A stretch of DNA of 64,000 nucleotides, from contig JAZURI010000003.1 of the NCBI GenBank assembly GCA_045606105.1, positions 1 to 64,000 on the forward strand, written 5' to 3'. The notes beneath the pieces were generated by a model. The model saw only the letters and a list, made by a program, of their open reading frames with translations, made no database searches and was not told where the DNA came from. This document shows, one piece after another, positions 1 to 64,000 of this stretch. This DNA comes from Spirochaetia bacterium (GTDB lineage: Bacteria; Spirochaetota; Spirochaetia; CADAEX01). Each line of letters begins with the position of its first letter. Position 1 is the first letter of the stretch. The translations under genes were made by a program, and so were the position numbers.

Positions 1-1368
1 GATATTTGTTCATTAGATACATTTTTTGAAAATATTCTTTTATATAAAAGAGCAATATTAATTGCTAAGCAAATGCATAAAGATTTATCTATTTTTGAAA
101 ATAATCTTTATAATATTTTTACTTCAAAAGGTTATGATAATAATTCGCAACTTATTTTTTTTGCAGAGACATTAAGAGTTTTTGATTTTTCTAAATCAAA
201 TTCTTCTATAATAAAAAATAAATTAATTGATTATGGAAAACAATTAGAAAATGATTCAAATTATACTCTTGCAGAACAATATTATAATGAAGCATCTTTA
301 TGGGCTGAACCTGAGGAAGATAGAATTAGGATTCAAATATATAGAGTCCGTGCATTTATAAACTTTGCTGAAGCAAAAAACACTTCTGGCCTTGCTGCTA
401 ATAAATTTTATACGAAAGCAATAGAGATATTACGAGAATTAAAAAAGGAAACACGAGAACAATTTTTCACAACTGATGAAGAACAAGAGTTAATTAGAAA
501 GAAACAAAATAGTGGAAAAGAAGCTATTAGTGAGATGCAAACCAATTTTATTCCTATGGATAATCTTAATAATTTAATTATTCAAATACAAAATGAAGTA
601 TTAAATAATATATGTAATAAATCAAAAGAAGAAGCTTTATTAAACTTTGCTTGTTTAACAACCATAAAAGCAGAAACATTTGAAAATCAAGCAAAACAAA
701 TGAATAATAGTGCTTTTTTTGCAATCTCGAATATGGATTTTTACGCGAAGGATGGTAGGAAAATAGGTTCGACATATAGTACTGATAAAGACAATTCTGA
801 TGCCTCTAATCCTCAAATATTTAATATGATGGTTTATCATTACACACATTTCTTAAATTTAATTACCTTTGCTAGAATAATAACTGGCCTTGATTATTTG
901 AATTTAGAACATCATATTTCATACAATGATGTTAAAACAATTGTACATCAATCATATTTAATTCCAGAAGATAGAGAAGAAGTTATATGTAAAGGATTGC
1001 TTGCAGGTTTTTCTCGTGATTTTACAATTAGCTTAAACCTGTTAGCACCCCAATTTGAAAACATAGTTAGAAACATACTACAACGTAATGGAATTAAAAC
1101 TATTACTTTAGGAGAAGATGGAAAAGAAATAGAAATTGGACTAAGTAATTTAGTAAAAATCGATGAATTTAAAAATTTATTTGGTGAAGATTTAACATTT
1201 GAAATCCGAGCTCTATTATGTGAATCAATTGGTCCAAATCTTAGAAATAATACTGCACATGGTTTATTAAATGATTGTGAAATGAATAGTAATTTCAGTA
1301 TATATTTCTGGTGGTTTTTCTTTAGTTTTATATATCGTACATTTTATTCAAATAAACAAAATTCCTAG
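1..1368 (+). CDS. DUF4209-like / HEPN-type protein, 5'-truncated by window edge
   Basis: Frame 1 is open from base 1 to the ATG at 73, so the ORF probably starts upstream. C-terminal GPNLRNNTAHG carries an Rx4H HEPN-like motif; LAPQFENIVR resembles DUF4209. Very AT-rich. Confidence 0.7.
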   Translation, partial: DICSLDTFFENILLYKRAILIAKQMHKDLSIFENNLYNIFTSKGYDNNSQLIFFAETLRVFDFSKSNSSIIKNKLIDYGKQLENDSNYTLAEQYYNEASLWAEPEEDRIRIQIYRVRAFINFAEAKNTSGLAANKFYTKAIEILRELKKETREQFFTTDEEQELIRKKQNSGKEAISEMQTNFIPMDNLNNLIIQIQNEVLNNICNKSKEEALLNFACLTTIKAETFENQAKQMNNSAFFAISNMDFYAKDGRKIGSTYSTDKDNSDASNPQIFNMMVYHYTHFLNLITFARIITGLDYLNLEHHISYNDVKTIVHQSYLIPEDREEVICKGLLAGFSRDFTISLNLLAPQFENIVRNILQRNGIKTITLGEDGKEIEIGLSNLVKIDEFKNLFGEDLTFEIRALLCESIGPNLRNNTAHGLLNDCEMNSNFSIYFWWFFFSFIYRTFYSNKQNS

Positions 1369-1416
1369 TACTAACTAATAAAGAAATAAAAAAATATTCT
1401 TAGAGGAGATGAACTA

Positions 1417-4400
1417 ATGCAATTCACCGAACACAGTCTTGAACTTTCGATAATGGAACTCTTTGAAAACGAAGGATATACTCACCAGACTGGGCAGGAT
1501 ATTCACCGTGAAAAGACGGATGTTCTGTTACCTGAATTGCTTAGAGCTTTTCTTCTTCATCGTTATGCTGCTGATGGGATTACTGAATCTGAAATTGCAA
1601 CAATCATTACTCTGCTCAAAAACATAAGCGGTTCTGATTACGATGCGAACAAGCGGATGCTGGACTTAATCTGTAATGGCTTTACTTTCCGCCGGGAAGA
1701 CAAAACTCAGAAAGATCTTTTTATTCAGCTTATTGATTTTGAAGAACCTGAACGAAACTTTTTTGAAATTGTAAATCAGGTTGAGATTCAGGGGCGGGAG
1801 CAGCTTCGTATTCCGGACGGCATTGTTTATGTAAACGGACTCCCGCTTGTTGTGCTTGAGTTTAAGTCGGCAATCAAAGAAAACACAACAATTGAAGATG
1901 CATATAAACAGCTTACAATCCGCTATCGCCGCGATATCCCGGAGCTTTTCAAATACAATGCTTTTGTTGTAATCAGCGACGGAGTGAATAATAAGATTGG
2001 TTCGCTCTTTAGCCCTTATGAATATTTTTATGCCTGGCGTAAGATTGAAAGCACAGACAAGGAAGTTGATGGAATCTCTTCTCTTATCACTATGGTAAAA
2101 GGGCTTTTCCGTAAAGACCGGCTTGTAAAAGTTATAAAAGATTTTGTTTACTTTCCGGATTCCAGCGATAAAGAAACAAAAATTGTCTGCCGATATCCTC
2201 AATTCTTTGCGGCTGAATCTTTGTATAAAAGCATTGGTTCTGCTATCCGTCCAAATGGAAATGGTAAAGGTGGTATTTACTTTGGTGCTACAGGCTGCGG
2301 TAAAAGCTACACAATGGTTTTCTTGAGCAGGCTTTTGATGAAGTCCCGCGATTTGAACAGCCCGACAATTGTTGTAATTACTGACCGAACAGACCTTGAT
2401 GCTCAGCTTAGCAAAATCTTTGTTGAAAGTAAAAACTATATTGGCGATGAAAATGTTGAATGTATTGAAAGCCGTGCCCTGTTGAAAGAAAAACTTGAAG
2501 ACAGAAAAAGCGGCGGTGTATTCCTTACTACAATTCAGAAATTCTGTGAAGATATAAAGCTCCTTTCTGAGCGTTCAAATATTATCTGTATAAGTGATGA
2601 AGCTCACCGCAGTCAGAATAATCTTGAAGGAAAAACTGTAATTACAGATAAGGGCGTTGAACACAAATACGGCTTTGCAAAGTATCTGCATGATTCACTT
2701 CCTAATGCAACTTATGTCGGCTTTACTGGAACTCCAATCGATGAAATGACACAGGTCTTTGGTGATGTTGTTGAATCCTACACAATGAAAGAATCTGTTG
2801 CCGATGGAATAACAGTAAATCTTGTTTATGAAGGTCGTGCCGCAAAGGTAATTCTTGACCAGAAGAAGGTCCAGGAGATTGAAGAATATTACGCTCAGTG
2901 CGAGGATGAAGGCGCAAATGAAGCGCAGATAGCCGCAAGTAAAAAGGCAGTTGTAAACCTTGATGCAATTATTGGTGATGATGATGTAGTTGCAGAAGTT
3001 GCCCAGGATTTTATTAATCACTATGAAACTCGTGTTCGAGAAGGAGCTACTGTTGAAGGCAAAGCAATGTTTGTCTGTTCAAACAGAGAGATTGCCTATA
3101 AGCTCTGGCAGAAGATTGTAGAGCTCCGTCCTGAGTGGAACGAAAAGAAAGATTGTGGCGACAAAGATTATAAACCAATCGAAAAAATCAAAATGGTAAT
3201 GACTGAAAACAAGGCTAAAGATACAAAAGGTCTTTTTGAACTTCTCGGAAATCACGAATACCGAAGAGAACTAGACCGTCAGTTTAAGAAGATTGAATCA
3301 AACTTTAAGATTGCAATTGTTGTTGATATGTGGATTACAGGCTTTGATATTCCTTCTCTTGATACAATCTACATTTATAAGCCGCTGCAGAAGCATACTT
3401 TGATTCAAACAATAAGCCGAGTAAACAGAACTTACAAAGGAAAAGACCGAGGCTTGATAGTAGACTACATCGGAATCAAACGAGCCATGAATGAAGCCCT
3501 CAAAAAATATACCGGCGATGATAACGAAGAGTTTGAAGATACAGAAAAAGCCGTTGCAATTGTAAAAGACCAGATCAGTGTTCTCGATGCAATGTTCAAT
3601 GAGTTTGATTCTTCTGATTATTATAATGGAAGTCCGCTTAAGCAGCTTGAATGTTTGAACAAAGCTGTTGAGTTTATTCAGGCAAGTGAAGAATTAGAAA
3701 AGAGATTTATGGATGCTGTTCGCAGAATGAAAAAGGCATTCAATCTTTGTTCTTCCAGCGAGTCTATTACAAAGAGTGATAAAGATAAAATCAATTTTTA
3801 TATTGCGATTCGTTCAATTTTGTTCAAGCTGACTAAGGGTGATGCGCCTGACATTACAACAATGAATCATCATGTTGCACAGTTGATAAACGAAGCAATT
3901 AAAGCTGATGGTGTTGAAGAACTATTCCAGGTTGGAAAGAATGTAAACTTTGATATCTTTACACCAGAATATTTTGAAAAGATAAATGCAATCCAACTTC
4001 CAAATACAAAAATCAAAATATTACAGCAGCTTTTAAAGCAGGTTATTGCGGACTATAAGCGTACCAACAAAATCAAAGCCATGGAATTCAGCGAGCGAAT
4101 GAAGAAGCTGGTTGAAGAATACAACAACCGTCACCTTGATGATTTTACTGTACAGGTTCTTGATGAAGTTACAAAGCAGTTGAATGAATTACTCAATGAT
4201 ATTCAGAAAGACAAAGAGCACTTTAAGGAACTAGGAATCAGTTTTGAAGAAAAAGCCTTCTACGACATTCTTGTTAGCTGTGCACAGAAATTCCATTTTG
4301 AAAATCAATATCCCGATGACAAGATGAAAGATCTTGCGAAAAAAGTTAAAGCTCTTGTAGATGATAAGACAAAGTATACTGATTGGGACCAGAGAATTGA

Positions 4401-4530
4401 TGTAAAAGCTGAAATGGAAGCTGACTTGATAATTCTTTTAGATAACAATGGTTATCCGCCTATTCCGAGAGTTGAAGTATATAAAGAGGTTTTTGAGCAA
4501 GCTGAAAATTTTAAGAAATATACCGACTGA
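1417..4530 (+). CDS. hsdR: Type I restriction endonuclease subunit R
   Basis: PDGIVYVNGLPLVVLEFK nuclease motif, ATGCGKS Walker A, DEAH box, FTGTP, VVDMWITGFD, QTISRVNR; SD gaggag upstream. Confidence 0.97.
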   Translation: MQFTEHSLELSIMELFENEGYTHQTGQDIHREKTDVLLPELLRAFLLHRYAADGITESEIATIITLLKNISGSDYDANKRMLDLICNGFTFRREDKTQKDLFIQLIDFEEPERNFFEIVNQVEIQGREQLRIPDGIVYVNGLPLVVLEFKSAIKENTTIEDAYKQLTIRYRRDIPELFKYNAFVVISDGVNNKIGSLFSPYEYFYAWRKIESTDKEVDGISSLITMVKGLFRKDRLVKVIKDFVYFPDSSDKETKIVCRYPQFFAAESLYKSIGSAIRPNGNGKGGIYFGATGCGKSYTMVFLSRLLMKSRDLNSPTIVVITDRTDLDAQLSKIFVESKNYIGDENVECIESRALLKEKLEDRKSGGVFLTTIQKFCEDIKLLSERSNIICISDEAHRSQNNLEGKTVITDKGVEHKYGFAKYLHDSLPNATYVGFTGTPIDEMTQVFGDVVESYTMKESVADGITVNLVYEGRAAKVILDQKKVQEIEEYYAQCEDEGANEAQIAASKKAVVNLDAIIGDDDVVAEVAQDFINHYETRVREGATVEGKAMFVCSNREIAYKLWQKIVELRPEWNEKKDCGDKDYKPIEKIKMVMTENKAKDTKGLFELLGNHEYRRELDRQFKKIESNFKIAIVVDMWITGFDIPSLDTIYIYKPLQKHTLIQTISRVNRTYKGKDRGLIVDYIGIKRAMNEALKKYTGDDNEEFEDTEKAVAIVKDQISVLDAMFNEFDSSDYYNGSPLKQLECLNKAVEFIQASEELEKRFMDAVRRMKKAFNLCSSSESITKSDKDKINFYIAIRSILFKLTKGDAPDITTMNHHVAQLINEAIKADGVEELFQVGKNVNFDIFTPEYFEKINAIQLPNTKIKILQQLLKQVIADYKRTNKIKAMEFSERMKKLVEEYNNRHLDDFTVQVLDEVTKQLNELLNDIQKDKEHFKELGISFEEKAFYDILVSCAQKFHFENQYPDDKMKDLAKKVKALVDDKTKYTDWDQRIDVKAEMEADLIILLDNNGYPPIPRVEVYKEVFEQAENFKKYTD

Positions 4531-4578
4531 AATCCCCATCCCCCTGAAACTTCTCTTTACCCCCCGTTCCCGGTCCGA

Positions 4579-6156
4579 TTACCTTTTCTCTTTTTCCAGC
4601 TTTTTTCTGTTCAGCAGCTTCTGTCTGTCAGCTTGTCTGAGCAGTTCCAGCTTAAGGGTGGTTACATTGCTTGCGGTGCTGTATCTGTCTATTATGGTAT
4701 CCATGGCTATTGCCAACCCTGCCAGCTCTGTGGGAATTCCCATCTGAGAGAAGAGGAAAGCAAAACCGGTGATGGCTCCGCCCGGTATCGGCGGTATGGC
4801 TATGGAGAGCAGGGTAGCGGTAATGCATCCTGTAAGAAGCAGCCCCGGAGAACAGCTTTGTCCGCAGGTTTCCAGTCCGAACATTATGCATATGAGAAAA
4901 AATATCGAGGTTGTGGGTTTGTACATTACTGTTCCCACGGAAATTCCCATATTGGTAAGTTTTTTGTTTATACCCAGCTTCTTTTCACAGCACTCCAGGT
5001 TTGTTCCGTAGGCTGCGGCAGAAGACATGGTGGTATAGGCCGCCACATATGACGGCAGGAGTTTTTTCAGCAGACTGACACAGCTGCTCCTGATCTTTAA
5101 TCCGACTATGGATGTATACAGAATCGGAAGGGAAAAGCATGTGATAAATGTAAACAGAAGGGGTTTCCAGAGCCTGAGTGCTATGCCGCTGTTTTCTCCC
5201 CACAATGTTTTAAGGACAATGAGGAACATGACAAAGGGAATAAGCCGGCTGATCCACTCGGTCATAAGAAAGATTACCGCATTGGCCTCCTCTGTCAGTC
5301 TCCTTATTAAATTTCCCTTTTCTCCCGATGCCACCAAGAGTATTCCCGTGACGACAGCCACAAGTACTATCTGCAGCGTTTTTCCGTACAGGAACGGACT
5401 TATGGAATTTATAGGAAGGATATCTGTAATCAAAGAAAGGGATTCCGTCATTTTTTCCCGGAGATCTCCGCTGCCGGTTATGTTCAGTGAAAAGAACGGA
5501 AGCATAAGCAGCCCGGCGGCAAAGGTCAGCATGAAGCTTTTGGAAACGAATCTGAAAACCATGTTGTTTCCCGCTTTCTTCAGCTCCGAAATATTTTCCA
5601 TTCCGCTTGTACCGTAGAGTATGGAAATGAATATCATGGGAACCGCCACCAGCATGAAAAGGCTCAGTATGGAATCAAGCAGCGGTACCACCAGCATTTC
5701 TCTCAGCACCGAAGCTTGGTCCCCGCACAGCAGAAGTACGGCCTGACCCAGTACAAAGGCTGAAGCTGAGGCAATAAATACCTTCTTGCCCGCCTTGGAA
5801 ATAATCTTTTTCAGGTAGACGGTTATCCTGTTTACCCCTTTGCGGTAGGAATAAAGAGGGGCAAGACCCAGATCTGCCAGAACTCTGGTACTCCAGTCGT
5901 CATCGTCCTGACTGATGGGATTAAAGGCCTCCCCCGGAACAGATATGGTGATATATGATATTCCCATCCGTTTTCCGGTCTCCGGTATGTATTCCTTTTT
6001 TTCTCCGAACCTGTCCTGGTACCTTAGAAGAATTTCTTCCATGGTAAGGGTAAGCCTGAGGCTGTTTTCCCGGGAAATGGAATTTTCCTTCAGAAAGTTT
6101 TCGGTTTCCCTGACTGTGGAATCTATATTTTTGTTGGAGAGAGAAAGGGCTTTCAT
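4579..6156 (-). CDS. Dicarboxylate/amino acid:cation symporter (DAACS) family protein with N-terminal degenerate HATPase_c-like domain, paralog 2
   Basis: Multi-TM region with TMSSAA (HP1), AIPPIPGG (HP2), DTIIDRYSTASN (TM8); about 115-aa soluble N-terminal extension. Confidence 0.85.
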   Translation of the reverse strand: MKALSLSNKNIDSTVRETENFLKENSISRENSLRLTLTMEEILLRYQDRFGEKKEYIPETGKRMGISYITISVPGEAFNPISQDDDDWSTRVLADLGLAPLYSYRKGVNRITVYLKKIISKAGKKVFIASASAFVLGQAVLLLCGDQASVLREMLVVPLLDSILSLFMLVAVPMIFISILYGTSGMENISELKKAGNNMVFRFVSKSFMLTFAAGLLMLPFFSLNITGSGDLREKMTESLSLITDILPINSISPFLYGKTLQIVLVAVVTGILLVASGEKGNLIRRLTEEANAVIFLMTEWISRLIPFVMFLIVLKTLWGENSGIALRLWKPLLFTFITCFSLPILYTSIVGLKIRSSCVSLLKKLLPSYVAAYTTMSSAAAYGTNLECCEKKLGINKKLTNMGISVGTVMYKPTTSIFFLICIMFGLETCGQSCSPGLLLTGCITATLLSIAIPPIPGGAITGFAFLFSQMGIPTELAGLAIAMDTIIDRYSTASNVTTLKLELLRQADRQKLLNRKKLEKEKR

Positions 6157-7730
6157 TTTCTCAGAATATTCCTGTCAAGCATGTTGTTCCTGTCTGCCTG
6201 GATCAGAAGCTCCGCATCCAGGGAAAGGATATTGCCCGCAGTTCCGAATCTGTCAAAGATCAGATCCAGGGGAATTGCAAAAATGAGGGCCTCCTGAGGA
6301 ATGTTGAGCTGTGCAAAAAGAAGGACAAAGCAGGATACCGCACTGCCCGGAACCGGAGGAATGGCTATGGCCAGAAGTCCCGACAATATAAAGGTCGATA
6401 CCAGCGTTACAAATGATAGCCCCGCGCCGTAGTGTTCTACAGTAAAGAGGGCGCAGGTGAAGAAAAATAGTGCAGAGGCCGGTTTGTACATGACAGATCC
6501 CATGGGAATGCCCATGCCGGTAAGCTTCTTGCTTATACCCAGCTTTTTTTCGCAGCAGTTAAGGTTTATGCCGTAGGTGGCAGAGGATGAAGCAGTGGAA
6601 AAAGCTGTGATGAAAGGGCCTGACAGCTTGCCTGCAAGCTTTGCCAGAGGCACCTTGAACCTGATACTCGCATATATGATATGGAGCAGGGTTATGATAA
6701 CTGCCCCGATTGTGGTAATGACTATAGGTTTCCAGATTTCAATTATGTTTAAAGTGTTTCCCTGCCACATGGATTTAAGGATAATGATGAAAATCAGCCC
6801 GGGAGTGATTTTTCCTATCCATTCCACCAGGATATAGGCCATGGAGTTTGCTTCCTCCGCAAAGCTTCTGAGCAGGGCTGTTCTGCTGTCAAGGGCAATC
6901 ATTGCCAGGCCTGTAACCACCGCCATTACTATGAGCTGTATGGTGTTTCCCGTAATGAACGGATCAAGTATGTTCCGCGGAAGCATGTCCAGGATCAGCT
7001 TTACCAGACCCGATGTCTGATCTATATTTATCCCGGTTCTGACAGTACTGAACCTGAAGAAGGGCAGAATGACAAGGCCGCATACCAGGGCGCAGATAAA
7101 GGTTCCCCCGATGAATCTCAGTATCAGCCTGTTTCCCACCTTCCTGAATTCCGTCATGCTGCCCATGCCGAAAACTCCGGTCATTACCGAAAGGAAAATC
7201 AAAGGAAGGGCGGTGATTATGAAAAGATTCATTATCGAGTTCTGAAGCGGTGTCAGGAAACTCTCTGCCACGTATGCCGTATATCCTGCAAAAAGGTGCA
7301 TGCCGGCAAATCCGGTCAGCAGGGCTGTCAGTATTGCGATGATGATTTTCAGATTGCTGCCGGTTTTTTTCTGTCTGCTGACACTGAGAATGATTCTGTT
7401 TGTTCCTCGGCTGTAGGAATAGGACGGATTCAGGCCCAGGTTTGCCAGTATGCGGTTTCCCCAGCCGTTTTCTTCATCCCTGATTTCCATGGGGTTGAAT
7501 TCCTCTCCCTCCACGGAAATGCACAGGTAGGATCTGCCGAATTTTCTGCCGGTGGAGAAGAAAAATTCCTTATCCTGACCGAAGCGGTCCATGAACCTCA
7601 GCATTATTTCTTCCATAAGAAGAGTTATGCGCAGGGCATTCCGCCGTTCAAGCTTTAAGCTTTCCAGCCAGCTTCCGGTTTCTTCTGTTACCTTGTTTAT
7701 TTCAATGTTATTCAGCAGAAATCTGTTCAT
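6153..7730 (-). CDS. DAACS family symporter with N-terminal degenerate HATPase_c-like domain, paralog 1
   Basis: FSTASSSAT, AIPPVPGS, DLIFDRFGTAGN; same length (525 aa) and colinear with paralog 2; ATGA overlap. Confidence 0.85.
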   Translation of the reverse strand: MNRFLLNNIEINKVTEETGSWLESLKLERRNALRITLLMEEIMLRFMDRFGQDKEFFFSTGRKFGRSYLCISVEGEEFNPMEIRDEENGWGNRILANLGLNPSYSYSRGTNRIILSVSRQKKTGSNLKIIIAILTALLTGFAGMHLFAGYTAYVAESFLTPLQNSIMNLFIITALPLIFLSVMTGVFGMGSMTEFRKVGNRLILRFIGGTFICALVCGLVILPFFRFSTVRTGINIDQTSGLVKLILDMLPRNILDPFITGNTIQLIVMAVVTGLAMIALDSRTALLRSFAEEANSMAYILVEWIGKITPGLIFIIILKSMWQGNTLNIIEIWKPIVITTIGAVIITLLHIIYASIRFKVPLAKLAGKLSGPFITAFSTASSSATYGINLNCCEKKLGISKKLTGMGIPMGSVMYKPASALFFFTCALFTVEHYGAGLSFVTLVSTFILSGLLAIAIPPVPGSAVSCFVLLFAQLNIPQEALIFAIPLDLIFDRFGTAGNILSLDAELLIQADRNNMLDRNILRK

Positions 7731-7799
7731 CTGATAAAAGATTATCAGAATATTCTTTGCGGTGCAATATTTATGTAAGATTAAAAAATGAAAAGGATA

Positions 7800-7872
7800 T
7801 GGAGCTGATCAGACTCGAACTGACTACCTTTTGAATGCCATTCAAACGCTCTACCTGGTGAGCTACAGCCCC
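7800..7872 (-). tRNA. tRNA-Ala(GGC)
   Basis: Reverse complement GGGGCTGTAGCTCACCAGGTAGAGCGTTTGAATGGCATTCAAAAGGTAGTCAGTTCGAGTCTGATCAGCTCCA: acceptor stem with G3:U70, anticodon loop ATGGCAT, TTCGA T-loop; CCA not encoded. Confidence 0.97.
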
Positions 7873-7880
7873 ATAATTTC

Positions 7881-7909
7881 ATTCTATCACAAAAAGAGTT
7901 TTTTGTCAA
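7881..7909 (-). promoter_or_regulatory. sigma70-type promoter of tRNA-Ala
   Basis: TTGACA-N17-TAGAAT on the minus strand, 8 nt before the tRNA 5' end. Confidence 0.85.
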
Positions 7910-7917
7910 AACCTGTT

Positions 7918-8655
7918 TCAGTCCTGAATCGGTCTGAAATAGGCAGGCATCTGTCTCTTGTGACGGCTTCCGTTGTGGTATCTTTCCAGGATTTTCAGAT
8001 CCTCAGGAGAAGCAACTCCGTTCAGCAGGTAATTGTCGATATTGGCATAGGTTATTCCCATGTCCTTTTCATCGGTCTGTCCCTCGTAGAGACCTGCGGA
8101 AGGGGCTTTCTTTATGATGTTTTCCGGTGCTCCCAGATATTCAAGAAATTCGTAAACCTCCTTTACGGTAAGGTCCACGATAGGGTTGAAGTCACAGCCT
8201 CCGTCACCCCATTTTGTAAAATATCCCATATAGGTTTCGCTTCTGTTGCCGGTTCCTGCCACCAGCTTTCCCTCCGATGCCCCGATGGCATACAGGGTGG
8301 TCATCCTGATTCTCGGCGCCATGTTGGTAAGGGCGGTCCGGTTAAGCTCTGTCTTGCCCTCCAGTGCCTTGAGAAGCTCCTGCTTTATAGGAGTTATATC
8401 CACGACTCTGGTTTCGATACCGAATTTTTCGGCTACCTCCAGACCGTCCTTCATGTCTTCCTCGAAATTTCTCTTGGATTCGCAGGGCATGATGACTCCG
8501 GTAGTATTTTCACAGGCCATCTTGCTGAGGATACCTACCAGCGCACAGTCCTTTCCGCCGCTGTTCCCGTATACTATTCCCTTGGCTCCGCTCTTTGCCA
8601 GGAGCTCTTTAATGAATGCTACTCTGTTTTCCAGCTCTTCCTTGTAATTTCTCAT
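7918..8655 (-). CDS. nadE: NAD(+) synthase, NH3-dependent
   Basis: SGGKDC, NMAPRIRM, GTGNRSE, GYFTKWGDG, KAPSAGL motifs. Confidence 0.95.
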   Translation of the reverse strand: MRNYKEELENRVAFIKELLAKSGAKGIVYGNSGGKDCALVGILSKMACENTTGVIMPCESKRNFEEDMKDGLEVAEKFGIETRVVDITPIKQELLKALEGKTELNRTALTNMAPRIRMTTLYAIGASEGKLVAGTGNRSETYMGYFTKWGDGGCDFNPIVDLTVKEVYEFLEYLGAPENIIKKAPSAGLYEGQTDEKDMGITYANIDNYLLNGVASPEDLKILERYHNGSRHKRQMPAYFRPIQD

Positions 8656-8758
8656 GGTTTTATTCTATCATTTGCCCCTCTCCGTAACAAGTGTAAATTG
8701 ACAAAATCACTATAAAGGGATAGAAATTTAATTAGTATATTTTTATTTAGGAAAACAG

Positions 8759-9976
8759 ATGAAACAGGTCAGACAGGCATTAAGATTAAGTAATGTGGAA
8801 TATGCAATCAGGGGACCGGTTCTGGATGCAGCCCAGAAGCTTGAAAAAGAGGGAAGAAAGATATTCAAGCTGAATATCGGAAATACGGGAGCCTTTCAGT
8901 TCGATATAGATCCCAGAATCAGGGATTATGTCATGGAAAATCTCGGCAGGGCCGGCGGTTACTGTGATTCCAACGGACTTCTTGAAGCCAGGGAAGCAAT
9001 CAGGGACTACTATGAAAGCAAGAATTTCCCGAAAGTAGACCTGGACAACATATTTATCGGAAACGGTGTAAGTGAGCTTATTACCCTTACTACACAGGCG
9101 CTCATCAATCCCGGGGATGAACTTCTGGTTCCTTCCCCTGACTATCCGCTGTGGACTGCGGCGGTCAATCTTTCCGAGGGGCGTGCCGTTCACTATATCT
9201 GTGACGAGGAATCCAACTGGAATCCGGATCTCAAGGATATAGAAAGCAAGATTACATACAGGACAAAGGGTATTGTTCTCATTAACCCAAACAACCCAAC
9301 AGGAAGCATTTATCCCAGAGAAATAATCGAAGGTATCGTGGATATAGCCAGAAGATACGGTCTGGTTATCTTCTCCGATGAAATCTATGACAGGATCATC
9401 TACGACGGCGATACCCATTATTCACCGGCCTGTTTTTCACAGGATATCCTGACCATTACCTTCAACGGTCTTTCCAAGGCACACCGTTCCTGCGGACTCA
9501 GGGCCGGATGGATGGTTCTTACCGGAAACAACAGGGTGGCAGAGGATTACAAGATCGGTCTCAAGACCCTTACCAGCATGAGACTCTGCAGCAATGTACC
9601 TGCTCAGCTGGCCATCAAGCCTGCACTGGAGCTGGATGATTCGATTTTTGCCCTTACTGCGGAAAACGGAAGACTCAGAAAACAGAGAGACCTGTGTCAT
9701 GAAATGCTCAATGCCATTCCGGGGGTAAGCTGCAGGAAGGCGGCTGCTTCGCTCTATGTTTTCCCTAAGTTTGATACAGTGAAGTTCAACATAAAGAATG
9801 ACGAAAAGTTTGTTCTCGATTTCCTTGAAAGCAAGAATGTACTTCTTGTACCAGGATCGGGATTCAACTGGAAATATCCGGATCACTGCAGAATAGTATT
9901 CCTTCCTTCAGAAGAAGATCTCAGGGAATCCCTGACCCGTCTGGGCGAGTTCCTCGGAACCTACAGACAGGAATAG
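8759..9976 (+). CDS. alaA: PLP-dependent class I/II aminotransferase, AlaA-like
   Basis: YAIRGPV, KLNIGN, GNGVSELI, INPNNPTG, DEIYD, NGLSKAHR..G.RAGW. Confidence 0.85.
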   Translation: MKQVRQALRLSNVEYAIRGPVLDAAQKLEKEGRKIFKLNIGNTGAFQFDIDPRIRDYVMENLGRAGGYCDSNGLLEAREAIRDYYESKNFPKVDLDNIFIGNGVSELITLTTQALINPGDELLVPSPDYPLWTAAVNLSEGRAVHYICDEESNWNPDLKDIESKITYRTKGIVLINPNNPTGSIYPREIIEGIVDIARRYGLVIFSDEIYDRIIYDGDTHYSPACFSQDILTITFNGLSKAHRSCGLRAGWMVLTGNNRVAEDYKIGLKTLTSMRLCSNVPAQLAIKPALELDDSIFALTAENGRLRKQRDLCHEMLNAIPGVSCRKAAASLYVFPKFDTVKFNIKNDEKFVLDFLESKNVLLVPGSGFNWKYPDHCRIVFLPSEEDLRESLTRLGEFLGTYRQE

Positions 9977-9987
9977 AGGAGCCTTCA

Positions 9988-11178
9988 GTGGAAATTATCG
10001 AGAGAACCGACACAGTTACCAGAGTCAGATGCGGAGACCGGGAGATTACTCTTCTGGGAACAGCCCATGTATCCCGTGAAAGCGTGGAGGAGGTCAGAAG
10101 CTTTATCGAAAACGAGAAGCCGGACCGGGTCTGCGTAGAACTTGACGAAAGACGTCTCAAGTCCATGAGCGAGGGAAGCAACTGGGAAAATCTCGATATA
10201 TACAAAATCATAAAGACAGGACAGACCTTTTTCTTTCTGGCCAATCTGGCAATGTCTGCCTTCCAGAAGAAAATAGGGGCCAACCTTGACATAAAGCCCG
10301 GCGAGGATATGAGACAGGCGGTGGAGATTTCCAAGGCCAACAACATTCCGTTTACACTGGCAGACCGTGATATTCAGACCACTCTCAAGAGGGCCTGGAA
10401 GCTTTCCAGCATTTCAGAGAAAAGCAGGATGATCAATTCCCTTGCCGGTTCCGTTTTTTCCAAGGAGGAGGTATCCGAGGAGGAGATCGAGCAGCTGAAG
10501 AAGAGAAGCGCCCTGGAGGACATGATGCAGGAGATGGCAGAATACCTGCCGTCGGCAAAGACAGCCATCATAGATGAAAGGGATCTTTTCCTGGCTTCCA
10601 GGATTTATGCATGTACCGAAAGCAGGATAGTGGCAGTTCTGGGTGCGGGACATATTCCCGGCATTCTCAGGCATTTCGAGAAGTTCGAGGCTGAGGGAAA
10701 GATTGCCGATGTGGCAGCCATAGATTCCGTTCCGGCCAAAAGCAAGGCGGCAAAGGTTCTTCCGTGGCTTATTCCGGTCATGTTTGCAGCTATCATCATT
10801 ACAGGTTTCTTCAATGCAGGAACGGAAAAAAGCACCGACCTGCTTATTCACTGGTTTGTGGTAAAGGGGGCTCTGGCAGCTCTCGGTGCTCTTGCCGCAC
10901 TGGCACATCCTCTGACAATAATAGCGGCATTCTTTGCGGCACCCCTTACATCCCTGAATCCGACCATCGGTGTGGGAATGGTTTCCGGTATCCTGGAGGC
11001 AGTTCTCCGCAAGCCTAAGGTAAAGGATTTTCAGGCTCTGGCCGACGACATAATGACGGTAAAGGGCTTTTTCCGCAACGGAATAACCCATATCCTTATT
11101 GTTTGTCTCATGACAAGCATCGGTGGCGTGGTGGGTACTGTTATTGTTTTTCCTTGGCTGCTGGCTCTGCTGCAGTAG
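9988..11178 (+). CDS. TraB/PrgY (pheromone shutdown) family protein
   Basis: LLGTAHVS, VCVELD..R, DRDI..TL.R, IIDERD, AVLGAGH and C-terminal TM segments. Confidence 0.9.
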   Translation: MEIIERTDTVTRVRCGDREITLLGTAHVSRESVEEVRSFIENEKPDRVCVELDERRLKSMSEGSNWENLDIYKIIKTGQTFFFLANLAMSAFQKKIGANLDIKPGEDMRQAVEISKANNIPFTLADRDIQTTLKRAWKLSSISEKSRMINSLAGSVFSKEEVSEEEIEQLKKRSALEDMMQEMAEYLPSAKTAIIDERDLFLASRIYACTESRIVAVLGAGHIPGILRHFEKFEAEGKIADVAAIDSVPAKSKAAKVLPWLIPVMFAAIIITGFFNAGTEKSTDLLIHWFVVKGALAALGALAALAHPLTIIAAFFAAPLTSLNPTIGVGMVSGILEAVLRKPKVKDFQALADDIMTVKGFFRNGITHILIVCLMTSIGGVVGTVIVFPWLLALLQ

Positions 11179-12535
11179 CTCCGAACACAGCTTTTATTCC
11201 CTCATTTACGGTTCTTATTTCCCGGTATTTTATTCCCAGGGAATTCTTTGTCCTTTCAGCTCCTGCCGGTGCCACGAAGGTACTGCATCCGAATTCCGAG
11301 GCTGTCTTTTCCCGTCCCGGAATGTTGCTTACATTGAGAACCTCTCCTGTGAGGCTCAGCTCTCCGGAGGCTGTAATACCATCCTGAATTGAAATTCCGG
11401 TTCTGGCAGAGTAGAGTGTCATGGCTACCGCCAGCTCTGTTCCCACATCCCTTATCCTTATTCCGCCGGCCACATTCACATAGATATCGTGGTCCGAGAA
11501 CCTGAGTCCGCAGTGCTTTTCCAGAATGGCCGCAATCCTTGAAATGACGGAGCTGTCTATCTTTTCCGAAAAGATTCTTGATATGCCGGTTTTGGAAGGT
11601 ACGGTAAGGGCCTGAAGTTCCACCAGAAATACCCTTGTTCCCTCGTATACCGGTGTTATGCATACTCCCGGCGGAACCCGGTTGTTTTCCCTTTTATTGA
11701 GGAACACGGTTTCCGGATTCTTTATCTGGACCAGTCCGTTCCTTTCCATCCTGAAAAGACCGAATTCATCTATGGAGCCGTATCTGTTCTTGGCTGCCCT
11801 GACTATACGGAGCTCGTTGCCTGAGCTTTCGAAATAGAGTACCGTATCCACCATATGCTCTATGGTTTTCGGTCCTGCTATGATGCCTTCCTTGGTGACA
11901 TGGGCAATCATTATCACCACTGAGCCCCTCTGCTTTGCCCAGTCTGTAAGCATTCCGCAGCTGTACCTGAGCTGGGTGGTCGTTCCTGCCGTATTTCCTA
12001 TTTCGGCCGAAACCATGGTCTGTACCGAATCGAGTATGACAAAATCGTATTTTCCGGAGTTCAGTACTCCCAGAACCGAATCTAGGTTCGTGTCGCACAG
12101 AATATCCAGCGAATTTCCCTTAAGCTCCAGTCTGTCTGCCCTCTGCTTTATCTGGGCTGCCGATTCCTCACCGGAAACATAAAGAACCCTCTGTTTCCCT
12201 TTTTCCGAAACCTCGGCCCCCATCTGGAGCATCAGGGTGGATTTTCCGATTCCCGGTTCCCCTCCGATCATGATTGAGGAGCCCTTCATTATTCCGCCGC
12301 CCAGAACCCGGTCTATTTCTCCGATTCCGGTGAATATCCTTATGTTTTCTCCGGCACCGCAGCTTGAAAGGGGTAAAGGAGCTGCTTTTGATACTGTCTT
12401 GGAAAGCTTCTGCGGCTTTTTGCTTACCTTGTTTTCGGAAAAGCTGTTCCAGGTTCCGCAGGAGGGACATCTTCCCGTCCACTTGAATTCTTTGTGTCCG
12501 CAGTTGTCGCAGATATAAACGATTTTGTCTTCCAT
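11141..12535 (-). CDS. radA: DNA repair protein RadA/Sms
   Basis: C4 zinc finger, GEPGIGKSTL, KNRYG motif, Lon-like C-terminus. Confidence 0.97.
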   Translation of the reverse strand: MEDKIVYICDNCGHKEFKWTGRCPSCGTWNSFSENKVSKKPQKLSKTVSKAAPLPLSSCGAGENIRIFTGIGEIDRVLGGGIMKGSSIMIGGEPGIGKSTLMLQMGAEVSEKGKQRVLYVSGEESAAQIKQRADRLELKGNSLDILCDTNLDSVLGVLNSGKYDFVILDSVQTMVSAEIGNTAGTTTQLRYSCGMLTDWAKQRGSVVIMIAHVTKEGIIAGPKTIEHMVDTVLYFESSGNELRIVRAAKNRYGSIDEFGLFRMERNGLVQIKNPETVFLNKRENNRVPPGVCITPVYEGTRVFLVELQALTVPSKTGISRIFSEKIDSSVISRIAAILEKHCGLRFSDHDIYVNVAGGIRIRDVGTELAVAMTLYSARTGISIQDGITASGELSLTGEVLNVSNIPGREKTASEFGCSTFVAPAGAERTKNSLGIKYREIRTVNEGIKAVFGATAAEPAAKEKQ

Positions 12536-12618
12536 ACAGATATTTAAACATTAGTTGCCGAATTTATCAATGAGAGATTTATATTGAAACATGAAAACAA
12601 AACATATATATTTGAAAT

Positions 12619-13275
12619 ATGAAGTATAAAGGTATAATTTTCGATCTGGACGGAACTCTGGTGGATACACTGGAGGATATCTGTTACTATATCAATCTTA
12701 TTCTGGAAAAATACGGTTACCCCCTGTTTCCGTTGGAAAATATCACATCCATTCTGGGAATGGGACTGAAGTCTGCCCTGAAGCTGGCACTTCCTGAAGG
12801 GGTGGGGGATGACGATGAATATCTGACAAGGCTTACCGATGAGCTGATTGCGGCCTACGATGCGGAGCCGGTGGTGAAGACTGCTCCTTACAAGGGGATT
12901 CTTCCTCTTCTGGACGAGCTTGAAAAGCTGAACATTCCCATGGGAATCTTTTCAAACAAGGCCCATGATGTGACACTGAAGGTGGTGGACAATATCTTCG
13001 GGCTCAGTCGTTTTGCCTATGTACTTGGTTCCATGGAAAACAGACCGAGAAAGCCGGCTCCCGACGGTGCCTTCATTGTGGCAGAGAAGTTGGGAGTGGC
13101 CCGTGATGAGATTCTCTATGTGGGAGATACTGAGCTTGACCACAAGACTGCCCTTGCTGCCGGCTTAAGTGATGTAAGCGTGCTCTGGGGCTTCAGGACA
13201 AAAGAACAGCTGGAGGCTGTGGGAGCCGTAACCTTCATTACCGATTCTGCAGAAATCCTTGCATATTTCAGATAG
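12619..13275 (+). CDS. HAD-family hydrolase, phosphoglycolate phosphatase-like
   Basis: FDLDGTL, SNK, KPAP, YVGD motifs. Confidence 0.9.
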   Translation: MKYKGIIFDLDGTLVDTLEDICYYINLILEKYGYPLFPLENITSILGMGLKSALKLALPEGVGDDDEYLTRLTDELIAAYDAEPVVKTAPYKGILPLLDELEKLNIPMGIFSNKAHDVTLKVVDNIFGLSRFAYVLGSMENRPRKPAPDGAFIVAEKLGVARDEILYVGDTELDHKTALAAGLSDVSVLWGFRTKEQLEAVGAVTFITDSAEILAYFR

Positions 13276-13284
13276 GAGATAACC

Positions 13285-14997
13285 ATGGAAAGAAACGAGA
13301 TCATCAGCCTGGCTGAGGAATATATAAAGCTTGAAGAGAATGAAAAGTTTGCCGACGAGGTGAAAAAGCTTCTGTCAGAGGAGAATTTCCGTGAACTGGA
13401 GGACCGGTTCTACAAGAGCCTGGATTTCGGTACCGGTGGAATCAGAGGTATAATCGGCGGCGGTTACAACAGGATGAATCCTTACATAATCAAAAAGGTT
13501 TCCCAGGGGCTTGCCTCATATATCAACAAGGCAAAGGGGGAGGGAAGCCCTTCCGTTGTTCTTGCCTATGATTCAAGACGCTGCTCAAGGCTTTTTGCAG
13601 AGACAGCCGCTTCCGTTTTCTGCGGAAACGGTATCAAGGCCTATCTTTTCAGCTCCCTGAGACCTACTCCGGAGCTTTCCTTTGCCGTACGGAAGCTGGG
13701 CTGTACCGCCGGCGTGGTGGTTACTGCAAGCCATAACCCGGCAGAATACAACGGCTACAAGGTTTACTGGTCCGACGGCGGACAGGTTGTACCTCCTCAC
13801 GATACCCTTATCATAAAGGAGGTAAACAGCGTCAGTGAGATAAAATCGGTTTCCGTATCCGAAGCAGGTGCTCTTTTCTCCGTTATCGGCAAGGAAATTG
13901 ATGATGCCTACCTTGAGGCTGTAAAGAATGTCTCTCTCCGTCCGGAGCTTCTCAGGGCAGAGGGAAAGAATCTCAGGATTGTCTATACACCGCTTCACGG
14001 TGCCGGCCGTGTTCCTGTGGAACAGGCTCTCAGCAGCCTCGGAATCCAGGTGATTACCGTACCGGAGCAGGCAGAGCCGGACGGAGAATTTCCTACAGTA
14101 AAGTTTCCTAACCCGGAGGAGGCCTCTGCCCTGGCTCTGGCCCTGGCTCTCGGCAAGGAGAAGAAGGCTTCCTTGGTCATGGGAACAGACCCCGATTCAG
14201 ACCGTCTCGGTATAGCGGTTCCGGAAGGGGATGATTTCAGGCTGATTACAGGAAACCAGCTGGGATGCATGCTGATTTACTACATACTTTCAACTCTGCA
14301 GGAACAGGGAAGGCTGAAGGAAAATTCAGCTGTAATCAAGACTATCGTTACTACAGAGCTCCAGCGCCGTATCGGCCGCAGCTTCGGTGTCAGGGTTTAC
14401 GATGTTTATACCGGCTGCAAGTATATTGCCGCCCTTATCAAGGAGCTGGAAAAGAAAGGGGAGACCTGTGTTTACGGCGGCGAGGAGAGCTACGGCTATA
14501 TGCTGAACATGGATGTCCGCGACAAGGATGGTGTTACCGCTGCGGTACTGACCTCAGAAATGGCTCTTTACAACTTTGCCCGTGGAAAAAGTCTTCTGGA
14601 TTACCTTAATGAAATCTATGAAAAATACGGATATTTCATGGAGGCTCCTTTCTCACTTACACTGAAGGGACAGAGCGGTGCAGACCGTATAAAGGAAATC
14701 ATGGCAGAGTTCCGCAGGGAAAAGCCTGAATCACTGGGCGGTGTAAAGGTTGCCTCTGTTACCGATTTCAGAAACGGTGCTGTTATCGAGGGAATCACTC
14801 TGGATTCTTCCGATGTGCTCCAGTTCGTCCTTGAGGATGAAAGCCGGGTAACAGTACGTCCGTCGGGAACAGAGCCTAAGATCAAGTTCTATATCTCCTG
14901 CTGCGAGAAACCGGGAGTTTCCCGCTCAGAGGCTGAAAAAAGGGTTCAGTCCAGATGTGCTTCTATCAGGAAGGATCTGGAGATATTGCTCGGATAA
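13285..14997 (+). CDS. pgm: Phosphoglucomutase/phosphomannomutase
   Basis: FGTGGIRG, TASHNP, DPDSDR, GEESYG, RPSGTEPKIK. Confidence 0.93.
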   Translation: MERNEIISLAEEYIKLEENEKFADEVKKLLSEENFRELEDRFYKSLDFGTGGIRGIIGGGYNRMNPYIIKKVSQGLASYINKAKGEGSPSVVLAYDSRRCSRLFAETAASVFCGNGIKAYLFSSLRPTPELSFAVRKLGCTAGVVVTASHNPAEYNGYKVYWSDGGQVVPPHDTLIIKEVNSVSEIKSVSVSEAGALFSVIGKEIDDAYLEAVKNVSLRPELLRAEGKNLRIVYTPLHGAGRVPVEQALSSLGIQVITVPEQAEPDGEFPTVKFPNPEEASALALALALGKEKKASLVMGTDPDSDRLGIAVPEGDDFRLITGNQLGCMLIYYILSTLQEQGRLKENSAVIKTIVTTELQRRIGRSFGVRVYDVYTGCKYIAALIKELEKKGETCVYGGEESYGYMLNMDVRDKDGVTAAVLTSEMALYNFARGKSLLDYLNEIYEKYGYFMEAPFSLTLKGQSGADRIKEIMAEFRREKPESLGGVKVASVTDFRNGAVIEGITLDSSDVLQFVLEDESRVTVRPSGTEPKIKFYISCCEKPGVSRSEAEKRVQSRCASIRKDLEILLG

Positions 14998-17282
14998 ATT
15001 CTGATGGTATCTCCTTCGAGAACCATTTTTCCTTTTTGTGAATTGTTGATAAGGACAGGGATTTTTACTCTGTCCTTTTTTTCTTTCACTGCAAATTCCA
15101 CCAGCTTTTCCACCGAATCCCTGAATTCCACCAGCATAGGCTTTTCTGCCCCCTCCGGCTGGATGTAGAAGCCCGGGAAGTAAGGAATATCCCTGCATGG
15201 GGTAAACGGAATTCCGGCCAGCTTCATGTAATCCTCGAAATTGTCGAAAAGATATGGATTCAGCTCCGAAATATACAGGTTGCTGTCAAAGTCCTTCAGA
15301 AGAGCCTTGTATGAATCTATCCTGAGCTCCAGAAGCTCCTCCACATGCTTGTAGATTCCTTTCCTGTTTTTCACGATATTCCGGTAGAAGGTCCTGTTGT
15401 TGCTGATGATGTCGGTTCCGAAATAGGAAAGGGTCTTCAGCTTTGGAAAATTGAGCTGATCCAGCATGGTAAGTGATGAGATTATGTCAAAGATTGCATA
15501 TCTGATGCTGGTTTTTCTTGCCGATTTTGAGTAATAGGAAAAAAGCTTCCGGTCCTCCCTGAGAAGGTTGAGGTAATCCAGGTTCTTTTCTATTTTTTCC
15601 TCAATCATGGACCTGTCCCTGATGCTGTAGGTTCCAGCTTTGAGTGTCAGCTCTTTGTGATGAAAATGGTTCAGGACCGGACTGTCCAGCACAAGCATTT
15701 CCCGTTTGTCCATATCCGGTGAACTGAATAAATAGATATCAATGTTTCCGTCCGGTGTGTCAGGAATATGGAGATGGAGATAATTTTCGGTTGCCTCTGC
15801 GGTGGATGAGAAAAGGGTAAGGTCCTTGCCGGTGAAGATCCGGTCCAGCTCCTCCCTGAATTCCGGTGAAAGCTGCTGTCTGTTCAGCTCCGATACCGAA
15901 AAGGTGACAAAGAATCTTTTTGCAGTACCGTCAAGACCGGGATCGTGCCTGAACATGTAGGACCAGATTTCCACAGGATGCATGGTTACCGATGCGGTTT
16001 CCTCTCCCGATGTGATATTCAGGGTGCATTCTCCCTCGCTCATGACAAAATCGGGAACGGAGAGTCTGTATTTTCCGTATTCCCCGGTGTATGAATATTC
16101 CTGCTTTTCACCTCTCAGTGCAGCTCTGTCTGTTTTTGTATCCAGATAGCTTTCCGCAGTGAATACCATGGACACTTCCTTGAATTTCCATTCCTTGTCC
16201 AGGAGATTCTTGTAGTAGAAGCCGGTTTTTCCCTCCGGTGAAAGGCCTCCGACCCTGAGCTCCCTGGCAAAGTTTCCCCTGCCGTTCTGTACTATGGTTA
16301 TATGGTGGGTAATGGCTCCCTTTCCGGTAAGCTCTATTTCAGGCTGCTTTGCCCAGTCCTCATTAGGAAGTCCCCAGGCAGTGAAGTTTGATTTATATTC
16401 GTCTCCGCGGTAAGGCTGTACCTCTTTCTTGTAGGTATATTTGTAGAACATCGGGTCGCAGCCCATGGTGTCAAAGTCTATGAGTCTGGTATAGATTTCT
16501 CCCGCATCATTGATAAGCATTACGGTGGAGCCGCTGGCAGAGAGCTTTCTGGCAATGAAACTTCCCCTTTCCGGCAGAAGTATGGTACGGCTGAAGTCTG
16601 CCGGCAGCCCGGAATCTGTAAAACGGATGTTTCTTCCGTCCTCGGTAAGGAAATAGAAGGTTTCGATTCCCATGGAGCCGTAGTGATGCTGGTTGCCGAA
16701 AATATCCTCGTACCAGAGCACCTCGGACCGTCTGGTTCCCACGGCCCAGCTTCTGCAGTTTTCGGTAATGCTGTTTATAGTCAGCTGCTTCTTTGCCGGG
16801 AAGCCCATGTCCCTGTACCAGAGGTTGTGCTTCCTGATGGTGGTTCTTTCAAAATAGATCTCGTACATCCGGCCTCTGTCATCAAAGGCCAGGAGACTAT
16901 CCACATCTCCCGATATTTCGGTTATCCTGTCAGGAACAGGCCAGCGGTTATTGAAGTGAAAGGGCTTTCCGGTTCCTTTGAGCAGGGACCATTCCGCAGG
17001 TTCTTTTCCTTCGTTTCTTCCCTTGTAGTAGATCCTTCCGTCCACCAGCACAAACTGATAATCCTTGTTGAAGGTCTGGGTTGCTGTCTTGATGTATACC
17101 TTTTCCGGCAGGAATCCGTTTACATCGTCGGTATCGTATTTGTCGGCAAGAAATATTTCGTGGTCGGTGAAGACCTTTGCCGATTTCTTTTCATGGTTTA
17201 CTATATTTTCCGAAGATACGCATGAAGCGGTAATCAGGATAAATGCTGTCAGGAGACCTGTAAGAAGCTGTCTTTTCATCAT
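14946..17282 (-). CDS. Large hypothetical lipoprotein
   Basis: 778-aa ORF with host-like codon usage; signal peptide ending LITAS-C; SD ggag. Confidence 0.7.
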   Translation of the reverse strand: MMKRQLLTGLLTAFILITASCVSSENIVNHEKKSAKVFTDHEIFLADKYDTDDVNGFLPEKVYIKTATQTFNKDYQFVLVDGRIYYKGRNEGKEPAEWSLLKGTGKPFHFNNRWPVPDRITEISGDVDSLLAFDDRGRMYEIYFERTTIRKHNLWYRDMGFPAKKQLTINSITENCRSWAVGTRRSEVLWYEDIFGNQHHYGSMGIETFYFLTEDGRNIRFTDSGLPADFSRTILLPERGSFIARKLSASGSTVMLINDAGEIYTRLIDFDTMGCDPMFYKYTYKKEVQPYRGDEYKSNFTAWGLPNEDWAKQPEIELTGKGAITHHITIVQNGRGNFARELRVGGLSPEGKTGFYYKNLLDKEWKFKEVSMVFTAESYLDTKTDRAALRGEKQEYSYTGEYGKYRLSVPDFVMSEGECTLNITSGEETASVTMHPVEIWSYMFRHDPGLDGTAKRFFVTFSVSELNRQQLSPEFREELDRIFTGKDLTLFSSTAEATENYLHLHIPDTPDGNIDIYLFSSPDMDKREMLVLDSPVLNHFHHKELTLKAGTYSIRDRSMIEEKIEKNLDYLNLLREDRKLFSYYSKSARKTSIRYAIFDIISSLTMLDQLNFPKLKTLSYFGTDIISNNRTFYRNIVKNRKGIYKHVEELLELRIDSYKALLKDFDSNLYISELNPYLFDNFEDYMKLAGIPFTPCRDIPYFPGFYIQPEGAEKPMLVEFRDSVEKLVEFAVKEKKDRVKIPVLINNSQKGKMVLEGDTIRIYPSNISRSFLIEAHLD

Positions 17283-17356
17283 ATCTCCATTATATGAAAA
17301 TTAATCTGTTTATTTAATACCTTTTTTTTATTTATGAAAAATTGTATGATGAATCC

Positions 17357-17929
17357 ATGTCTTATGTTGCTCTTGATTTTGAAACAGCGACAGGTTCCCA
17401 TAACAGTGCCTGTGCCCTAGGTATGGTAAAATTTGACGGAGATTCAATCCTTGATGAATTTTATACCCTTATCAATCCCCCGGTGGTGAAGTTTGACCTG
17501 TTCAACATCGGTATCCACGGTATTCATCAGGAGGATGTGAAGGATTCTCCCACCTTTGCCGATATTTCCGGGAGTGTAATGGCATTTATAGGGGATTCCG
17601 TGGTAATGGCCCATAACGCAGGCTTTGACCTGAAGGTACTGAAAGCCACAGCCCGATATTACGGTATTGAACTGCCTGATATGGATTATATCTGTACATG
17701 GAAGCTTTCCAAGAAGCTTTATCCGGAGCTTCCCAGCAGAAGTCTCGATTCACTGGCCCGGAGAATAGGATTCAGATTTATGCATCACAATGCCCTGGAG
17801 GATGCCAAGGCCTGTGCCGCTGTTTTCCGCAGGATGGAAAAGGAGCTTTATCCCGAAAGCATAACCTCCGTAATAAAGCCCTCAAGATACTGTTTCAGAG
17901 ATTTTGTGATGCCTTATAGTCAGCAATAA
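17357..17929 (+). CDS. DEDDh 3'-5' exonuclease, DNA polymerase III epsilon-like
   Basis: [22 protein letters not shown]; start placed at ATG 17357. Confidence 0.9.
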
Positions 17930-19280
17930 GCTTTTCCCTGTCATTGACCATGAGAAGGGGCTGTCCTGTTGATTCAAGAACATCTCTCCAGAGCGATTCC
18001 TCCGGCTTGATTCTGTTTCTCTTTGCCACCACCAGATTGATAGGCAGATGGACATATTTGTTGTGAACCAGTCCGATTATGATTTTTGTCTTTCCGGCCA
18101 TGGCTGCATGTACCGCATTTGAGGCCAGTCTTTCACAGTAAACCGAGTCCGGAGCAATAGCAACGGCAGATCTGATCATGTAGCTCGGATCGATATATTT
18201 CATGGAAATATTGATTTTTCTTTCCTTGAAGTATCTGGAGATTTCTCCCTTCATGAAAAGTCCGATATCTCCCAGCTTCCTGTTGCCCGATGCATCTGTT
18301 TCACCGGTGGGTTCCATGTGCTCCTGTCCTGCACCCTCGGCAAGGACTATTACCGCATGGTTTCTTTCTGCCAGCCGTTTTTCAAGCTCTACCAGGAATC
18401 CGTTTTCTCCCTCCAGGTCGAAAGGAATTTCAGGAATAAGGCAGAAGTTTGCCTCGTGGCTGGCCAGGGCGGTATGGACTGCAATGAATCCCGATTCCCT
18501 TCCCATGAGCTTTACCAGTCCCACACCGTTTCTGGAGGAGAGAGCCTCCATGTGGGCCGATGCCACAGCCTCCTTTGCCTTGGCCACTGCTGTGTCGAAG
18601 CCGAAGGATTTCTGTATCATGATAAAGTCGTTGTCTATGGTCTTTGGGATACCTACAATGGCGATTTTCAGTCCTCGTTTCTCTATTTCCCGTGCTATGG
18701 CCAGGGAACCCTTCTGGGTGCCGTCTCCTCCGATGGTAAACAGCATGTTTATTCCCAGTGCAGCTATCCTGTCTACGATTTCAGATGTCCTTTCGCCTCC
18801 ACCCCGGCTGGTGCTGAGAAAGGAGCCACCGGTCTTGTGGATGGCATCCACTGTTGCAGGATCCAGCGGTATAGGCTGTTCTGCCGTTTCGGGAAGGAAG
18901 CCGTTGTAGCCGTACCTGATTCCGGATATGTGTCTTACGCCGTACCTGTGCCACAGGGTGATTACCAGGGACCTGATTACATCATTGATTCCCGGACAGA
19001 GTCCGCCGCAGGAACAGATGGCTGCATGGACCTCCTCCGGCCTGAAGTAGATTTTTTCCCTGGGACCGGCCTTCTGTATGAAGTTGTTGTTATAGGCTTC
19101 GGCATTCTTGTCCAGAACCCCCTCGTAGATATCCACATTGAAGCGGACAGCCTCATCATCCTTTACATAGTTGGAAATGAAGTTTCCTCTCTGTGATGAA
19201 AGCTTTATAGGGTTATCAACCCTGCATTCACCCAGTGTGCTGACACTGAAGTCATGTACTCCGTTGTAAACATCCATCAT
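17895..19280 (-). CDS. pfkA: 6-phosphofructokinase, group X, probably ATP-dependent
   Basis: [38 protein letters not shown]. Confidence 0.9.
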
Positions 19281-19289
19281 AAATGCCTC

Positions 19290-21770
19290 CTATTTCAGTA
19301 TATCGCTGAAGTACCTGTAGGTGCTGTTCAGCTTTTCAAGATGACGTTCCTTTATGTTGTCCGGAATTTCATCCGTAAGTATCTCAAGACTGCCCAGGGA
19401 TGTTATTACCGAGCTGTCAAAGGACTGCAGTGATTTAAGCCAATAATTTCCCCTTTCGTCGGTACACAGGGTAAGAAAGCCCGGTGTCCTGCTCTTTTTC
19501 TTGGTATTGCACAGGTAAAGAAGCTTATCCAGCCATTTGATGATAAGCTCGAAGCCGCTTTCTGAGCTGATGCTTTTCTTTGCCGGTATTGAGGTAAGGA
19601 ACTTTTTCTCCGGATCCAGGTGCGGCGCCATCCGTCTCATGTCCCTGAGCTTCTCGTTAGGGAGAATTTCCAGGTCCTTGTAGATTATGACACTTCTCAT
19701 GTCGCCCGATTTAGGAGGGAGCTTGAATTCCTCCCTTTCCACAATGCCTGCCAGCTTTTCCCATTCCAGGAATACGGTTTTCTTCTTTGAGCCTTTCAGG
19801 GACTTTATTTCAAAGGTTTCTCCGCCGATGACAATCTGGCTGTCGTAGCCTGTCTTTTCCTGTTTGTTCTGCTTTTCCTTCTCTTTCTTTATGGCTTTTT
19901 CGAATTTCTCTGTTATTCCCGGAGATATTCTTCTGAGGATTTCAGGTGTTACAGGTGATACGGAATGGGCGTACATTCTCATGGTCCTGACAATTTCTCC
20001 TGCCACCATGTAATCGGGATTGTCCCTGAACATTACGGAGCCCGGATGGATGCAGATCCTTTCTGCTGTCAGGCTGCTGTAGACACCCCGGCCTGTCCTT
20101 ACGCATACAAACTGGATAAGTCCCTTGGCCACTGCTGTCAGGTAATCCTCCACATTGCCGCCTCCTGAAACAGGTACTCCCATTTCACCGACAATATCCT
20201 CCAGCTGTTCCTTTATGCTGACTATTTCCTTCATTACCTTTACATCCAGGAAATACTCATCACAGAACCTTTCCTTGTTTTCCGCCTCGGTAAAGGCATC
20301 GTAGAGGTCGATATATGAAACGAAATCCCCGTATCTGCTCCTGAAGGAGTGATGGGCCTTTCTTGCATCCATCTCCATTCCCTGAGGCAGCATGAAAGGG
20401 CTGTGGGTGGAAAGGAATGTTACCGCAATGATGGTCTCCTCGATTACGGAAGGATATTTCAGTATTGCCTCTACCAGCATTCTGGCCAGTCTCGGCAGCA
20501 GCGGGAATTCCGCCATCATCTCTCCGATTCTGGTAAGGGAATGGTTAGGGTAGATGGCATCCAGCATCATCAGTGTCTCAACTGCACTCTTTATTGCCGA
20601 TCTTTCCGGCGGTGATATGAAGTCAAAGGACTCGAAATCGGTGATTCCCAGCTCTGCCATCCTGAGGATGACCTCTGACAGGTCGGTCCTGTAGATCTCC
20701 TCCTGGGTAAACATTATCCTGCTGTCGTAGCTGGCTCTGGAATAAAGCCTGTAGCAGGAGCCCGGCTGGGTTCTTCCCGCTCTTCCCTTTCTCTGGTTGC
20801 AGGAGGCCTTTGAAATGGGCGCTTCCTGGAGAGAAGAGGTAAATGTCCTTGTATTATAAGAATTTATCTTTGCATTCCCCGAATCTATTACTGTGGTTAT
20901 GCCGTCAATGGTAACACTGGTTTCCGCAATGTTGGTAGAAACTATTACCTTGGTCTTTCCCGGCGGTGTCTCGATGAAAATCCTTTCCTGTTCTTCCTTG
21001 GAAAGCCTTCCGTAAAGGGGCAGTACCATGAGCCTGTCCCTTACCGGGCTGGCATCCAGCATGGTTATGCAGTCCTTGATCTGCTTTTCTCCCGAAAGGA
21101 AAACCAGTATGTCTCCTTCCCGTTCCTCGTAGATGCATCTTTCTATGATATCTCCTGTCTTCAGAAGAAGCTCGTCCGGTTCCGCATCCTCCGGAATAGG
21201 GTCGTATACCACACCTACGGGATAGACTGTGGAATCGATATGAACCACGGGACAGTTGTCAAAATATCTTGAGAAAACCGATGTGTTGATTGTGGCGGAG
21301 GAGATGATTATCTTGAAATCCTCCCTCTCCTTTGAAATCCTTTTCAGAAGTCCCAGGATAAAGTCGATGTTGAGGCTTCTTTCATGGGCCTCGTCCACGA
21401 TTATGCAGCTGTATTTTGAAAGGTACGGATCGTGCTTGATTTCCTGAAGCAGGATACCGTCTGTCATGATCTTGATCAGGGTTTCAGGCATTGTAAGGTC
21501 GGAAAACCTCATCTTGTATCCGACTATTCCCGGAACCTCGCAGCCCAGCTGTCTGGCTATGTAGTCGCAGACCGAAAGGGTGGCTATTCTTCTCGGCTGT
21601 GTGACTCCGATGACTCCGCTGGTGGAAAATCCTGCCTCATAGAGAATCATCGGAAGCTGTGTTGTCTTTCCGGAGCCTGTAGGGCTCTCTATTACTATTA
21701 CTTTGTTGTCTCTGATATATTCCAGTATCTTTTCTTTATGCTTGTATACCGGTAAATCTTTTGGTTGCAA
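19290..21770 (-). CDS. hrpA: ATP-dependent RNA helicase HrpA
   Basis: PTGSGKTTQLP, TQPRR, DEAHERS, STNIAETS, QRKGRAGR. Confidence 0.93.
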   Translation of the reverse strand: MQPKDLPVYKHKEKILEYIRDNKVIVIESPTGSGKTTQLPMILYEAGFSTSGVIGVTQPRRIATLSVCDYIARQLGCEVPGIVGYKMRFSDLTMPETLIKIMTDGILLQEIKHDPYLSKYSCIIVDEAHERSLNIDFILGLLKRISKEREDFKIIISSATINTSVFSRYFDNCPVVHIDSTVYPVGVVYDPIPEDAEPDELLLKTGDIIERCIYEEREGDILVFLSGEKQIKDCITMLDASPVRDRLMVLPLYGRLSKEEQERIFIETPPGKTKVIVSTNIAETSVTIDGITTVIDSGNAKINSYNTRTFTSSLQEAPISKASCNQRKGRAGRTQPGSCYRLYSRASYDSRIMFTQEEIYRTDLSEVILRMAELGITDFESFDFISPPERSAIKSAVETLMMLDAIYPNHSLTRIGEMMAEFPLLPRLARMLVEAILKYPSVIEETIIAVTFLSTHSPFMLPQGMEMDARKAHHSFRSRYGDFVSYIDLYDAFTEAENKERFCDEYFLDVKVMKEIVSIKEQLEDIVGEMGVPVSGGGNVEDYLTAVAKGLIQFVCVRTGRGVYSSLTAERICIHPGSVMFRDNPDYMVAGEIVRTMRMYAHSVSPVTPEILRRISPGITEKFEKAIKKEKEKQNKQEKTGYDSQIVIGGETFEIKSLKGSKKKTVFLEWEKLAGIVEREEFKLPPKSGDMRSVIIYKDLEILPNEKLRDMRRMAPHLDPEKKFLTSIPAKKSISSESGFELIIKWLDKLLYLCNTKKKSRTPGFLTLCTDERGNYWLKSLQSFDSSVITSLGSLEILTDEIPDNIKERHLEKLNSTYRYFSDILK

Positions 21771-21779
21771 TTTTTCCTC

Positions 21780-23087
21780 TTATTTTCTGAGTATTTCTCC
21801 GATCTTTCCGATTCCTTCCTCAAGGCTCAGCTTGTCAAAGTTCTCTCTTGTCTCAAGGTTCTTCACACTCATTGTTCCGCTCTCATATTCCTCGGAACCG
21901 CAGATGATACCCACCTTGATCTGCTTTTTCTCAGCATATCCGAACTGCTTGTTGAGCTTCTTTGTTTCAGGGTAGATGTCGCAGGAAATTCCCTTTTCCC
22001 TGAGCATGGCTCCGATTTTTGTATAATAGCCCAGAAGGTTTTCATCAATATTGAAAATTACGGTATCACAGAGAGAGATGTTTTCATCCTTTTTCCCCAG
22101 AGCCTCCAATGCTGCCAGAAGCCTGTCTATTCCGATGGATGCCCCTACGCCGGGAAGCTTTGTCTTTGTATAAAGGGAAGCCAGGTCGTTGTATCTTCCG
22201 CCTGAGCATACAGAGCCGAATTCAGGGGCCTTGTCCAGGAAGGTTTCATATACGATGCCTGTGTAGTAATCCAGCCCTCTGGTAATGGATGGATCCAGTA
22301 CAAAGGAGTCTGCAATTCCGATTTCCTCAAGGGCGCTTCTGATGGCACGGAGTCTGGCTGTATCCTCTCCCTCGCCGCCGGCAAGAAGGGTTATTTTTTC
22401 CAGTGTCCTGTCAAAGCTCTCCTCCATCCTGATGTAGTCCAGAATCTGTGCGGCGTTTTCGTTTCCGGTGATTTCTCCCAGCTGTCTGGCCACCTCATCC
22501 TCACCGATCTTGGCCAGCTTGTCCACAAGACGGAGAATGTCGGTCATCTTATCCTTGATTCCCAGCTTCTCCAGAAAACGGTTGAAAACCAGTCTGCTTG
22601 AAAGATGAACCGTAAAGCTGTCCACTCCGATGTTTTTCAGGGAGCGGTGGATCATGGTCAGTACCTCAAGGTCTGCAGCGGCAGAGTCCGCACCCACGAT
22701 ATCGAAATCGCACTGATAGAATTCCCTGTATCTTCCTTTCTGGGTATTTTCACCTCTCCATACCTTGGCGATATGGAATCTCTTGAAAGGGACTGTAAGC
22801 TTGTCCAGGTTGGCGCTGACAAATCTTGCAAAAGGGACGGTAAGATCGAATCTCATGGAAACATCCCGCTTACCGTTGTCGGTAAACCTGTATACCTGCT
22901 TCTCTGTTTCTCCTCCGCCTTTGCCCAGAAGAACCTCTGTGTATTCAAGGATAGGGGTATCGATCGGAACAAATCCGAAGCTTGTGAAAGTTTTTTCGAG
23001 AACTGCGAAAAGACGCTTTTTTTCTGTTTCTTCCATAGGGAGAGAATCCCGGAAGCCTTTAAGTATTTTTGGTTCGATGATATTCAT
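21780..23087 (-). CDS. hisS: Histidine--tRNA ligase
   Basis: RFDLTVP, WRGENTQKGRYREFYQCDFD, RGLDYYTG, GGRYN. Confidence 0.97.
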   Translation of the reverse strand: MNIIEPKILKGFRDSLPMEETEKKRLFAVLEKTFTSFGFVPIDTPILEYTEVLLGKGGGETEKQVYRFTDNGKRDVSMRFDLTVPFARFVSANLDKLTVPFKRFHIAKVWRGENTQKGRYREFYQCDFDIVGADSAAADLEVLTMIHRSLKNIGVDSFTVHLSSRLVFNRFLEKLGIKDKMTDILRLVDKLAKIGEDEVARQLGEITGNENAAQILDYIRMEESFDRTLEKITLLAGGEGEDTARLRAIRSALEEIGIADSFVLDPSITRGLDYYTGIVYETFLDKAPEFGSVCSGGRYNDLASLYTKTKLPGVGASIGIDRLLAALEALGKKDENISLCDTVIFNIDENLLGYYTKIGAMLREKGISCDIYPETKKLNKQFGYAEKKQIKVGIICGSEEYESGTMSVKNLETRENFDKLSLEEGIGKIGEILRK

Positions 23088-23263
23088 GAGATTTCCTTTT
23101 TTTAAAGATATAATGCAAAAAACAATTATTCAAGTGATATTGGCCAAATATCGGAATATTGATGCCCTCTCAGCTTCTTTTTGATAATGCCGTAAAATCC
23201 GGTAAAAATTTTATATTGCTTTTCATAAAATGGCTTATTATGCTTAAAAATAGTAAAAATTTA

Positions 23264-23292
23264 TTGACCTATATGTAATAAAGAGTTAAAAT
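23264..23292 (+). promoter_or_regulatory. sigma70-type promoter of ilvBN
   Basis: TTGACC-N17-TAAAAT with AT-rich upstream region. Confidence 0.65.
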
Positions 23293-23311
23293 ATGCTTAA
23301 AGTTGGTAAAA

Positions 23312-24997
23312 ATGAAAGATGTTTACAAGCGCGGAGCTGAAATTCTTATAGAAAAATTGCGTAATGAAGGGGTTGAATACATTTTCGGTTATCCCGGAGC
23401 CAATGCCATCGATATTTTTGATGCATTGCTGGATTCGCCCATAAGATTTCTTCTGGCCAGACATGAGCAGGGGGCGGTACACATGGCCGACGGTTATGCC
23501 AGGGCTACGGGAAAGCCGGGGGTTGTTCTGGTAACCTCAGGACCCGGTGCCACCAATACCGTATCGGGAATCTTCACGGCCAAGATGGATTCCGTTCCCC
23601 TGGTTGTCATCTGCGGTCAGCAGTCGGTAAAGAACCTGGGTATGGATTCCTTTCAGGAGGTTGATGTTTCCGGTATCACATACCCTATAGTCAAGCATTC
23701 CTACCTTATAAAGAAAAGCTCGGATATTCCAAGGATAATCAGGGAGGCCTTCCACATTGCCAGAACCGGAAGACCGGGGCCTGTACTCATTGATATTCCC
23801 AAGAACGTGACAGAACAGACCATACTTACCTCCACACCGGATGAATATGACCTGCCGGGATACAATATCGACGGGGAGCCGAACCTGGGAGCGGTACTGG
23901 CTGCATCCGACTATATTATGGAGGCAAGGAAACCTCTCCTGCTTGTGGGGCACGGAGCTCTCCTGGCCGGTGCCTGGGACGAGATAAGGCTTTTTGCCGA
24001 AAAGCTGCAGATTCCCGTAGTGAATACCCTTCTGGGAAAGGGCGTTTTTCCGGAAACCCATCCCCTGAGTCTGGGAATGCCGGGAATGCACGGAACTCCC
24101 TATGCCAACAAGGCTCTGGAGCAGTGCGATCTCATCATCAATGTAGGCTCCAGATGGGATGACAGGATAGTGGGCAATCCCGGGGAATTTCTCAGCAATG
24201 TACTGAAGATACACATAGATATAGATCCTTCCGAAATCAACAAGAATGTAAAGGTGAATGTAGGTATTCAGGGTGATGCCCGCCGGGTAATGAAGGTGCT
24301 GTGCGGAATCTGCAGCCGAGGAAATACCGAAGAGTGGCTGAAGACCGTGAAAAAGCTCAAGAAGAATTTTCCTCTGAAATACAGGAAGGGTACAAAGGTA
24401 AAGGTTCCTCATGTGGTGGAGGAGCTCCACCGTATCACCAAGGGGAAGGCCATAGTAGCCACCGATGTGGGACAGCATCAGATGTGGGCTGCCCAGTACT
24501 ACAGAACCGATTTTCCGAACCGCTGGCTCTCCTCCGGCGGGGCAGGTACCATGGGCTTCGGCTTTCCTGCCGCCATCGGTGCCCAGATAGGGTGTCCGGA
24601 CAGTGTTGTGGCGGCAGTGGTGGGGGACGGCGGCTTCCAGATGACCATGAAGGAACTGTCCGTAATTGCGGTATACAATCTTCCGGTAAAAATAATCGTA
24701 ATGAACAACCATTACCTGGGTATGGTAAGGCAGTGGCAGAATATTTTTTACGGTAACCGTCTCTCCTGCGTGGAAATGACGGGAAATCCGGACTTTGTCC
24801 GGCTGGCCAAGGCATACGGCATAAAAGGGTACAATATCCGCCGTTCCGCCGATGTCAGGAGGATAATGAAAACCGCCCTGGCCTATAAAGGTCCGTGCCT
24901 GATAAATGTGGAGGTTGACAGGGAGGCCAATGTATTCCCTATGATTCCTGCCGGTCAGCCTCTGGGAGCCATGATAATGGAGGAGAAAAGAAAATGA
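23312..24997 (+). CDS. ilvB: Acetolactate synthase large subunit
   Basis: [42 protein letters not shown]...NN TPP motif. Confidence 0.96.
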
Positions 24998-25497
24998 TTC
25001 TCTCTGATAAAAAGCATGTAATAAGCCTTCTCGTAAGCAACAAGCCCGGCGTACTTATCAGGATTGCCCTGGTTTTCGCCAGAAGAGGCTACAACATAGA
25101 CAGTCTGGTGGTTTCCGAGGAGACCGATCCCCGCTTTTCAAGAATGACCATAACTGCCACCGGTGACAGCGAGATACTGGTACAGATAATCAATCAGCTG
25201 AACAAGCTCATAGATGTAATCTCTGCCAAGGACTATACCGAAATAGATTCCATAGAAAGGGAGCTTTCCCTCCTCAAGATAGATTGTCCTCCCGAAAAAA
25301 GGGCAGATATTTTCCCTCTGGTGGATGTATTTAAAGGAAAGATCGTGGATATCGGCAGTCAGACCATTACCTTTGAGGTTTCAGGTCCCAGTGAGCGTAT
25401 GGAGGCGGTAAAGACCACCTTTGCCTCGTACGGAATCAGGGAGATAGTCCGGACGGGAAAGGTACTCATGACCCGCGGCGATGCTGCGACAGGCTGA
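24994..25497 (+). CDS. ilvN: Acetolactate synthase small regulatory subunit
   Basis: NKPGVL.RI...[14 protein letters not shown] domain, [14 protein letters not shown]. Confidence 0.96.
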
Positions 25498-27273
25498 TTA
25501 TTTTTTCTTCTTTTTCTGGGCCAGCATGATTGTAGGCAGTCCCGGATCTCTCTTGGATTTCTTTACTGCTTCCAGTGCCGCCTCTTCAGGAACTGTGGCA
25601 AAGGAGAATTTTCCCTTGATTGCTATATCGTCAATGACATTTCCCTTTATTTTCAGCAGCTTTTCCAGGAATCTGACCAGCTCCTTAGGTCCCACCTTAT
25701 CATCACGTCCCAGAAGGATATGAAGACGGGCTGTCCTGTTGCTGTCATTTTCTCTCTTATAGCGGCGCTTTCCCTTTTCGGAATCTTTTCCGCGGTCACG
25801 GTTCCATTCCCGGTCTTTTTCACGATCCCATTCACGGTCACGGTCTCTGTCACGCCCCTTCTTTTTTCTTTCCCATTCACGTTCCCGTTCCTTTTCCCGT
25901 TTACGCTTGGGTTCGTCGATCTGCTTGATATCACGGTAGCGCTCTGTATCGAAAATATCGCCGTAGGCTGTTTTCAGCATGGCAATAACCGTATTCTCGG
26001 CACCGATACCGTATATGAGCTTCTTTGCAAAGAGGGAAACTATGTCCTCGTTCTTTCTGTTTATTTCCTGAGCTGTGGCTTCAAGGGTGTTTTCCAGTCT
26101 CTGGCAGCGGACTTCAAGAATGGAATTAACCTCAGGAACCTTCACCACATTGATGGTGCTTCCCAGGGCTGCTTCCGATTTTCTGGTGAATTCCTTGAGC
26201 TTGTATCTGATTGACGGGCGGATAAAGCTGATGGCTGTTCCCTTTTCTCCCGCTCTTCCTGTTCTTCCGATACGGTGAACATAGCTGTCGAAATTTCTAG
26301 GCAGATCCCAGTTTATTACATGGGTAAGGCGTTCCACATCGATTCCCCTGGCTGCCACATCGGTAGCAATGAGTACTGTGGTAATCTTGGCTTTGAAGCG
26401 GCGGAGTGTCCTTTCTCTTGCCTCCTGGGAAAGGTTTCCATGAAGGGCCTCTGCAGGATATCCGTCCTCCGTAAGCTTTCTGGCTACCTCATCGGCTTCC
26501 AGCTTGGTAGGGCAAAATACCAGTCCGTGGAACTTGTCTGTGGAGTCTATGATTCTCTTGAGAGCCTCCAGCCTGTCCTCCGCATGGACATAGATTGCAT
26601 CCTGATTTACAAGGATTTCCTCCCTGTCCGGAATATCCTCTGCAAGGATTTCGGTTTCACCCAGCTGCTCGTTCACTATTTTCATGATAGGGGCAGGGAG
26701 GGTAGCTGAGAAAAGGGCCACCTTCTTGTCCGGATTTGCCCTGTCTATAATGGCTTTTACATCTTCAATAAAGCCCATGTCCAGCATTTCGTCTGCTTCA
26801 TCAAGGATAAGCCACTGGATTTCGGAAAGATCCAGGCTTCCTCTGTCTATATGATCCTGTACACGGCCCGGTGTTCCTACTACAATCTCCGCACCTCTTT
26901 CCAGTTCCCTGAGCTGCACGCCGATGGATGCACCGCCGTATACTGCCGTAATTCTCGGAAAGCGACCCAATGTAAGGGAGGCCAGCTCCTGGGAAATCTG
27001 CAGTGCCAGTTCTCTGGTAGGGGCCAGTATAAGGGCCTGTGGTTTTTCTGTTCTGTATGAAAGCTTGTTTACCAGCGGGATACCGAAGGCAGCGGTTTTT
27101 CCTGTACCGGTTCTTGCCTTTACCGCAATGTTCTTTTCCTCTGACAGAAGTCTGGGAAGAATCATGGACTGTACCGGTGTAGGGGTAACAAAGCCTTTTC
27201 TTTCAATAGCTTTCAGAACTTCCATTGAAAAAGGGAAGCTTGAAAAGTATTTTTCGTTGTTTTCTTCTTTCAT
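25498..27273 (-). CDS. DEAD-box RNA helicase with DbpA-type RNA-binding C-terminus
   Basis: TGTGKT, PTRELA, GTPGR, DEAD, SAT, ARGID, HRIGRTGR; start placed at MKEENN (27273). Confidence 0.93.
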   Translation of the reverse strand: MKEENNEKYFSSFPFSMEVLKAIERKGFVTPTPVQSMILPRLLSEEKNIAVKARTGTGKTAAFGIPLVNKLSYRTEKPQALILAPTRELALQISQELASLTLGRFPRITAVYGGASIGVQLRELERGAEIVVGTPGRVQDHIDRGSLDLSEIQWLILDEADEMLDMGFIEDVKAIIDRANPDKKVALFSATLPAPIMKIVNEQLGETEILAEDIPDREEILVNQDAIYVHAEDRLEALKRIIDSTDKFHGLVFCPTKLEADEVARKLTEDGYPAEALHGNLSQEARERTLRRFKAKITTVLIATDVAARGIDVERLTHVINWDLPRNFDSYVHRIGRTGRAGEKGTAISFIRPSIRYKLKEFTRKSEAALGSTINVVKVPEVNSILEVRCQRLENTLEATAQEINRKNEDIVSLFAKKLIYGIGAENTVIAMLKTAYGDIFDTERYRDIKQIDEPKRKREKEREREWERKKKGRDRDRDREWDREKDREWNRDRGKDSEKGKRRYKRENDSNRTARLHILLGRDDKVGPKELVRFLEKLLKIKGNVIDDIAIKGKFSFATVPEEAALEAVKKSKRDPGLPTIMLAQKKKKK

Positions 27274-27286
27274 TATAAAAAGGATA

Positions 27287-28354
27287 TCAATTTTTTTGAT
27301 TGTATTCAATAAACTCTTTTGTAAAAGGGACAATGTTCTTGCGTGAAAGTCTGATGTTGCCCAGTTCAAAAAGCTCCAGGGTGCCTGATTCCGATTCTAT
27401 GCTTTTTCTGTGGATAAGGGCTGTTCCTCGGCTGTTGAAGAAGGATACGGTTTCCCGGTAATCCCATTTCTGTCCTTCGGATAGAAAGGCTGTTTCCTTC
27501 CTGAGGCTCTTTTCCATGGATACCGACATGATGATGAACATGTCCAGCTTCCTTTCCCGGCTGAATCTGTAGGCTGTTTCGGTGAAATTTTTATCGGCAA
27601 TCGGCTCCAGGGACCTGTAGACAGCGCTGTAGCCGCACTTTACCCCATGATGGATAAACTCCTTGTAGTCCTTTATAAGGTAATCCTCAGGAGTGAATCC
27701 TGAAAAATCGGTTTTCTTTTCTTTCAGCTCCCTGAACCAGGCCTCTGTATCAATGCCTGTTTTTACGGCCAGCTCATCCAGGATTCTCCGGTCCTTTTCG
27801 GTGGCGGTTCCTGTTTCCGGAGCAAAGTTGTAGGTATCCAGCAGTATGGCACCTGCAAGGAGCAGGGCACAGCTTCTGTCCGGCTCCCGGTTCTCCTCTG
27901 CCGATTTTTTCAGAAGCAGCTCTCCCACCAGTGTGGCGCAGGAGCCGGTCCTTTCCAGGATTACCTTTATATCCGGCCTTGAAACCGTCTCTCCCTCGGG
28001 GGCATGATGATCTATGATGCCGCAGATACAGGAATCGGGGATGCCGACGGAAGGGGGAACTGCATTGTGGTCGGTGAGTATTACCTGAACCTTGTTATCG
28101 GTAAGAAAGCTGCTGTCCGGAATATTTTCGGCAAATATGAACCGGTCGGTGGAAACGGCCGCTTTTTCAAGGGCATGGATAATTTCTGTCCTGAGCTTCA
28201 GCTCCCTTTCAGGAATCGGTATTACCGCTTTTCCTCCGGTCAGCTCTCCCAGGACATATGCACAGGCTACGGAATCAAGGTCTGCAGCCTGATTGCAGAG
28301 TATAAGCTTATTTGTCTTCTTCAGGGGCCTGTGCTTCAGGCTGGAATTCTTCAT
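27287..28354 (-). CDS. DHH/DHHA2 family phosphoesterase (exopolyphosphatase PPX1/Prune-like or family II pyrophosphatase)
   Basis: NQAADLDS, TDHN, IIDHH, GSCATLV, ILLDT, KDYK. Confidence 0.82.
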   Translation of the reverse strand: MKNSSLKHRPLKKTNKLILCNQAADLDSVACAYVLGELTGGKAVIPIPERELKLRTEIIHALEKAAVSTDRFIFAENIPDSSFLTDNKVQVILTDHNAVPPSVGIPDSCICGIIDHHAPEGETVSRPDIKVILERTGSCATLVGELLLKKSAEENREPDRSCALLLAGAILLDTYNFAPETGTATEKDRRILDELAVKTGIDTEAWFRELKEKKTDFSGFTPEDYLIKDYKEFIHHGVKCGYSAVYRSLEPIADKNFTETAYRFSRERKLDMFIIMSVSMEKSLRKETAFLSEGQKWDYRETVSFFNSRGTALIHRKSIESESGTLELFELGNIRLSRKNIVPFTKEFIEYNQKN

Positions 28355-28970
28355 ATACTCTGAAAATCCTGAGGATTGAAATGTAAGGGGGGGTAAGGAA
28401 AAGACAGAACGGCTCTGCTTTTCTGTAGGCCAGGACCTTTACCTTTGTCACTTCGTAGAAGCTTTTCGGAAGGGTGAACATACCTACCTCGTTCTCCTTT
28501 ATTCCCTGGAGCCTGAAGATAAGGTTTCCGCTTTCGTCGAGGTATTCAAAGAAAGCCCTGATTTCGGTTTCGCTTTCGTTGTCTGCCTCCAGCTTGGAAA
28601 CCAGATAATACTTGACAGCCTCCACAACGATATCGTCCAGCCCCTCGTTGATTATCTTCAGCTTTTCTGCCAGCTCCGGAAATCCGATGACAATCCTGTC
28701 CACCTTCTTGTGGATATATTTTGATTTTCCCATGAGATAGTCATCTCTCATTCTTTCCGGCAGGAAGAAGATGTCGATTTTCTTAGCCTCGTGCTTCAGT
28801 GCAAAAGGAAACTCCTGATGGAGAAGCTTGCCGCATTTCGGACATGTTACTGTCATGAAATTTCCGGCCATTATACTGTTGGCTGCTTCCGGATTTTCAG
28901 CCAGATCGATTACTTCATCATATTCAAACGGAACTGCCGCATAGCAGGAACAAGGAACCTGTACCTTCAT
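28308..28970 (-). CDS. CpXC domain-containing protein
   Basis: N-terminal CSC and CPKCG; layout typical of spirochete CpXC proteins. Confidence 0.75.
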   Translation of the reverse strand: MKVQVPCSCYAAVPFEYDEVIDLAENPEAANSIMAGNFMTVTCPKCGKLLHQEFPFALKHEAKKIDIFFLPERMRDDYLMGKSKYIHKKVDRIVIGFPELAEKLKIINEGLDDIVVEAVKYYLVSKLEADNESETEIRAFFEYLDESGNLIFRLQGIKENEVGMFTLPKSFYEVTKVKVLAYRKAEPFCLFLTPPYISILRIFRVYEEFQPEAQAPEEDK

Positions 28971-28982
28971 GTTAACTCCCTT

Positions 28983-30326
28983 TTAGTTTTTTATGAGGAA
29001 AATGAGATCATTGAAAACTGTCATTATCATCAGGCTTATGAGAATGGAGAAGCCAATAATCTGATACTTGACCGCAATTCCCGATCTGAATCTTTTTCCC
29101 CGGATCATTTCCATTATACAGAAAAGAATCTGCCCTCCGTCCAGTGCAGGAATCGGAAGCATGTTCATTACAAAAAGCGCTATGTTGATCAGCGAGAGGA
29201 AATTGAGGAAATTCACAACTCCTGCGCTGAAGCTTTCACTGAAGCCCTGGGAGGTGATTTCTCCCATCATATAGGTGATTCTTATAGGACCGGAAACTGC
29301 CTGGTTCAGATCCACGCCGCTGAAAAGGAGCTTGAGACTGGCTGCGGAATTGTAGAGATTCCTGAAGGATTCGGTGGCTCCCTTCTGTATTGCCCCGAAA
29401 AAGCCGAGCCCCGGGGTAGTGTATCTGTTCATCCTGAAGGCAATACCCGGATCTGTTATTCCGTTCTCTCCGTAATCGAGAATCATGTTGGTGCTGTATT
29501 CCCTGCCGTCACGGTTGTAGGTAAGGGCCAGCTTTGTGGGCTTTGTGAGAAGCACCGAAACAAGATCCATGTGGTTTGTTATCCTGTTCCCGTTGACAGA
29601 GGTAAGGGTATCTCCTGCCTGAAGTCCTGCAATGTATGCGGAGGAGCCCTCCTTTACGGTTTCTATGACAGGATCTATCCATGGATATACGCCGATTTTT
29701 CCAGCACCTGTGGATTTGTCCAGCTCAGGGGCCATTGTAAGCTCTGTTTCCTTGCCGTCCCTGATGATTCCGAGATGTATGTTTTTTTTCGCCTTTGTGG
29801 AGACCTTTTCCCTGAGTTCCTGGAAGTTGGTTACCTCGGTGCCGTTTACGGAAACTATGAAATCCCCGGTTTTCAGGCCTGCTCTGTCGGCTGCATAGGT
29901 CTGGCCGGTGGCTGAATATTCCGATGCCAGGATAATGCGGTTTTCAGGGCTTATGACAGTCATTCCTCCCATCCAGATGATGGAAAGGGCAACTACCGAG
30001 AATACCAGGTTCATGAAAGGACCTGCAAAATAGATTATGGCTTTTTTCCATGGCGGTGCTGCACTGAGAGATCCCTCCATATCCTCCTCTGAGGCATTTT
30101 CCTCAAGGGTTTCCTCTCCCTTCATCTTGCAGAAGCCTCCCATGGGCAGCATGGAAATACGGTATTCCGTTTCTCCGTACCTGAATGAAAAAAGCTTTTT
30201 TCCCCAGCCTATGGAAAAGGTTTCAACCTTTATTCCGAACAGCTTGGCAGCAAGAAAATGACCTCCTTCATGGAAGAAGACCACAATTCCGAGACCGAAT
30301 ATTCCGATTATTATATTGAGTAACAT
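28983..30326 (-). CDS. rseP: RIP metalloprotease RseP
   Basis: HEGGH, FSIGWG, AGPFMN, two PDZ-like regions, NMLPIPALDGG. Confidence 0.96.
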   Translation of the reverse strand: MLLNIIIGIFGLGIVVFFHEGGHFLAAKLFGIKVETFSIGWGKKLFSFRYGETEYRISMLPMGGFCKMKGEETLEENASEEDMEGSLSAAPPWKKAIIYFAGPFMNLVFSVVALSIIWMGGMTVISPENRIILASEYSATGQTYAADRAGLKTGDFIVSVNGTEVTNFQELREKVSTKAKKNIHLGIIRDGKETELTMAPELDKSTGAGKIGVYPWIDPVIETVKEGSSAYIAGLQAGDTLTSVNGNRITNHMDLVSVLLTKPTKLALTYNRDGREYSTNMILDYGENGITDPGIAFRMNRYTTPGLGFFGAIQKGATESFRNLYNSAASLKLLFSGVDLNQAVSGPIRITYMMGEITSQGFSESFSAGVVNFLNFLSLINIALFVMNMLPIPALDGGQILFCIMEMIRGKRFRSGIAVKYQIIGFSILISLMIMTVFNDLIFLIKN

Positions 30327-31181
30327 TTACCCCGCCAAAGTTGATATATATTTAATAATATAATAATAAACCGGCGCGGTGAAAATAAGGGAATCAATAT
30401 TATCCATTACACCGCCTCTTCCCGGGATGTAATTGGCTGAATCCTTCACATGGGCTGAACGTTTCATGGCTGATTCGATAAGGTCTCCCACCGGAGCTAC
30501 CAGACCGATTACGGAAGCCAGGATAATGGCTGTTACCACATTGTCACCGAACATAGGGGCACCCATATAGAAGATGATGACTGCTCCCACTATAGTCATG
30601 AAGAAACCGCCGATAAATCCGGCAAGGCTTTTCTTCGGGCTGATAGGAAAGATGTTCCTGTTGTTTTTTCCGAGCCACATGCCGAAAACATAGGCAAATA
30701 TGTCGTTCATGAAGATAAGGACCAGGAATCCCACCAATGTCCAGGATGGATCTGGCAGGGATGTGAGTCTTACCGTATATGAGAAGAAGAATCCGGGATA
30801 GAAAATAAGGAGAAGGAGGGCCGTGATTTTCTTGTTGATATCATCGAACCTGCTTTCGTCCCTGATAAAGGCCTGACGCGCGAAAATCAGGAAAATCATC
30901 ACTCCCATGGCTGCGAAAATAGTATTCTGAGGAATAAGTGATGCACACTCAAGATAAGTGATAAGGGAAATTACGGCCGGAATGTAGACAACCGGTGTAT
31001 TTGCCCTGTGTTCCCCTTTGCCGGTAATGATTTTCCACATTTCCAGGGATCCTGCCATCATGAGAAGGAAGCTGAAAAAATGGGTGAATGCATGGTTATA
31101 GAAAGGAACAAGGAAAATTAAAGCAAAGAGTGCAGGTATGACTGTAAAGATAAGCAAGATTCTGAGTTTTAAGTTTGACAT
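30327..31181 (-). CDS. cdsA: Phosphatidate cytidylyltransferase
   Basis: ISPKKS, GDLIESAMKR...KDS...PGRGGVMD.IDS. Confidence 0.95.
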   Translation of the reverse strand: MSNLKLRILLIFTVIPALFALIFLVPFYNHAFTHFFSFLLMMAGSLEMWKIITGKGEHRANTPVVYIPAVISLITYLECASLIPQNTIFAAMGVMIFLIFARQAFIRDESRFDDINKKITALLLLIFYPGFFFSYTVRLTSLPDPSWTLVGFLVLIFMNDIFAYVFGMWLGKNNRNIFPISPKKSLAGFIGGFFMTIVGAVIIFYMGAPMFGDNVVTAIILASVIGLVAPVGDLIESAMKRSAHVKDSANYIPGRGGVMDNIDSLIFTAPVYYYIIKYISTLAG

Positions 31182-31885
31182 TTGGTTCCCTCCTGTACTG
31201 CACCGAATCTTCTGGATCTGCTGCAGTATGCTTTTACTGCCTCCTCAAGGTCTTCACCCTGCCACTGAGGCCAGTATTTGTTGCTGAAGTAGAATTCGCT
31301 GTAGGCACTTTCCCAGAGAAGGAAATTGCTTAAACGGAGCTCACCGCCGGTACGGATGATAAGGTCGGGATCCGGGATTTCCGGCTGGTCCATGGCACCG
31401 GACAGAAGCTGTTCGGTGATTTCGCCGCAGCCCTCAGCCATAAGCCTGTTTACGGCCCGGACTATTTCGTCACGGCCTCCGTAGTTTATGACCAGGTTTG
31501 CAGTCATTCCCGTAAAGCCGGCAGTAAGCCTCTCTACCTCTCTGATTTCTTCCTGAACTGCCTGAGGCAGCCTTTTCAGATCTCCCGTGTGGACAACCCT
31601 TATATTGTTTTCCCTATAAAAGTCGTATTCCGCCTTCAGGTGCATCCTTATAAGCTGCATGAGAAACGATACCTCTGTTTCGGACCGTTTCCAGTTTTCT
31701 GTGGAAAAGGTATAGAGGGAGAGGTACTTTATACCCATGTCGTTGGCTGCCTTTGCAATACGCTTGGCAGTACGGACTCCCTCTGAATGACCGAAGGTGC
31801 GGGGTTTCCCCTGCTCCTTGGCCCAACGGCCGTTACCGTCCATTATTATTCCCACATGTACAGGCAGATTTTCAGAAATCATCAT
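31169..31885 (-). CDS. uppS: Undecaprenyl diphosphate synthase
   Basis: IIMDGNGRWA, FSTENWKR, DLIIRTGGE.RLSNFLLW. Confidence 0.97.
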   Translation of the reverse strand: MMISENLPVHVGIIMDGNGRWAKEQGKPRTFGHSEGVRTAKRIAKAANDMGIKYLSLYTFSTENWKRSETEVSFLMQLIRMHLKAEYDFYRENNIRVVHTGDLKRLPQAVQEEIREVERLTAGFTGMTANLVINYGGRDEIVRAVNRLMAEGCGEITEQLLSGAMDQPEIPDPDLIIRTGGELRLSNFLLWESAYSEFYFSNKYWPQWQGEDLEEAVKAYCSRSRRFGAVQEGTKCQT

Positions 31886-32436
31886 ATTTCCATAATTTCT
31901 TTTTCTTTAGCCTCAGCAATCTTGTTGATTTCGCCGATGTACTTGTCTGTCATCTTCTGGATGTTGTCGGATCCGGTCTTTTCCTGATCCTCGCTGATTT
32001 CGCTGCTCTTGAGTTTCTTCTTCAGCTCATCGTTGGCATCCCTGCGGATGTTTCTGATTGCAACACGGCTGCTTTCGGCAATGTTCTTTGCCTGTTTTGC
32101 CAGCTCTTTTCTTCTCTGCTCTGTGAGAGGAGGAATGTTCAATCTGATAACCTTTCCGTCATTGTTCGGATTGAGAGACAGGTCTGACTGGAGAATTGCT
32201 TTTTCGATATCCTTCATGATGCTCTTGTCCCAAGGCTGGATTGTTACCAGTCTTGCCTCAGGAACAGAGATTGTTGCCACCTGGTTGAGTGGTGTAGGTT
32301 TTCCGAAATAGTTAACAGTGACTTTATCAAAAAGTGATGCAGAAGCCCGTCCTGTTCTGATTGCGCCAAGCTCTTCAGTCAGGGCAGCAATGGATTTTTT
32401 CATTTTTTCTTCTGTTTTAGCTTTTACTGTTTCCAT
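31882..32436 (-). CDS. frr: Ribosome recycling factor
   Basis: IRTGRA, PPLTEQRR, IRNIRRD. Confidence 0.98.
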   Translation of the reverse strand: METVKAKTEEKMKKSIAALTEELGAIRTGRASASLFDKVTVNYFGKPTPLNQVATISVPEARLVTIQPWDKSIMKDIEKAILQSDLSLNPNNDGKVIRLNIPPLTEQRRKELAKQAKNIAESSRVAIRNIRRDANDELKKKLKSSEISEDQEKTGSDNIQKMTDKYIGEINKIAEAKEKEIMEI

Positions 32437-32454
32437 AGTTATCTCTTTTCGGAA

Positions 32455-33297
32455 TTAAGCATTGTCACCAAGTCTGTAGTAAACGTATTCAACGATTTCA
32501 AGCTTTGTGCCTGCAGCTTTTGCAGTTTCGGCAAGAACCTGTGATACCTTCTTCTTGTCATCCTTAACAAACGGCTGCTCTATGAAACAGATTTCAGCAA
32601 GGTGCTTGTTGAGTTTTCCCTTGATGATTCCTGCGATTACGTTGGCCGGCTTGTCCAGACCTTCAGCCTGCTTTGTGAAGATTTCTTCCTGCTCCTTGAT
32701 GTACTGTGGATCAACCTTGTCTGCTGAGAGAGCTACAGGGTTGAAAGCAGCAATGTGGAGAGCACAGTCGAAAGCAAATGCCTTTACAGCTTCGTTTTCG
32801 AATGCAGCCTTGTCTTCTGCCTTGAATTTTACGATAACACCGATGTTTCCCACACCGTGTACGTAGTTGATTGCATATTCGTTGTCAGCAACGTCGAGAA
32901 CTGTGAATCTTGCAAGAGCCATGTTCTCCTTGATTGTTGCGATAGCTTCCTTAACCATAAGCTCAAGCTTTTCTGTGATGGCTGTAGCGCCTGATGCAAG
33001 GATTTCATCTGCAATTTCGTTTCCGAGAGCGATGAATTTCTCGTTTCTTGCAACAAAGTCTGTTTCGCAGGAGAGCTCCAGGATAACTGCCTTTCCGTCC
33101 TTGATAACTGTGAAGATCTTTCCTTCTTTAGTTGCTCTTTCACTTCTTTTTGCTGCAGCTGCAAGTCCCTTTTCCTTGAGGATCTTCACTGCTTTTTCGA
33201 AATCGCATTCTGCTTCGATGAGAGCCTTCTTGCAGTCTCCCATTCCTGCTCCTGTCTGATCTCTGAGCTTTTTTACATCGGTAGGTTTGACTTCCAT
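32455..33297 (-). CDS. tsf: Elongation factor Ts
   Basis: VKKLRDQTGAGMGDCKKAL, CETDFVARN. Confidence 0.98.
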   Translation of the reverse strand: MEVKPTDVKKLRDQTGAGMGDCKKALIEAECDFEKAVKILKEKGLAAAAKRSERATKEGKIFTVIKDGKAVILELSCETDFVARNEKFIALGNEIADEILASGATAITEKLELMVKEAIATIKENMALARFTVLDVADNEYAINYVHGVGNIGVIVKFKAEDKAAFENEAVKAFAFDCALHIAAFNPVALSADKVDPQYIKEQEEIFTKQAEGLDKPANVIAGIIKGKLNKHLAEICFIEQPFVKDDKKKVSQVLAETAKAAGTKLEIVEYVYYRLGDNA

Positions 33298-33312
33298 ATA
33301 TATTCTCCTATC

Positions 33313-34218
33313 TTATTTGTCTTCGTAGTATTTGTCTTCTTCGATTCCGTCGTCGTCATCCTCGTCTTCTTTTTCTTCTGACTCTTCAGGAATGTAGTTT
33401 GAATAATCTTCGGTTGTGTATTTTCCGCCCTTTGATTCTTCAGCAGCTTCTTCTTCAGCTTCATCTTCTGTCTTTTCGGCAGCTTCTTCACCCATGATTT
33501 CGTCATCCTGGATGTTTTCGATTACCTGAAGACCGATTTCGTTGTCAGCTTCGATAACTGCGTTTGCAATGATCTGTGTGAAAAGTGTGATAGCTCTGAT
33601 AGCATCGTCGTTGCCCGGGATAGGGTAGTCGATACCTTCAGGGTTACAGTTTGTATCTACGATAGCTACGATAGGAATGTGACACTTTCTTGCTTCTGCA
33701 ACAGCGATTGCTTCCTTCTTTGTATCGATGATGAAGATAACTCCAGGGAGATCCTTCATGTCCTTGATACCGCAGAGGTTCTTCTCAAGCTTTACCTTTT
33801 CTTTGAGAAGAAGAGCTACTTCCTTCTTTGTAAGGCTTTCGAATGTACCGTCAATTTCCATCTTTTCGATTTTTTTGAGGCGAAGAATTGATTTTTTGAT
33901 TGTTGCGAAGTTTGTGAGCATACCGCCGAGCCATCTGTTGTTAACATAGTACATGTTACATCTTTCGGCTTCTTTCTGTACTGCAAGCTGAGCCTGCTTC
34001 TTTGTACCGATGAAAAGAACGGATTTTCCGTCTTTTACTGTTGATCTGATGAACTCATAAGCATCCTTGATGGCTGTTATGGTCTTCTGAAGATCGATGA
34101 TGTGAATTCCGTTGCGCTCTGCAAAAATGAACTTTTTCATTCTTGGGTCCCAACGTTTTGTCTGATGTCCGAAATGAACACCGGATTCCAGCAGATTTTT
34201 CATTGTTACTACTGCCAT
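33313..34218 (-). CDS. rpsB: 30S ribosomal protein S2 with acidic C-terminal tail
   Basis: [32 protein letters not shown]; SD aggagg before ATG 34218. Confidence 0.98.
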
Positions 34219-34284
34219 TTTTTCCTCCTGATTTACGGTGCTTTTCACCGTTCCGTCTCTTTTTCTCGTATCTCGCTCTGAAAG

Positions 34285-34872
34285 TCAGAGTCCGACCGGA
34301 TAATGATTTTCCTGTATTATAGTAAAAAACTTTCTTAATGGCAACCCTATGACATTACTGTAGGAGCCGATAATTTTCTCCACCAGCAGTGCTCCCTTGT
34401 GCTGTATGCGGTAAGCACCTGCCGCCCCTTCCCATTCGCCAGTGGAAAGATACCATTTTATTTCTTCCTCTGAGAGGGATGCGATCCTGACGGTTGTAAC
34501 ATCGGAAGCAGAAAGTACGGTTCCTGTTTCACGGTTCATGAAGGCTACTCCCGAAATTACCTGATGCTCCCGTCCCGAAAGCTGCCGGAGAAAGCTTTCC
34601 GCTTCGGTTATGTCCCTTGGTTTTCCCATGGGCTTTCCGTCAAGGATAACAAGTGTGTCGGCAGCCGCTATCCATTTTTCGGGTCTGGTCCTGTTGTCGG
34701 CATGGGACTGCAGCGCCTTCCTGACCGCCAGCTCCTCTATTTCCTTTTCAGGCTCCAGCCAGGGAATGGTTTCGTCTGTCTGAGCCGGAATGCAGATGTG
34801 GGGAAGTCCGATTTCGGTGAACATTTCGTCCCGCCCCTTTGACCTTGATGCAAGTATGATGGTTTCGTTCAT
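34285..34872 (-). CDS. maf: Maf family nucleoside triphosphate pyrophosphatase
   Basis: IILASRS..R, AADT, GKP, AGAYRIQ, SNVIGLP. Confidence 0.93.
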   Translation of the reverse strand: MNETIILASRSKGRDEMFTEIGLPHICIPAQTDETIPWLEPEKEIEELAVRKALQSHADNRTRPEKWIAAADTLVILDGKPMGKPRDITEAESFLRQLSGREHQVISGVAFMNRETGTVLSASDVTTVRIASLSEEEIKWYLSTGEWEGAAGAYRIQHKGALLVEKIIGSYSNVIGLPLRKFFTIIQENHYPVGL

Positions 34873-34950
34873 GAAGATAATCTAACAAAATTTAAAAAAA
34901 TTTCATAGGTGTGTCATTATTTGAGACACCGGACACTTTATATAAGATGT

Positions 34951-35196
34951 ATGATATCGAAACCCGGAAACAATCTCAGGATGCTGAGAAGAAGGAAAGG
35001 GCTGCTCCAGAAGGAACTGGCAGATCAGTCCGGTGTGGAACTAAGGACAATCCAGAGCTACGAACAGGGTAATAGAGAACTTGATAACAGTGAACTTGAA
35101 AATGTTCTCCGTCTGGCCATAGCTCTTGATTGTGCGGTATCAGATCTTCTTTCGGATGAAAAGCTGAAGGAACTCTGCAGGAAGGCCCGGCTCTGA
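34951..35196 (+). CDS. XRE-family helix-turn-helix protein
   Basis: LRMLRRRKGLLQKELA..SGV..RTIQSYEQG.R...LAIALDC; start uncertain. Confidence 0.85.
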   Translation: MISKPGNNLRMLRRRKGLLQKELADQSGVELRTIQSYEQGNRELDNSELENVLRLAIALDCAVSDLLSDEKLKELCRKARL

Positions 35197-35208
35197 CCGG
35201 GTTTTTTT
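35185..35208 (+). terminator. Rho-independent terminator after the XRE gene
   Basis: gcccgg-ctctga-ccgggt hairpin followed by a T run. Confidence 0.65.
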
Positions 35209-35226
35209 GTCATATTTCAGGGATTT

Positions 35227-35318
35227 GCCAAACACCCGAATAAAAAATCGCCAACTTACCGAATGAAAAAACGTCAGATACCCGAATGAAATCTTGCCAG
35301 ATACCCGAATGAGGTGTA
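35227..35318. repeat. Four imperfect tandem 23-bp direct repeats, core CCGAAT
   Basis: gccaaacacccgaataaaaaatc / gccaacttaccgaatgaaaaaac / gtcagatacccgaatgaaatctt / gccagatacccgaatgaggtgta; CCGAAT at 35236, 35259, 35282, 35305. Confidence 0.85.
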
Positions 35319-35414
35319 AGAACCGAAAAAAGTTTAAATTTTGGGGTTTCCGTAATGGTATCACTTCGGGAAAAGTAGTATATATATCTTATACTTTTTA
35401 TAAGAGAGGCAGCT

Positions 35415-36317
35415 ATGAAATTATCAAGTCTTATCAGGGAAGAAAATATCATTATCGGCAGCAATGTTTCTACCAGGGAACAGGCGATAGATGAAATGTA
35501 TTCTCTCCTGGCAAAGCGCTACAGACATGAACTCAGCGGCGTAAGCGATCCTTATAAGAACATCATGGAGAGGGAGAGCCTGGGCGGTACCGTTTTTCCA
35601 AGCGGAATAGCTATTCCCCATGCCCGTCTCGATAACTTTGACGATCTTATCATTTCCATTCTCATCCCGGCAAAACCGGTAAGGTGCGATAATGTGGAGG
35701 TACGTATCTTTGTCCTTATTCTTACATCAAAGACAGTTTCCAATACCTATCTCAACACTCTTGCAACCTTCATGAAGCTTTCCAGGAAGAAGGAGCTTTT
35801 CGGTGAATGGGCATCCTGCAGGGAGCCTGAACTCATGAAGAAGTTCTTTGACGACAACGACATAAGAATCAAGGAAGTAATTACTGTGGAGGATATCATG
35901 TCCACCGATGTTGTTACGGTAAGACAGGAGTCCACCATCAGGGAGCTTATCGATATTTTCTACAAGCACAATCTCGGATTCCTTCCGGTGGTCAATGACG
36001 AGGGGAACCTGATAGGAGAGGTGAACATCATGGCTGTCCTTCAGAAAAGCATTCCCGATTATGCGGCCCAGATGGCCAATCTCAAGTTCCTCAGCAGCTT
36101 TGAGCCTCTGGAAAGGCTTTTCCGCGAAGAGGACGAGGTTAAGGTGGCAGAAATCATGACTCCTCCTACCATTGTATTTACAAAGGAAGATACCCTTTTT
36201 GCCGCCACCATGGATTTTATCAGTAACCAGCGCCGTCACATTCCGGTGGTGGAGGGGAAGAAAATCGTGGGAATAGTAACTCTCAAGGATATTCTCCAGA
36301 AGGTTCTGAGGGGGTAG
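35415..36317 (+). CDS. PTS EIIA (Ntr/Fru-type) domain fused to a CBS pair
   Basis: ERE..GGT....GIAIPHAR phospho-His motif, then two CBS repeats (VEDIMS..., FLPVV; VAEIM..., HIPVV..GIVT..D). Confidence 0.88.
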   Translation: MKLSSLIREENIIIGSNVSTREQAIDEMYSLLAKRYRHELSGVSDPYKNIMERESLGGTVFPSGIAIPHARLDNFDDLIISILIPAKPVRCDNVEVRIFVLILTSKTVSNTYLNTLATFMKLSRKKELFGEWASCREPELMKKFFDDNDIRIKEVITVEDIMSTDVVTVRQESTIRELIDIFYKHNLGFLPVVNDEGNLIGEVNIMAVLQKSIPDYAAQMANLKFLSSFEPLERLFREEDEVKVAEIMTPPTIVFTKEDTLFAATMDFISNQRRHIPVVEGKKIVGIVTLKDILQKVLRG

Positions 36318-36319
36318 TG

Positions 36320-37597
36320 ATGTCTCTCATTATTGTTTCTGCTGCAATTTTTCTGGTTGTATACATATTCATCTCAACAGAGCTGATGAACAAGACCATA
36401 GTTGCCCTTTTCGGTGCCGCCGTTTATCTGGTGCTCCGGATAATAGACAGTGATGTGGCCTACGGTATCATTGACTGGAATGTTATTTTCCTTCTGGTAA
36501 GCATGATGATAATAGTGGGTATAACCAAGGAGACCGGTGTTTTCCAGTATGTGGCGGTAAAGGCTGCCAAGGCGGTGAAGGGTGAGCCGGTAAAGATCCT
36601 GATAATGCTTTCCATCATCACAGCTGTTTTTTCCGCATTCCTGGACAATGTGACCACAGTACTTATCATTGCGCCGATTACCATCCTCATTGCTGTTGAG
36701 CTTGGTATCTCGCCGATTCCGTTCATTATAAATATAGCCCTTGCTTCAAATATCGGCGGTACAGCCACTCTTATCGGAGACCCGCCAAACATCATGATCG
36801 GAAGCAAGGCCGGGTTCTCATTTCTGCAGTTCCTGGTGGTTCTGGGACCTCTGGTTCTGTTTCTTCTCGGTTTTTTTTCTCTTCTTCTCTGGATTATTTT
36901 CAGGAAAAGCCTCAGGGTTTCCCATGAAAGAAAGGCCAGAATCCTGGAATTTGACGAAAAGAAAGCCATTGCCGACAAGAAACTGCTGATAAAGTGCGGT
37001 TTTATCATGGGGCTGGTCATTACAGGCTTCATCCTTCACGGGGTGCTTCATCTGGAGGCTTCGGTTATCGCCCTTTTCGGTGCCACCCTTCTCATGGTCA
37101 TTTCGGGAAAGAAGGATATAGATGAGATTGTGAAGGATGTGGAGTGGGGAACAATCCTGTTCTTTGTGGGACTTTTCATCATGGTAGGGGGACTGGTTGA
37201 AACCGGTGCCATCAAGCTGGCCTCCGAAAAGCTTCTGGCTATCACAGCAGGTGATGTGGAGAAGACCTCGGTTCTCATGATCTGGGCTTCCGGTATTTTC
37301 TCTGCGGTGGTGGATAACATCCCTTATGTTGCAACCATGATTCCTATGGTCTCAGAAATGGAAGCAGCCATGGGAAGTGCAGCCATTGCTCCTGTATGGT
37401 GGTCGCTGGCCCTGGGTTCCTGTCTCGGAGGAAACGGTACCCTGGTGGGCGCCTCTGCCAATGTTGTGGCTGCAGGTATTGCAGGGAAGAGCGGTTTCAA
37501 GATCACATTCTGGGAATTTACCAGATACAGCTTCCTGATAATGCTGCTTACATTGCTGTTTGCCAACATCTATATCAAGTTGATTTTTTTTATGTAA
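36320..37597 (+). CDS. ArsB/NhaD (SLC13-like) ion transporter
   Basis: IDWNVI, SAFLDNVTTV, SNIGG.ATLIGDPPN, VDNIP, GGNGT.VGASAN. Confidence 0.9.
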   Translation: MSLIIVSAAIFLVVYIFISTELMNKTIVALFGAAVYLVLRIIDSDVAYGIIDWNVIFLLVSMMIIVGITKETGVFQYVAVKAAKAVKGEPVKILIMLSIITAVFSAFLDNVTTVLIIAPITILIAVELGISPIPFIINIALASNIGGTATLIGDPPNIMIGSKAGFSFLQFLVVLGPLVLFLLGFFSLLLWIIFRKSLRVSHERKARILEFDEKKAIADKKLLIKCGFIMGLVITGFILHGVLHLEASVIALFGATLLMVISGKKDIDEIVKDVEWGTILFFVGLFIMVGGLVETGAIKLASEKLLAITAGDVEKTSVLMIWASGIFSAVVDNIPYVATMIPMVSEMEAAMGSAAIAPVWWSLALGSCLGGNGTLVGASANVVAAGIAGKSGFKITFWEFTRYSFLIMLLTLLFANIYIKLIFFM

Positions 37598-37618
37598 GGT
37601 GTTATACTGTAAACAAGT

Positions 37619-38227
37619 ATGCAGAAAATTATCGCGGCTGTGAACAGAAAGGCCGAGGAGCTTCTGAGAGAATCAAGGAGAAAGGCTATACATGCCCTTA
37701 TCGCTTTTGTTCCTCTCATTGCATTCCTCAGCATGAATCTGGCAGCAGTTCTTTTGCTGTCAGGTATTGTGGTTTATGCCTGGTCTGAATTTGCCCGTCT
37801 TGAGGGAAAACGCATTTTTATCATCTCGGATATAAAGGATCTTGTTTTCAGGAAACAGGATGTAAACCGTTTTGCCATGGCTCCCGTAACCCTGGCTCTC
37901 GGTGCACTCTGTTCTCTTTTTCTTTTCGAGCCTCAGATTGCGGCCGCATCCATATATTCCCTGGCTTTCGGTGACAGCTTTGCATGCCTCATGGGAAAAA
38001 GCTTCGGAAAGACAAGGATTCCCTTTGCCGGCGAAAAGACCTATGTGGGCTTCATGTCCTGCTTCGTTACCGTGTTCTTCATCACCTACGGAATGTTCGG
38101 GATGAATCCTCTCCTGGCGGCTGCCGCAGCCCTGACTGCAGCCCTGGCCGAGCTCATGCCTGCCGGAGATTATGACAACCTTATCCTTCCGTTAGCGGTA
38201 GGAACTGTCCTTTCTCTTCTTATCTGA
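37619..38227 (+). CDS. Dolichol/phytol kinase-like CTP-dependent membrane protein
   Basis: RKAIH, LAFGDSFA.LMG..FG, KT.VG, DNL.LP. Confidence 0.8.
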   Translation: MQKIIAAVNRKAEELLRESRRKAIHALIAFVPLIAFLSMNLAAVLLLSGIVVYAWSEFARLEGKRIFIISDIKDLVFRKQDVNRFAMAPVTLALGALCSLFLFEPQIAAASIYSLAFGDSFACLMGKSFGKTRIPFAGEKTYVGFMSCFVTVFFITYGMFGMNPLLAAAAALTAALAELMPAGDYDNLILPLAVGTVLSLLI

Positions 38228-38317
38228 AAATTATCTGAAAAAATCTGAAAAATTTTTACTCCTGTAGCATTAGATGACACACCTGTGACACTATTATTGA
38301 CTTAACAGGAGTTAAGT

Positions 38318-38719
38318 ATGAAGAAATTTACATTTTGCGTATGTCTTGCGGCCGCTGCGGCCCTGAGCCTCTACCTTTCATGTACCACCTACAATGGCAC
38401 TGCGGGTCCGGCACCCCATATTTCAGGAATGTATCTCCTTGCCCATCCCTCCGATGTAAGGGAAACCTCTCTATTTGCCCCGGGAGAAAAGATCTTTATT
38501 GAATTCTCTGCCAGTGATTCCGATATGGATATACGGAGGGTGATTATCAGGACAGACGAGGATATTTTCATCTCACTTCCGCCCCAGCCCGAAGAGGAAG
38601 CCCTGTACTATGTATCGGTTCCCGGCCTTGAAAAAGGGAAGCACAGAATCAGCATTTCCGTTGAGGACAGTGCAGGAAACAGGAGCAATGCAGTGGCGGG
38701 AAACGTAACGGTCAGATAG
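38318..38719 (+). CDS. Hypothetical lipoprotein
   Basis: Signal peptide ending LYLS-C; SD aggag; Ig-like C-terminal VEDSAGNRS. Confidence 0.65.
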   Translation: MKKFTFCVCLAAAAALSLYLSCTTYNGTAGPAPHISGMYLLAHPSDVRETSLFAPGEKIFIEFSASDSDMDIRRVIIRTDEDIFISLPPQPEEEALYYVSVPGLEKGKHRISISVEDSAGNRSNAVAGNVTVR

Positions 38720-38821
38720 TATACTTCTGTTTAGTATCCTTGGGTTTTTAGTCTTTTTTCTCCTATTAAATATAAAAAAAAAGGTTGACAATTTTCTCTG
38801 CCTAACCTAATAATTACTTAA

Positions 38822-38856
38822 GTGGTAAATTGTGGTAAATTTTGGTAGAAAGGTGG
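38822..38856 (+). promoter_or_regulatory. MraZ operator: GTGG repeats at about 10-bp spacing
   Basis: gtggtaaatt-gtggtaaatt-ttggtagaaag-gtgg directly before mraZ, downstream of TTGACA at 38785. Confidence 0.8.
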
Positions 38857-38865
38857 AGAAAGTAG

Positions 38866-39297
38866 GTGATTTTTTCTAATAATTTGGATGACAAGGGGAG
38901 ATTGATGCTTCCTGCCAAATTGCGCTCCGAGATAAAAGGGAATACTCTGGTCATTACCCAGAGCATAGACCGTTGTCTTTGGGTATTCACCGCCGACAGA
39001 TGGGCTGAGGTTGTAAAAAGGATTACCGAAGCTTCATCCATGCTCCAGTCCAAGAAAAGAATCATGATGCGTCGTATCCTGGCTCCGGCTCAGGAGGTTG
39101 AGATTGACAAGACAGGGCGTATCAACATTGCTCCTACACTCAGGGAATATGCGGGACTTTCCAAGGAATGCCTCATCTACGAAATGAACACAGTTATCGA
39201 AATCTGGGATAAAAAGGTTCTTGAGAAATTTGAGGAGGAGGAGCAGGCTGTCATCAAGGAAGCATCTGAGGATCTCGGACAGTTTGTTCTTATTTAA
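38866..39297 (+). CDS. mraZ: Division/cell wall cluster repressor MraZ
   Basis: LDDKGRL.LPAKLR and IDKTGRI repeats, IEIWD. Confidence 0.95.
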   Translation: MIFSNNLDDKGRLMLPAKLRSEIKGNTLVITQSIDRCLWVFTADRWAEVVKRITEASSMLQSKKRIMMRRILAPAQEVEIDKTGRINIAPTLREYAGLSKECLIYEMNTVIEIWDKKVLEKFEEEEQAVIKEASEDLGQFVLI

Positions 39298-39298
39298 T

Positions 39299-40240
39299 AT
39301 GGAAATTGTTCATTATTCTGTATTGAAAAACGAAGTTCTCTCATTCCTTAAGCCTGACAGGCCGGGACAGCTGTTCGTGGACTGTACCACCGGCGAAGGG
39401 GGCCATTCCGAGGCTCTGCTTAAAGCTTATCCCGATATCAGACTTATCTGTCTTGATGCCGATTCCTCCATCATGGGTGTTGCAAAGGAAAGACTGGCCG
39501 GATATTCAGACCGGGTCAGATTCTTCAATACATGGTTCAATCATTTTTTTGCCTCCTATCCTCTCGGTGATGAAAGACCTGACAGGATTCTTTTCGACCT
39601 GGGAATTTCCACATATCACTATGAAAAATCGGGCAGGGGATTCTCCTTCCGCAAGGATGAACCTCTGGATATGCAGCTGGGAAGCGACCTGAGAACAGGA
39701 GCCGGTGATCTGGTAAACACTCTCAGTGCCGAAAAGCTGGCAGACATTATCTACAGATTCGGTGAGGAGCGTTATTCAAGGCGTATTGCCAGAGCTGTGG
39801 AAGAGGCCCGTAAGACAGAAGAGATCAGAACTTCCGCAGCCCTTGCGGATATAGTATACAGAGCGGTACCTGAAGCATACAGGCACGGAAAGATCCATCC
39901 TGCCACAAGAACCTTCCAGGCACTCCGCATTGCAGTGAACAGCGAGCTGACAAGGCTGCCTGAGGCCCTTGACAAGGCTCTGGAAATCCTTGCACCCGGC
40001 GGAAAGATGGGTGTCATAACATTTCATTCCCTGGAAGACAGGATCGTGAAGCAGTTCTTCAAGGAGAAGGAAAAGGATTGTATCTGTCCTCAGGAAGCAC
40101 CGAGATGTACCTGCGGCCGGAATCACAGGCAGGTGAACATAATCACAAAGCATCCTGTGGTACCGGGCGAAGAGGAAATCAGGGAAAATTCCGCATCCAG
40201 AAGCTCCAAGCTGAGAGTGGCGGAAAAGGTGGCCGTATGA
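39299..40240 (+). CDS. rsmH: 16S rRNA m4C1402 methyltransferase
   Basis: HYSVL, DCT.GEGGHS, DLGIS, HPATRTFQALRIAVN, FHSLEDR. Confidence 0.97.
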   Translation: MEIVHYSVLKNEVLSFLKPDRPGQLFVDCTTGEGGHSEALLKAYPDIRLICLDADSSIMGVAKERLAGYSDRVRFFNTWFNHFFASYPLGDERPDRILFDLGISTYHYEKSGRGFSFRKDEPLDMQLGSDLRTGAGDLVNTLSAEKLADIIYRFGEERYSRRIARAVEEARKTEEIRTSAALADIVYRAVPEAYRHGKIHPATRTFQALRIAVNSELTRLPEALDKALEILAPGGKMGVITFHSLEDRIVKQFFKEKEKDCICPQEAPRCTCGRNHRQVNIITKHPVVPGEEEIRENSASRSSKLRVAEKVAV

Positions 40241-40536
40241 AGAAACACAGAGGATTTGTAATCATAGGAATGGTAATGGTCCTGGTGGGAATGTTTGCAA
40301 TAAATGTTTACCAGGGATACAGATATGAGCGTTCTCATTTTGTTGCCAGAATGAATGAGAATGAACAGGAAAAATGGTTTGAGAAAAACAAGGAGATGCT
40401 GTCGGTGCTTTCGGTAATGAATCAGAATGTCAGTTCGGCAGCATCTGAAATGGGTTTGTCCGGAACAAGGCCGGGACAGACGATACTGATTGAAACAGGG
40501 AGCCGTGAAGAATCGAATGGAGAGTGGAAAGAATGA
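40237..40536 (+). CDS. ftsL: Cell division protein FtsL-like
   Basis: Short basic N-terminus, single TM and coiled coil; position after rsmH with ATGA coupling. Confidence 0.65.
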   Translation: MKKHRGFVIIGMVMVLVGMFAINVYQGYRYERSHFVARMNENEQEKWFEKNKEMLSVLSVMNQNVSSAASEMGLSGTRPGQTILIETGSREESNGEWKE

Positions 40537-41917
40537 TATAGCTCTTTCCGTAGATGAAATAGTTAGGGTAGCAGCTGCAAGGCTACTGTCTTCTGGGGAG
40601 GGGACTGCTTTTTCAAACATCTGTACAGACTCAAGGGATGCCTCATCGGGTTCAATCTTCTTTGCTTTGAAGGGGGAAAGGACTGATGGGCATAACTATA
40701 TCCGTTCCGCAGTGGCAAACGGGGCTTCACTCTGTGTAATCGATCACCTGACTCCTGAAATCGAGGATATCGCCGGAAAAAACGAATGTGCGGTGGTGCT
40801 GACGGAAAATTCTCTCACAGCGCTCCAGAAGCTGGCCGCATATTACAGACGGAAGTTCCGGGATATAACCATAGTCGGAATCACGGGCAGCAGCGGCAAG
40901 ACCACCACAAAGGAGCTTACTGCGGCAGTTCTTTCACAGCTGGGTGAAACTGTTTACACAAAGGGAAACCTTAATTCTGAAATCGGGCTTCCGTGCTCTG
41001 TTTTCAGCATCAGGCCTCATCACAGGTACGGTGTTTTCGAGATGGGAATAAACCATTTCGGAGAGATGGATATCCTGGTTGATGTGCTGCAGCCACAGAT
41101 CGGTATCATCACAAACATCGGAACAGCCCATATCGGTATCCTGGGCTCCAGGGACAATATTGCGGCGGAAAAGGGAAAGCTCTTTTCTGCAAATCCGGCT
41201 CTTGAAAAAGGGTTTATTTCGGAAAATGACGACTATTACGGAACCCTGTCGGAAATGTGCGGCAGGGAAAAGGCTGAGGGATTCGGATGCTCAATGGCAG
41301 AGAACCTTTCCCTTGCCGGAACAAATGGCTCCTCCTTTACCTTCGGTAAGGAAAAAATAGATTTCCCCCTGGTGGGAAAATACAACGTGTGCAATGCAAT
41401 GGCTGCGGCTGCGGTCGGGAAATATCTGGGTGCTTCGGACCTTCAGATCAGGAAGGCTCTGGAAAATGCTCCGGTTCTTTCCCGCCGCGGGGAAATCTGC
41501 GAAGCTGAAGGTGTTTCCATACTCTGCGACTGCTACAATGCCAATCTTGAAGCGGTAAAGGCAGTTATCGGTTTTGCCGGAACCATGGCTGACAGGCACA
41601 GGCTGGTATTTGTTATCGGTTCACTGCTGGAGCTGGGAGATGCATCCCGGGATATCCACCGTGAAATCGGAACCGAGCTGGGAAAAAGCAATGCTGCCGG
41701 AATCTTTCTTTTCGGCAAGGAGACCGAGGGAGCTGAAGAGGGACTTGCCGGTGCGGCTGGCATAAGTATTTTCAGGACAGAGGATTATGCTGAACTGGAA
41801 GCAGCTGTATGCAGCTTTGTAAAGGCCGGGGATCTGGTGGTGGTTAAGGGTTCCAGAGGAATGGAGCTGGAACGGATAGTAAATAAATTGAAGGACAGAG
41901 GAATAGATAATGTTTAA
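40517..41917 (+). CDS. murF: UDP-MurNAc-tripeptide--D-Ala-D-Ala ligase
   Basis: TDSR, GITGSSGKTTTK, EMGINH.GE, DCYNAN, VKGSRGM.LE. Confidence 0.96.
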   Translation: MESGKNDIALSVDEIVRVAAARLLSSGEGTAFSNICTDSRDASSGSIFFALKGERTDGHNYIRSAVANGASLCVIDHLTPEIEDIAGKNECAVVLTENSLTALQKLAAYYRRKFRDITIVGITGSSGKTTTKELTAAVLSQLGETVYTKGNLNSEIGLPCSVFSIRPHHRYGVFEMGINHFGEMDILVDVLQPQIGIITNIGTAHIGILGSRDNIAAEKGKLFSANPALEKGFISENDDYYGTLSEMCGREKAEGFGCSMAENLSLAGTNGSSFTFGKEKIDFPLVGKYNVCNAMAAAAVGKYLGASDLQIRKALENAPVLSRRGEICEAEGVSILCDCYNANLEAVKAVIGFAGTMADRHRLVFVIGSLLELGDASRDIHREIGTELGKSNAAGIFLFGKETEGAEEGLAGAAGISIFRTEDYAELEAAVCSFVKAGDLVVVKGSRGMELERIVNKLKDRGIDNV

Positions 41918-42968
41918 GGAACTTGCTTCTCAGCTTAATATTTTCAAATATATAACCTTCAGGGCTTCCTATGCGGCGGTGACTGCCCTGGTTCTGGCCC
42001 TGGTTCTGGGACCTCTGGTTATCAGATGGCTTAAAAAGGAAAAGATGGGACAGGTGGTCAGGGATGACGGTCCAAAGACCCATAAGGTGAAATCGGGAAC
42101 TCCTACCATGGGAGGAATCTTTATTATTGCTGCAATAGTGATGTCGGTTCTCATGTGGCAGGATCTCCGTAACGGATATACATGGATTACTCTGCTGGCA
42201 ATCCTGGGCTTCGGCGCCATCGGTTTTGCAGACGATTACCTGAAATTCTCGCTGAAGAATACCACCGGCCTGAAGGCAAGCTACAAGATGGCGGCTCAGC
42301 TGGTTGTATCTGCAGCCATAGTACTTTTCATCTATTTCAACAGAAACGAAAATACCACGCTTCTTTATCTCCCTTTCTGCAAGTATCCGATCCTGGACCT
42401 CTCCTGGATGTACATTCCTTTCGGAATCATAATTCTGGTAGGTGCTTCCAATGCCGTTAACCTGACAGACGGTCTCGACGGACTGGCCATCGGTCTGGTT
42501 TTCCTGGTGGGAATAGCATTTGCAATCCTGGCCTACATCACCGGAAGAGCCGATTATGCAGAATATCTCAGGATTCCTTACATCCAGGGTGCCGGGGAGC
42601 TTACTGTTCTCAGTCTGGCCATAGTGGGTGCCTCCATCGGATTCCTCTGGTTCAACTGTCATCCTGCTGAGGTAATGATGGGCGATACCGGAAGCCTTTC
42701 ACTGGGCGGTATCATCGGTCTGCTGGCAATTCTTCTGAAGAAAGAAATTCTCCTGATTCTTATCGGAGGGGTTTTCGTTATTGAGGCCCTTTCAGTAATT
42801 ATTCAGGTAATTTCATATAAGACAAGAAAAAAGAGAGTTTTCCTCATGGCTCCTCTGCATCATCATTTTGAGCAGAAGGGATGGAAGGAAACCAAGGTTG
42901 TGACACGCTTCTGGATTCTCGGAGGATTGTTTGTGATATTCAGTCTTTCGACCCTGAAGATTCAGTAA
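41910..42968 (+). CDS. mraY: Phospho-N-acetylmuramoyl-pentapeptide transferase
   Basis: K.GTPTMGG, DD, NAVNLTDGLDGLA, MGDTGS, MAPLHHHFE. Confidence 0.98.
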   Translation: MFKELASQLNIFKYITFRASYAAVTALVLALVLGPLVIRWLKKEKMGQVVRDDGPKTHKVKSGTPTMGGIFIIAAIVMSVLMWQDLRNGYTWITLLAILGFGAIGFADDYLKFSLKNTTGLKASYKMAAQLVVSAAIVLFIYFNRNENTTLLYLPFCKYPILDLSWMYIPFGIIILVGASNAVNLTDGLDGLAIGLVFLVGIAFAILAYITGRADYAEYLRIPYIQGAGELTVLSLAIVGASIGFLWFNCHPAEVMMGDTGSLSLGGIIGLLAILLKKEILLILIGGVFVIEALSVIIQVISYKTRKKRVFLMAPLHHHFEQKGWKETKVVTRFWILGGLFVIFSLSTLKIQ

Positions 42969-42979
42969 ACGGGAGAAAT

Positions 42980-44095
42980 ATGGTAAAATCGTGGTTTGAT
43001 GCATATAAAAGAGGCTCATGTGATATCTTCCTGCTGGCAGTGATTCTTCTGCTGGCAGGTTGCGGTATATGCATGCTCTTTTCAGTTTCCTATCTCAATG
43101 CCATAGCTGATGACAGGGCAGCAAACCATTATCTGATGAATCAGCTTACAGGCTTTGCGTTAGGTGCCGGCGCGGCAGCTTTCTTGGCAAACATATCCCT
43201 CAATATAGTCAGGAAACTTATCCCTGCAGTTGCTGTTTTCTGTATTGTGCTGAATATTCTTCCTGTTTTTTATCCTGAAATAAACGGTGCAAGAAGATGG
43301 ATCTTCATTCCGGGGCTTTCTTCCCTGCAGCCTTCCGAATTCCTTAAATGTGCGGTTATCCTGTATCTTGCCTGGAATTTCATGAAAATGGCAAAGAAGC
43401 AGAGTGCCAATTATGCACACTCCATATGTATTGCTGTTGTAAGCATGATAATCGTGTTCTTTATACAGAGCGACCTCTCCACATGTCTTTTCATATTTGC
43501 CCTTTGTTTTTCAATGATGGCTGTTTCACAGCTGAAGACCAGATGGGTAATACTTGCGGGAATAATTATCCTGGTACTGCTGCTTGCTGTTGTATTGACC
43601 GGAGACAGATACAGAATGGAAAGAATTGTCGGCCACATGAACCAGAGCGAGAATACAAAGGCCGAAAACTTCCAGATTTCTGCTTCCAAGAATGCAATAA
43701 GCTCAGGCGGTATCTGGGGCCGCGGAATAGGAAACGGTATATACAAGAACGAGGGCAGACTGCCGGAAGCAAAGTCAGACTTCATCTTTGCGGTAACCGG
43801 GGAGGAGCTGGGTTTTATCGGCGTTTTCTGCATCATAGCATGTTTCGTTTTCTTTGCGGTAAGGGGATATATGGGGGCATGTCTGGCCACAGATCCTTTC
43901 TGTTTCTATGTGGCATTCGGAATCACCACCTGTATTTTCTTTCAAGCTCTTATAAATATTACGGTTGTATCAGGTCTTCTGCCTGTTACAGGAATTCCTC
44001 TCCCTTTCTTTTCCCAGGGAGGGTCATCAATGGTTATAACCATGATAATGTGCGGACTTCTTCTGAATGTGACCCGCAGGGAAATCGGAGGCTAA
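42980..44095 (+). CDS. ftsW: SEDS peptidoglycan glycosyltransferase FtsW
   Basis: NGARRW, QPSEF.K, LPEA.SDFIF...GEELG, P.TGIPLPF.S.GGSS. Confidence 0.93.
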   Translation: MVKSWFDAYKRGSCDIFLLAVILLLAGCGICMLFSVSYLNAIADDRAANHYLMNQLTGFALGAGAAAFLANISLNIVRKLIPAVAVFCIVLNILPVFYPEINGARRWIFIPGLSSLQPSEFLKCAVILYLAWNFMKMAKKQSANYAHSICIAVVSMIIVFFIQSDLSTCLFIFALCFSMMAVSQLKTRWVILAGIIILVLLLAVVLTGDRYRMERIVGHMNQSENTKAENFQISASKNAISSGGIWGRGIGNGIYKNEGRLPEAKSDFIFAVTGEELGFIGVFCIIACFVFFAVRGYMGACLATDPFCFYVAFGITTCIFFQALINITVVSGLLPVTGIPLPFFSQGGSSMVITMIMCGLLLNVTRREIGG

Positions 44096-44099
44096 CGGT

Positions 44100-44933
44100 A
44101 TGAGCAGCAATATAAACATCTTTGCAGGCAACATGAGTGCTTCATTTGAACGCAGTCATAAATTACATAAGAAAGCAACAAAAAAAATCATTCTTTTCAT
44201 ATTTCTCCTGGCTCTTGGGATTGCAGTCATTGAGGCTGCATTCATGTTTATCCTGTATCCTAAGCTCTTCATCAGCAGGATTCAGGTGTCGGCATCCTCT
44301 GTCCCTTTTACCGAAAATGAACTGGCAGAACTTTCCGGTATCAGGGGCGGGGAATCTTTTTTCTCCGTTGATACAGAAGCGGCAGAGAACCGGATAATGG
44401 AAAGCGGACTTGTTTCAAGCGTAAGTGTGGAGAAGGTATTTCCTTCAGGAATAAATATTGATGCTGTAGGCAGAGAACCCTTTGCAGTAACTATGATTGA
44501 ATCGGACGGAGTTACGGTTCCTGTGGCTCTGGACCGTGAAGGGGTGGTTTTTCCTCTGCCGGACGGAACAGCCGGTATAAACATGCCGATAATTTCAGGC
44601 ATTACCATGGAAAGCTACGGCATGGGTGCAAAGATCCCTGCCATGTACATACCGTATCTCAGGAATCTTGAACAGATTTACGGAAATGATTCCCGGTTTC
44701 TGGAACAGATTTCCGAAATAAGGTTTCTTGAAAAGACGGGATCCACCTTTGATGTGATTCTGTATCCTACTGAAGGAAACATCAGGATCAGGACCGGGAA
44801 TTCCATTGACAATTCCCTGCTCAGACAGGCTTTCCTGGTTATAGATGTTATGGAAAAGAACGGCCTTTCCTCCGAGACCGAAGAGCTCGATTTCAGGAAC
44901 GGCAGAGTTGTTTATAAGGTTAAGGAGGGTTGA
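44100..44933 (+). CDS. ftsQ: Cell division protein FtsQ/DivIB
   Basis: Single TM plus POTRA (V.K.FP), C-terminal LDFR; position before ftsA. Confidence 0.85.
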   Translation: MSSNINIFAGNMSASFERSHKLHKKATKKIILFIFLLALGIAVIEAAFMFILYPKLFISRIQVSASSVPFTENELAELSGIRGGESFFSVDTEAAENRIMESGLVSSVSVEKVFPSGINIDAVGREPFAVTMIESDGVTVPVALDREGVVFPLPDGTAGINMPIISGITMESYGMGAKIPAMYIPYLRNLEQIYGNDSRFLEQISEIRFLEKTGSTFDVILYPTEGNIRIRTGNSIDNSLLRQAFLVIDVMEKNGLSSETEELDFRNGRVVYKVKEG

Positions 44934-46243
44934 CCTTGGCTAATGAAGAATTAATGGTTGGAATTGATATAGGCAGTTCAAGGATTGCAGTGGTTGTGGG
45001 CGAGAAAGGGGAGGACTATGACGGAAATCCTGTTCTCAGCATCATAGGTGCAGGTGAAGCTGTTTCCGACGGTGTCAGGGATGGCATCATCGTGAATATT
45101 GAAAAAACAGTCAGCCGCATCAAGGAGGCGGTGAAGTCGGCGGAAGAGATGTCGGATTGTGATATCGAGGTTATGAACTGCGGTATCGGAGGTATTCATA
45201 TCCGAGGTTTCAATTCTCCGGGAGTAGCTCCGGTTACCGGCGGAAAATCCGGAACTGAAAGGGAAGTATCGAAAAATGACATGAAGGCAGCCTGTAATTC
45301 AGCGGCTGCAGTTTCCCTGAACAACGGAGAGATGCAGTTGTGTACCATTCCTCTGTATTACAAGCTGGATGGTAATGACTGCAGGATTCTGGAGCCGGAA
45401 AACATGCTCTGCAGCCGTCTGGAGGCCGAGGTGCATATTATCACAGCAAAGGAATCTGCGGTAAAGAACCTGACTCACAGCATTACAAAGGCAGGGTATA
45501 CCATCAAGGCAAAAGCTCCTTCTGTTCTTGCAACCTGCATGGCGGTCTTTTCGGAAGAGGAAAAAAAGGGAGGAATTCTTCTTGTAGATATCGGTGCAGA
45601 TGTAACAAGCTTTGCGGTAAGTGTGGATAATGTTCCGTATTGTACAGCGGCTGTGGGTATGGGAAGCAGATACATTACTTCGGATATCTCCAAGGTTCTC
45701 GGTATCCCTTTGAATATTGCCGAGGAAATAAAGAAAAATGACGGTATCTGTCATGAAATTTACCTGCAGGAAGGAAAGGAGATAGTCCTTCCGATCAGCT
45801 GCGGTGTCCTTGCAGACAAGGCGATAAAGTGCAGTGAGGTATGTGAAATAATCCAGGCCCGTCTCTGGGAGATCTTCATGGAAATCGGAAGCATTCTGGA
45901 AACAGAAAATCAGCTTGAAAACATAAACGGCGGAATCATTTTCACCGGCGGCGGATCTCTTGTTCCCGGAATTTGTGAGCTTGCATACGAGTGTTTCGGA
46001 ATACAGGCAAGGGTAGGATTGCCGATCGGGTTTGAAGACCACACCGGCGGCAGGGTAAACAGTCCCGGGTATGCAGTGGCTCTCGGACTTGTCAAAGGGG
46101 AATATGACAATCTGGTCAGCTCCGGACAGGAACAGAAAAAAATAAAGAATCCTATCCGTCTGAAGAAAAAAGAAAAAACTCCGAAGGAAGGAAAAAAGAA
46201 CCCGGTGAAGGAGTTTTTAAAAGGTTTCTTTACTGAAGATTAA
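44930..46243 (+). CDS. ftsA: Cell division protein FtsA
   Basis: GIDIGSS, VDIGA..T, TGGGS, amphipathic C-terminus. Confidence 0.95.
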   Translation: MTLANEELMVGIDIGSSRIAVVVGEKGEDYDGNPVLSIIGAGEAVSDGVRDGIIVNIEKTVSRIKEAVKSAEEMSDCDIEVMNCGIGGIHIRGFNSPGVAPVTGGKSGTEREVSKNDMKAACNSAAAVSLNNGEMQLCTIPLYYKLDGNDCRILEPENMLCSRLEAEVHIITAKESAVKNLTHSITKAGYTIKAKAPSVLATCMAVFSEEEKKGGILLVDIGADVTSFAVSVDNVPYCTAAVGMGSRYITSDISKVLGIPLNIAEEIKKNDGICHEIYLQEGKEIVLPISCGVLADKAIKCSEVCEIIQARLWEIFMEIGSILETENQLENINGGIIFTGGGSLVPGICELAYECFGIQARVGLPIGFEDHTGGRVNSPGYAVALGLVKGEYDNLVSSGQEQKKIKNPIRLKKKEKTPKEGKKNPVKEFLKGFFTED

Positions 46244-46267
46244 AGTTATTCAAACTGGGAGGGAAGA

Positions 46268-47479
46268 ATGACATTTGACAGCGTAGAACTTATAGAAGAT
46301 GAAATCAGAAAAGGTAAAGCAGAAATAAAGATTATCGGAATCGGCGGCGGCGGATGCAATGCCGTGAACCGTATGATTGAATCAGGGCTGGGAGAAGGGG
46401 TCCTTTTCATTGCGGCAAATACAGACCGTCAGGCCCTTGATGTATCCCTTGCAGAACTTAAGCTTCCTTTGGGTGAAAATCTTACCCACGGTCTCGGAGC
46501 CGGCGGAATCCCGGAAATCGGTGAAAAGGCAGCAAATGAAAACAAACAGGAAATAAAAGCGATTCTTGAAGGGGCGGATATGGTTTTCATCACTGCAGGA
46601 ATGGGCGGCGGAACCGGAACCGGCGGTGCCCCTGTGGTTGCAGAGATAGCCAAGGAGCTGGGAATCCTTACTGTTGCGGTAGTTACAACTCCGTTCCTGG
46701 TGGAAGGTACCGTAAAGGAAAGATATGCACAGGAAGGAATCAGTAAGCTCCGTGAAAGGGTAGATACACTTATCATTATTCCTAACGAGAATCTTTTCAA
46801 ATATCTTGACCCGAATACACCTCTGACCGAGGCCTTCAAGATGGCAGATGATACCCTCAGACAGAGTATCCTGGGTATTTCCAACCTGATTACCGGAAAC
46901 GGTGTAATAAATGTGGATTTTGCCGATGTAAAGACAACCATGAAGGACCGGGGTGATGCCGTTATAGGTATCGGTGAAGGTCATGGCGAAAACAAGGCAG
47001 TCGAGGCCATCAACAATGCCATCCATAACAAGCTTATTCAGGATATATCCATTGACGGAGCTACAAATGTTCTTGTAGGAATTACATCCGGTACAGATTT
47101 CACCACACAGGAATTCAAGACAATCCTCAGCCAGGTAAATGAAAAAACAGCCCGTGATGCCCACATTATCCACTCTCAGATGACTGATGAAAAGATGAAT
47201 GACAGCGTTGAGGTAACAATCATAGCTACCGGCTGTTCCGGAAAAAAGCTTTCCGAATCCAAAGCAGCAGTTGTTGAAGCACCTGCAGCTGAAGAGACAG
47301 CTCCTGAGGTACAGGCTGTTCCGGAACCGGAGCCTGAAGCACCTGTAACCGAGACCCGGAAGCCGGAACCTGTAAGAATTCCGGATATGAAGGGCTCCGC
47401 AAGGAACAACAATATCGAAATCCCGGCAATCAAAAGGGGCTTCGGCGAAATCATGAAAAAAATGCGCAAGGGGAACTGA
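46268..47479 (+). CDS. ftsZ: Cell division protein FtsZ
   Basis: GGGGCNAV, GMGGGTGTG tubulin signature, NVDFADV, C-terminal IEIPA. Confidence 0.99.
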   Translation: MTFDSVELIEDEIRKGKAEIKIIGIGGGGCNAVNRMIESGLGEGVLFIAANTDRQALDVSLAELKLPLGENLTHGLGAGGIPEIGEKAANENKQEIKAILEGADMVFITAGMGGGTGTGGAPVVAEIAKELGILTVAVVTTPFLVEGTVKERYAQEGISKLRERVDTLIIIPNENLFKYLDPNTPLTEAFKMADDTLRQSILGISNLITGNGVINVDFADVKTTMKDRGDAVIGIGEGHGENKAVEAINNAIHNKLIQDISIDGATNVLVGITSGTDFTTQEFKTILSQVNEKTARDAHIIHSQMTDEKMNDSVEVTIIATGCSGKKLSESKAAVVEAPAAEETAPEVQAVPEPEPEAPVTETRKPEPVRIPDMKGSARNNNIEIPAIKRGFGEIMKKMRKGN

Positions 47480-48369
47480 TGATTGATCTGAAAAAGACTG
47501 CAGTCTGCTACGAGGATTATCTTATAAGCGAGCTCAACCTTTCTGCCGCCACCATAGAAATATACAGGCGGGAAACCGGTATGTTCTTCAGCTATCTTGA
47601 AAAAGGCAGCAGTCAACTTTCGGAAATTTCATCTTCAGACATAGAAAATTATCTGAAATACAGGACTGAAAAGGATTCCCTCTCCGCAAGGACAACAGCC
47701 AGGATCATGAGCTCTCTCCGTTCATTGTTCCGGTTCCTGCAGCTTGAGGATGTAAGAAAGGATAATCCGGTAACCGTACTGGATATGCCTAAGGGAAGTC
47801 ATACATTGCCGAGTGTTTTCAGCAGTGAGGAAATTGAATCCTTTTTCGACAGCATAGATATGGCAAAACCGGCCGGAATCCGCGACAGGGCTCTTTTCGA
47901 GGTAATCTACTCCTGCGGGCTCAGGATTTCGGAGGTGGCAGACCTTAAATGCTCCGATATTTACGGCGAAGAGGGTCTGATACGTGTTTTCGGCAAGGGA
48001 AGCAAGGAAAGAGTAGTGCCTCTCGGAGAGGTATCTCTTTATTGGATAAACAAATATTTAGAAAATGGAAGAAGAGCTCTTCTTAAAGGGAAGCAGTCTG
48101 AGTATCTTTTTATAAACTGCTTCGGAGAGAAAATAGGAAGAAAGGGTATCTGGAAGAAATTCAAGGAAATTACCGGAAAGGCTGATATGGAAGGAAAGGT
48201 TCACACCCTCAGACATTCATTTGCCACCCATCTTCTGAGAAACGGTGCAGATCTCAGGTCTGTTCAGGAAATGCTGGGACATTCGGATATTTCCACCACC
48301 CAGATATATACACATCTGAACAGAAGCGATCTGCGTAAATATTATAACGAAAATCATCCCGGAGGTTGA
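47479..48369 (+). CDS. xerD: Tyrosine recombinase XerD-like
   Basis: RDRAL.E..YSCGLRISE, GKGSKER, HTLRHSFATH, LGHSDISTTQIY. Confidence 0.9.
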   Translation: MIDLKKTAVCYEDYLISELNLSAATIEIYRRETGMFFSYLEKGSSQLSEISSSDIENYLKYRTEKDSLSARTTARIMSSLRSLFRFLQLEDVRKDNPVTVLDMPKGSHTLPSVFSSEEIESFFDSIDMAKPAGIRDRALFEVIYSCGLRISEVADLKCSDIYGEEGLIRVFGKGSKERVVPLGEVSLYWINKYLENGRRALLKGKQSEYLFINCFGEKIGRKGIWKKFKEITGKADMEGKVHTLRHSFATHLLRNGADLRSVQEMLGHSDISTTQIYTHLNRSDLRKYYNENHPGG

Positions 48370-48417
48370 AGCATAAGGGGCTGAGGAACAGTTATTAATA
48401 ATTGTCGGAGAAAAGAA

Positions 48418-49425
48418 ATGGAAAACAGAGATTACCTGGCATTTGTCATAAAGAACATAAAAGGTCTCAGAGTAACCGAAAGAATTTCCCTCCTCAGCCT
48501 TGTAGAAAAAGAGATGAATCCGGCAGGGTCCGTATCATCGGTCAGGAGTGCAGTTGAAGGCTGTTTCGTAAAAAACAGCACTGTTCTTGAGGATGCATTC
48601 AGAAAGGCTGATGAAGAAACAGCCCTTATGGAAAGAAGCGGAGTGAGCTTTGTATCGGTTTTTGATTCACGGTATCCGGACAGGCTCAGGGAAATATATG
48701 ATCCGCCCCTTATCCTCTATTACAGGGGAACACTTCCGGAAAGCTGTGAAAGGACAGTGGGAGTGGTGGGAACCAGATATGCCTGCGGTACAGCCCTTGA
48801 GGCAGCCTATGATACAGGCTTCGGACTGGGGGTCAACGGCGTGACTGTGGTTTCCGGTCTGGCAGCAGGCATAGACAGGGAAGCCCATCTGGGAAACATT
48901 GATGCAGGTGTAAAGGGAATAGCGGTTCTGGGAAACGGAATCGACATGGTTTACCCTGTGGAAAACAGGAAGCTGGCATACCGTCTTCTTGAAGAGGGCG
49001 GAGTGATTTTCAGTGAATTTGAACCGGGAATCAGGGGAACAAAATATACATTTCCCCGTCGTAACAGGATAATAAGCGGCATTTCTGCAGCTGTGGCCGT
49101 AATCCAGGCGCCTGAAAGGTCGGGTGCACTGATAACAGCCGATTTTGCGGCAGAACAGGGCCGGGAGGTTTTTATACATGAAGCAGGTCTTCCTTTCCGG
49201 GAAGGAAAAGGGGGTCTGGCACTGTGTATGGACGGAGCACCGAGCTTCGCATCTCCGGTGGAACTGGTCAGGGAAATGGGATGGGAGATTCTCAGCCGTG
49301 ACTACAGGTCGGAAAACAGCGGCGCCGATGGTCAGAACTCTCTTGCAGAGTGCGAAATCGAAGGTCTTGCGGTAAATTACCGCGGTACCTATTTTTTAAG
49401 AAACAAGGGGTCAGTTTATGCCTAA
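48418..49425 (+). CDS. dprA: DNA-processing protein DprA/Smf
   Basis: YP..L..IYDPP, VVGTR, VSGLA.GID, FP.RNRIISG, SGALITA. Confidence 0.95.
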   Translation: MENRDYLAFVIKNIKGLRVTERISLLSLVEKEMNPAGSVSSVRSAVEGCFVKNSTVLEDAFRKADEETALMERSGVSFVSVFDSRYPDRLREIYDPPLILYYRGTLPESCERTVGVVGTRYACGTALEAAYDTGFGLGVNGVTVVSGLAAGIDREAHLGNIDAGVKGIAVLGNGIDMVYPVENRKLAYRLLEEGGVIFSEFEPGIRGTKYTFPRRNRIISGISAAVAVIQAPERSGALITADFAAEQGREVFIHEAGLPFREGKGGLALCMDGAPSFASPVELVREMGWEILSRDYRSENSGADGQNSLAECEIEGLAVNYRGTYFLRNKGSVYA

Positions 49426-51517
49426 GACATCAGAAAAAACAAAAAAGACAACATTGCTTATCGTAGAGTCTCCTGCCAAGGCAAAGACAATTGAACATTA
49501 TCTCGGAAGAGGTTACTCGGTTGAGGCTTCGGTAGGGCATCTCATAGATCTGCCTAAATCCAGGATTGCCATCGATCCGGAAAACAACTTCGAGCCTGAA
49601 TATATAACTGTACGGGGAAAGGCCGGCATTCTCAAGGAGCTTGAAAAAAAGGCATCCAAGGCTGATGTGGTTCTCCTGGCTTCCGATAATGACCGTGAGG
49701 GAGAGGCTATTTCCTATCATCTCAAGTGCGCTCTTGAAAAAAAGAACATCAATGCAAAGATTGAAAGAATCATATTCAACGAAATTACTCCGGTAGCCAT
49801 CAAGGAGGCAGTAAGATCTCCTAAGGAAATCGACATGGGTAAGGTAAATGCCCAGAAGGCCAGACGCGTGCTGGACAGGATTATCGGCTACAATCTTTCC
49901 CCTATCCTGTGGAAAAAGGTGAAGAACGGTCTTTCCGCCGGTCGTGTACAGTCCGTGGCTCTCAGGCTTATCTGCGACAGGGAACAGGAAGTTTTGGATT
50001 TCGTACCGGAAGAATACTGGAGCCTGGATGTGGAGCTTTCCAAGGGAAAATCCTCCTTTGCCGCACAGTTTGCAGGGGTTGGCGATGAAAAGGTAACCTT
50101 CGGCAGCAAGGAAGAGGCAGACAGCTTCATGAAGAAACTCGAAGGAAAGGATTTCTTGGTTTCCGATGTGAAGAAAACAGAAAAGCATATTCCGCCCAAA
50201 GCTCCGTACACCACTTCAAAGCTGCAGCAGGATGCGGCAAACAGGCTTAATTTTACCTCAAAGAAAACCATGCAGCTGGCTCAGCAGCTTTACGAAGGTA
50301 TAAACATGGGTTCCAGCCGTGTCGGTCTTATCACCTACATGAGAACCGACTCCACCCGTATCTCCAACCAGGCCCTGGATGACGTAAGGGCTTATATCGG
50401 GGCAAATTTTCCTGATCAGCTTGCTCCCAACAGCATAAACTATTCTCTTGGAAAACGGGCTCAGGATGCACACGAAGCCATCCGTCCTACCTATGTGAAA
50501 TATACACCTGACTATGTGAAGCAGTTCCTCACACCGGATCAGCTCAAGCTCTATACCATTATCTGGGAACGATTTGTTGCATCCCAGATGACAGATACCG
50601 TGCTTTCCGTAACCACAGCCGATATTCTCTGCGGCGATGCGTTGTTCCGGGTTATTGCCTCTTCCGTCAAGGAAAAGGGCTTCCAGAAGGTTCTGAAGCT
50701 CCTGGCCGTAAAGGAAAAGAGCATAAAGCTTCCGGCTCTTGCCGCAGGAGAAAAGCTCAGTTTCGAGGAATATGTTACCGAACAGCATTTTACCCAGGGG
50801 CCTTCCCGCTATACCGATGCAAGTATCGTCAAGATTCTTGAGGAAAAGGGAATCGGCCGTCCTTCCACCTACGCTCCTATCATCTCGCTTCTTCTGGAGC
50901 ACTATTATGTCGGAAGGAAAAACAAGCAGCTTATCCCTACAGCTCTGGGAAAAACCGTAAATACAATCCTCATGGCATCATTCCCTGACATTCTGGATGT
51001 GAATTTCACGGCAGAGATGGAGCAGAAGCTGGATGATGTGGAGGAATCAAAGGATAACTGGAGCCAGATGATCGGCGAATTCTACTTCCCGTTCAAGGAA
51101 CAGGCTGACAAGGTAATGTCCACACTGGAATCGGTAAGGGGAACCATGGACGAGGAAACCGAATACAGCTGCGAGCTCTGCGGAAAGCCTATGGTGAAGA
51201 AGCTGGGTCGTTTCGGTCATTTCCTGGCATGCTCAGGCTTCCCTGAATGCAAGAACACACAGTCGGTTCCGTTCTGCAGATGTCCTAAACCGGGCTGCAG
51301 CGGTCTTATAGTGGCCAGAAAGAAAAGAGGGGGTAAAAGCAAGGAATTCTACGGATGCACAAACTATCCGGAATGCGATTTCATCTGCAACCAGAAGCCT
51401 ACCGACAAGATGTGTCCCGACTGCGGATACTTCATGGTTGAACGGTACGAGAAGGAAAGGGGAACCTTCTATTCCTGTACCAATACCGAATGCAGGAACT
51501 GCGTAAAGGAAAACTGA
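49418..51517 (+). CDS. topA: DNA topoisomerase I
   Basis: IVESPAKAKTI, D.DREGE, SAGRVQS, ITYMRTDS, GIGRPSTY, C-terminal zinc ribbons. Confidence 0.98.
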   Translation: MPKTSEKTKKTTLLIVESPAKAKTIEHYLGRGYSVEASVGHLIDLPKSRIAIDPENNFEPEYITVRGKAGILKELEKKASKADVVLLASDNDREGEAISYHLKCALEKKNINAKIERIIFNEITPVAIKEAVRSPKEIDMGKVNAQKARRVLDRIIGYNLSPILWKKVKNGLSAGRVQSVALRLICDREQEVLDFVPEEYWSLDVELSKGKSSFAAQFAGVGDEKVTFGSKEEADSFMKKLEGKDFLVSDVKKTEKHIPPKAPYTTSKLQQDAANRLNFTSKKTMQLAQQLYEGINMGSSRVGLITYMRTDSTRISNQALDDVRAYIGANFPDQLAPNSINYSLGKRAQDAHEAIRPTYVKYTPDYVKQFLTPDQLKLYTIIWERFVASQMTDTVLSVTTADILCGDALFRVIASSVKEKGFQKVLKLLAVKEKSIKLPALAAGEKLSFEEYVTEQHFTQGPSRYTDASIVKILEEKGIGRPSTYAPIISLLLEHYYVGRKNKQLIPTALGKTVNTILMASFPDILDVNFTAEMEQKLDDVEESKDNWSQMIGEFYFPFKEQADKVMSTLESVRGTMDEETEYSCELCGKPMVKKLGRFGHFLACSGFPECKNTQSVPFCRCPKPGCSGLIVARKKRGGKSKEFYGCTNYPECDFICNQKPTDKMCPDCGYFMVERYEKERGTFYSCTNTECRNCVKEN

Positions 51518-51518
51518 T

Positions 51519-52439
51519 TTGGACAGATATATTTCCTATCTTACAGATATCAGGAAACTCTCAAAGGCAACAATAAAGGCCTACACCGGGGATCTGGATG
51601 AATATTTCTCATACATGACCTCCAATGGGGAGAATCCGGATAATCCTGACAGGAACTGCGGAAGGAAATATGTGGCCCATCTGTCAAGAAAGGGATTTGA
51701 TCCGAGAAGCATCAACAGGAAAATTTCCTGCCTGAGAAAATATTATGCTTACAGGATCAGGGAAAAAGAGAGCTCCTTCAATCCTTTCGATTTTGTAAAA
51801 GCTCTGAAAACAGACCGTAAGCTGCCGGTATATCTTTCAGCCGGAGAAATAAACAGACTTGACGGTCAGACAGAAAAAAGAGAATCCGTGAGTGCTGCTC
51901 TGGGTGCCCGTGACAATGCCCTTTTCCACTTTCTCTACGCATCAGGATGCCGTATTTCCGAAGCTCTTTCCATCAATCTGGAAAAGGTGGATTTCAGCCG
52001 GAGAGAAATCGTTATCACAGGAAAGGGAAACAAGCAGCGGGTTGTTTTTTTCGGAGACCGGGGATACGAGGCTCTGGAAAAATATCTCCCTTACAGGGAA
52101 GAAATCCTGAATGCAAACCAGAGCAAAACCAAGGCCCTTTTTGTCAGCAGCAGAGGAAAGAGGCTGACAGCCGGTGGTGCTTCATACATACTCGGAAAAT
52201 ATATGGCGGAAAGCGGAATAGACAAGAAGGTTACACTTCATACCTTCAGGCACACATTTGCCACCCATATCCTGGAAAACGGAGCCGATATCAGGGCTGT
52301 ACAGGAGCTTATGGGCCATTCCGGACTTTCTTCGACACAGATTTATACCCATGTGGGAATAGGCAGACTGAAGGATATTCACCGTATTGCCCATCCCCAC
52401 GGAAGGCTTGATAACCAAGGAGAAAAACATGGAATTTAG
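51519..52439 (+). CDS. xerC: Tyrosine recombinase XerC-like
   Basis: RD.AL...[38 protein letters not shown]. Confidence 0.88.
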
Positions 52440-52962
52440 AGGAACTACCATCCTTGCCGTAAGAAAGGGGGGAAAAACAGCCATGGCCGGAGACGGACAG
52501 GTAACCCTTGACAAGACTGTAATGAAAGGACATGCGCGTAAGGTCCGCAAGATATATGACGGAAAGATTCTGGTGGGATTTGCCGGTGCTACGGCAGATG
52601 CCTTCACCCTTTTCGAGAAATTTGAAGGAAAGCTCAAGGAATTCAACGGGGACATGACCCGCAGTGCCGTAGAGCTGGCCAAGGAATGGAGAACAGACCG
52701 TGCTCTCCGTCGTCTGGAGGCAATGCTTCTGGCTGCCGATGCCGGCAAGATACTCCTTATTTCAGGTACCGGCGACGTGGTGGAGCCGGACGAGGATACC
52801 CTGGCCATCGGCTCCGGCGGAAACTATGCCTATGCTGCAGCCCTTGCCCTTCTCCGGGCCGATGTTGCAATGGAGGCATCCGAGGTGGCCAGGAAATCCC
52901 TGGAAATAGCATCTCAGATCTGTATCTATACTAACGACAATATTATCGTGGAGGAGCTCTGA
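52429..52962 (+). CDS. hslV: ATP-dependent protease subunit HslV
   Basis: TTILAV, GDGQVT, GFAG.TADA, AIGSGG.YA, CIYTN; SD aggag. Confidence 0.97.
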
Positions 52963-54320
52963 TGTTGGATTTTGATCAGCTTACACCGAAACAGATAGTT
53001 GAAGAACTTGATAAATATATCATCGGCCAGAACAATGCAAAGAAGGTCGTGGCCATGGCACTCAGGAACAGAGTCAGGAGAAAACAGCTCCCGGAGGCAC
53101 TCAGGGAAGAGGTTATTCCAAAGAACATCATCATGATCGGTTCCACAGGTGTAGGAAAGACAGAAATAGCCAGAAGACTTTCAAAGCTTTCAGGAGCCCC
53201 ATTTGTAAAGGTGGAGGCTACTAAATATACCGAGGTAGGCTATGTGGGCCGCGATGTGGAGTCCATAATCAGGGACCTTATGTCAGTGGCTGTAAACATG
53301 GTCAAGTCAGAAATGAGAAATGGTGTGGAGGCCGATGCAAAGGCCCGTGTCGAGGAACTTATCCTTGATGCCCTTCTTCCCGGAACCGGAAACAAGCCGC
53401 TTGCCGAGGGCGAAAACCAGGTTCCTCAGATTCCTGCCGGAGATTCCTCTCTCAGGGAAAAGTTCAGGAACAAGCTCCGGAACAACGAACTTGAGGAGAA
53501 GCAGATAGAGATAGATGTGAATCAGGGCGGATTCCAGCCGATGGAGATTTTTGCAGGAACCGGAATGGATGACATGGGTCTCAATTTCGGAAGCATTACC
53601 GGCATGCTGGGCAATAAGAAAAAGAAACGGAGAACCAGTGTAAAGAATGCCAGGGAGCTTCTTCTCGAAGAGGAAATTGACAAGCTTATCGATACAGACA
53701 AGGTTTCCGAAATTGCAAGAAAGCGTACCCAGGAGATGGGTATCGTGTTTATCGATGAAATTGACAAGGTGGCCGGCAGACAGAGTACCGGCGGTGCCGA
53801 TGTATCCAGGGAAGGGGTCCAGAGAGACATTCTTCCTATCGTGGAGGGCTGCAAGGTCAATACAAAATATGGAATGGTGGATACCACCCATATCCTTTTC
53901 ATTGCAGCAGGTGCTTTCCACATGAGCAAGCCGTCGGACCTTATTCCTGAGCTTCAGGGACGTTTTCCTCTCAGGGTTGAGCTGGGAAGCCTCAAGGCCG
54001 ATGAATTTGAGAAAATACTTACAGTACCGAAAAATGCACTTATCAAGCAGTATGAGGCCCTTATGGATACGGAAGGGGTAAAGCTTGAGTTCACACCGGA
54101 AGCCGTAAGAAGAATTGCGGTTATCTCGGAGGAACTGAATTCCGGTACGGAAAATATCGGGGCAAGAAGACTTCATACCATTATGGAGCTTCTTCTGGAA
54201 GAGGTCTCTTTCTCGGCTCCTGAGCTGAAGGGACAGACCATAACCATAACTCCGCAGTATGTGGACGAAAGACTTCACGGAGTATTGGGAGACCAGGATC
54301 TGGCAAAATATATCCTTTAG
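52962..54320 (+). CDS. hslU: ATP-dependent protease ATPase subunit HslU
   Basis: PKNI.MIG.TGVGKTEIARR, GYVGRDVES, DEIDK, PELQGRFP, NIGARRL. Confidence 0.98.
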   Translation: MLDFDQLTPKQIVEELDKYIIGQNNAKKVVAMALRNRVRRKQLPEALREEVIPKNIIMIGSTGVGKTEIARRLSKLSGAPFVKVEATKYTEVGYVGRDVESIIRDLMSVAVNMVKSEMRNGVEADAKARVEELILDALLPGTGNKPLAEGENQVPQIPAGDSSLREKFRNKLRNNELEEKQIEIDVNQGGFQPMEIFAGTGMDDMGLNFGSITGMLGNKKKKRRTSVKNARELLLEEEIDKLIDTDKVSEIARKRTQEMGIVFIDEIDKVAGRQSTGGADVSREGVQRDILPIVEGCKVNTKYGMVDTTHILFIAAGAFHMSKPSDLIPELQGRFPLRVELGSLKADEFEKILTVPKNALIKQYEALMDTEGVKLEFTPEAVRRIAVISEELNSGTENIGARRLHTIMELLLEEVSFSAPELKGQTITITPQYVDERLHGVLGDQDLAKYIL

Positions 54321-54331
54321 GGAGGGGAGAT

Positions 54332-55270
54332 ATGAGAGAGCAGATTTCAAACTTATGGAAAAATCTTAAAAACGGACAGAAAGTTACACTGATAATGATT
54401 TTTGTTGCTGCTTTTGCCGGAATTCTGTTTCTGTGCTCGGCAGGAACCACATCCTTCAAGACACCGCTCTTTACCGCACCTATCGGGGATAAGGATGTTA
54501 TCAGCCGTATTTCAATCCGTCTTGACCGGGCCGGTGTGGAGCATTCCCTCAGGGACGGGATGATTTTTGTAAATGACAAGGAATCTGCCGGAAAGATGGT
54601 AGCTCTTCTGGTAAGGGAAGATCTGGTGCCTAAGGAAGCTTCTCCATGGGATGTTTTCAGGATGGACAGATGGACCACCACCGATTTCGAGCGCAATGTC
54701 AATCTCCGCCGTGCCATTACAGAAGGGCTTGAAAACCATATCGAGTCCCTGGATGACATAGATAAGGCCGGAATTACCCTGGTAATGCCTGAAAAGGAGC
54801 TTTTCTCCGAGGATCAGAAAGAGGTTACCGCCTCCATTATCCTTACAGTCAGACCCGGCTCCGACTTCATCTACAACAGAAAGAAGATCGAAGGAATCAT
54901 AAAGCTGGTAAAGTTTGCGGTGGAAGGGCTTGAAACAGAAAATATCACTATCTGCGATACTGCAGGAAATGTCCTCAGCGACCTGTCGGCACTTCCTGTA
55001 CCGCCTCAGGGTATGCAGATAACCGAACCTGAACAGACCGGGATTATAAAGGAAAGCAATACTCTTTTCTTTATCGGTGAGTTCGGAGTAGGATACAATC
55101 ACATATACATGGCTCTTGGTGCTGCTGCCGTAATTGTCATTGCCGTGTTTGCAGTCAGGGGTATCAGAAAGAAAAAGGATGAAGCTCTTCTTTCAGATGC
55201 AAGGAAAATTGCTTCCGAAAATCCGGAAGAAGTTGCCAGACTTATCAAGATGTGGCTTTCGGAGGGGTAG
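54332..55270 (+). CDS. fliF: Flagellar MS-ring protein FliF, internally shortened (312 aa)
   Basis: Spirochete FliF motifs DPW-like SPWDVF..DRWT.TDFER.VNLRRAI, LVMPE..LF..DQ..VTASI, AVEGL..ENI.I.D; C-terminal NPEEVARLIKMWLSE. Confidence 0.88.
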   Translation: MREQISNLWKNLKNGQKVTLIMIFVAAFAGILFLCSAGTTSFKTPLFTAPIGDKDVISRISIRLDRAGVEHSLRDGMIFVNDKESAGKMVALLVREDLVPKEASPWDVFRMDRWTTTDFERNVNLRRAITEGLENHIESLDDIDKAGITLVMPEKELFSEDQKEVTASIILTVRPGSDFIYNRKKIEGIIKLVKFAVEGLETENITICDTAGNVLSDLSALPVPPQGMQITEPEQTGIIKESNTLFFIGEFGVGYNHIYMALGAAAVIVIAVFAVRGIRKKKDEALLSDARKIASENPEEVARLIKMWLSEG

Positions 55271-55273
55271 AAT

Positions 55274-56242
55274 ATGAAGAAAAAACTTTCCGGAAAAGAG
55301 AAAGCTGCCGTATTCATCATGGCTCTGGGATCTGAGATCTCCTCTTCCGTATGCAGTCATCTCTGCAGTGAAGACCAGGAAATCCTCTCCTATGAAATAG
55401 CAGCCAGAAGAATAACCGGTGCCTGCAGCGTAAAGTCTGTTCTGTCTGAATTCAGGAATCTCATGAAGGCAGGTAACCTTACCGTTATCGGAGGAATCGA
55501 CTATGCCGGTTCAGTTCTTAAAAGGACAATGGGACTTGAAAAAGCAGAAGAAATCATCAGCCGTATTTCCCTGTTCATGCACAGGAAGCCCTTTGATTCC
55601 ATAAGAAAGGTTGCGCCGGATTCGCTTCTTGCCCTTCTGAAAGGGGAACATCCCCAGACCATAGCCGTGGTTCTTGCCAATGTGGAGCCGGAAAAGGCCT
55701 CTTCAATCCTTGCCAGACTGCCTCGTGAAATCCAGTCGGATGTGGCAAAGCGTATTGCCGTATTGGACAGAACCGAACCTGAAACTCTTCTCAGAATTGA
55801 GAAAATCATCGAAAGAAAGCATGCTATGGCTTCTGCTGCCGGAGAATACAGGGGCGGAATAGAAAGCATCATCGAAATACTGAACCATATGGACCGCAGC
55901 TCCGGGGACAATATTATAAGTACCATTCTCAGGGAGGATTCTCTCCTGTCAGCCAGACTCAGGGAAAAGAATCTCAGCTTCGACGATATTGCATTGCTGG
56001 ACAATCCTTCTGTTATCCGGATAATCAGGGAAACCGATCCGGTTGAAATCGAGAAGGCACTCCGTACAGCCGATTACAGGGTACGGGAAAAAATCATGAA
56101 CAATCTCTCCTCCGAGGTTTCCGAAAAGGTAAGAAACAACGAGGGTCGTCCTATTCTGATTGCCGATATCGAGGCTGCACAGAACAGGATAACAGGGCTT
56201 TTGAAAAAGCTTATGGAACAGGGCGAAATTGCTTTTGCATGA
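55274..56242 (+). CDS. fliG: Flagellar motor switch protein FliG, divergent
   Basis: LSGKEKAA, GGIDYA, EHPQTIA, GG linker, DIE.AQ.RI...GEI. Confidence 0.92.
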   Translation: MKKKLSGKEKAAVFIMALGSEISSSVCSHLCSEDQEILSYEIAARRITGACSVKSVLSEFRNLMKAGNLTVIGGIDYAGSVLKRTMGLEKAEEIISRISLFMHRKPFDSIRKVAPDSLLALLKGEHPQTIAVVLANVEPEKASSILARLPREIQSDVAKRIAVLDRTEPETLLRIEKIIERKHAMASAAGEYRGGIESIIEILNHMDRSSGDNIISTILREDSLLSARLREKNLSFDDIALLDNPSVIRIIRETDPVEIEKALRTADYRVREKIMNNLSSEVSEKVRNNEGRPILIADIEAAQNRITGLLKKLMEQGEIAFA

Positions 56243-56253
56243 AGAGGTAACTG

Positions 56254-56904
56254 ATGTCAGATATACTTTTTAAAGCCGTAGATATAGCAGAACTGGAAAA
56301 TGCCAAGGCGCTGGAGAACCGGGAAAATGCCTGTGCCGAGGCAGAAAGCATAAGGGCTCAGGCCCGTGCCGAAGCGGAGCGTATACTGGCCGAGGCTGAA
56401 AAGAATGCCCGTCTTGCCGAAAGGAAAGGGGAACAGAAGGGGCGTGATGCAGGCTTCCGGGAGGGACTTGCAGAGGTTTCCATGGTTGCGGAAAGAATCC
56501 GTTCCGTTCTTGTGAGGCTTACGGAGGAAAAGGACAGGATGCTGGCTTCTGCAGAGGATGAACTTGCCTCCCTGGCTCTTGAAATTGCAGAAAAGATAGT
56601 TAAAAGAAGCTGTGAGGAATACCGGGAAACAGCTGTTGAGAACATAAGGCATGCACTGACAGGCATCGGTGAAAGCTCAGAGGTGACAATCAGGGTCAAT
56701 CTGGAGGATATCGATATATCCCAGACCCATCTCAGGGATTTTCAGTCTGCATGTTCTGATGGCGGAAAAATCAAAATAGTACCGGAGCCGTCGGTGGAAA
56801 GGGGCGGCTGCATAGTCGAGACCGGATCATGCCGTATCGATGCCACAGTCTCATCCCAGCTCAGGGCTGTGGAAAGGATATGGAAAGATGTTCGGGAAGT
56901 ATAG
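56254..56904 (+). CDS. fliH: FliH/SctL-family protein, short
   Basis: AxxxA/GxxxG repeats (GEQKGRDAGFREG), IRVN..D, GGCIVET..IDA.V.SQL. Confidence 0.88.
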   Translation: MSDILFKAVDIAELENAKALENRENACAEAESIRAQARAEAERILAEAEKNARLAERKGEQKGRDAGFREGLAEVSMVAERIRSVLVRLTEEKDRMLASAEDELASLALEIAEKIVKRSCEEYRETAVENIRHALTGIGESSEVTIRVNLEDIDISQTHLRDFQSACSDGGKIKIVPEPSVERGGCIVETGSCRIDATVSSQLRAVERIWKDVREV

Positions 56905-57154
56905 GGAAGCCCTTCGGAAAAGGGATACGCTGACCTTTACCGGCAGGATAGTCAAGGTTTCGGAAAACCTGGCCGAAAGCATAGGGCCGGCAGTGGCACT
57001 GGGCGATATCTGCCGCATAATTATTCCATCCACAGGCGAAGGTATCAGGGCCGAGGTAATCGGTCTGGACCGGGAAACAGTCTGCCTCAGGGCAGCCGGC
57101 TCTCTCAAGGGGGTCAGGATCGGCTCTGTAGTGGAAGCGGAAAACAGCTTGTAA
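56888..57154 (+). CDS. fliI: FliI N-terminal domain only (88 aa, no ATPase domain)
   Basis: MFGKY..., TGRIVKV...AESIGP...GDICRI...AEVIGL...GVRIGSVV matches the FliI N-terminal beta-barrel; TAA TAA stop; no Walker motifs seen downstream. Confidence 0.8.
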   Translation: MFGKYREALRKRDTLTFTGRIVKVSENLAESIGPAVALGDICRIIIPSTGEGIRAEVIGLDRETVCLRAAGSLKGVRIGSVVEAENSL

Positions 57155-57199
57155 TAAAATTTCACTTATATATCAGACCGAAAAGTTCGACAATTAAGT

Positions 57200-57604
57200 A
57201 TGGTGCAGTTTTTATATCCCGTACTAAGAGAGCCGGACATTCTCAGGAAATATCCCACAGAAATCGTTGATATGACAAAAATCGGCAATTCAGTGAAGAG
57301 AATCACTGCCGAGGTTATAATCCCTGGAGTAGGCTTTGCCTCCGTATCCCTGAAATTCAACGGTAACAGGTTCACCATGGATATTGCTGTAAACCGCAGC
57401 GGGGTAAAGAAGCTGGTGGAGGAGAGAATCCATGAGCTTGTAAGCAGGTATAAATCCCCCGATTATATCCTTACAGAGCTTTCCGTAAGGCTGGATGAGG
57501 AAAGGCTGTGCACATCCGGTTCCTGTCTCGATATCATGTCTGACAGGTGGCTCAATATCGTTTATCCCGACTCATCATCATGTCATCTGGAAACCTTTGC
57601 CTAA
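57200..57604 (+). CDS. FliK C-terminal (T3S4)-like domain protein
   Basis: IPGVGFASVSLKFNGNRFTMDIAV....VKKLVEERIHEL resembles the L.P..LG.v.v.l FliK-C pattern; located at the fliK position. Confidence 0.5.
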   Translation: MVQFLYPVLREPDILRKYPTEIVDMTKIGNSVKRITAEVIIPGVGFASVSLKFNGNRFTMDIAVNRSGVKKLVEERIHELVSRYKSPDYILTELSVRLDEERLCTSGSCLDIMSDRWLNIVYPDSSSCHLETFA

Positions 57605-57637
57605 TAATATATTTATATTAAATAATAAAGAAACAGT

Positions 57638-57666
57638 TTGCAAAATTACGGTATGTTTGCTAAAAT
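57638..57666 (+). promoter_or_regulatory. Internal sigma70-type promoter for fliM(N)-fliOPQR-flhBA-flhF
   Basis: TTGCAA-N17-TAAAAT preceded by an AT-rich UP-like tract at 57603-57630. Confidence 0.7.
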
Positions 57667-57675
57667 ATATGCAGT

Positions 57676-58647
57676 ATGCAGGATGGGGCATGGGATTACA
57701 GTTCTTATAAATCTCTGTTGACAGCTTTTTCGGAAGCTTTTGCTCTCCTTGCATCCGTAAAAAACGGTATTTCCATTGAATTTTCAGAACTGAAGCAGAC
57801 AGTTTACAGCCGATATGTAAGGTCTCAGCCAAGCTATACCGCATCACTTCTTCTTGACTGGAACGGAATCGGGATTACGGCAGATGCAGATCCCGGTCTT
57901 TCATTTTACGTGCTGGAGAGACTTCTCGGAGGAAACGGCAGTCCGGGTATAGTGAACAGGCCTCTTTCGGTAATAGAGCAGGCTGTGGTTTCAGATTTTT
58001 TTTCAAGGCTTGCGGAGGGGCTGGGTACTGTTGCCGGCTGGTGCGGTTCAGAAGCTCCGGAATGGAAAAAGCTTTATCCTTCGGTATCGGAGACAGGGCT
58101 TACAGAGGAGGAATCCCCGGTTGTCATCCTGTCTTTCAATGCAGACGGAAAAAAGGATAACCTTAGAATTGTTTTCCCTGCAGCTGCAGGCAGTGCATTA
58201 TGTGCCCTGTTGTCAGAGGCTTTTGCCGAAGATGGCAGTGTAAGGTTTTCTGCAGAGACGGAGGGAGTGGTTCTTTCTGAAACGGAAAGGGCAGATCTGG
58301 GAATCGGCGATGTTATTGCATTGGGTAAACCGGGAAACCTGCTGCAGTTCAGGATCGGAAAGAAGTTATGCTGCAGATGTGAAACCGGTCTGTCAGGGGA
58401 TAAACCTGCGGTACGGACCGTGGATGTCATGCCGGAGCCTGAAAGGGATGGGACTGTAACCGTTCTTTTCGGCCGGGGAAGGATCGGAGTGGCTCAGGCG
58501 GCGGCTCCGGAAAAGGGAATAACAGCCCTGGTGGACAGAAAAAAGGGAGAGCCGGCCGGGCTTCTTGTCTCAGGAAAGGCTGTTGCTCTGTGTGAATTTG
58601 TAATGCTTGAGGATAAGCTGGGAGTGCGTATCATAAAGTTGATTTGA
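57676..58647 (+). CDS. fliM: FliM-FliN fusion-like C-ring protein
   Basis: FliM middle-domain motifs ERLLGG.G and RPLS.IE; SpoA-like LGIGDVI.L...CETG....AVR; second FliN-like SpoA VTV.FGR...DRKKGEP..LLV.GK.VA.CE.V.LEDKLGVRII. Confidence 0.75.
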   Translation: MQDGAWDYSSYKSLLTAFSEAFALLASVKNGISIEFSELKQTVYSRYVRSQPSYTASLLLDWNGIGITADADPGLSFYVLERLLGGNGSPGIVNRPLSVIEQAVVSDFFSRLAEGLGTVAGWCGSEAPEWKKLYPSVSETGLTEEESPVVILSFNADGKKDNLRIVFPAAAGSALCALLSEAFAEDGSVRFSAETEGVVLSETERADLGIGDVIALGKPGNLLQFRIGKKLCCRCETGLSGDKPAVRTVDVMPEPERDGTVTVLFGRGRIGVAQAAAPEKGITALVDRKKGEPAGLLVSGKAVALCEFVMLEDKLGVRIIKLI

Positions 58648-58678
58648 ATATGATGTTTTAAAATCTCTGGGAGGGGAC

Positions 58679-59173
58679 GTGAAAAACATTCTTTTAACAA
58701 TAATTTTGTCTCTTAATATATTTTCTGCACAGCATGTGTTCTGTGATACATTTTCTGCTGCGGATGAAAGTTCATTATCCATAGGGGGCGGCAGCAGTGC
58801 CGGTGTCCGGGCTGCTTCTCCGGTATTTTCCTCAGGGGACCTTTTCAGGATGATACTGGTTCTGGTGCTGGTTACCGCACTGATCTATGCAGTTTTCCAT
58901 CTCCTCAGGAAATTCCGTTTTTCAGAGAACGGGGGAGACAAGGGGGATATCCGCATTCTTTCCAGCAAGGGACTGGGACCTGGAAAGGCACTCCATGTGG
59001 TTGAGATTGCCGGCCGGTATTTTGTTATCGGTGCTTCCGACAACTCTGTTTCATGTATTACCGAGCTTACGGAGGAAGAGGGAAGGAAAATCGGTACCGG
59101 ACAATCCGTATCAGGCTTCTCCCTTGCGGAAAATCTCCGTAAAATCAAGGCCTGCAGGGAGAGACTGAAATGA
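58679..59173 (+). CDS. fliO: Flagellar biosynthesis protein FliO/FliZ
   Basis: TM FRMILVLVLV.ALIY, then LGPGK.LHVVEI.GR.FVIG.SD.SV..I. Confidence 0.88.
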   Translation: MKNILLTIILSLNIFSAQHVFCDTFSAADESSLSIGGGSSAGVRAASPVFSSGDLFRMILVLVLVTALIYAVFHLLRKFRFSENGGDKGDIRILSSKGLGPGKALHVVEIAGRYFVIGASDNSVSCITELTEEEGRKIGTGQSVSGFSLAENLRKIKACRERLK

Positions 59174-59952
59174 AAAAAGTACTTCTTCTGGTTTTACTTA
59201 TGGGATTATTCCTTTCTGCAGAGCTCTTTGCTTCCGAAAGCAATGCTTCAGGCGGTTTTGCCCTCCCTTCCGTAGAAATAAACATGGGAGAAGGGGCTGT
59301 AAACACCGGTGACAATGAAAAGACTGCCTCCTCCATAAAGCTGCTGCTGCTCCTTTCAGTAATTGCCATAGCCCCTTCGGTGCTGCTTCTCTGCACCTCC
59401 TTCATAAGGATAGCCGTGGTTCTGGATTTCATAAAGCGTTCCCTGTCGCTGCAGCAGACTCCACCCAATCAGATAATCATGGGACTGGCCCTTTTCCTTA
59501 CGGTCTTCATCATGTGGCCTGTCTTTGACGATATTTATCAGAATTCCTTCAAGCCTTTTTCCCAGGGGGAGATAGAGGCTTCCGAAATGTATGGCAGGGC
59601 TGAAAAGCCTCTCAGGATATTCATGTACAACCAGCTCAGGGATAACCCGGAAAACATCAGGCTTTTCATGAATCTCAGCGGTCTTCCGAAGCCGGCAAAC
59701 CTTTCCGAGGTTCCGACCTATGTCCTGGTTCCTGCCTTTGCACTCAACGAACTTACGGTGGCGTTCAGGATCGGTGTCCTTATTTTCATACCGTTCCTGG
59801 TTATAGATATGATAGTGGCATCCATTCTCATGTCCATGGGGATGGTCATGGTACCACCTGTAATGGTGTCTCTTCCGTTCAAGCTGATGGTATTTGTCCT
59901 TGCTGACGGATGGAACCTTATAATTGGCCGGTTGCTCAGCAGCTTTGTCTAG
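59170..59952 (+). CDS. fliP: Export gate protein FliP
   Basis: TSFIRI.VVL, QQTPPNQ, PAF.L.EL..AF.IG, MSMGM.MVPP..VSLPFKL..F.L.DGW. Confidence 0.97.
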   Translation: MKKVLLLVLLMGLFLSAELFASESNASGGFALPSVEINMGEGAVNTGDNEKTASSIKLLLLLSVIAIAPSVLLLCTSFIRIAVVLDFIKRSLSLQQTPPNQIIMGLALFLTVFIMWPVFDDIYQNSFKPFSQGEIEASEMYGRAEKPLRIFMYNQLRDNPENIRLFMNLSGLPKPANLSEVPTYVLVPAFALNELTVAFRIGVLIFIPFLVIDMIVASILMSMGMVMVPPVMVSLPFKLMVFVLADGWNLIIGRLLSSFV

Positions 59953-59960
59953 GAGATAAA

Positions 59961-60230
59961 ATGGAACTCGGTGATGCTGTATACATTTTCAAGACATCCC
60001 TGATTCAGGTACTGCTTGTTGCCTCTCCGGTGCTTCTGGTCAGTCTTCTTGTGGGGCTGATAGTGTCGTTTTTCCAGTCGGCAACCTCAATCCACGAGCA
60101 GACTCTGGTATTTATTCCTAAAATTCTGGCAGTTCTCCTGGTCCTGATACTTCTGGGGGGCTGGATGATTTCTGCCATAGAGCAGTATACGCTGCATATA
60201 TTTGACATGATTCCGGGGATGACTGAATGA
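59961..60230 (+). CDS. fliQ: Export gate protein FliQ
   Basis: P.L...LVGLIVS.FQ.ATSI.EQTL.FIPKI; SD aggag. Confidence 0.96.
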   Translation: MELGDAVYIFKTSLIQVLLVASPVLLVSLLVGLIVSFFQSATSIHEQTLVFIPKILAVLLVLILLGGWMISAIEQYTLHIFDMIPGMTE

Positions 60231-60943
60231 ACTGGTGGCTTTTTTTCCTGGCCTTTGCCAGAATATTTGCCTTGATGCAGACTGCACCTCTTCTCTCATC
60301 AAGAAGCGTTCCGCTCCTGGTCCGCATCGCCATGTCCCTTTTTACAGCCTACGGAGTCACACCGGCCCTTACCGGAATTGTCATACCACAGGATCCGGTT
60401 TCATATTATCTCCTGCTGGCAGGAGAGGCCATGCTGGGAGCGGCAATGGGACTCTTCATGCAGATGGCTTATATGGTATTCCTTTCTGCCGGCCGGTTCA
60501 TGGGACTCTGTTTCGGAAATTTTTCGGGGGATGCCGATTCTCCGGTTGCCGGTCTCATGAATTATGCCGCAGTTTTCGTATTTCTGGCCGCATCGGGGCT
60601 CTACAGCCTTTTCTTTATAGGGGTTACCTCCTCCTTCAAGGCTCTTTCGGCCTACGACATTGCAGCCTGCAGGGAGGGAATGGCATTGCTCCTGACAAGG
60701 GGTTTTTCTGCAATGTTTGCCAAGGCACTACTGACAGCACTGCCCGTGATTGCCGTTCCTCTTCTTGTTACATTGATTACCGGGATTCTGAGACACATGG
60801 ATTTCGGCTGGAGTGCGGCCATGGTTACCGGAATCATAATGCTGGCCTTTGTCCTTCCGTTCCTTATGGATAGCTTCGGAAGCTTCATCGACAGCAGCTT
60901 TGACATAGTTTCGGGATGGATTTCATCGGGAGGAAGCCTATGA
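60227..60943 (+). CDS. fliR: Export gate protein FliR, divergent
   Basis: FFL.FARI.A....APLLSS..VP...R, GEA.LG, SF, ALP; position between fliQ and flhB. Confidence 0.85.
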   Translation: MNWWLFFLAFARIFALMQTAPLLSSRSVPLLVRIAMSLFTAYGVTPALTGIVIPQDPVSYYLLLAGEAMLGAAMGLFMQMAYMVFLSAGRFMGLCFGNFSGDADSPVAGLMNYAAVFVFLAASGLYSLFFIGVTSSFKALSAYDIAACREGMALLLTRGFSAMFAKALLTALPVIAVPLLVTLITGILRHMDFGWSAAMVTGIIMLAFVLPFLMDSFGSFIDSSFDIVSGWISSGGSL

Positions 60944-61632
60944 TTGATGAAATCCGTGAGGTAAAGGCCACTGCCCGAAGGGTGAAAAAGGCTTCTGAAA
61001 GGGGAGATTCACCGAGAAGCAGGGAATTTGCAATGGCTTTTTCACTTCTGGCCGTACTGCTTGTCACCTTGGTTTTCGGAAAATATTTTCTCGGATGCAT
61101 CAGGGAAACCGTTGCTTCCTTTATCGGTTATGCAGTGGAGGGTGAGCTTGACGGAAAGGCTGCAGCCATGGCCTTCGGATGCTTTGTCCGGGTATGTGTT
61201 CCCTATTTTGCGGTGCTGGCTGCCGTGACCTGGATGACAGAGGTCAGTCAGGTGGGCTTTGTATTCGTTACCGGGGAAAAAAGAAAAATGGGAAAAAAGA
61301 CCCCATCCTCCGGATGGATCGGTGGAATTCTTTCCCTGCTCAGGACTGCTGCGGTGACAGCGGTGGTTTTCCTGGCTGTAAAAAGCGATTTCAACCGGCT
61401 TGCCGGTATGACAGATATGATGTTTACCTTTGTATTTGTTTTCAGGGTTCTTCTTTATGTGGGAATCCTTCTGGTGATTTCTGCATCTGCAGATTACTTG
61501 ATTGCCAGGTTCCTTCACAGGGAATCTCTCCGTATGACCAGAAGGGAGCTTTCGGAAGAACAGAGGGATGAAATGGGAGATCCGGCTGTAAAGGCCAGAC
61601 TTGACGAGAGAATGAAACAGCTTCTGAGCTGA
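60940..61632 (+). CDS. flhB: FlhB transmembrane part only, lacking NPTH and the cytoplasmic domain (230 aa)
   Basis: AT.RR..KA.E.G..PRS.E, Q.GF.F, DY......SLRMT..E..EE.....GDP.VK.R; stop before NPTH. Confidence 0.88.
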   Translation: MIDEIREVKATARRVKKASERGDSPRSREFAMAFSLLAVLLVTLVFGKYFLGCIRETVASFIGYAVEGELDGKAAAMAFGCFVRVCVPYFAVLAAVTWMTEVSQVGFVFVTGEKRKMGKKTPSSGWIGGILSLLRTAAVTAVVFLAVKSDFNRLAGMTDMMFTFVFVFRVLLYVGILLVISASADYLIARFLHRESLRMTRRELSEEQRDEMGDPAVKARLDERMKQLLS

Positions 61633-61646
61633 AAGGGCTTTGATAT

Positions 61647-63668
61647 ATGATGAAAGAGAGAAAAAACAGCAATATTCTGGTGCCGCTGATAGTGCTTGTG
61701 GTGGTAGCGATGATAATAATACCAATGCCGGTACCGCTGCTTGATATCTTTATGGCAGCCAACCTGCTTTTCAGCCTTGCGGTACTGCTGATGGTCATCT
61801 ACACCGGAAAGCCTTCCGATTTTTCGGTTTTCCCGACCATGCTTCTTGTCTCCACCGTATTCGGACTGGGGCTGAATGTATCCTCCACCAGGCTTATCCT
61901 TTCCAAAGGGGCCGAATTTGACGGCAAGCTTATCAGGGCCTTCGGAAACTTTGTCGTAGGTTCATCGGGAAATGAGGGTCTTGTAATCGGTCTGATCATC
62001 TTTGTCATCTTTATCCTTGTCCAGCTGATCGTAATAACCAAGGGTGCCGGAAGAGCTGCCGAGGTTGCTGCCAGGTTCAATCTGGATGCCATGAACCAGC
62101 GGAATCTCTCCATCGATGCCGATGTGGCAGGGGGCCATATTACAGCAGCTGAAGGGGAAATACGGAAAAAGGAGTATCAGCAGGAAACTGATTTCTACAA
62201 GAGCATGGACGGTGCCTCCAAGTTTGTTTCCGGAAATGTAAAGGTGGGAATCGTCATCACATTGGTCAATATCATCGGCGGTATAATCATCGGAATGCTG
62301 CTCAGGAAGGAAAGCTTCGGTCTGGCTGTGGCAAACTATACAGCCCTTACCATCGGAGACGGTCTTGTAACCCAGTTCCCTTCCATTATGATTTCGGTAG
62401 CCACTGCCATCATAGTCACCAGCTCCACCGGTTCCGGCTCGCTGGCAGCCGACTTTGCCGGACAGTTTTCCAAAAGGCCGGAAATATACCGTATCCTTGC
62501 AGTTTTTTCAGTAATAATGGCCCTTCTTCCGGGCTTCAGAAGAGCATGGTACATTTTCATTCCTCTGGGAATCTTTCTTTTCTATCTGGGACACAAACTG
62601 GGACAGTCAGGTTCCGTTCCTGAAAAAGAGGAGAAACCCGAAACAAAGCCGGAAAGTGCCGCCCCTGCCGCAGACATAAGCATTTCCCCAGTGTCAGAGG
62701 TTCATCCTCTCTATCTGGGACTGGGATACGGTCTTTACAGATTTGCATCTGACAGCACCATGTTCGGAAACCGTATAACGGAACTCCGGAAAAAAATAGC
62801 ATCTGAACTGGGATTTGCCATTCCTCCGGTCAGGATAACAGATAACCTTAATCTTAAGCCGGCGGAATACAGTATCAGGATCAGGGATGTGGAGGCAGCC
62901 AGGGCTTCTGTCCGTGCAGACAAGCTTGTGGCCATAGCCGACGGTCCGGTATCGGACAAGGTGCTCCGAAATCTGGGTGAGGAATTCAATGAACCGGTCT
63001 ACGGAAAAAAAGCCTGCTGGATTTCGGCAGAAGAGAGGGAAAATGCCCGGGACAAAGGGTGTATAGTTACAGATATACCGTCTCTCATTATTGTCCATAT
63101 GGAGGAGATAATCAGGAGAAATGCCGCTGACCTCCTTGACCGTCAGACTGTGCAGTCCATGCTGGATGAGCTTTCAAAAAGACATCCTGCCGCAGTAAAG
63201 GAGACCATGAAGCTTCTTACTCTGATAGATATACACAAGGTGCTCAGGAATCTGCTCAAGGAACAGGTTTCCATCCGGGATCTGGGACTGATTCTTGAAA
63301 CTCTCGGCGACAGCGTTTCTGTCTCCGGGGATATCGGATATCTTACGGAAGAGACACGCCGGGGACTCAGACGGCAGATTTCACACAGCTATGCAGATGA
63401 AGGAATGCATCTCCATGTCATTACACTCAGCAGCGAAACAGAGAAAAAGCTTCTGGAAAATCCTTATGATATCAGATTCAACGAAAAGCTTGCAGGAAGG
63501 GTAATGGAGCTGGCAGAGGGAAGAAACGTGGTTCTTATGTGCAGAAAGGAGCTCAGGGCCGGTCTGGGAGCCCTTCTTGCCGGAAAAAAGAGCTTTGTTC
63601 CGGTATTATCGGCAGATGAGAAGGCAGATGACATAATTATTGAATTCCACGGAAAGGTTGATGTATGA
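61647..63668 (+). CDS. flhA: Export apparatus protein FlhA
   Basis: FS.FPT.LL..T.F.L.LNVSSTRLIL, ITKG..R.AEV.ARF.LD, MDGASKFVSG, TIGDGLV.Q.P, LL.EQVSIRDL..ILE. Confidence 0.97.
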   Translation: MMKERKNSNILVPLIVLVVVAMIIIPMPVPLLDIFMAANLLFSLAVLLMVIYTGKPSDFSVFPTMLLVSTVFGLGLNVSSTRLILSKGAEFDGKLIRAFGNFVVGSSGNEGLVIGLIIFVIFILVQLIVITKGAGRAAEVAARFNLDAMNQRNLSIDADVAGGHITAAEGEIRKKEYQQETDFYKSMDGASKFVSGNVKVGIVITLVNIIGGIIIGMLLRKESFGLAVANYTALTIGDGLVTQFPSIMISVATAIIVTSSTGSGSLAADFAGQFSKRPEIYRILAVFSVIMALLPGFRRAWYIFIPLGIFLFYLGHKLGQSGSVPEKEEKPETKPESAAPAADISISPVSEVHPLYLGLGYGLYRFASDSTMFGNRITELRKKIASELGFAIPPVRITDNLNLKPAEYSIRIRDVEAARASVRADKLVAIADGPVSDKVLRNLGEEFNEPVYGKKACWISAEERENARDKGCIVTDIPSLIIVHMEEIIRRNAADLLDRQTVQSMLDELSKRHPAAVKETMKLLTLIDIHKVLRNLLKEQVSIRDLGLILETLGDSVSVSGDIGYLTEETRRGLRRQISHSYADEGMHLHVITLSSETEKKLLENPYDIRFNEKLAGRVMELAEGRNVVLMCRKELRAGLGALLAGKKSFVPVLSADEKADDIIIEFHGKVDV

Positions 63669-64000
63669 TCGGTGATTATTCCTTAGTTGTCAGAGCCCTT
63701 GAAAGGATAGAAAAAAAACTGGATTCCGGTATCGGTACAACAGCTGTGCCCGATAATATTCTCTATACCGAGGAGCTTCTCCGTTCAAACGATTTTTCCC
63801 ATTCCTTTATCAGGAAAATATCGGAGACCCTGATGAGGGAGGTTTCCTACGAGAATCTTCTGAGCAGAGGCTATGTGCTGAAGAGAATCAGGGATCTTAT
63901 TCTTGATAATATAAATATTTATGATATTACAGAGCCTTATGTTCCGGAAATTACGGTGTTGCTGGGCCCAACCGGAGTCGGAAAGACCACCACGGTAGCC
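63665..64000 (+). CDS. flhF: FlhF SRP-family GTPase, 3'-truncated by window edge (not in the ORF track)
   Basis: ATGA overlap with flhA; translates MIGDYSLVVRALERIEKKL...EELLRSNDFS..FI...VLLGPTGVGKTTTVA. Confidence 0.88.
   Translation, partial: MIGDYSLVVRALERIEKKLDSGIGTTAVPDNILYTEELLRSNDFSHSFIRKISETLMREVSYENLLSRGYVLKRIRDLILDNINIYDITEPYVPEITVLLGPTGVGKTTTVA

Follow-up and report, generated by a model that had tools for sequence, protein, structure and literature searches.

The gut spirochete examined here, whose genome of 1.46 Mb is 99% complete, has discarded all of the swimming parts of the flagellum, as has its whole genus, and a trimmed export core remains intact under selection. Its retention in this state suggests that it serves something besides swimming.

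Gene content of the locus

Within the window, the 64,000-nucleotide stretch of DNA that was analysed, a string of flagellar genes begins 11 nt past the stop codon of hslU, with hslV and hslU as its conserved upstream neighbours:

52387-52962, +, hslV (Pfam Proteasome; 74% identity to G011 HslV)
52962-54320, +, hslU (Pfam AAA_2; 67% identity to G011 HslU)
54332-55270, +, fliF, short form, 312 aa (Pfam YscJ_FliF only, 6e-37)
55274-56242, +, fliG, 322 aa (Pfam N, M and C domains)
56254-56904, +, fliH, 216 aa (Pfam FliH, 1e-23)
56840-57154, +, fliI N-terminal fragment, 104 aa ORF (Pfam ATP-synt_ab_N only, 3e-4)
57200-57604, +, stand-alone FliK C-terminal (T3S4) domain protein, 134 aa (Flg_hook, 4e-4, below the Pfam cut-off)
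57676-58647, +, fliM-fliN fusion, 323 aa (partial FliM, two FliMN_C stretches)
58679-59173, +, fliO (Pfam FliO, 1.6e-10)
59170-59952, +, fliP (Pfam FliP, 1e-74; 64% identity to G011)
59910-60230, +, fliQ (Pfam Bac_export_3; start likely near 59961, where the tblastn match begins)
60227-60943, +, fliR (Pfam Bac_export_1)
60916-61632, +, flhB transmembrane part and linker, 238 aa (profile positions 4-240 of 335)
61647-63668, +, flhA, full length, 673 aa (Pfam FHIPEP, 2e-198)
63665-64000, +, flhF 5' part (tblastn; Pfam SRP54), extending to about C3:64510, outside the window
about C3:64576-65337, outside the window and directly after flhF, fliA (tblastn; Pfam sigma-70 r2, r3 and r4)

Genes are separated by gaps of 3-71 nt or overlap by 4-65 nt, and every frame is open; the ORFs and Pfam matches confirm the gene order after hslU and the tight packing described in an earlier note on this DNA. 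The order is that of the complete spirochaetal superoperon of G011, a relative from the same family (hslVU-flgB-flgC-fliE-fliF...flhA-flhF-flhG...fliA), the flanks also match (topA-xerC-hslVU upstream, fliA downstream), and the nearest homologues of every retained gene lie in superoperons of this type, at 27-64% identity. Relative to G011, the locus lacks flgB, flgC, fliE, residues of about 230-490 of FliF, the FliI ATPase domain, fliJ, a gene of 211 aa, the N-terminal part of FliK, flgD, flgE, flbD, motA, motB, fliL, the FliM N-terminus, the CheX-like N-terminal part of FliN, FlhB-C, the N-terminal part of FlhF, and flhG.

The axial and stator parts said earlier to be missing, and those of chemotaxis, were found nowhere in the 99%-complete genome, which yielded no match to Flg_bb_rod, Flagellin_N, FliE, CheW, Flg_bbr_C, the chaperone FliS or the hook, and none to the MotA query from G011 (its single MotA_ExbB match, a frame of 205 aa, was missed by that query). 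Nor did the genome yield a FliI ATPase domain: its only ATP-synt_ab matches are two adjacent frames on contig C8 (602 and 436 aa) and one on C9 (497 aa), taken, by frame size alone, as V-type ATPase A/B and Rho. A second flagellar gene set, named in the earlier note as a finding that would count against it, is likewise absent from the genome. Another such case, an assembly artefact, is unlikely, since the independently assembled contig of G005 has the layout seen in the window and eight studies have runs from animal gut and faeces with near-identical contigs.

Among the nine species of the genus, neither rod (0/9) nor flagellin (0/9) was detected, as against 11 of 12 other relatives, and the other genera of the family are fully flagellated.

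Ring and export components

The short FliF keeps TM1, RBM1, RBM2, TM2 and the C-terminal FliG-binding tail, and alignment with the 569-aa FliF of G011 places the deletion in RBM3 and the collar. In an AF2 model the protein forms two RBM folds resembling FliF RBM1-2 as well as EscJ and PrgK, with probabilities of 1.00 for matches to EscJ, PrgK and MxiJ chains. The protein shares the plan of the injectisome inner ring component SctJ (EscJ, PrgK, MxiJ), in which a membrane helix comes after RBM1 and RBM2; unlike SctJ, it retains an N-terminal membrane helix and the FliG-binding tail, and both sequence and synteny mark it as a FliF.

The features by which the ring proteins meet are kept, namely the FliF C-tail, the EHPQ motif of FliG and the GGxG motif of FliM. 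In the FliM-FliN fusion, a FliM middle domain bearing this motif is followed by the FliM SpoA domain and then by a FliN-type SpoA domain (tblastn matches to G011 FliM residues 55-319 and FliN residues 321-383), and the CheY-binding N-terminus is missing. In FliG, K295, R296 and E303 (G011 numbering), which are near-invariant among 26 motile relatives, are replaced in 6/6 sequences from the genus, and of the columns that hardly vary among motile relatives FliG-C keeps just 37-42%. The earlier claim that the retained proteins had shed the domains contacting rod, stator, CheY or substrate switch stands for the RBM3/collar of FliF, the FliM N-terminus and the FlhB C-domain; it does not hold for FliG, whose C domain is present and has had only the charged residues of its torque helix replaced.

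The FliI fragment comprises the FliH-binding N-terminus and beta-barrel without the ATPase domain. Its true start is likely at 56888, giving 88 aa, as the tblastn match to residues 4-86 of G011 FliI begins there, and the fragments in the window and in G005 end at the same point. A model of two FliH copies with FliI-N scored 0.65 (best control 0.00), its runs agreeing on at least 92% of contacts with a partner pLDDT of at least 81, and so passed a mark reached by 58 of 80 solved complexes and 2 of 110 mismatched pairs; this pass may stem from resemblance to a solved complex. The FliK-C-like protein matches, in profile searches, the C-terminal part of proteins of 390-520 aa, and its fold matches the PscP switch domain (5cuk, probability 1.00) and FliK-C (2rrl, probability 0.99).

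The alignment of FlhB stops just ahead of the NPTH region of G011, such that the autocleaving C-domain is absent, and neither a second Bac_export_2 match nor a separate FlhB-C occurs in the 99%-complete genome. FlhB-C is the known docking site of early substrates, and in Salmonella it is required for export of both substrate classes, FlgM exiting only after the FlhB/FliK switch. In FlhA, the membrane part, which conducts ions, keeps 77-99% of the columns near-invariant in 25 motile relatives (99% in residues 201-250), and conservation is lowest in the C-domain and linker, the docking regions for substrates and FliJ. Judged by this conservation, the energy-coupling part of the apparatus, the FlhA membrane domain, is kept.

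Selection and stepwise loss

Comparison of G000 with G005 gives dN/dS values of 0.09-0.33, and three pairs from the sister clade give 0.03-0.22. Against G005, fliH has a value of 0.12; for fliI-N the estimate is 0.26 (bootstrap 0.12-0.49), and upper bootstrap bounds do not exceed 0.49 for fliI-N, fliKc, fliM/N, fliH, fliO, flhB and fliF. Between strains, 35 of the 40 differences listed (from a total of 125) fall in fliF to fliR, 24 of them synonymous and 11 not. All gene copies examined, up to 13-17 per species in nine species, are open apart from fliI of G008, which is cut by contig ends, and frames stay open at dS of about 1 or more. Because common descent accounts for the shared truncation points of FliF, FlhB and FliI-N and purifying selection acts on the genes, the locus reflects pruning and not random decay, as the earlier note had argued. 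Constraint is two to three times weaker in G000 and G005 than in the sister clade, which fits a fading function.

That note had envisaged coordinated pruning; instead of one coordinated event, the pruning was stepwise and differs between lineages. FlhA, FliF and FliG are present in 9/9 species and FliH and FliMN_C in 8/9, and all nine share the set FliOPQR, FlhA and FlhB. Six congeners have full-length FliI and FliJ. G001 has a full-length FlhB and a longer FliF, and neither FliH, FliI nor FliM/N was found in it; since the whole cytoplasmic platform is absent there, at least one lineage can do without these accessory parts. The sister clade has its export operon positioned after ftsK.

Candidate functions and known counterparts

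Further clues to function come from the sigma factor FliA (sigma-28) and its secreted anti-sigma factor FlgM, a pair not mentioned in the earlier note, whose retention suggests a regulatory use. FlgM (43 bits against a cut-off of 25) occurs in eight of the nine species, G003 yielding no match. In 7/7 flgM loci with upstream sequence present, a GCCGATA[AT] -10 element (GTCGATAT in G001) and an AT-rich -35 region lie 22-30 nt upstream, a conserved promoter of the sigma-28 type. Upstream of a SPOR-domain gene, TAA[AT]-N15-GCCGATAT recurs in 8/8 species; this putative promoter is embedded in the 3' end of the preceding ORF and may be conserved for its coding role. A genome-wide scan for the sigma-28 motif gave seven strict matches where 2.8 were expected, barely over chance.

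The explanation that we prefer, and to which we give an even chance, is that the locus encodes what remains, without rod and stator, of the spirochaetal flagellar type III exporter, maintained by purifying selection across a genus of animal-gut spirochaetes with small genomes, and that this proton-driven machine, directed to the periplasm, gates sigma-28 through FlgM. FliP, FliQ and FliR, with help from FliO, would form the export gate together with the membrane part of FlhB and FlhA; a FliF ring of RBM1 and RBM2 alone, as in SctJ, would encircle it, its C-tail holding FliG, which would in turn hold the FliM-FliN fusion, on which FliH and the FliI stub would dock. Spirochaete flagella are built in the periplasm, and since the species lacks the ATPase and no rod caps the gate, unfolded proteins would pass straight from cytoplasm to periplasm on the proton gradient through FlhA. 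FlgM and FliK-C are secreted in known systems and would be the only recognisable clients remaining; the main job would then be export of FlgM, controlling sigma-28, whose gene closes the same string, with a regulon now non-flagellar (flgM itself and perhaps the SPOR-domain membrane protein). With FlhB-C absent, the machine may export nothing, or not by the known route, and the retention of FliA and FlgM could be unrelated to the apparatus.

If the complex did not export at all, it might serve as a structural or organising platform: a hat-like scaffold in the inner membrane, a base for membrane nanotubes as in the CORE proposal for Bacillus, or, together with FlhF, a landmark at the pole or division site. 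Classical export is hard to square with a machine that has lost FlhB-C, the ATPase (in G000 and G005) and every known axial substrate, FlhF is kept, and both the place of the sister-clade operon after ftsK and the SPOR domain of the candidate sigma-28 target agree with such a role. We nonetheless think it unlikely, in that the FlhA membrane part, the best-kept part of the apparatus, would be superfluous in a passive scaffold, FlgM and a FliK-C domain are retained although both are secreted in known systems, and we know of no evidence for nanotubes in spirochaetes. The FliOPQR, FlhA and FlhB of all nine species are the CORE set named in the relevant passages of PMC6456723, and an excerpt of PMC9380563 describes a hat-like inner-membrane structure of unknown function that depends on the fT3SS. 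Those structures are second uses in bacteria that build flagella; here the use would be the sole one.

An exporter of non-flagellar enzymes or envelope proteins lacking signal peptides, to the periplasm or beyond, with FliA and FlgM a mere left-over regulator, would be akin to what is reported for Lysobacter and proposed for Buchnera; it is also compatible with the selection and conservation evidence, and a small genome and gut habitat would favour re-use of the machine. It too appears improbable: neither candidate cargo nor a FliS gene was found, early substrates have no known docking site once FlhB-C is gone, and cargo would stop in the periplasm for want of a rod or outer-membrane channel. 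The flagellum-to-secretion exaptation proposed in the earlier note, for which no non-flagellar substrate was identified, was overstated.

That these are non-functional relics, open only since deletion is slow, is very improbable. In its favour, the parts lost vary with the lineage, G000/G005 show weaker constraint than the sister clade, and the divergence of FliG and of the C-domain of FlhA lies well outside the range of motile relatives; but the selection data contradict it, FliF homologues are uniformly 311-315 aa in about 47 clusters, and 9 kb of junk is implausible in a genome that cleanly shed about 20 neighbouring flagellar genes.

Buchnera aphidicola, whose basal-body proteins include rod and hook, and Lysobacter enzymogenes OH11, a free-living gammaproteobacterium with a large genome, offer close parallels. 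The former, a host-associated bacterium with a reduced genome, has export and basal-body genes without flagellin, and in PMC8109811 it keeps basal-body structural proteins and a transport role is proposed for its filament-less basal bodies. Unlike Buchnera, the genome studied here has no detectable rod or hook, its FliF lacks RBM3, its FlhB lacks the C-domain, and the species lacks the ATPase. The non-flagellated OH11 expresses residual fT3SS genes and secretes non-flagellar proteins, and three toxic proteins are no longer secreted by its mutants in fliI and flhB, according to an excerpt of PMC7688988, a precedent for non-flagellar cargo. It differs in retaining FliI, a complete FlhB and FlgD, the hook cap, reportedly lacking functional flagellin only.

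Motility has also been given up by Sphaerochaeta-type spirochaetes, the non-spiral species being treated, in passages of PMC12236494, as one monophyletic clade. In four genomes from four other families of the class, no match to FlhA or FliG was found, and one of these (G025) had no rod and no flagellin, so loss there looks complete; unlike them, the studied genus kept the export core. Non-motile flagellar export remnants are a kind already known, and we read this locus as a variant of such remnants.

Gene content of the locus and the missing flagellar parts

The window is the opening 64 kb of contig 3 of genome G000, which has 11 contigs and a total of 1.465 Mb, with a completeness of 99.0% and a contamination of 0.04%. 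G000 carries a string of thirteen flagellar-type genes that starts eleven bases past hslU and whose members either overlap or are separated by gaps of 3-71 nt. The description of the sequence in the earlier note was borne out by the open reading frames (ORFs) and Pfam domains over the window, which give the following order:

Genes of the locus
From 49.4 kb of the window, one strand: topA, xerC, hslV, hslU
fliF: 312 aa, with YscJ_FliF as its sole Pfam domain
fliG: N, M and C domains all present
fliH: third gene of the string
fliI stub (N-terminal piece only): 104-aa ORF matching only the N-terminal beta-barrel of FliI-type ATPases
fliK-C (stand-alone FliK C-terminal, T3S4, domain): 134 aa, FliK C-terminal match, weak
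fliM/N: 323 aa, FliM domain partial, with two SpoA (FliN-type) domains
fliO, fliP, fliQ, fliR: consecutive in the string
flhB: 238 aa, covering profile positions 4-240 of 335
flhA: full length
flhF: start inside the window, end near 64510 of contig 3, followed by fliA (sigma-28)

The export gate (FliP, FliQ, FliR and FlhA) and the assembly factor FliO are all present (Pfam, 1e-74 to 2e-198), and an FlhA-based search for such loci over genome contigs matched one distant Aquificales locus. At the opposite end of the window, positions 1-4530 have a GC content of 0.30-0.38, against about 0.47 elsewhere. Two proteins are encoded there, one with DUF4209 (73-1368) and the other the R subunit of a type I restriction system (1417-4530; HSDR_N, SWI2_SNF2 and T1RH-like_C domains); lying at the end of the contig, this stretch is probably a defence island that was acquired. 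The sole Rfam match in the window at the gathering threshold is one tRNA gene (7800-7872, minus strand).

In G011, a flagellated relative of the same family (3.8 Mb, one contig), a complete flagellar operon occupies the equivalent place, with the order, according to Pfam, hslV, hslU, flgB, flgC, fliE, fliF, fliG, fliH, fliI, fliJ, a 211-aa gene that we take to be flbB, fliK, flgD, flgE, flbD, motA, motB, fliL, fliM, fliN (a CheX-like part plus SpoA), fliO, fliP, fliQ, fliR, flhB, flhA, flhF, a ParA-type gene and fliA. When the proteins of this operon were used as tblastn queries on G000, they matched only the genes of the window string and fliA. The axial-structure families PF00460 and PF06429 (rod N- and C-terminal domains), PF02049 (FliE) and PF00669 (flagellin) had no match in the whole genome at E<=1, and neither had FliS or CheW. 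MotB had no match in G000 by tblastn with the G011 protein, and the G011 MotA query gave no convincing match in the nine genomes of the genus, with only a 17-bit hit in the congener G001; the single MotA_ExbB family match in G000 is a 205-aa frame that this query does not recognise. The claim of the earlier note that the axial and stator genes are missing therefore stands, in that the rod, FliE and flagellin are without match in G000 at E<=1 and no second flagellar gene set is present. Tested against a motility flagellum, G000 lacks the axial rod, hook and filament, the stator and the CheW coupling.

The cytoplasmic complex FliH-FliI-FliJ is incomplete in G000, FliH being kept, FliI cut to its N-terminal 88-104 aa, and FliJ not found with the queries from G011 and from the congener G006. 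The only ATP-synt_ab matches in the genome are two adjacent frames of 602 and 436 aa on contig 8 (about 7541-10651) and a 497-aa frame on contig 9, whose sizes suggest to us V-type ATPase subunits A and B for the first two and Rho for the third; there is no F-type ATPase pair among them. A separately encoded C-terminal switch domain of FlhB (FlhB-C) and a second FliN were also considered and ruled out, since the G000 genome contains neither a second FlhB or detached FlhB-C nor any FliN besides the fusion protein.

Regions kept and lost within the retained proteins

The RBM1 and RBM2 domains of FliF hardly vary among the genus members and G011, and both membrane helices and the C-terminal FliG-binding tail (NPEEVARLIK.WLSE) are kept; the region matching G011 residues about 230-490, including RBM3, is deleted, leaving no full-length MS ring with RBM3 and collar. 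In an AF2 model of this short FliF, pLDDT averages 66 overall and lies at 70-83 in the two domains. The model matches chains of FliF RBM1-2 (8wkq_UI, TM 0.75 on the target) as well as the injectisome ring proteins EscJ, PrgK and MxiJ, so that the periplasmic part has the SctJ plan.

FliG did not fare as had been claimed: it was thought to have lost a domain, and Pfam recovers its C domain along with N and M. Its sequence has nevertheless diverged, with identities to G011 of 40-45% in the genus versus 69-100% in 26 motile relatives. Over 219 columns with near-invariance among those motile relatives, retention in the genus is 59% for the N domain, 62% for the M domain and 37-42% for the C-terminal parts. 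Within the helix SKRAANTLKEDME of G011, the residues K295, R296 and E303, near-invariant in motile relatives and presumably the stator-contact (torque-helix) charges known from work in E. coli, are replaced in all six genus sequences, R296 by E or D. For the FliG matches of G000 and its congener G005, a genome search flagged one internal TGA; an interruption of the gene was ruled out, because the alignment overruns the ORF ends by a few codons and the ORF at 55274-56242 is open.

The first ~46 residues of G011 FliM, including LSQNEIDQLL and hence the CheY-binding N-terminus, have no counterpart in G000; the LGGxG motif is kept, and the protein also carries, as a fusion, a second SpoA domain that corresponds to residues 321-383 of G011 FliN. 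FlhB of G000 extends no further than the linker (GDPAVK...LLS) and does not reach the NPTH region. For FlhA, conservation was scored over 216 columns that are near-invariant in 25 motile relatives: the membrane part keeps 77-99% of them (99% over residues 201-250) and the cytoplasmic domain 52-80%, the lowest value being that of the linker 351-400 (35% in G000).

A FliK-C profile made from the nine genus proteins matches the C-terminal part of proteins of 390-520 aa, and the nearest structures to the FliK-C model (core pLDDT about 80) are the PscP switch domain 5cuk (E 2.5e-3, prob 1.00) and FliK-C 2rrl (prob 0.99). A model of two FliH chains with an 88-aa FliI stub scored 0.65, against 0.00 for the best control, with runs agreeing in at least 92% of contacts and partner pLDDT of at least 81; the score mark that we used is reached by 58 of 80 solved pairs and 2 of 110 mismatched ones. 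Because FliH and FliI are a textbook pair, whose complex has a solved structure, this pass shows likeness and not binding.

Selection and stepwise loss in the genus

Between G000 and G005, Nei-Gojobori dN/dS runs from 0.09 (fliP) to 0.33 (fliM/N), with 0.045 for hslU; these ratios are rough, since dS of 0.7-2.6 is near saturation, and more reliable values come from three pairs within the sister clade of six species (dS 0.5-1.4), where dN/dS is 0.03-0.22 and that of hslU about 0.035. Constraint is thus 2-3 times weaker in G000/G005 than in the six-species clade, and the bootstrap upper bounds for G000 are 0.49 for the FliI stub, 0.49 for FliK-C, 0.46 for FliM/N and 0.26 for FliH. Strain variation amounts to 125 differences in all; among the 40 displayed, 35 lie in fliF-fliR, 24 of them synonymous and 11 not. 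Taken together, the dN/dS ratios, their bootstrap bounds and the mostly synonymous strain differences exclude random decay, against which the earlier note had also argued (dN/dS 0.03-0.33 over G000/G005 and the six-species pairs).

The only frame-breaking change among the variants listed is a one-base deletion at window position 58647, on one minor contig of one run. It falls at the fliM/N stop codon, in a contig from an RNA-library run, at depth 4.5 of 21.7, and can be explained by a minor strain variant or by an assembly error. In two libraries labelled as metatranscriptomic, contigs span 30 of 30 bins (X9) and 22 of 30 bins (X20) of the stretch examined; as DNA can occur in such libraries, this does not show transcription, and depth in them gives no ranking of genes.

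The genus comprises nine species, the eight congeners of G000 having genomes of 1.2-1.8 Mb. Rod and flagellin were found in none of the nine, versus 11 of 12 other relatives searched in which both are present. FlhA, FliF and FliG occur in all nine, FliH and the FliM/N protein in eight, and the core common to every species consists of FliF, FliG, FliOPQR, the membrane part of FlhB, FlhA, FlhF and FliA. G005 has a layout identical to that of the window, its FliI stub ending within a few residues of the G000 point. The six-species clade (G002, G003, G004, G006, G007 and G008) shares with G000 and G005 the short FliF and an FlhB that lacks the C-domain, and it keeps a full FliI (about 61% identity to G011) and FliJ, so that FliH-FliI-FliJ is complete in these six congeners. 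Their genes lie at two loci, the first reading hslVU-fliF-fliG-fliH-fliI-fliJ and the second ftsK, a 103-aa FliG-M-like gene, a 295-aa sigma-like gene, fliK-C, fliM/N, fliOPQR, flhB, flhA, flhF and fliA. In G001, FliF is longer (470 aa), FliG is shortened (221 aa), and no FliH, FliI or FliM/N was found; its FlhB (L021:6940-7986) is the sole full-length one in the genus and has GKDG in place of the NPTH of G011. Judging from this protein, the autocleavage site of FlhB seems to have been lost earlier than the domain itself.

In a tree of concatenated HslU, FliP, FlhA and FliR, G001 branches closest to the outgroup (support 0.97) and G000 with G005 is sister to the six-species clade; HslU alone puts G000/G005 in that position instead, weakly (0.66), and does not confirm the root. 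The order of losses rests on parsimony of shared truncations and is provisional. Of the coordinated pruning under selection that the earlier note envisaged, the loss of parts and the constraint on the remainder hold, and the single coordinated event does not: the losses are stepwise and lineage-specific.

A protein search recovered short FliF homologues of 311-315 aa in about 47 clusters at 90% identity, whose source names are only Spirochaetia or Spirochaetales MAG proteins; the named relatives lower in the list, Treponema sp. and Gracilinema caldarium, support the label 'spirochaete'. Metagenomes from eight studies (animal gut, faeces and sheep) contain near-identical DNA.

Two further genes of the export locus in the six congeners have counterparts elsewhere in G000. 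G000 has a second, FliG-like protein of 155 aa with partial FliG_N and FliG_M domains (contig 11 112882-113349, minus strand; L051:8882-9349), homologous to the 103-aa FliG-M-like gene that stands after ftsK and before the export operon in the six congeners. It may be a remnant of a second spirochaetal FliG paralogue, Borrelia having FliG1 and FliG2. A protein of 278-295 aa with a weak sigma-70 region 4 match (G000 contig 7 43243-44079, L052:5243-6079; and L015:12169-13056) lies between the FliG-M-like gene and fliK-C in the six congeners and elsewhere in G000, with a dN/dS of 0.16.

A predicted exporter coupled to sigma-28

Genes that would suffice for a ring in the inner membrane, a ring of FliG and FliM-N, an attachment by FliH and the FliI stub, and the export gate are conserved under selection in the genus without axial, stator or chemotaxis parts, and it is very likely that the locus is a selection-maintained non-motile remnant. 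What such a remnant might do is suggested by the regulatory genes that are kept with it. FliA of G000 has 53% identity to G011 FliA, with sigma-70 regions r2, r3 and r4 present, and flgM, on contig 1, encodes 94 aa and scores 43 bits against a cut-off of 25; FlgM is found in eight of the nine species. In each of the seven flgM loci with upstream sequence, GCCGATA[AT] (GTCGATAT in G001) follows an AT-rich TAAT/TAAA-like element, 22-30 nt before the start codon, an arrangement that we take to be the sigma-28 consensus and that would give flgM a promoter of sigma-28 form. The components of a sigma-28/FlgM checkpoint, namely FliA, FlgM and a sigma-28-type promoter, are thus all present in G000.

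A similar element, TAA[AT]-N15-GCCGATAT, precedes the gene of a SPOR-domain membrane protein in 8 of 8 species (in G000, contig 5 77174-77830; L064:3174-3830), lying inside the 3' end of the upstream ORF. This gene is a candidate sigma-28 target and would tie the circuit to the cell wall or division. A genome-wide scan of G000 gave 7 strict matches versus 2.8 expected from shuffles, and 15 versus 11 with a looser pattern; of 33 GCCGATA[AT] sites upstream of ORFs, only those of flgM and the SPOR gene are conserved across species. From these matches a sigma-28 regulon cannot be claimed. Further candidates are a gene for a DUF4015 protein on contig 1 and a possible TrkA-like gene on contig 2.

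In known systems FlgM and FliK are exported clients, FlgM being secreted. Because the ion-coupling part of FlhA is its best conserved and these two client proteins (FlgM and FliK-C) are kept, the gate would still work, and since spirochaetes have their flagella in the periplasm, that is where a gate with no cap would release its cargo. Salmonella can carry out proton-driven export without FliH and FliI. We accordingly consider it an even chance that the locus as a whole specifies a proton-driven exporter whose FlgM export would set sigma-28 activity. The main objection to the exporter reading is the loss of FlhB-C, which acts with FliK in substrate switching and is essential in model organisms. 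A stronger version of the proposal, to which we give somewhat less than even weight, is that the genus has turned the export apparatus into a free-standing, rod-less mover of proteins from cytoplasm to periplasm, for secretion or signalling, in which FlgM export controls a non-flagellar sigma-28 regulon; such a device would combine an MS ring of SctJ-like RBM1-RBM2 plan with an FlhB without switch domain and, in G000, no ATPase.

Two alternatives are each unlikely, and neither is favoured over the other: the assembly might have a structural or organising role, or the gate might export non-flagellar cargo. That the genes are functionless relics is highly improbable, given that the dN/dS and strain data exclude random decay.

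Returning to the proposed exporter, its relation to known systems is one of partial likeness. [quoted passage not shown] Identity as an injectisome was rejected, as far as orthology is concerned, because each gene that G000 has kept finds its closest match, in a syntenic position, within the flagellar operon of its family relatives. Non-motile retention of fT3SS genes is already known, and flagellar orphans occur in chlamydiae. Basal bodies of Buchnera are described as such a case (PMC8109811), as is Lysobacter OH11, whose fliI and flhB mutants are reported to lose secretion of three proteins (PMC7688988), and a hat-shaped fT3SS-related structure has been described (PMC9380563). The nanotube CORE of Bacillus is described as requiring FliO, FliP, FliQ, FliR, FlhA and FlhB (PMC6456723); all six genes are present in G000, flhB in truncated form. 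Compared with these four cases, G000 is further reduced, as it lacks the rod, RBM3 of FliF, the switch domain of FlhB and the ATPase, and the genus offers a graded series and has kept sigma-28 and FlgM. No paper on the genus, or on a rod-less fT3SS in spirochaetes, was found in the main texts of one full-text library.

Non-spiral spirochaetes are treated as a single monophyletic clade in one account (PMC12236494). Neither FlhA nor FliG was found in the four genomes that we sampled from four other families, and in the one of these included in the rod and flagellin searches (G025), neither rod nor flagellin was found. Since the genus belongs to a family whose other genera are flagellated, motility seems to have been lost here a second time among spirochaetes, independently and with an outcome unlike the complete loss in other families of the class.

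If the exporter reading is true, the genus would harbour a minimal type III exporter occurring in nature, a living counterpart of what has been proposed as the first step towards the injectisome, and would amount to a natural experiment in which selection kept FliOPQR, the membrane part of FlhB, FlhA, a FliF of RBM1 and RBM2 only and FliG, and allowed the loss of the rod, RBM3 and FlhB-C and, in some lineages, of the ATPase or the entire C-ring platform. It bears on whether the gate can work in nature without FlhB-C and ATPase, on the purpose of the inner RBM2 ring of FliF, and on how an injectisome-like system might arise from a flagellum, questions for which the graded series from G001 through the six-species clade to G000 and G005 provides ready-made comparisons.

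Follow-up and report, generated by a model that had tools for sequence, protein, structure and literature searches.

The gut spirochaete Spirochaetia bacterium (CADAEX01; assembly GCA_045606105.1) codes for a FliF of just 312 aa in which a short linker takes the place of RBM3 and the beta-collar, with both transmembrane helices, RBM1, RBM2 and the predicted FliG-binding tail retained, and this short form occurs in 8 of the 9 species of its genus. We propose that it is probably a selected, functional FliF derivative operating in a non-rotating, rod-less flagellar type III core, with the domain layout of the injectisome protein SctJ. Coordinates below refer to the window, the 64,000-nt stretch of contig JAZURI010000003.1 that was analysed.

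Architecture of the short FliF

The fliF reading frame is free of stops, and the landmarks of its product, with the evidence for each in brackets, are as follows:

54332-55270, + strand: short FliF, 312 aa (translation, Pfam, alignment, dN/dS, structure model, fold search, PDB phmmer)
54383-54439, + strand: TM1, residues ~18-36 (hydrophobic stretch, model helix 14-37, alignment)
54497-54979, + strand: RBM1-RBM2, residues 56-216 (Pfam YscJ_FliF, model elements, invariant columns)
54983-55102, + strand: linker in the position of RBM3/beta-collar, residues 218-257 (pLDDT, alignment, dN/dS)
55103-55156, + strand: TM2, residues 258-275, followed by a KKK stop-transfer signal (sequence, alignment, model)
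55181-55267, + strand: cytoplasmic C-terminal helix, the putative FliG-binding tail, residues 284-312 (alignment to the C-terminus of 12dr_A, dN/dS)

Pfam recovered YscJ_FliF (PF01514) alone, at residues 56-216 (E 6.4e-37; 127.6 bits against a cut-off of 24.4), and YscJ_FliF_C (PF08345), the profile of RBM3 and the beta-collar, was absent from the 312-aa protein. Translated in all six frames, the whole genome (1,464,972 bp in 11 contigs, completeness 99.03%) likewise yielded no PF08345 match (0/1 genomes), with the control matching in 4 well-known genomes, and exactly one YscJ_FliF match, which is the short fliF itself. The original prediction of a FliF with TM1, RBM1-RBM2, a linker of about 40 aa, TM2 and a FliG-binding tail is thus borne out at every landmark, as is the loss of RBM3 and the beta-collar, which are found neither in the linker nor encoded separately.

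The stretch ENITICDTAGNVLSD closes RBM1-RBM2, its last residue being 217 (nt 54982). A D-x-x-G-x-x-L motif (D209, G212, L215), described for FliF as the RBM2-RBM3 hinge motif in the account of PMC11739650, terminates this region, and in the alignment the deletion begins right behind the conserved motif. The ensuing linker of about 40 aa is poorly conserved in the alignment and proline-rich in a clade of six species; beyond it lie the TM2 stretch HIYMALGAAAVIVIAVFAV (residues 257-275) and the tail stretch NPEEVARLIKMWLSE (residues 297-311). Two hydrophobic stretches of the sequence, 18-36 and 258-275, flank the periplasmic part, with a model helix at each. We considered TM1 as a lipoprotein signal (LFLC) and rejected it: C35 is not conserved, relatives read VSSAGS and the -1 residue is L.

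A phmmer search of the PDB aligned Salmonella FliF 20-222 with residues 12-217 of the short FliF and 531-556 with residues 285-310, the latter segment not being significant on its own; similarly, residues 14-230 and 533-566 of the 569-aa FliF 12dr_A aligned with residues 7-222 and 275-310 (E 6.5e-65). From this two-part alignment to full-length FliFs it follows that about 300 residues are gone between RBM2 and the C-terminal helix, in at least two deletions, because the cytoplasmic linker behind TM2 has been shortened too.

The structure model, of moderate confidence (mean pLDDT 65.9), places helices at 14-37 and 256-296 and alpha-beta-beta-alpha elements at 54-95 and 118-209, with residues 220-260 at pLDDT below 50 as a disordered linker. 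In the fold ranking, chains of FliF RBM1-2 stand at the top (23-35% identity), followed by the SctJ proteins EscJ (1yj7, E 1.5e-7), MxiJ (6rwx) and PrgK (2y9j/5tcp) at 14-19% identity. A predicted complex of the FliF tail with FliG_N scored 0.47 against 0.09 for the best control, beyond a mark reached by 58 of 80 solved complexes and 2 of 110 mismatched pairs, although scores of 0.60 or less comprise just 7 of those 80 complexes and both of the passing mismatches. Contact agreement between runs was at least 93% and partner pLDDT at least 70. Because a like complex has already been solved, the prediction speaks to likeness and not to binding, and hints that the tail may dock on FliG_N.

Distribution of the short form

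In 7 of the 8 other species of the genus the match spans FliF residues 4-311 at 58-76% identity, within open frames of 322-398 aa. The eighth, the sister species G001, has a 470-aa FliF in which the RBM3 core is present and most of the beta-collar insert is missing, so that FliF lengths form a series of 569 aa in other genera, 470 aa in G001 and 311-314 aa in the remaining species. Among 5.8 billion proteins searched, PF01514 is the sole domain of 47 clusters of 311-315 aa, and P0049 (293 aa) represents this form with an additional internal gap. Four further candidates (P0052, P0055, P0057 and P0088) were rejected as in-frame short FliFs, being ordinary FliFs that end, or turn to out-of-frame-looking tails, within RBM3 or the collar. 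A related-locus search of genome contigs returned a single locus, from a "Spirochaetia bacterium" MAG, a relative resembling G005. Across the phylum, 390 of 401 genomes have a YscJ_FliF match, and among the 150 of 396 such matches listed there are two short open frames (376 and 285 aa), both at contig ends.

Genomic context and flagellar gene content

The short fliF is embedded in a flagellar locus, which continues beyond the window:

52962-54320, + strand: hslU (65% identity to G015 HslU)
55274-56242, + strand: fliG, 322 aa (N, M and C domains and EHPQ motif kept; dN/dS 0.16)
56254-56904, + strand: fliH, 216 aa (FliH profile, E 1e-23)
56840-57154, + strand: fliI remnant, N-terminal beta-barrel part only (match 56888-57142; ATPase domain lost)
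57200-57604, + strand: 134-aa ORF with a weak FliK C-terminal (Flg_hook) match (E 4e-4, below cut-off)
57676-58647, + strand: FliM fused to a FliN/FliY-type C-terminal SpoA domain, 323 aa (profile match, comparison with reference FliM)
58679-59173, + strand: fliO (profile match)
59170-59952, + strand: fliP (profile match; methionine loop GMVMVPP kept; dN/dS 0.09)
59910-60230, + strand: fliQ (profile match)
60227-60943, + strand: fliR (profile match)
60916-61632, + strand: flhB, membrane part only, 238 aa (profile positions 4-240 of 335; no NPTH autocleavage domain)
61647-63668, + strand: flhA, full length, 673 aa (profile match)
63665-64000, + strand: flhF, running off the window (profile match; the gene ends at 64531 on the contig)
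64585-65337 in contig coordinates, after flhF: fliA (sigma-28)

In motile relatives hslU and fliF are separated by flgB-flgC-fliE, whereas here fliF begins 12 nt past the hslU stop; fliG begins 4 nt after the fliF stop codon. The loss of fliE, flgB and flgC, also part of the original prediction, is true for locus and genome alike, the reference FlgB, FlgC and FliE giving no tblastn match at E<=1e-3. FliG has replacements at the charged torque-helix positions and a deletion of 2 aa, and the FliM-FliN fusion keeps the GGxG motif and is missing the N-terminal segment of the reference FliM. The 134-aa FliK_C-like ORF shares 51% identity with its G005 orthologue (dN/dS 0.27).

Throughout the genus, parts serving rod, torque and switching have been coherently trimmed. 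FlhA and FliP are each present in 9/9 genomes, and the block from FliO, P, Q and R through FlhB, FlhA and FlhF to FliA is found in seven other species checked and in G005, preceded by a FliM-type gene in all checked species but G001. Flagellin and the rod/hook C-terminal domain were each found in 0/9 genomes, and searches of 4 genus genomes recovered no FliE, no MCP (chemoreceptor) and no MotA-type stator: G003 is without any MotA_ExbB match, and the matches in the other three are of the short ExbB/TolQ type, in frames of 203-227 aa versus the 263-aa MotA of G015. FliJ was not found in the genus genomes searched, and the FlhB C-terminal domain is missing in 8/9. FliI is full length in 6/9 genomes (with G008 included, its gene being divided between the ends of two contigs), N-terminal only in 2/9 (G000, which is the present genome, and G005) and absent in 1/9. 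The two loci examined in G001 hold no FliH or FliM match, and its FliG is 221 aa. The secretin profile PF00263 matched in 0/4 genomes with working controls, and the SctD profile matched in none of the searched genomes, its control likewise matching nowhere. As a raw regular-expression count, uncorrected for background, the sigma-28 pattern TAAA-N15-17-CCGATA[AT] has 17 matches across the genome.

Proposed function

The reading that we favor as probable is that RBM3, the beta-collar and most of the cytoplasmic linker would have been removed from FliF in frame, leaving TM1, RBM1, RBM2, the hinge motif, a flexible linker of about 40 aa, TM2 and the FliG-binding helix. The core would comprise this short FliF, FliG, the FliM-FliN fusion, FliO/P/Q/R, a membrane-only FlhB, FlhA, FlhF and sigma-28. 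RBM1-2 may form or line a ring in the inner membrane that encircles the FliPQR-FlhB-FlhA gate, which is the arrangement of SctJ in injectisomes, with the C-terminal FliF helix keeping FliG and FliM below it; such an assembly would be non-rotating, its rod not being built, and if export persists its product would emerge on the periplasmic side of the inner membrane. Ring assembly is uncertain because RBM1+RBM2 of Salmonella alone is monomeric and RBM3 lifts the inhibition, as reported in PMC8786727; if a ring does form in the absence of RBM3, the gate or the pair of TM helices may have to serve as its template. Also missing from the core are FliE, FliJ, the C-domain of FlhB and, in G000 and G005, the ATPase domain of FliI, which argues against export, as all of these are important for it in model systems. 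It is further possible, though we hold this rather less likely than otherwise, that the genus independently and recently re-ran the first steps from flagellum to injectisome, arriving at a rod-less exporter of non-flagellar proteins to the periplasm under sigma-28 control. FliF would then have become an SctJ-like ring and FliM plus FliN an SctQ-like protein, with FliG stripped of its torque residues and the rod, hook, stator and switch domains discarded.

The absence of FlhB C-domain, FliJ and FliE from the genus genomes searched, and of the FliI ATPase domain from this species, fits a non-secretory function, in which FliF, FliG and perhaps FliM would act with FlhA and FlhF as a membrane landmark or signalling checkpoint, the gate passing no protein; pole or division-site marking and sigma-28 control are examples of such roles. 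The retention of FlhF and sigma-28 (41% and 52% identity to the motile relative) agrees with this, and in Campylobacter the MS ring, rotor and fT3SS are reported to act in regulation (PMC3760246). Among the flagellar genes, however, the tightest constraint falls on FliP, whose methionine loop, which lines the pore, is identical to that of the motile relative. The E/K positions of FliQ match that relative as well; both features are described in PMC8239009. The constraint on FliP and its unchanged loop are hard to explain if the pore passes nothing. FlhG, the usual partner of FlhF in placement, also has no match in the flhF-fliA locus and only weak matches elsewhere in the genome. We therefore rate a purely non-secretory role as doubtful.

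Selection and the possibility of decay

The flagellar genes might alternatively be slowly leaving a shrinking genome, the short FliF being a relic without a function of its own. The genome is just 1.46 Mb, losses of FliI, FliH, FliM, part of FliG and the FlhB C-domain are mosaic and lineage-specific, and the dN/dS of flagellar genes, at 0.09-0.31, is 2-7x that of hslU (0.045; hslU/hslV about 0.05), ratios that are rough because dS is near saturation (about 0.7-2.7). The mosaic losses and this relaxed constraint also count against the functional core that we prefer. Nevertheless, the fliF frame is intact in the 8 species and 47 clusters, with dN/dS of 0.05-0.16 at dS of about 0.7-1 (0.157 for G000 versus G005 and 0.05-0.08 in four pairs of the six-species clade). 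By region the ratios are 0.02-0.07 in RBM1-2, 0.15-0.23 in the linker and 0-0.2 in the C-tail, and the C-terminal helix stands at 0-0.03 within the six-species clade, in keeping with the prediction that both termini were kept. Furthermore, synonymous divergence is saturated between two clades sharing the deletion (G000 versus G007). An unused FliF does get purged, as one spirochaete family has lost it outright (0/5 genomes in the YscJ_FliF scan of the phylum sample). Being genus-wide and under purifying selection, the short FliF is more than a decaying gene; to judge from its sequence, fliF is not a pseudogene, and we regard the relic explanation as improbable.

Mis-assembly, a chimeric contig or a mis-called ORF, which a metagenome-type assembly of 11 contigs might invite, is already refuted by the identical junction in 8 species, the syntenic locus in G005 and independent contigs: a 10,270-nt contig from an independent DNA run spans 52000-59799 with 40 substitutions and 0 gaps, and contigs of one RNA-labelled run and of two DNA runs, the latter from two studies, carry the junction without indels. 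The RNA-labelled runs X9 and X20 both gave contigs on the stretch, in one of them over its entire length, which DNA carry-over could also produce.

Implications

The genus offers a natural example of a motility machine reduced to an injectisome-like core in flagella-less, small-genome gut spirochaetes, and a natural experiment on which parts an MS ring needs in order to house the export gate. Should the short FliF make a ring, RBM3 would be dispensable for gate housing and RBM2 would set the ring and FliG numbers; in Salmonella the RBM2 inner ring is reported as a 23-mer and the RBM3 ring as a 34-mer (PMC8786727, PMC11739650). The system would also be an extant parallel, one that can be dated, to the FliF-to-SctJ step that PMC3459982 proposes for the origin of injectisomes, with an intermediate in G001, where the RBM3 core is kept and most of the collar insert lost. 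It raises the question of what use a gut symbiont with a genome of 1.5 Mb has for a flagellar type III core that lacks a rod. Public records label the short FliFs "flagellar M-ring protein FliF", which would mislead motility predictions for these MAGs.

Comparison with known systems

RBM3 with the beta-collar constitutes the S-ring that houses FliE and the rod. Canonical FliF (560 aa in Salmonella, 569 aa in spirochaetes) shares with the short form the two TM helices, the hinge motif, the C-terminal helix predicted to bind FliG and a gene directly upstream of fliG, and over the shared part RBM1-RBM2 is 48-49% identical to full-length FliFs of related genera. In contrast, the short FliF is without RBM3 and the beta-collar (about 230 aa; PF08345) and about 60 aa of cytoplasmic linker, and has no rod to house.

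With SctJ (EscJ, PrgK, MxiJ) it shares the succession of membrane anchor, RBM1, RBM2, linker and C-terminal TM, with no third RBM, and the company of a FliPQR/FlhBA-type gate in the absence of rod and S-ring. In injectisomes SctJ forms a 24-mer ring around the SctRST gate, alongside SctD and a secretin. The short FliF differs in that its N-terminal anchor is a TM helix and not a lipobox, in retaining a predicted FliG-binding tail and a separate FliG, SctJ being without such a tail, and in the absence of a secretin from the genus genomes searched. The convergence on SctJ that had been suggested accordingly holds for the layout and is one of architecture only: by sequence and fold the protein is still a FliF. 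Its syntenic position beside hslU and fliG and the graded length series indicate orthology to spirochaete FliF, so that, on sequence grounds, it is an independent reduction within that family and not a descendant of the SctJ clade. Known injectisomes, moreover, keep the C-domain of the SctU-type protein (FlhB), which the genus has lost.

Non-flagellated Buchnera has kept its flagellar T3SS and lost flagellin. Lysobacter enzymogenes OH11 has also lost flagellin and retained the export apparatus, which was shown to secrete non-flagellar proteins (PMC7688988). The rod, hook and L/P-ring genes, FliI and fliF are kept there, and the account in PMC7688988 reports no change in the domains of that fliF, whereas the present genus has lost every axial gene and remodelled FliF, FlhB and FliM at the domain level. 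The short FliF of Chlamydiaceae (about 330 aa), as described by Bergeron in 2016 (PMC4768692), is likewise shortened, with two TMs, in a non-flagellated lineage with few flagellar genes; it consists of RBM2 and an unassigned RBM-like segment fused to a FliG-M-like domain, and exists alongside a complete injectisome, which has an SctJ and an SctD of its own. The spirochaete genus, by contrast, has no injectisome and keeps RBM1 plus RBM2, an ordinary C-terminal helix of the FliG-binding kind and a separate 322-aa fliG. Our literature search, which covered main texts, returned no paper on an RBM3-less FliF with both RBM1 and RBM2, and none on this spirochaete group.

A further counterpart is the first step of injectisome origin, with a Myxococcales intermediate, proposed by Abby and Rocha in 2012 (PMC3459982): as that step is described there, flagellum-specific genes are lost and the T3SS core is retained, with no secretin. 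The event in this genus differs in having no NF-T3SS-specific genes, and is a separate and much younger one that took place inside Spirochaetota.

Architecture of the short FliF

54332-55270, + strand: short FliF, an open frame of 312 aa

The original prediction was of an in-frame shortened FliF, and translation bears this out: the frame is open throughout and contains all the strings quoted for it, with ENITICDTAGNVLSD ending at residue 217, HIYMALGAAAVIVIAVFAV at residues 257-275 and NPEEVARLIKMWLSE at residues 297-311. A Pfam scan, as had been proposed, recovered YscJ_FliF as the sole family (residues 56-216, E 6.4e-37), with no match in the protein to YscJ_FliF_C (PF08345), the family covering RBM3 and the beta-collar. 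In a six-frame profile search of the source assembly (1,464,972 bp, 11 contigs, 99.03% complete) the short fliF was the single YscJ_FliF match and YscJ_FliF_C was absent, while control genomes matched. In an AlphaFold2 model (55 input sequences, mean pLDDT 65.9), residues 54-95 and 118-209 each fold into an alpha-beta-beta-alpha unit, residues 220-260 are disordered, and a long helix begins with TM2 at residue 256 and continues into the C-terminal helix; the linker hides no third ring-building motif. Thus, an RBM3, whether in the linker or encoded elsewhere in the genome, was recovered by none of these three approaches. Against solved structures, residues 12-217 align with Salmonella FliF 20-222 and tail residues 285-310 with 531-556, the latter stretch not being significant by itself; likewise, residues 7-222 and 275-310 align with 14-230 and 533-566 of the 569-aa FliF 12dr_A (E 6.5e-65).

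The short fliF is real and does not stem from an artefact. An independent DNA run yielded a 10,270-nt contig spanning 52000-59799 that differs by 40 substitutions and is free of gaps; the gene is also covered by contigs from a second DNA study and from an RNA-labelled run, and the stretch is present in runs from eight studies of animal gut or faeces. Nei-Gojobori dN/dS ratios are rough because dS is 0.7-1.0 in the pairs used and saturated between clades, but the result is clear in sign. The overall value for fliF is 0.157 between the source genome and its clade-mate G005 and 0.053-0.081 in four pairs from the other clade; by region it is 0.02-0.07 for RBM1-2, 0-0.20 for the C-tail, 0.15-0.23 for the linker and 0.12-0.37 for TM2. 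Neighboring flagellar genes range from 0.09 (fliP) up to 0.31 (fliM), with hslU at 0.045. Both the architecture of the protein and the selection acting on its gene are well shown.

Spread and history of the truncation

The short FliF has matches in all eight other species of the genus, in seven of them over residues 4-311 with 58-76% identity; the open frames of these seven are 322-398 aa and the proteins as called 311-314 aa, while FliF frames in other genera of the same family and class are 570-592 aa. The alignment is near-invariant over RBM1-2 through D-x-x-G-x-x-L-x-D, followed by a variable linker (proline-rich in the six-species clade), TM2, KKK and a conserved tail. Comparison with full-length relatives, also suggested at the outset, places the break just past this motif and finds the tail conserved; the motif is that named for the RBM2-RBM3 hinge loop (PMC11739650). 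In the remaining species, G001, FliF is 470 aa long: the RBM3 core is still there (PF08345 is on record), about 75 alignment columns are missing from the beta-collar insert, and the cytoplasmic linker is shortened. In a HslU+FliP+FlhA tree, whose rooting on one outgroup, the motile relative G015, is provisional, G001 is sister to both short-FliF clades (split support 0.978). Based on this placement, and as provisionally as the rooting, the full loss of RBM3 looks like one event inherited by eight species.

Among the clusters of a large protein database, 47 are 311-315 aa long and carry PF01514 only, some of them under the NCBI name "flagellar M-ring protein FliF"; four further short matches proved to be broken ordinary FliFs and were rejected. 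In the literature searched (supplementary files lay outside the search) we found no description of this short form or of this spirochaete group. Separately, in our phylum sample a spirochaete family (f13) has YscJ_FliF matches in none of its five genomes (96-99% complete), so FliF has also been lost outright within the class.

Retained, remodelled and lost flagellar genes

55274-56242, + strand: fliG; N, M and C domains and EHPQ motif kept, 2 aa deleted
56840-57154, + strand: fliI remnant; N-terminal ~100 aa only, in the source genome and G005
57200-57604, + strand: ORF of 134 aa; sub-threshold match to the FliK C-terminal domain (Flg_hook)
57676-58647, + strand: FliM-type protein with FliN/Y part; 323 aa, single-chain FliM-FliN
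60916-61632, + strand: flhB, membrane part only; 238 aa, no NPTH domain
Contig C3 64585-65337, just past the window: fliA (sigma-28); 52% identity to the motile relative

Flagellar operon proteins of G015 were compared with the source genome. HslU, FliG, FliH, FliO, FliP, FliQ, FliR, FlhA, FlhF and sigma-28 matched; FliF (first 220 aa), FlhB (34-282) and FliN/Y (C-terminal part) matched partially, FliM weakly, and FlhG only weakly, elsewhere in the genome. FlgB, FlgC, FliE, FliJ, FlgD, FlgE, FlbD, MotA, MotB and FliL had no match and a family search found Flg_bb_rod absent, in agreement with the predicted accompanying loss of fliE and flgBC. Across the genus, flagellin and Flg_bbr_C each occur in 0/9 genomes versus 11/12 others; FliE and MCP are missing from the four genus genomes searched (versus 21 MCP matches in G015), as is secretin from four genomes, and MotA_ExbB is represented solely by short ExbB/TolQ-type frames (203-227 aa) in three of four, with none in G003. 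In contrast to these losses, FlhA and FliP are intact in 9/9 genomes, and the block FliO-P-Q-R-FlhB-FlhA-FlhF-FliA is present in G005 and all seven further species examined, preceded by FliM in all but G001. The FliP methionine loop and FliQ E/K positions, features described in PMC8239009, are unchanged relative to the motile relative. In the six-species clade (G002 and G003, loci L014/L016) the operon is split in two, with ~65 kb of the same G002 contig separating hslU-fliF-fliG-fliH-fliI from fliM-...-flhA-flhF-fliA.

Several retained components are remodelled. FlhB is 238-250 aa in 8/9 species, ending at a common cut point (…GDPxVK…) just ahead of the autocleavage domain, compared with 348 aa without NPTH in G001 and 384 aa with NPTH in the motile reference. 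In FliG, the residues that we take to be the torque-helix charge positions are replaced. The FliM-type protein is without the N-terminal segment found in the reference, retains GGxG and bears a second SpoA domain of the FliN/FliY type at its C-terminus; the same form, at 328 aa, occurs in the six-species clade. FliI of G015 matched the source genome over its first ~85 aa only, its remaining matches (24-34% identity) being to other ATPase genes, judged by their identity to be ATPases of V-type and related kinds. A full-length FliI is present in 6/9 genomes, including G008 (split over two contig ends), coexisting with the short FliF in the six-species clade, and FliI was not found in G001 in the genus-wide search. 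The two G001 loci examined also lack FliH and FliM matches, and the FliG of this species (221 aa; L010:2915-3580) owes its small size to deletions inside the N and M domains. The genus thus looks like one in which erosion is still under way at the edges of the system while its center is stable.

FliK acts on the C-terminal domain of FlhB; the 134-aa ORF is retained although that domain is absent, and is conserved in G005 (51% identity, dN/dS 0.27). Every genus locus examined retains fliA, even though neither flagellin nor any other usual target was found. In the source genome, a crude regex for sigma-28 promoters gave 17 candidate matches, several of which lie upstream of genes for small membrane or secreted proteins (e.g. 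C5:77069, C6:3013).

Functional inferences and comparison with known systems

The short FliF consists of a membrane-anchored RBM1-RBM2 module that carries a predicted FliG-binding tail under constraint. It is encoded alongside an export gate that is likewise constrained, in organisms in which our searches turned up no genes for the rod, hook, filament or flagellar stator. We propose that it surrounds the FliPQR-FlhB-FlhA gate, in the manner of FliF's RBM2 ring and of the SctJ ring, and would anchor FliG and the FliM-FliN protein beneath; such a complex is likely to be static, and any export would end at the periplasmic face. Salmonella RBM1-RBM2 alone is monomeric, which counts against easy ring formation (PMC8786727). 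A complex prediction for the tail with FliG_N lends weak support (0.47 versus 0.09 for the best control; at least 93% of contacts shared between runs, partner pLDDT at least 70), showing likeness only because a like complex has already been solved; the mark was reached by 58/80 solved complexes and 2/110 mismatches, with 7/80 and both mismatches at or below 0.60.

In a fold search, FliF RBM1-2 chains ranked top (23-35% identity), followed by the SctJ proteins EscJ, MxiJ and PrgK (14-19%), which together with the RBM1-RBM2 plus TM layout supports the SctJ-like architecture originally suggested: by descent it is a FliF, and its layout is that of SctJ. The single-chain FliM-FliN resembles SctQ in layout. 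The nearest natural precedent is the chlamydial FliF of ~330 aa (PMC4768692). Non-flagellated Lysobacter, in contrast, keeps a fliF together with genes for the rod and hook; the text of PMC7688988 consulted mentions no domain change for that fliF. Abby and Rocha noted partial loci of flagellar origin and proposed losing genes specific to the flagellum as the first step toward injectisomes (PMC3459982).
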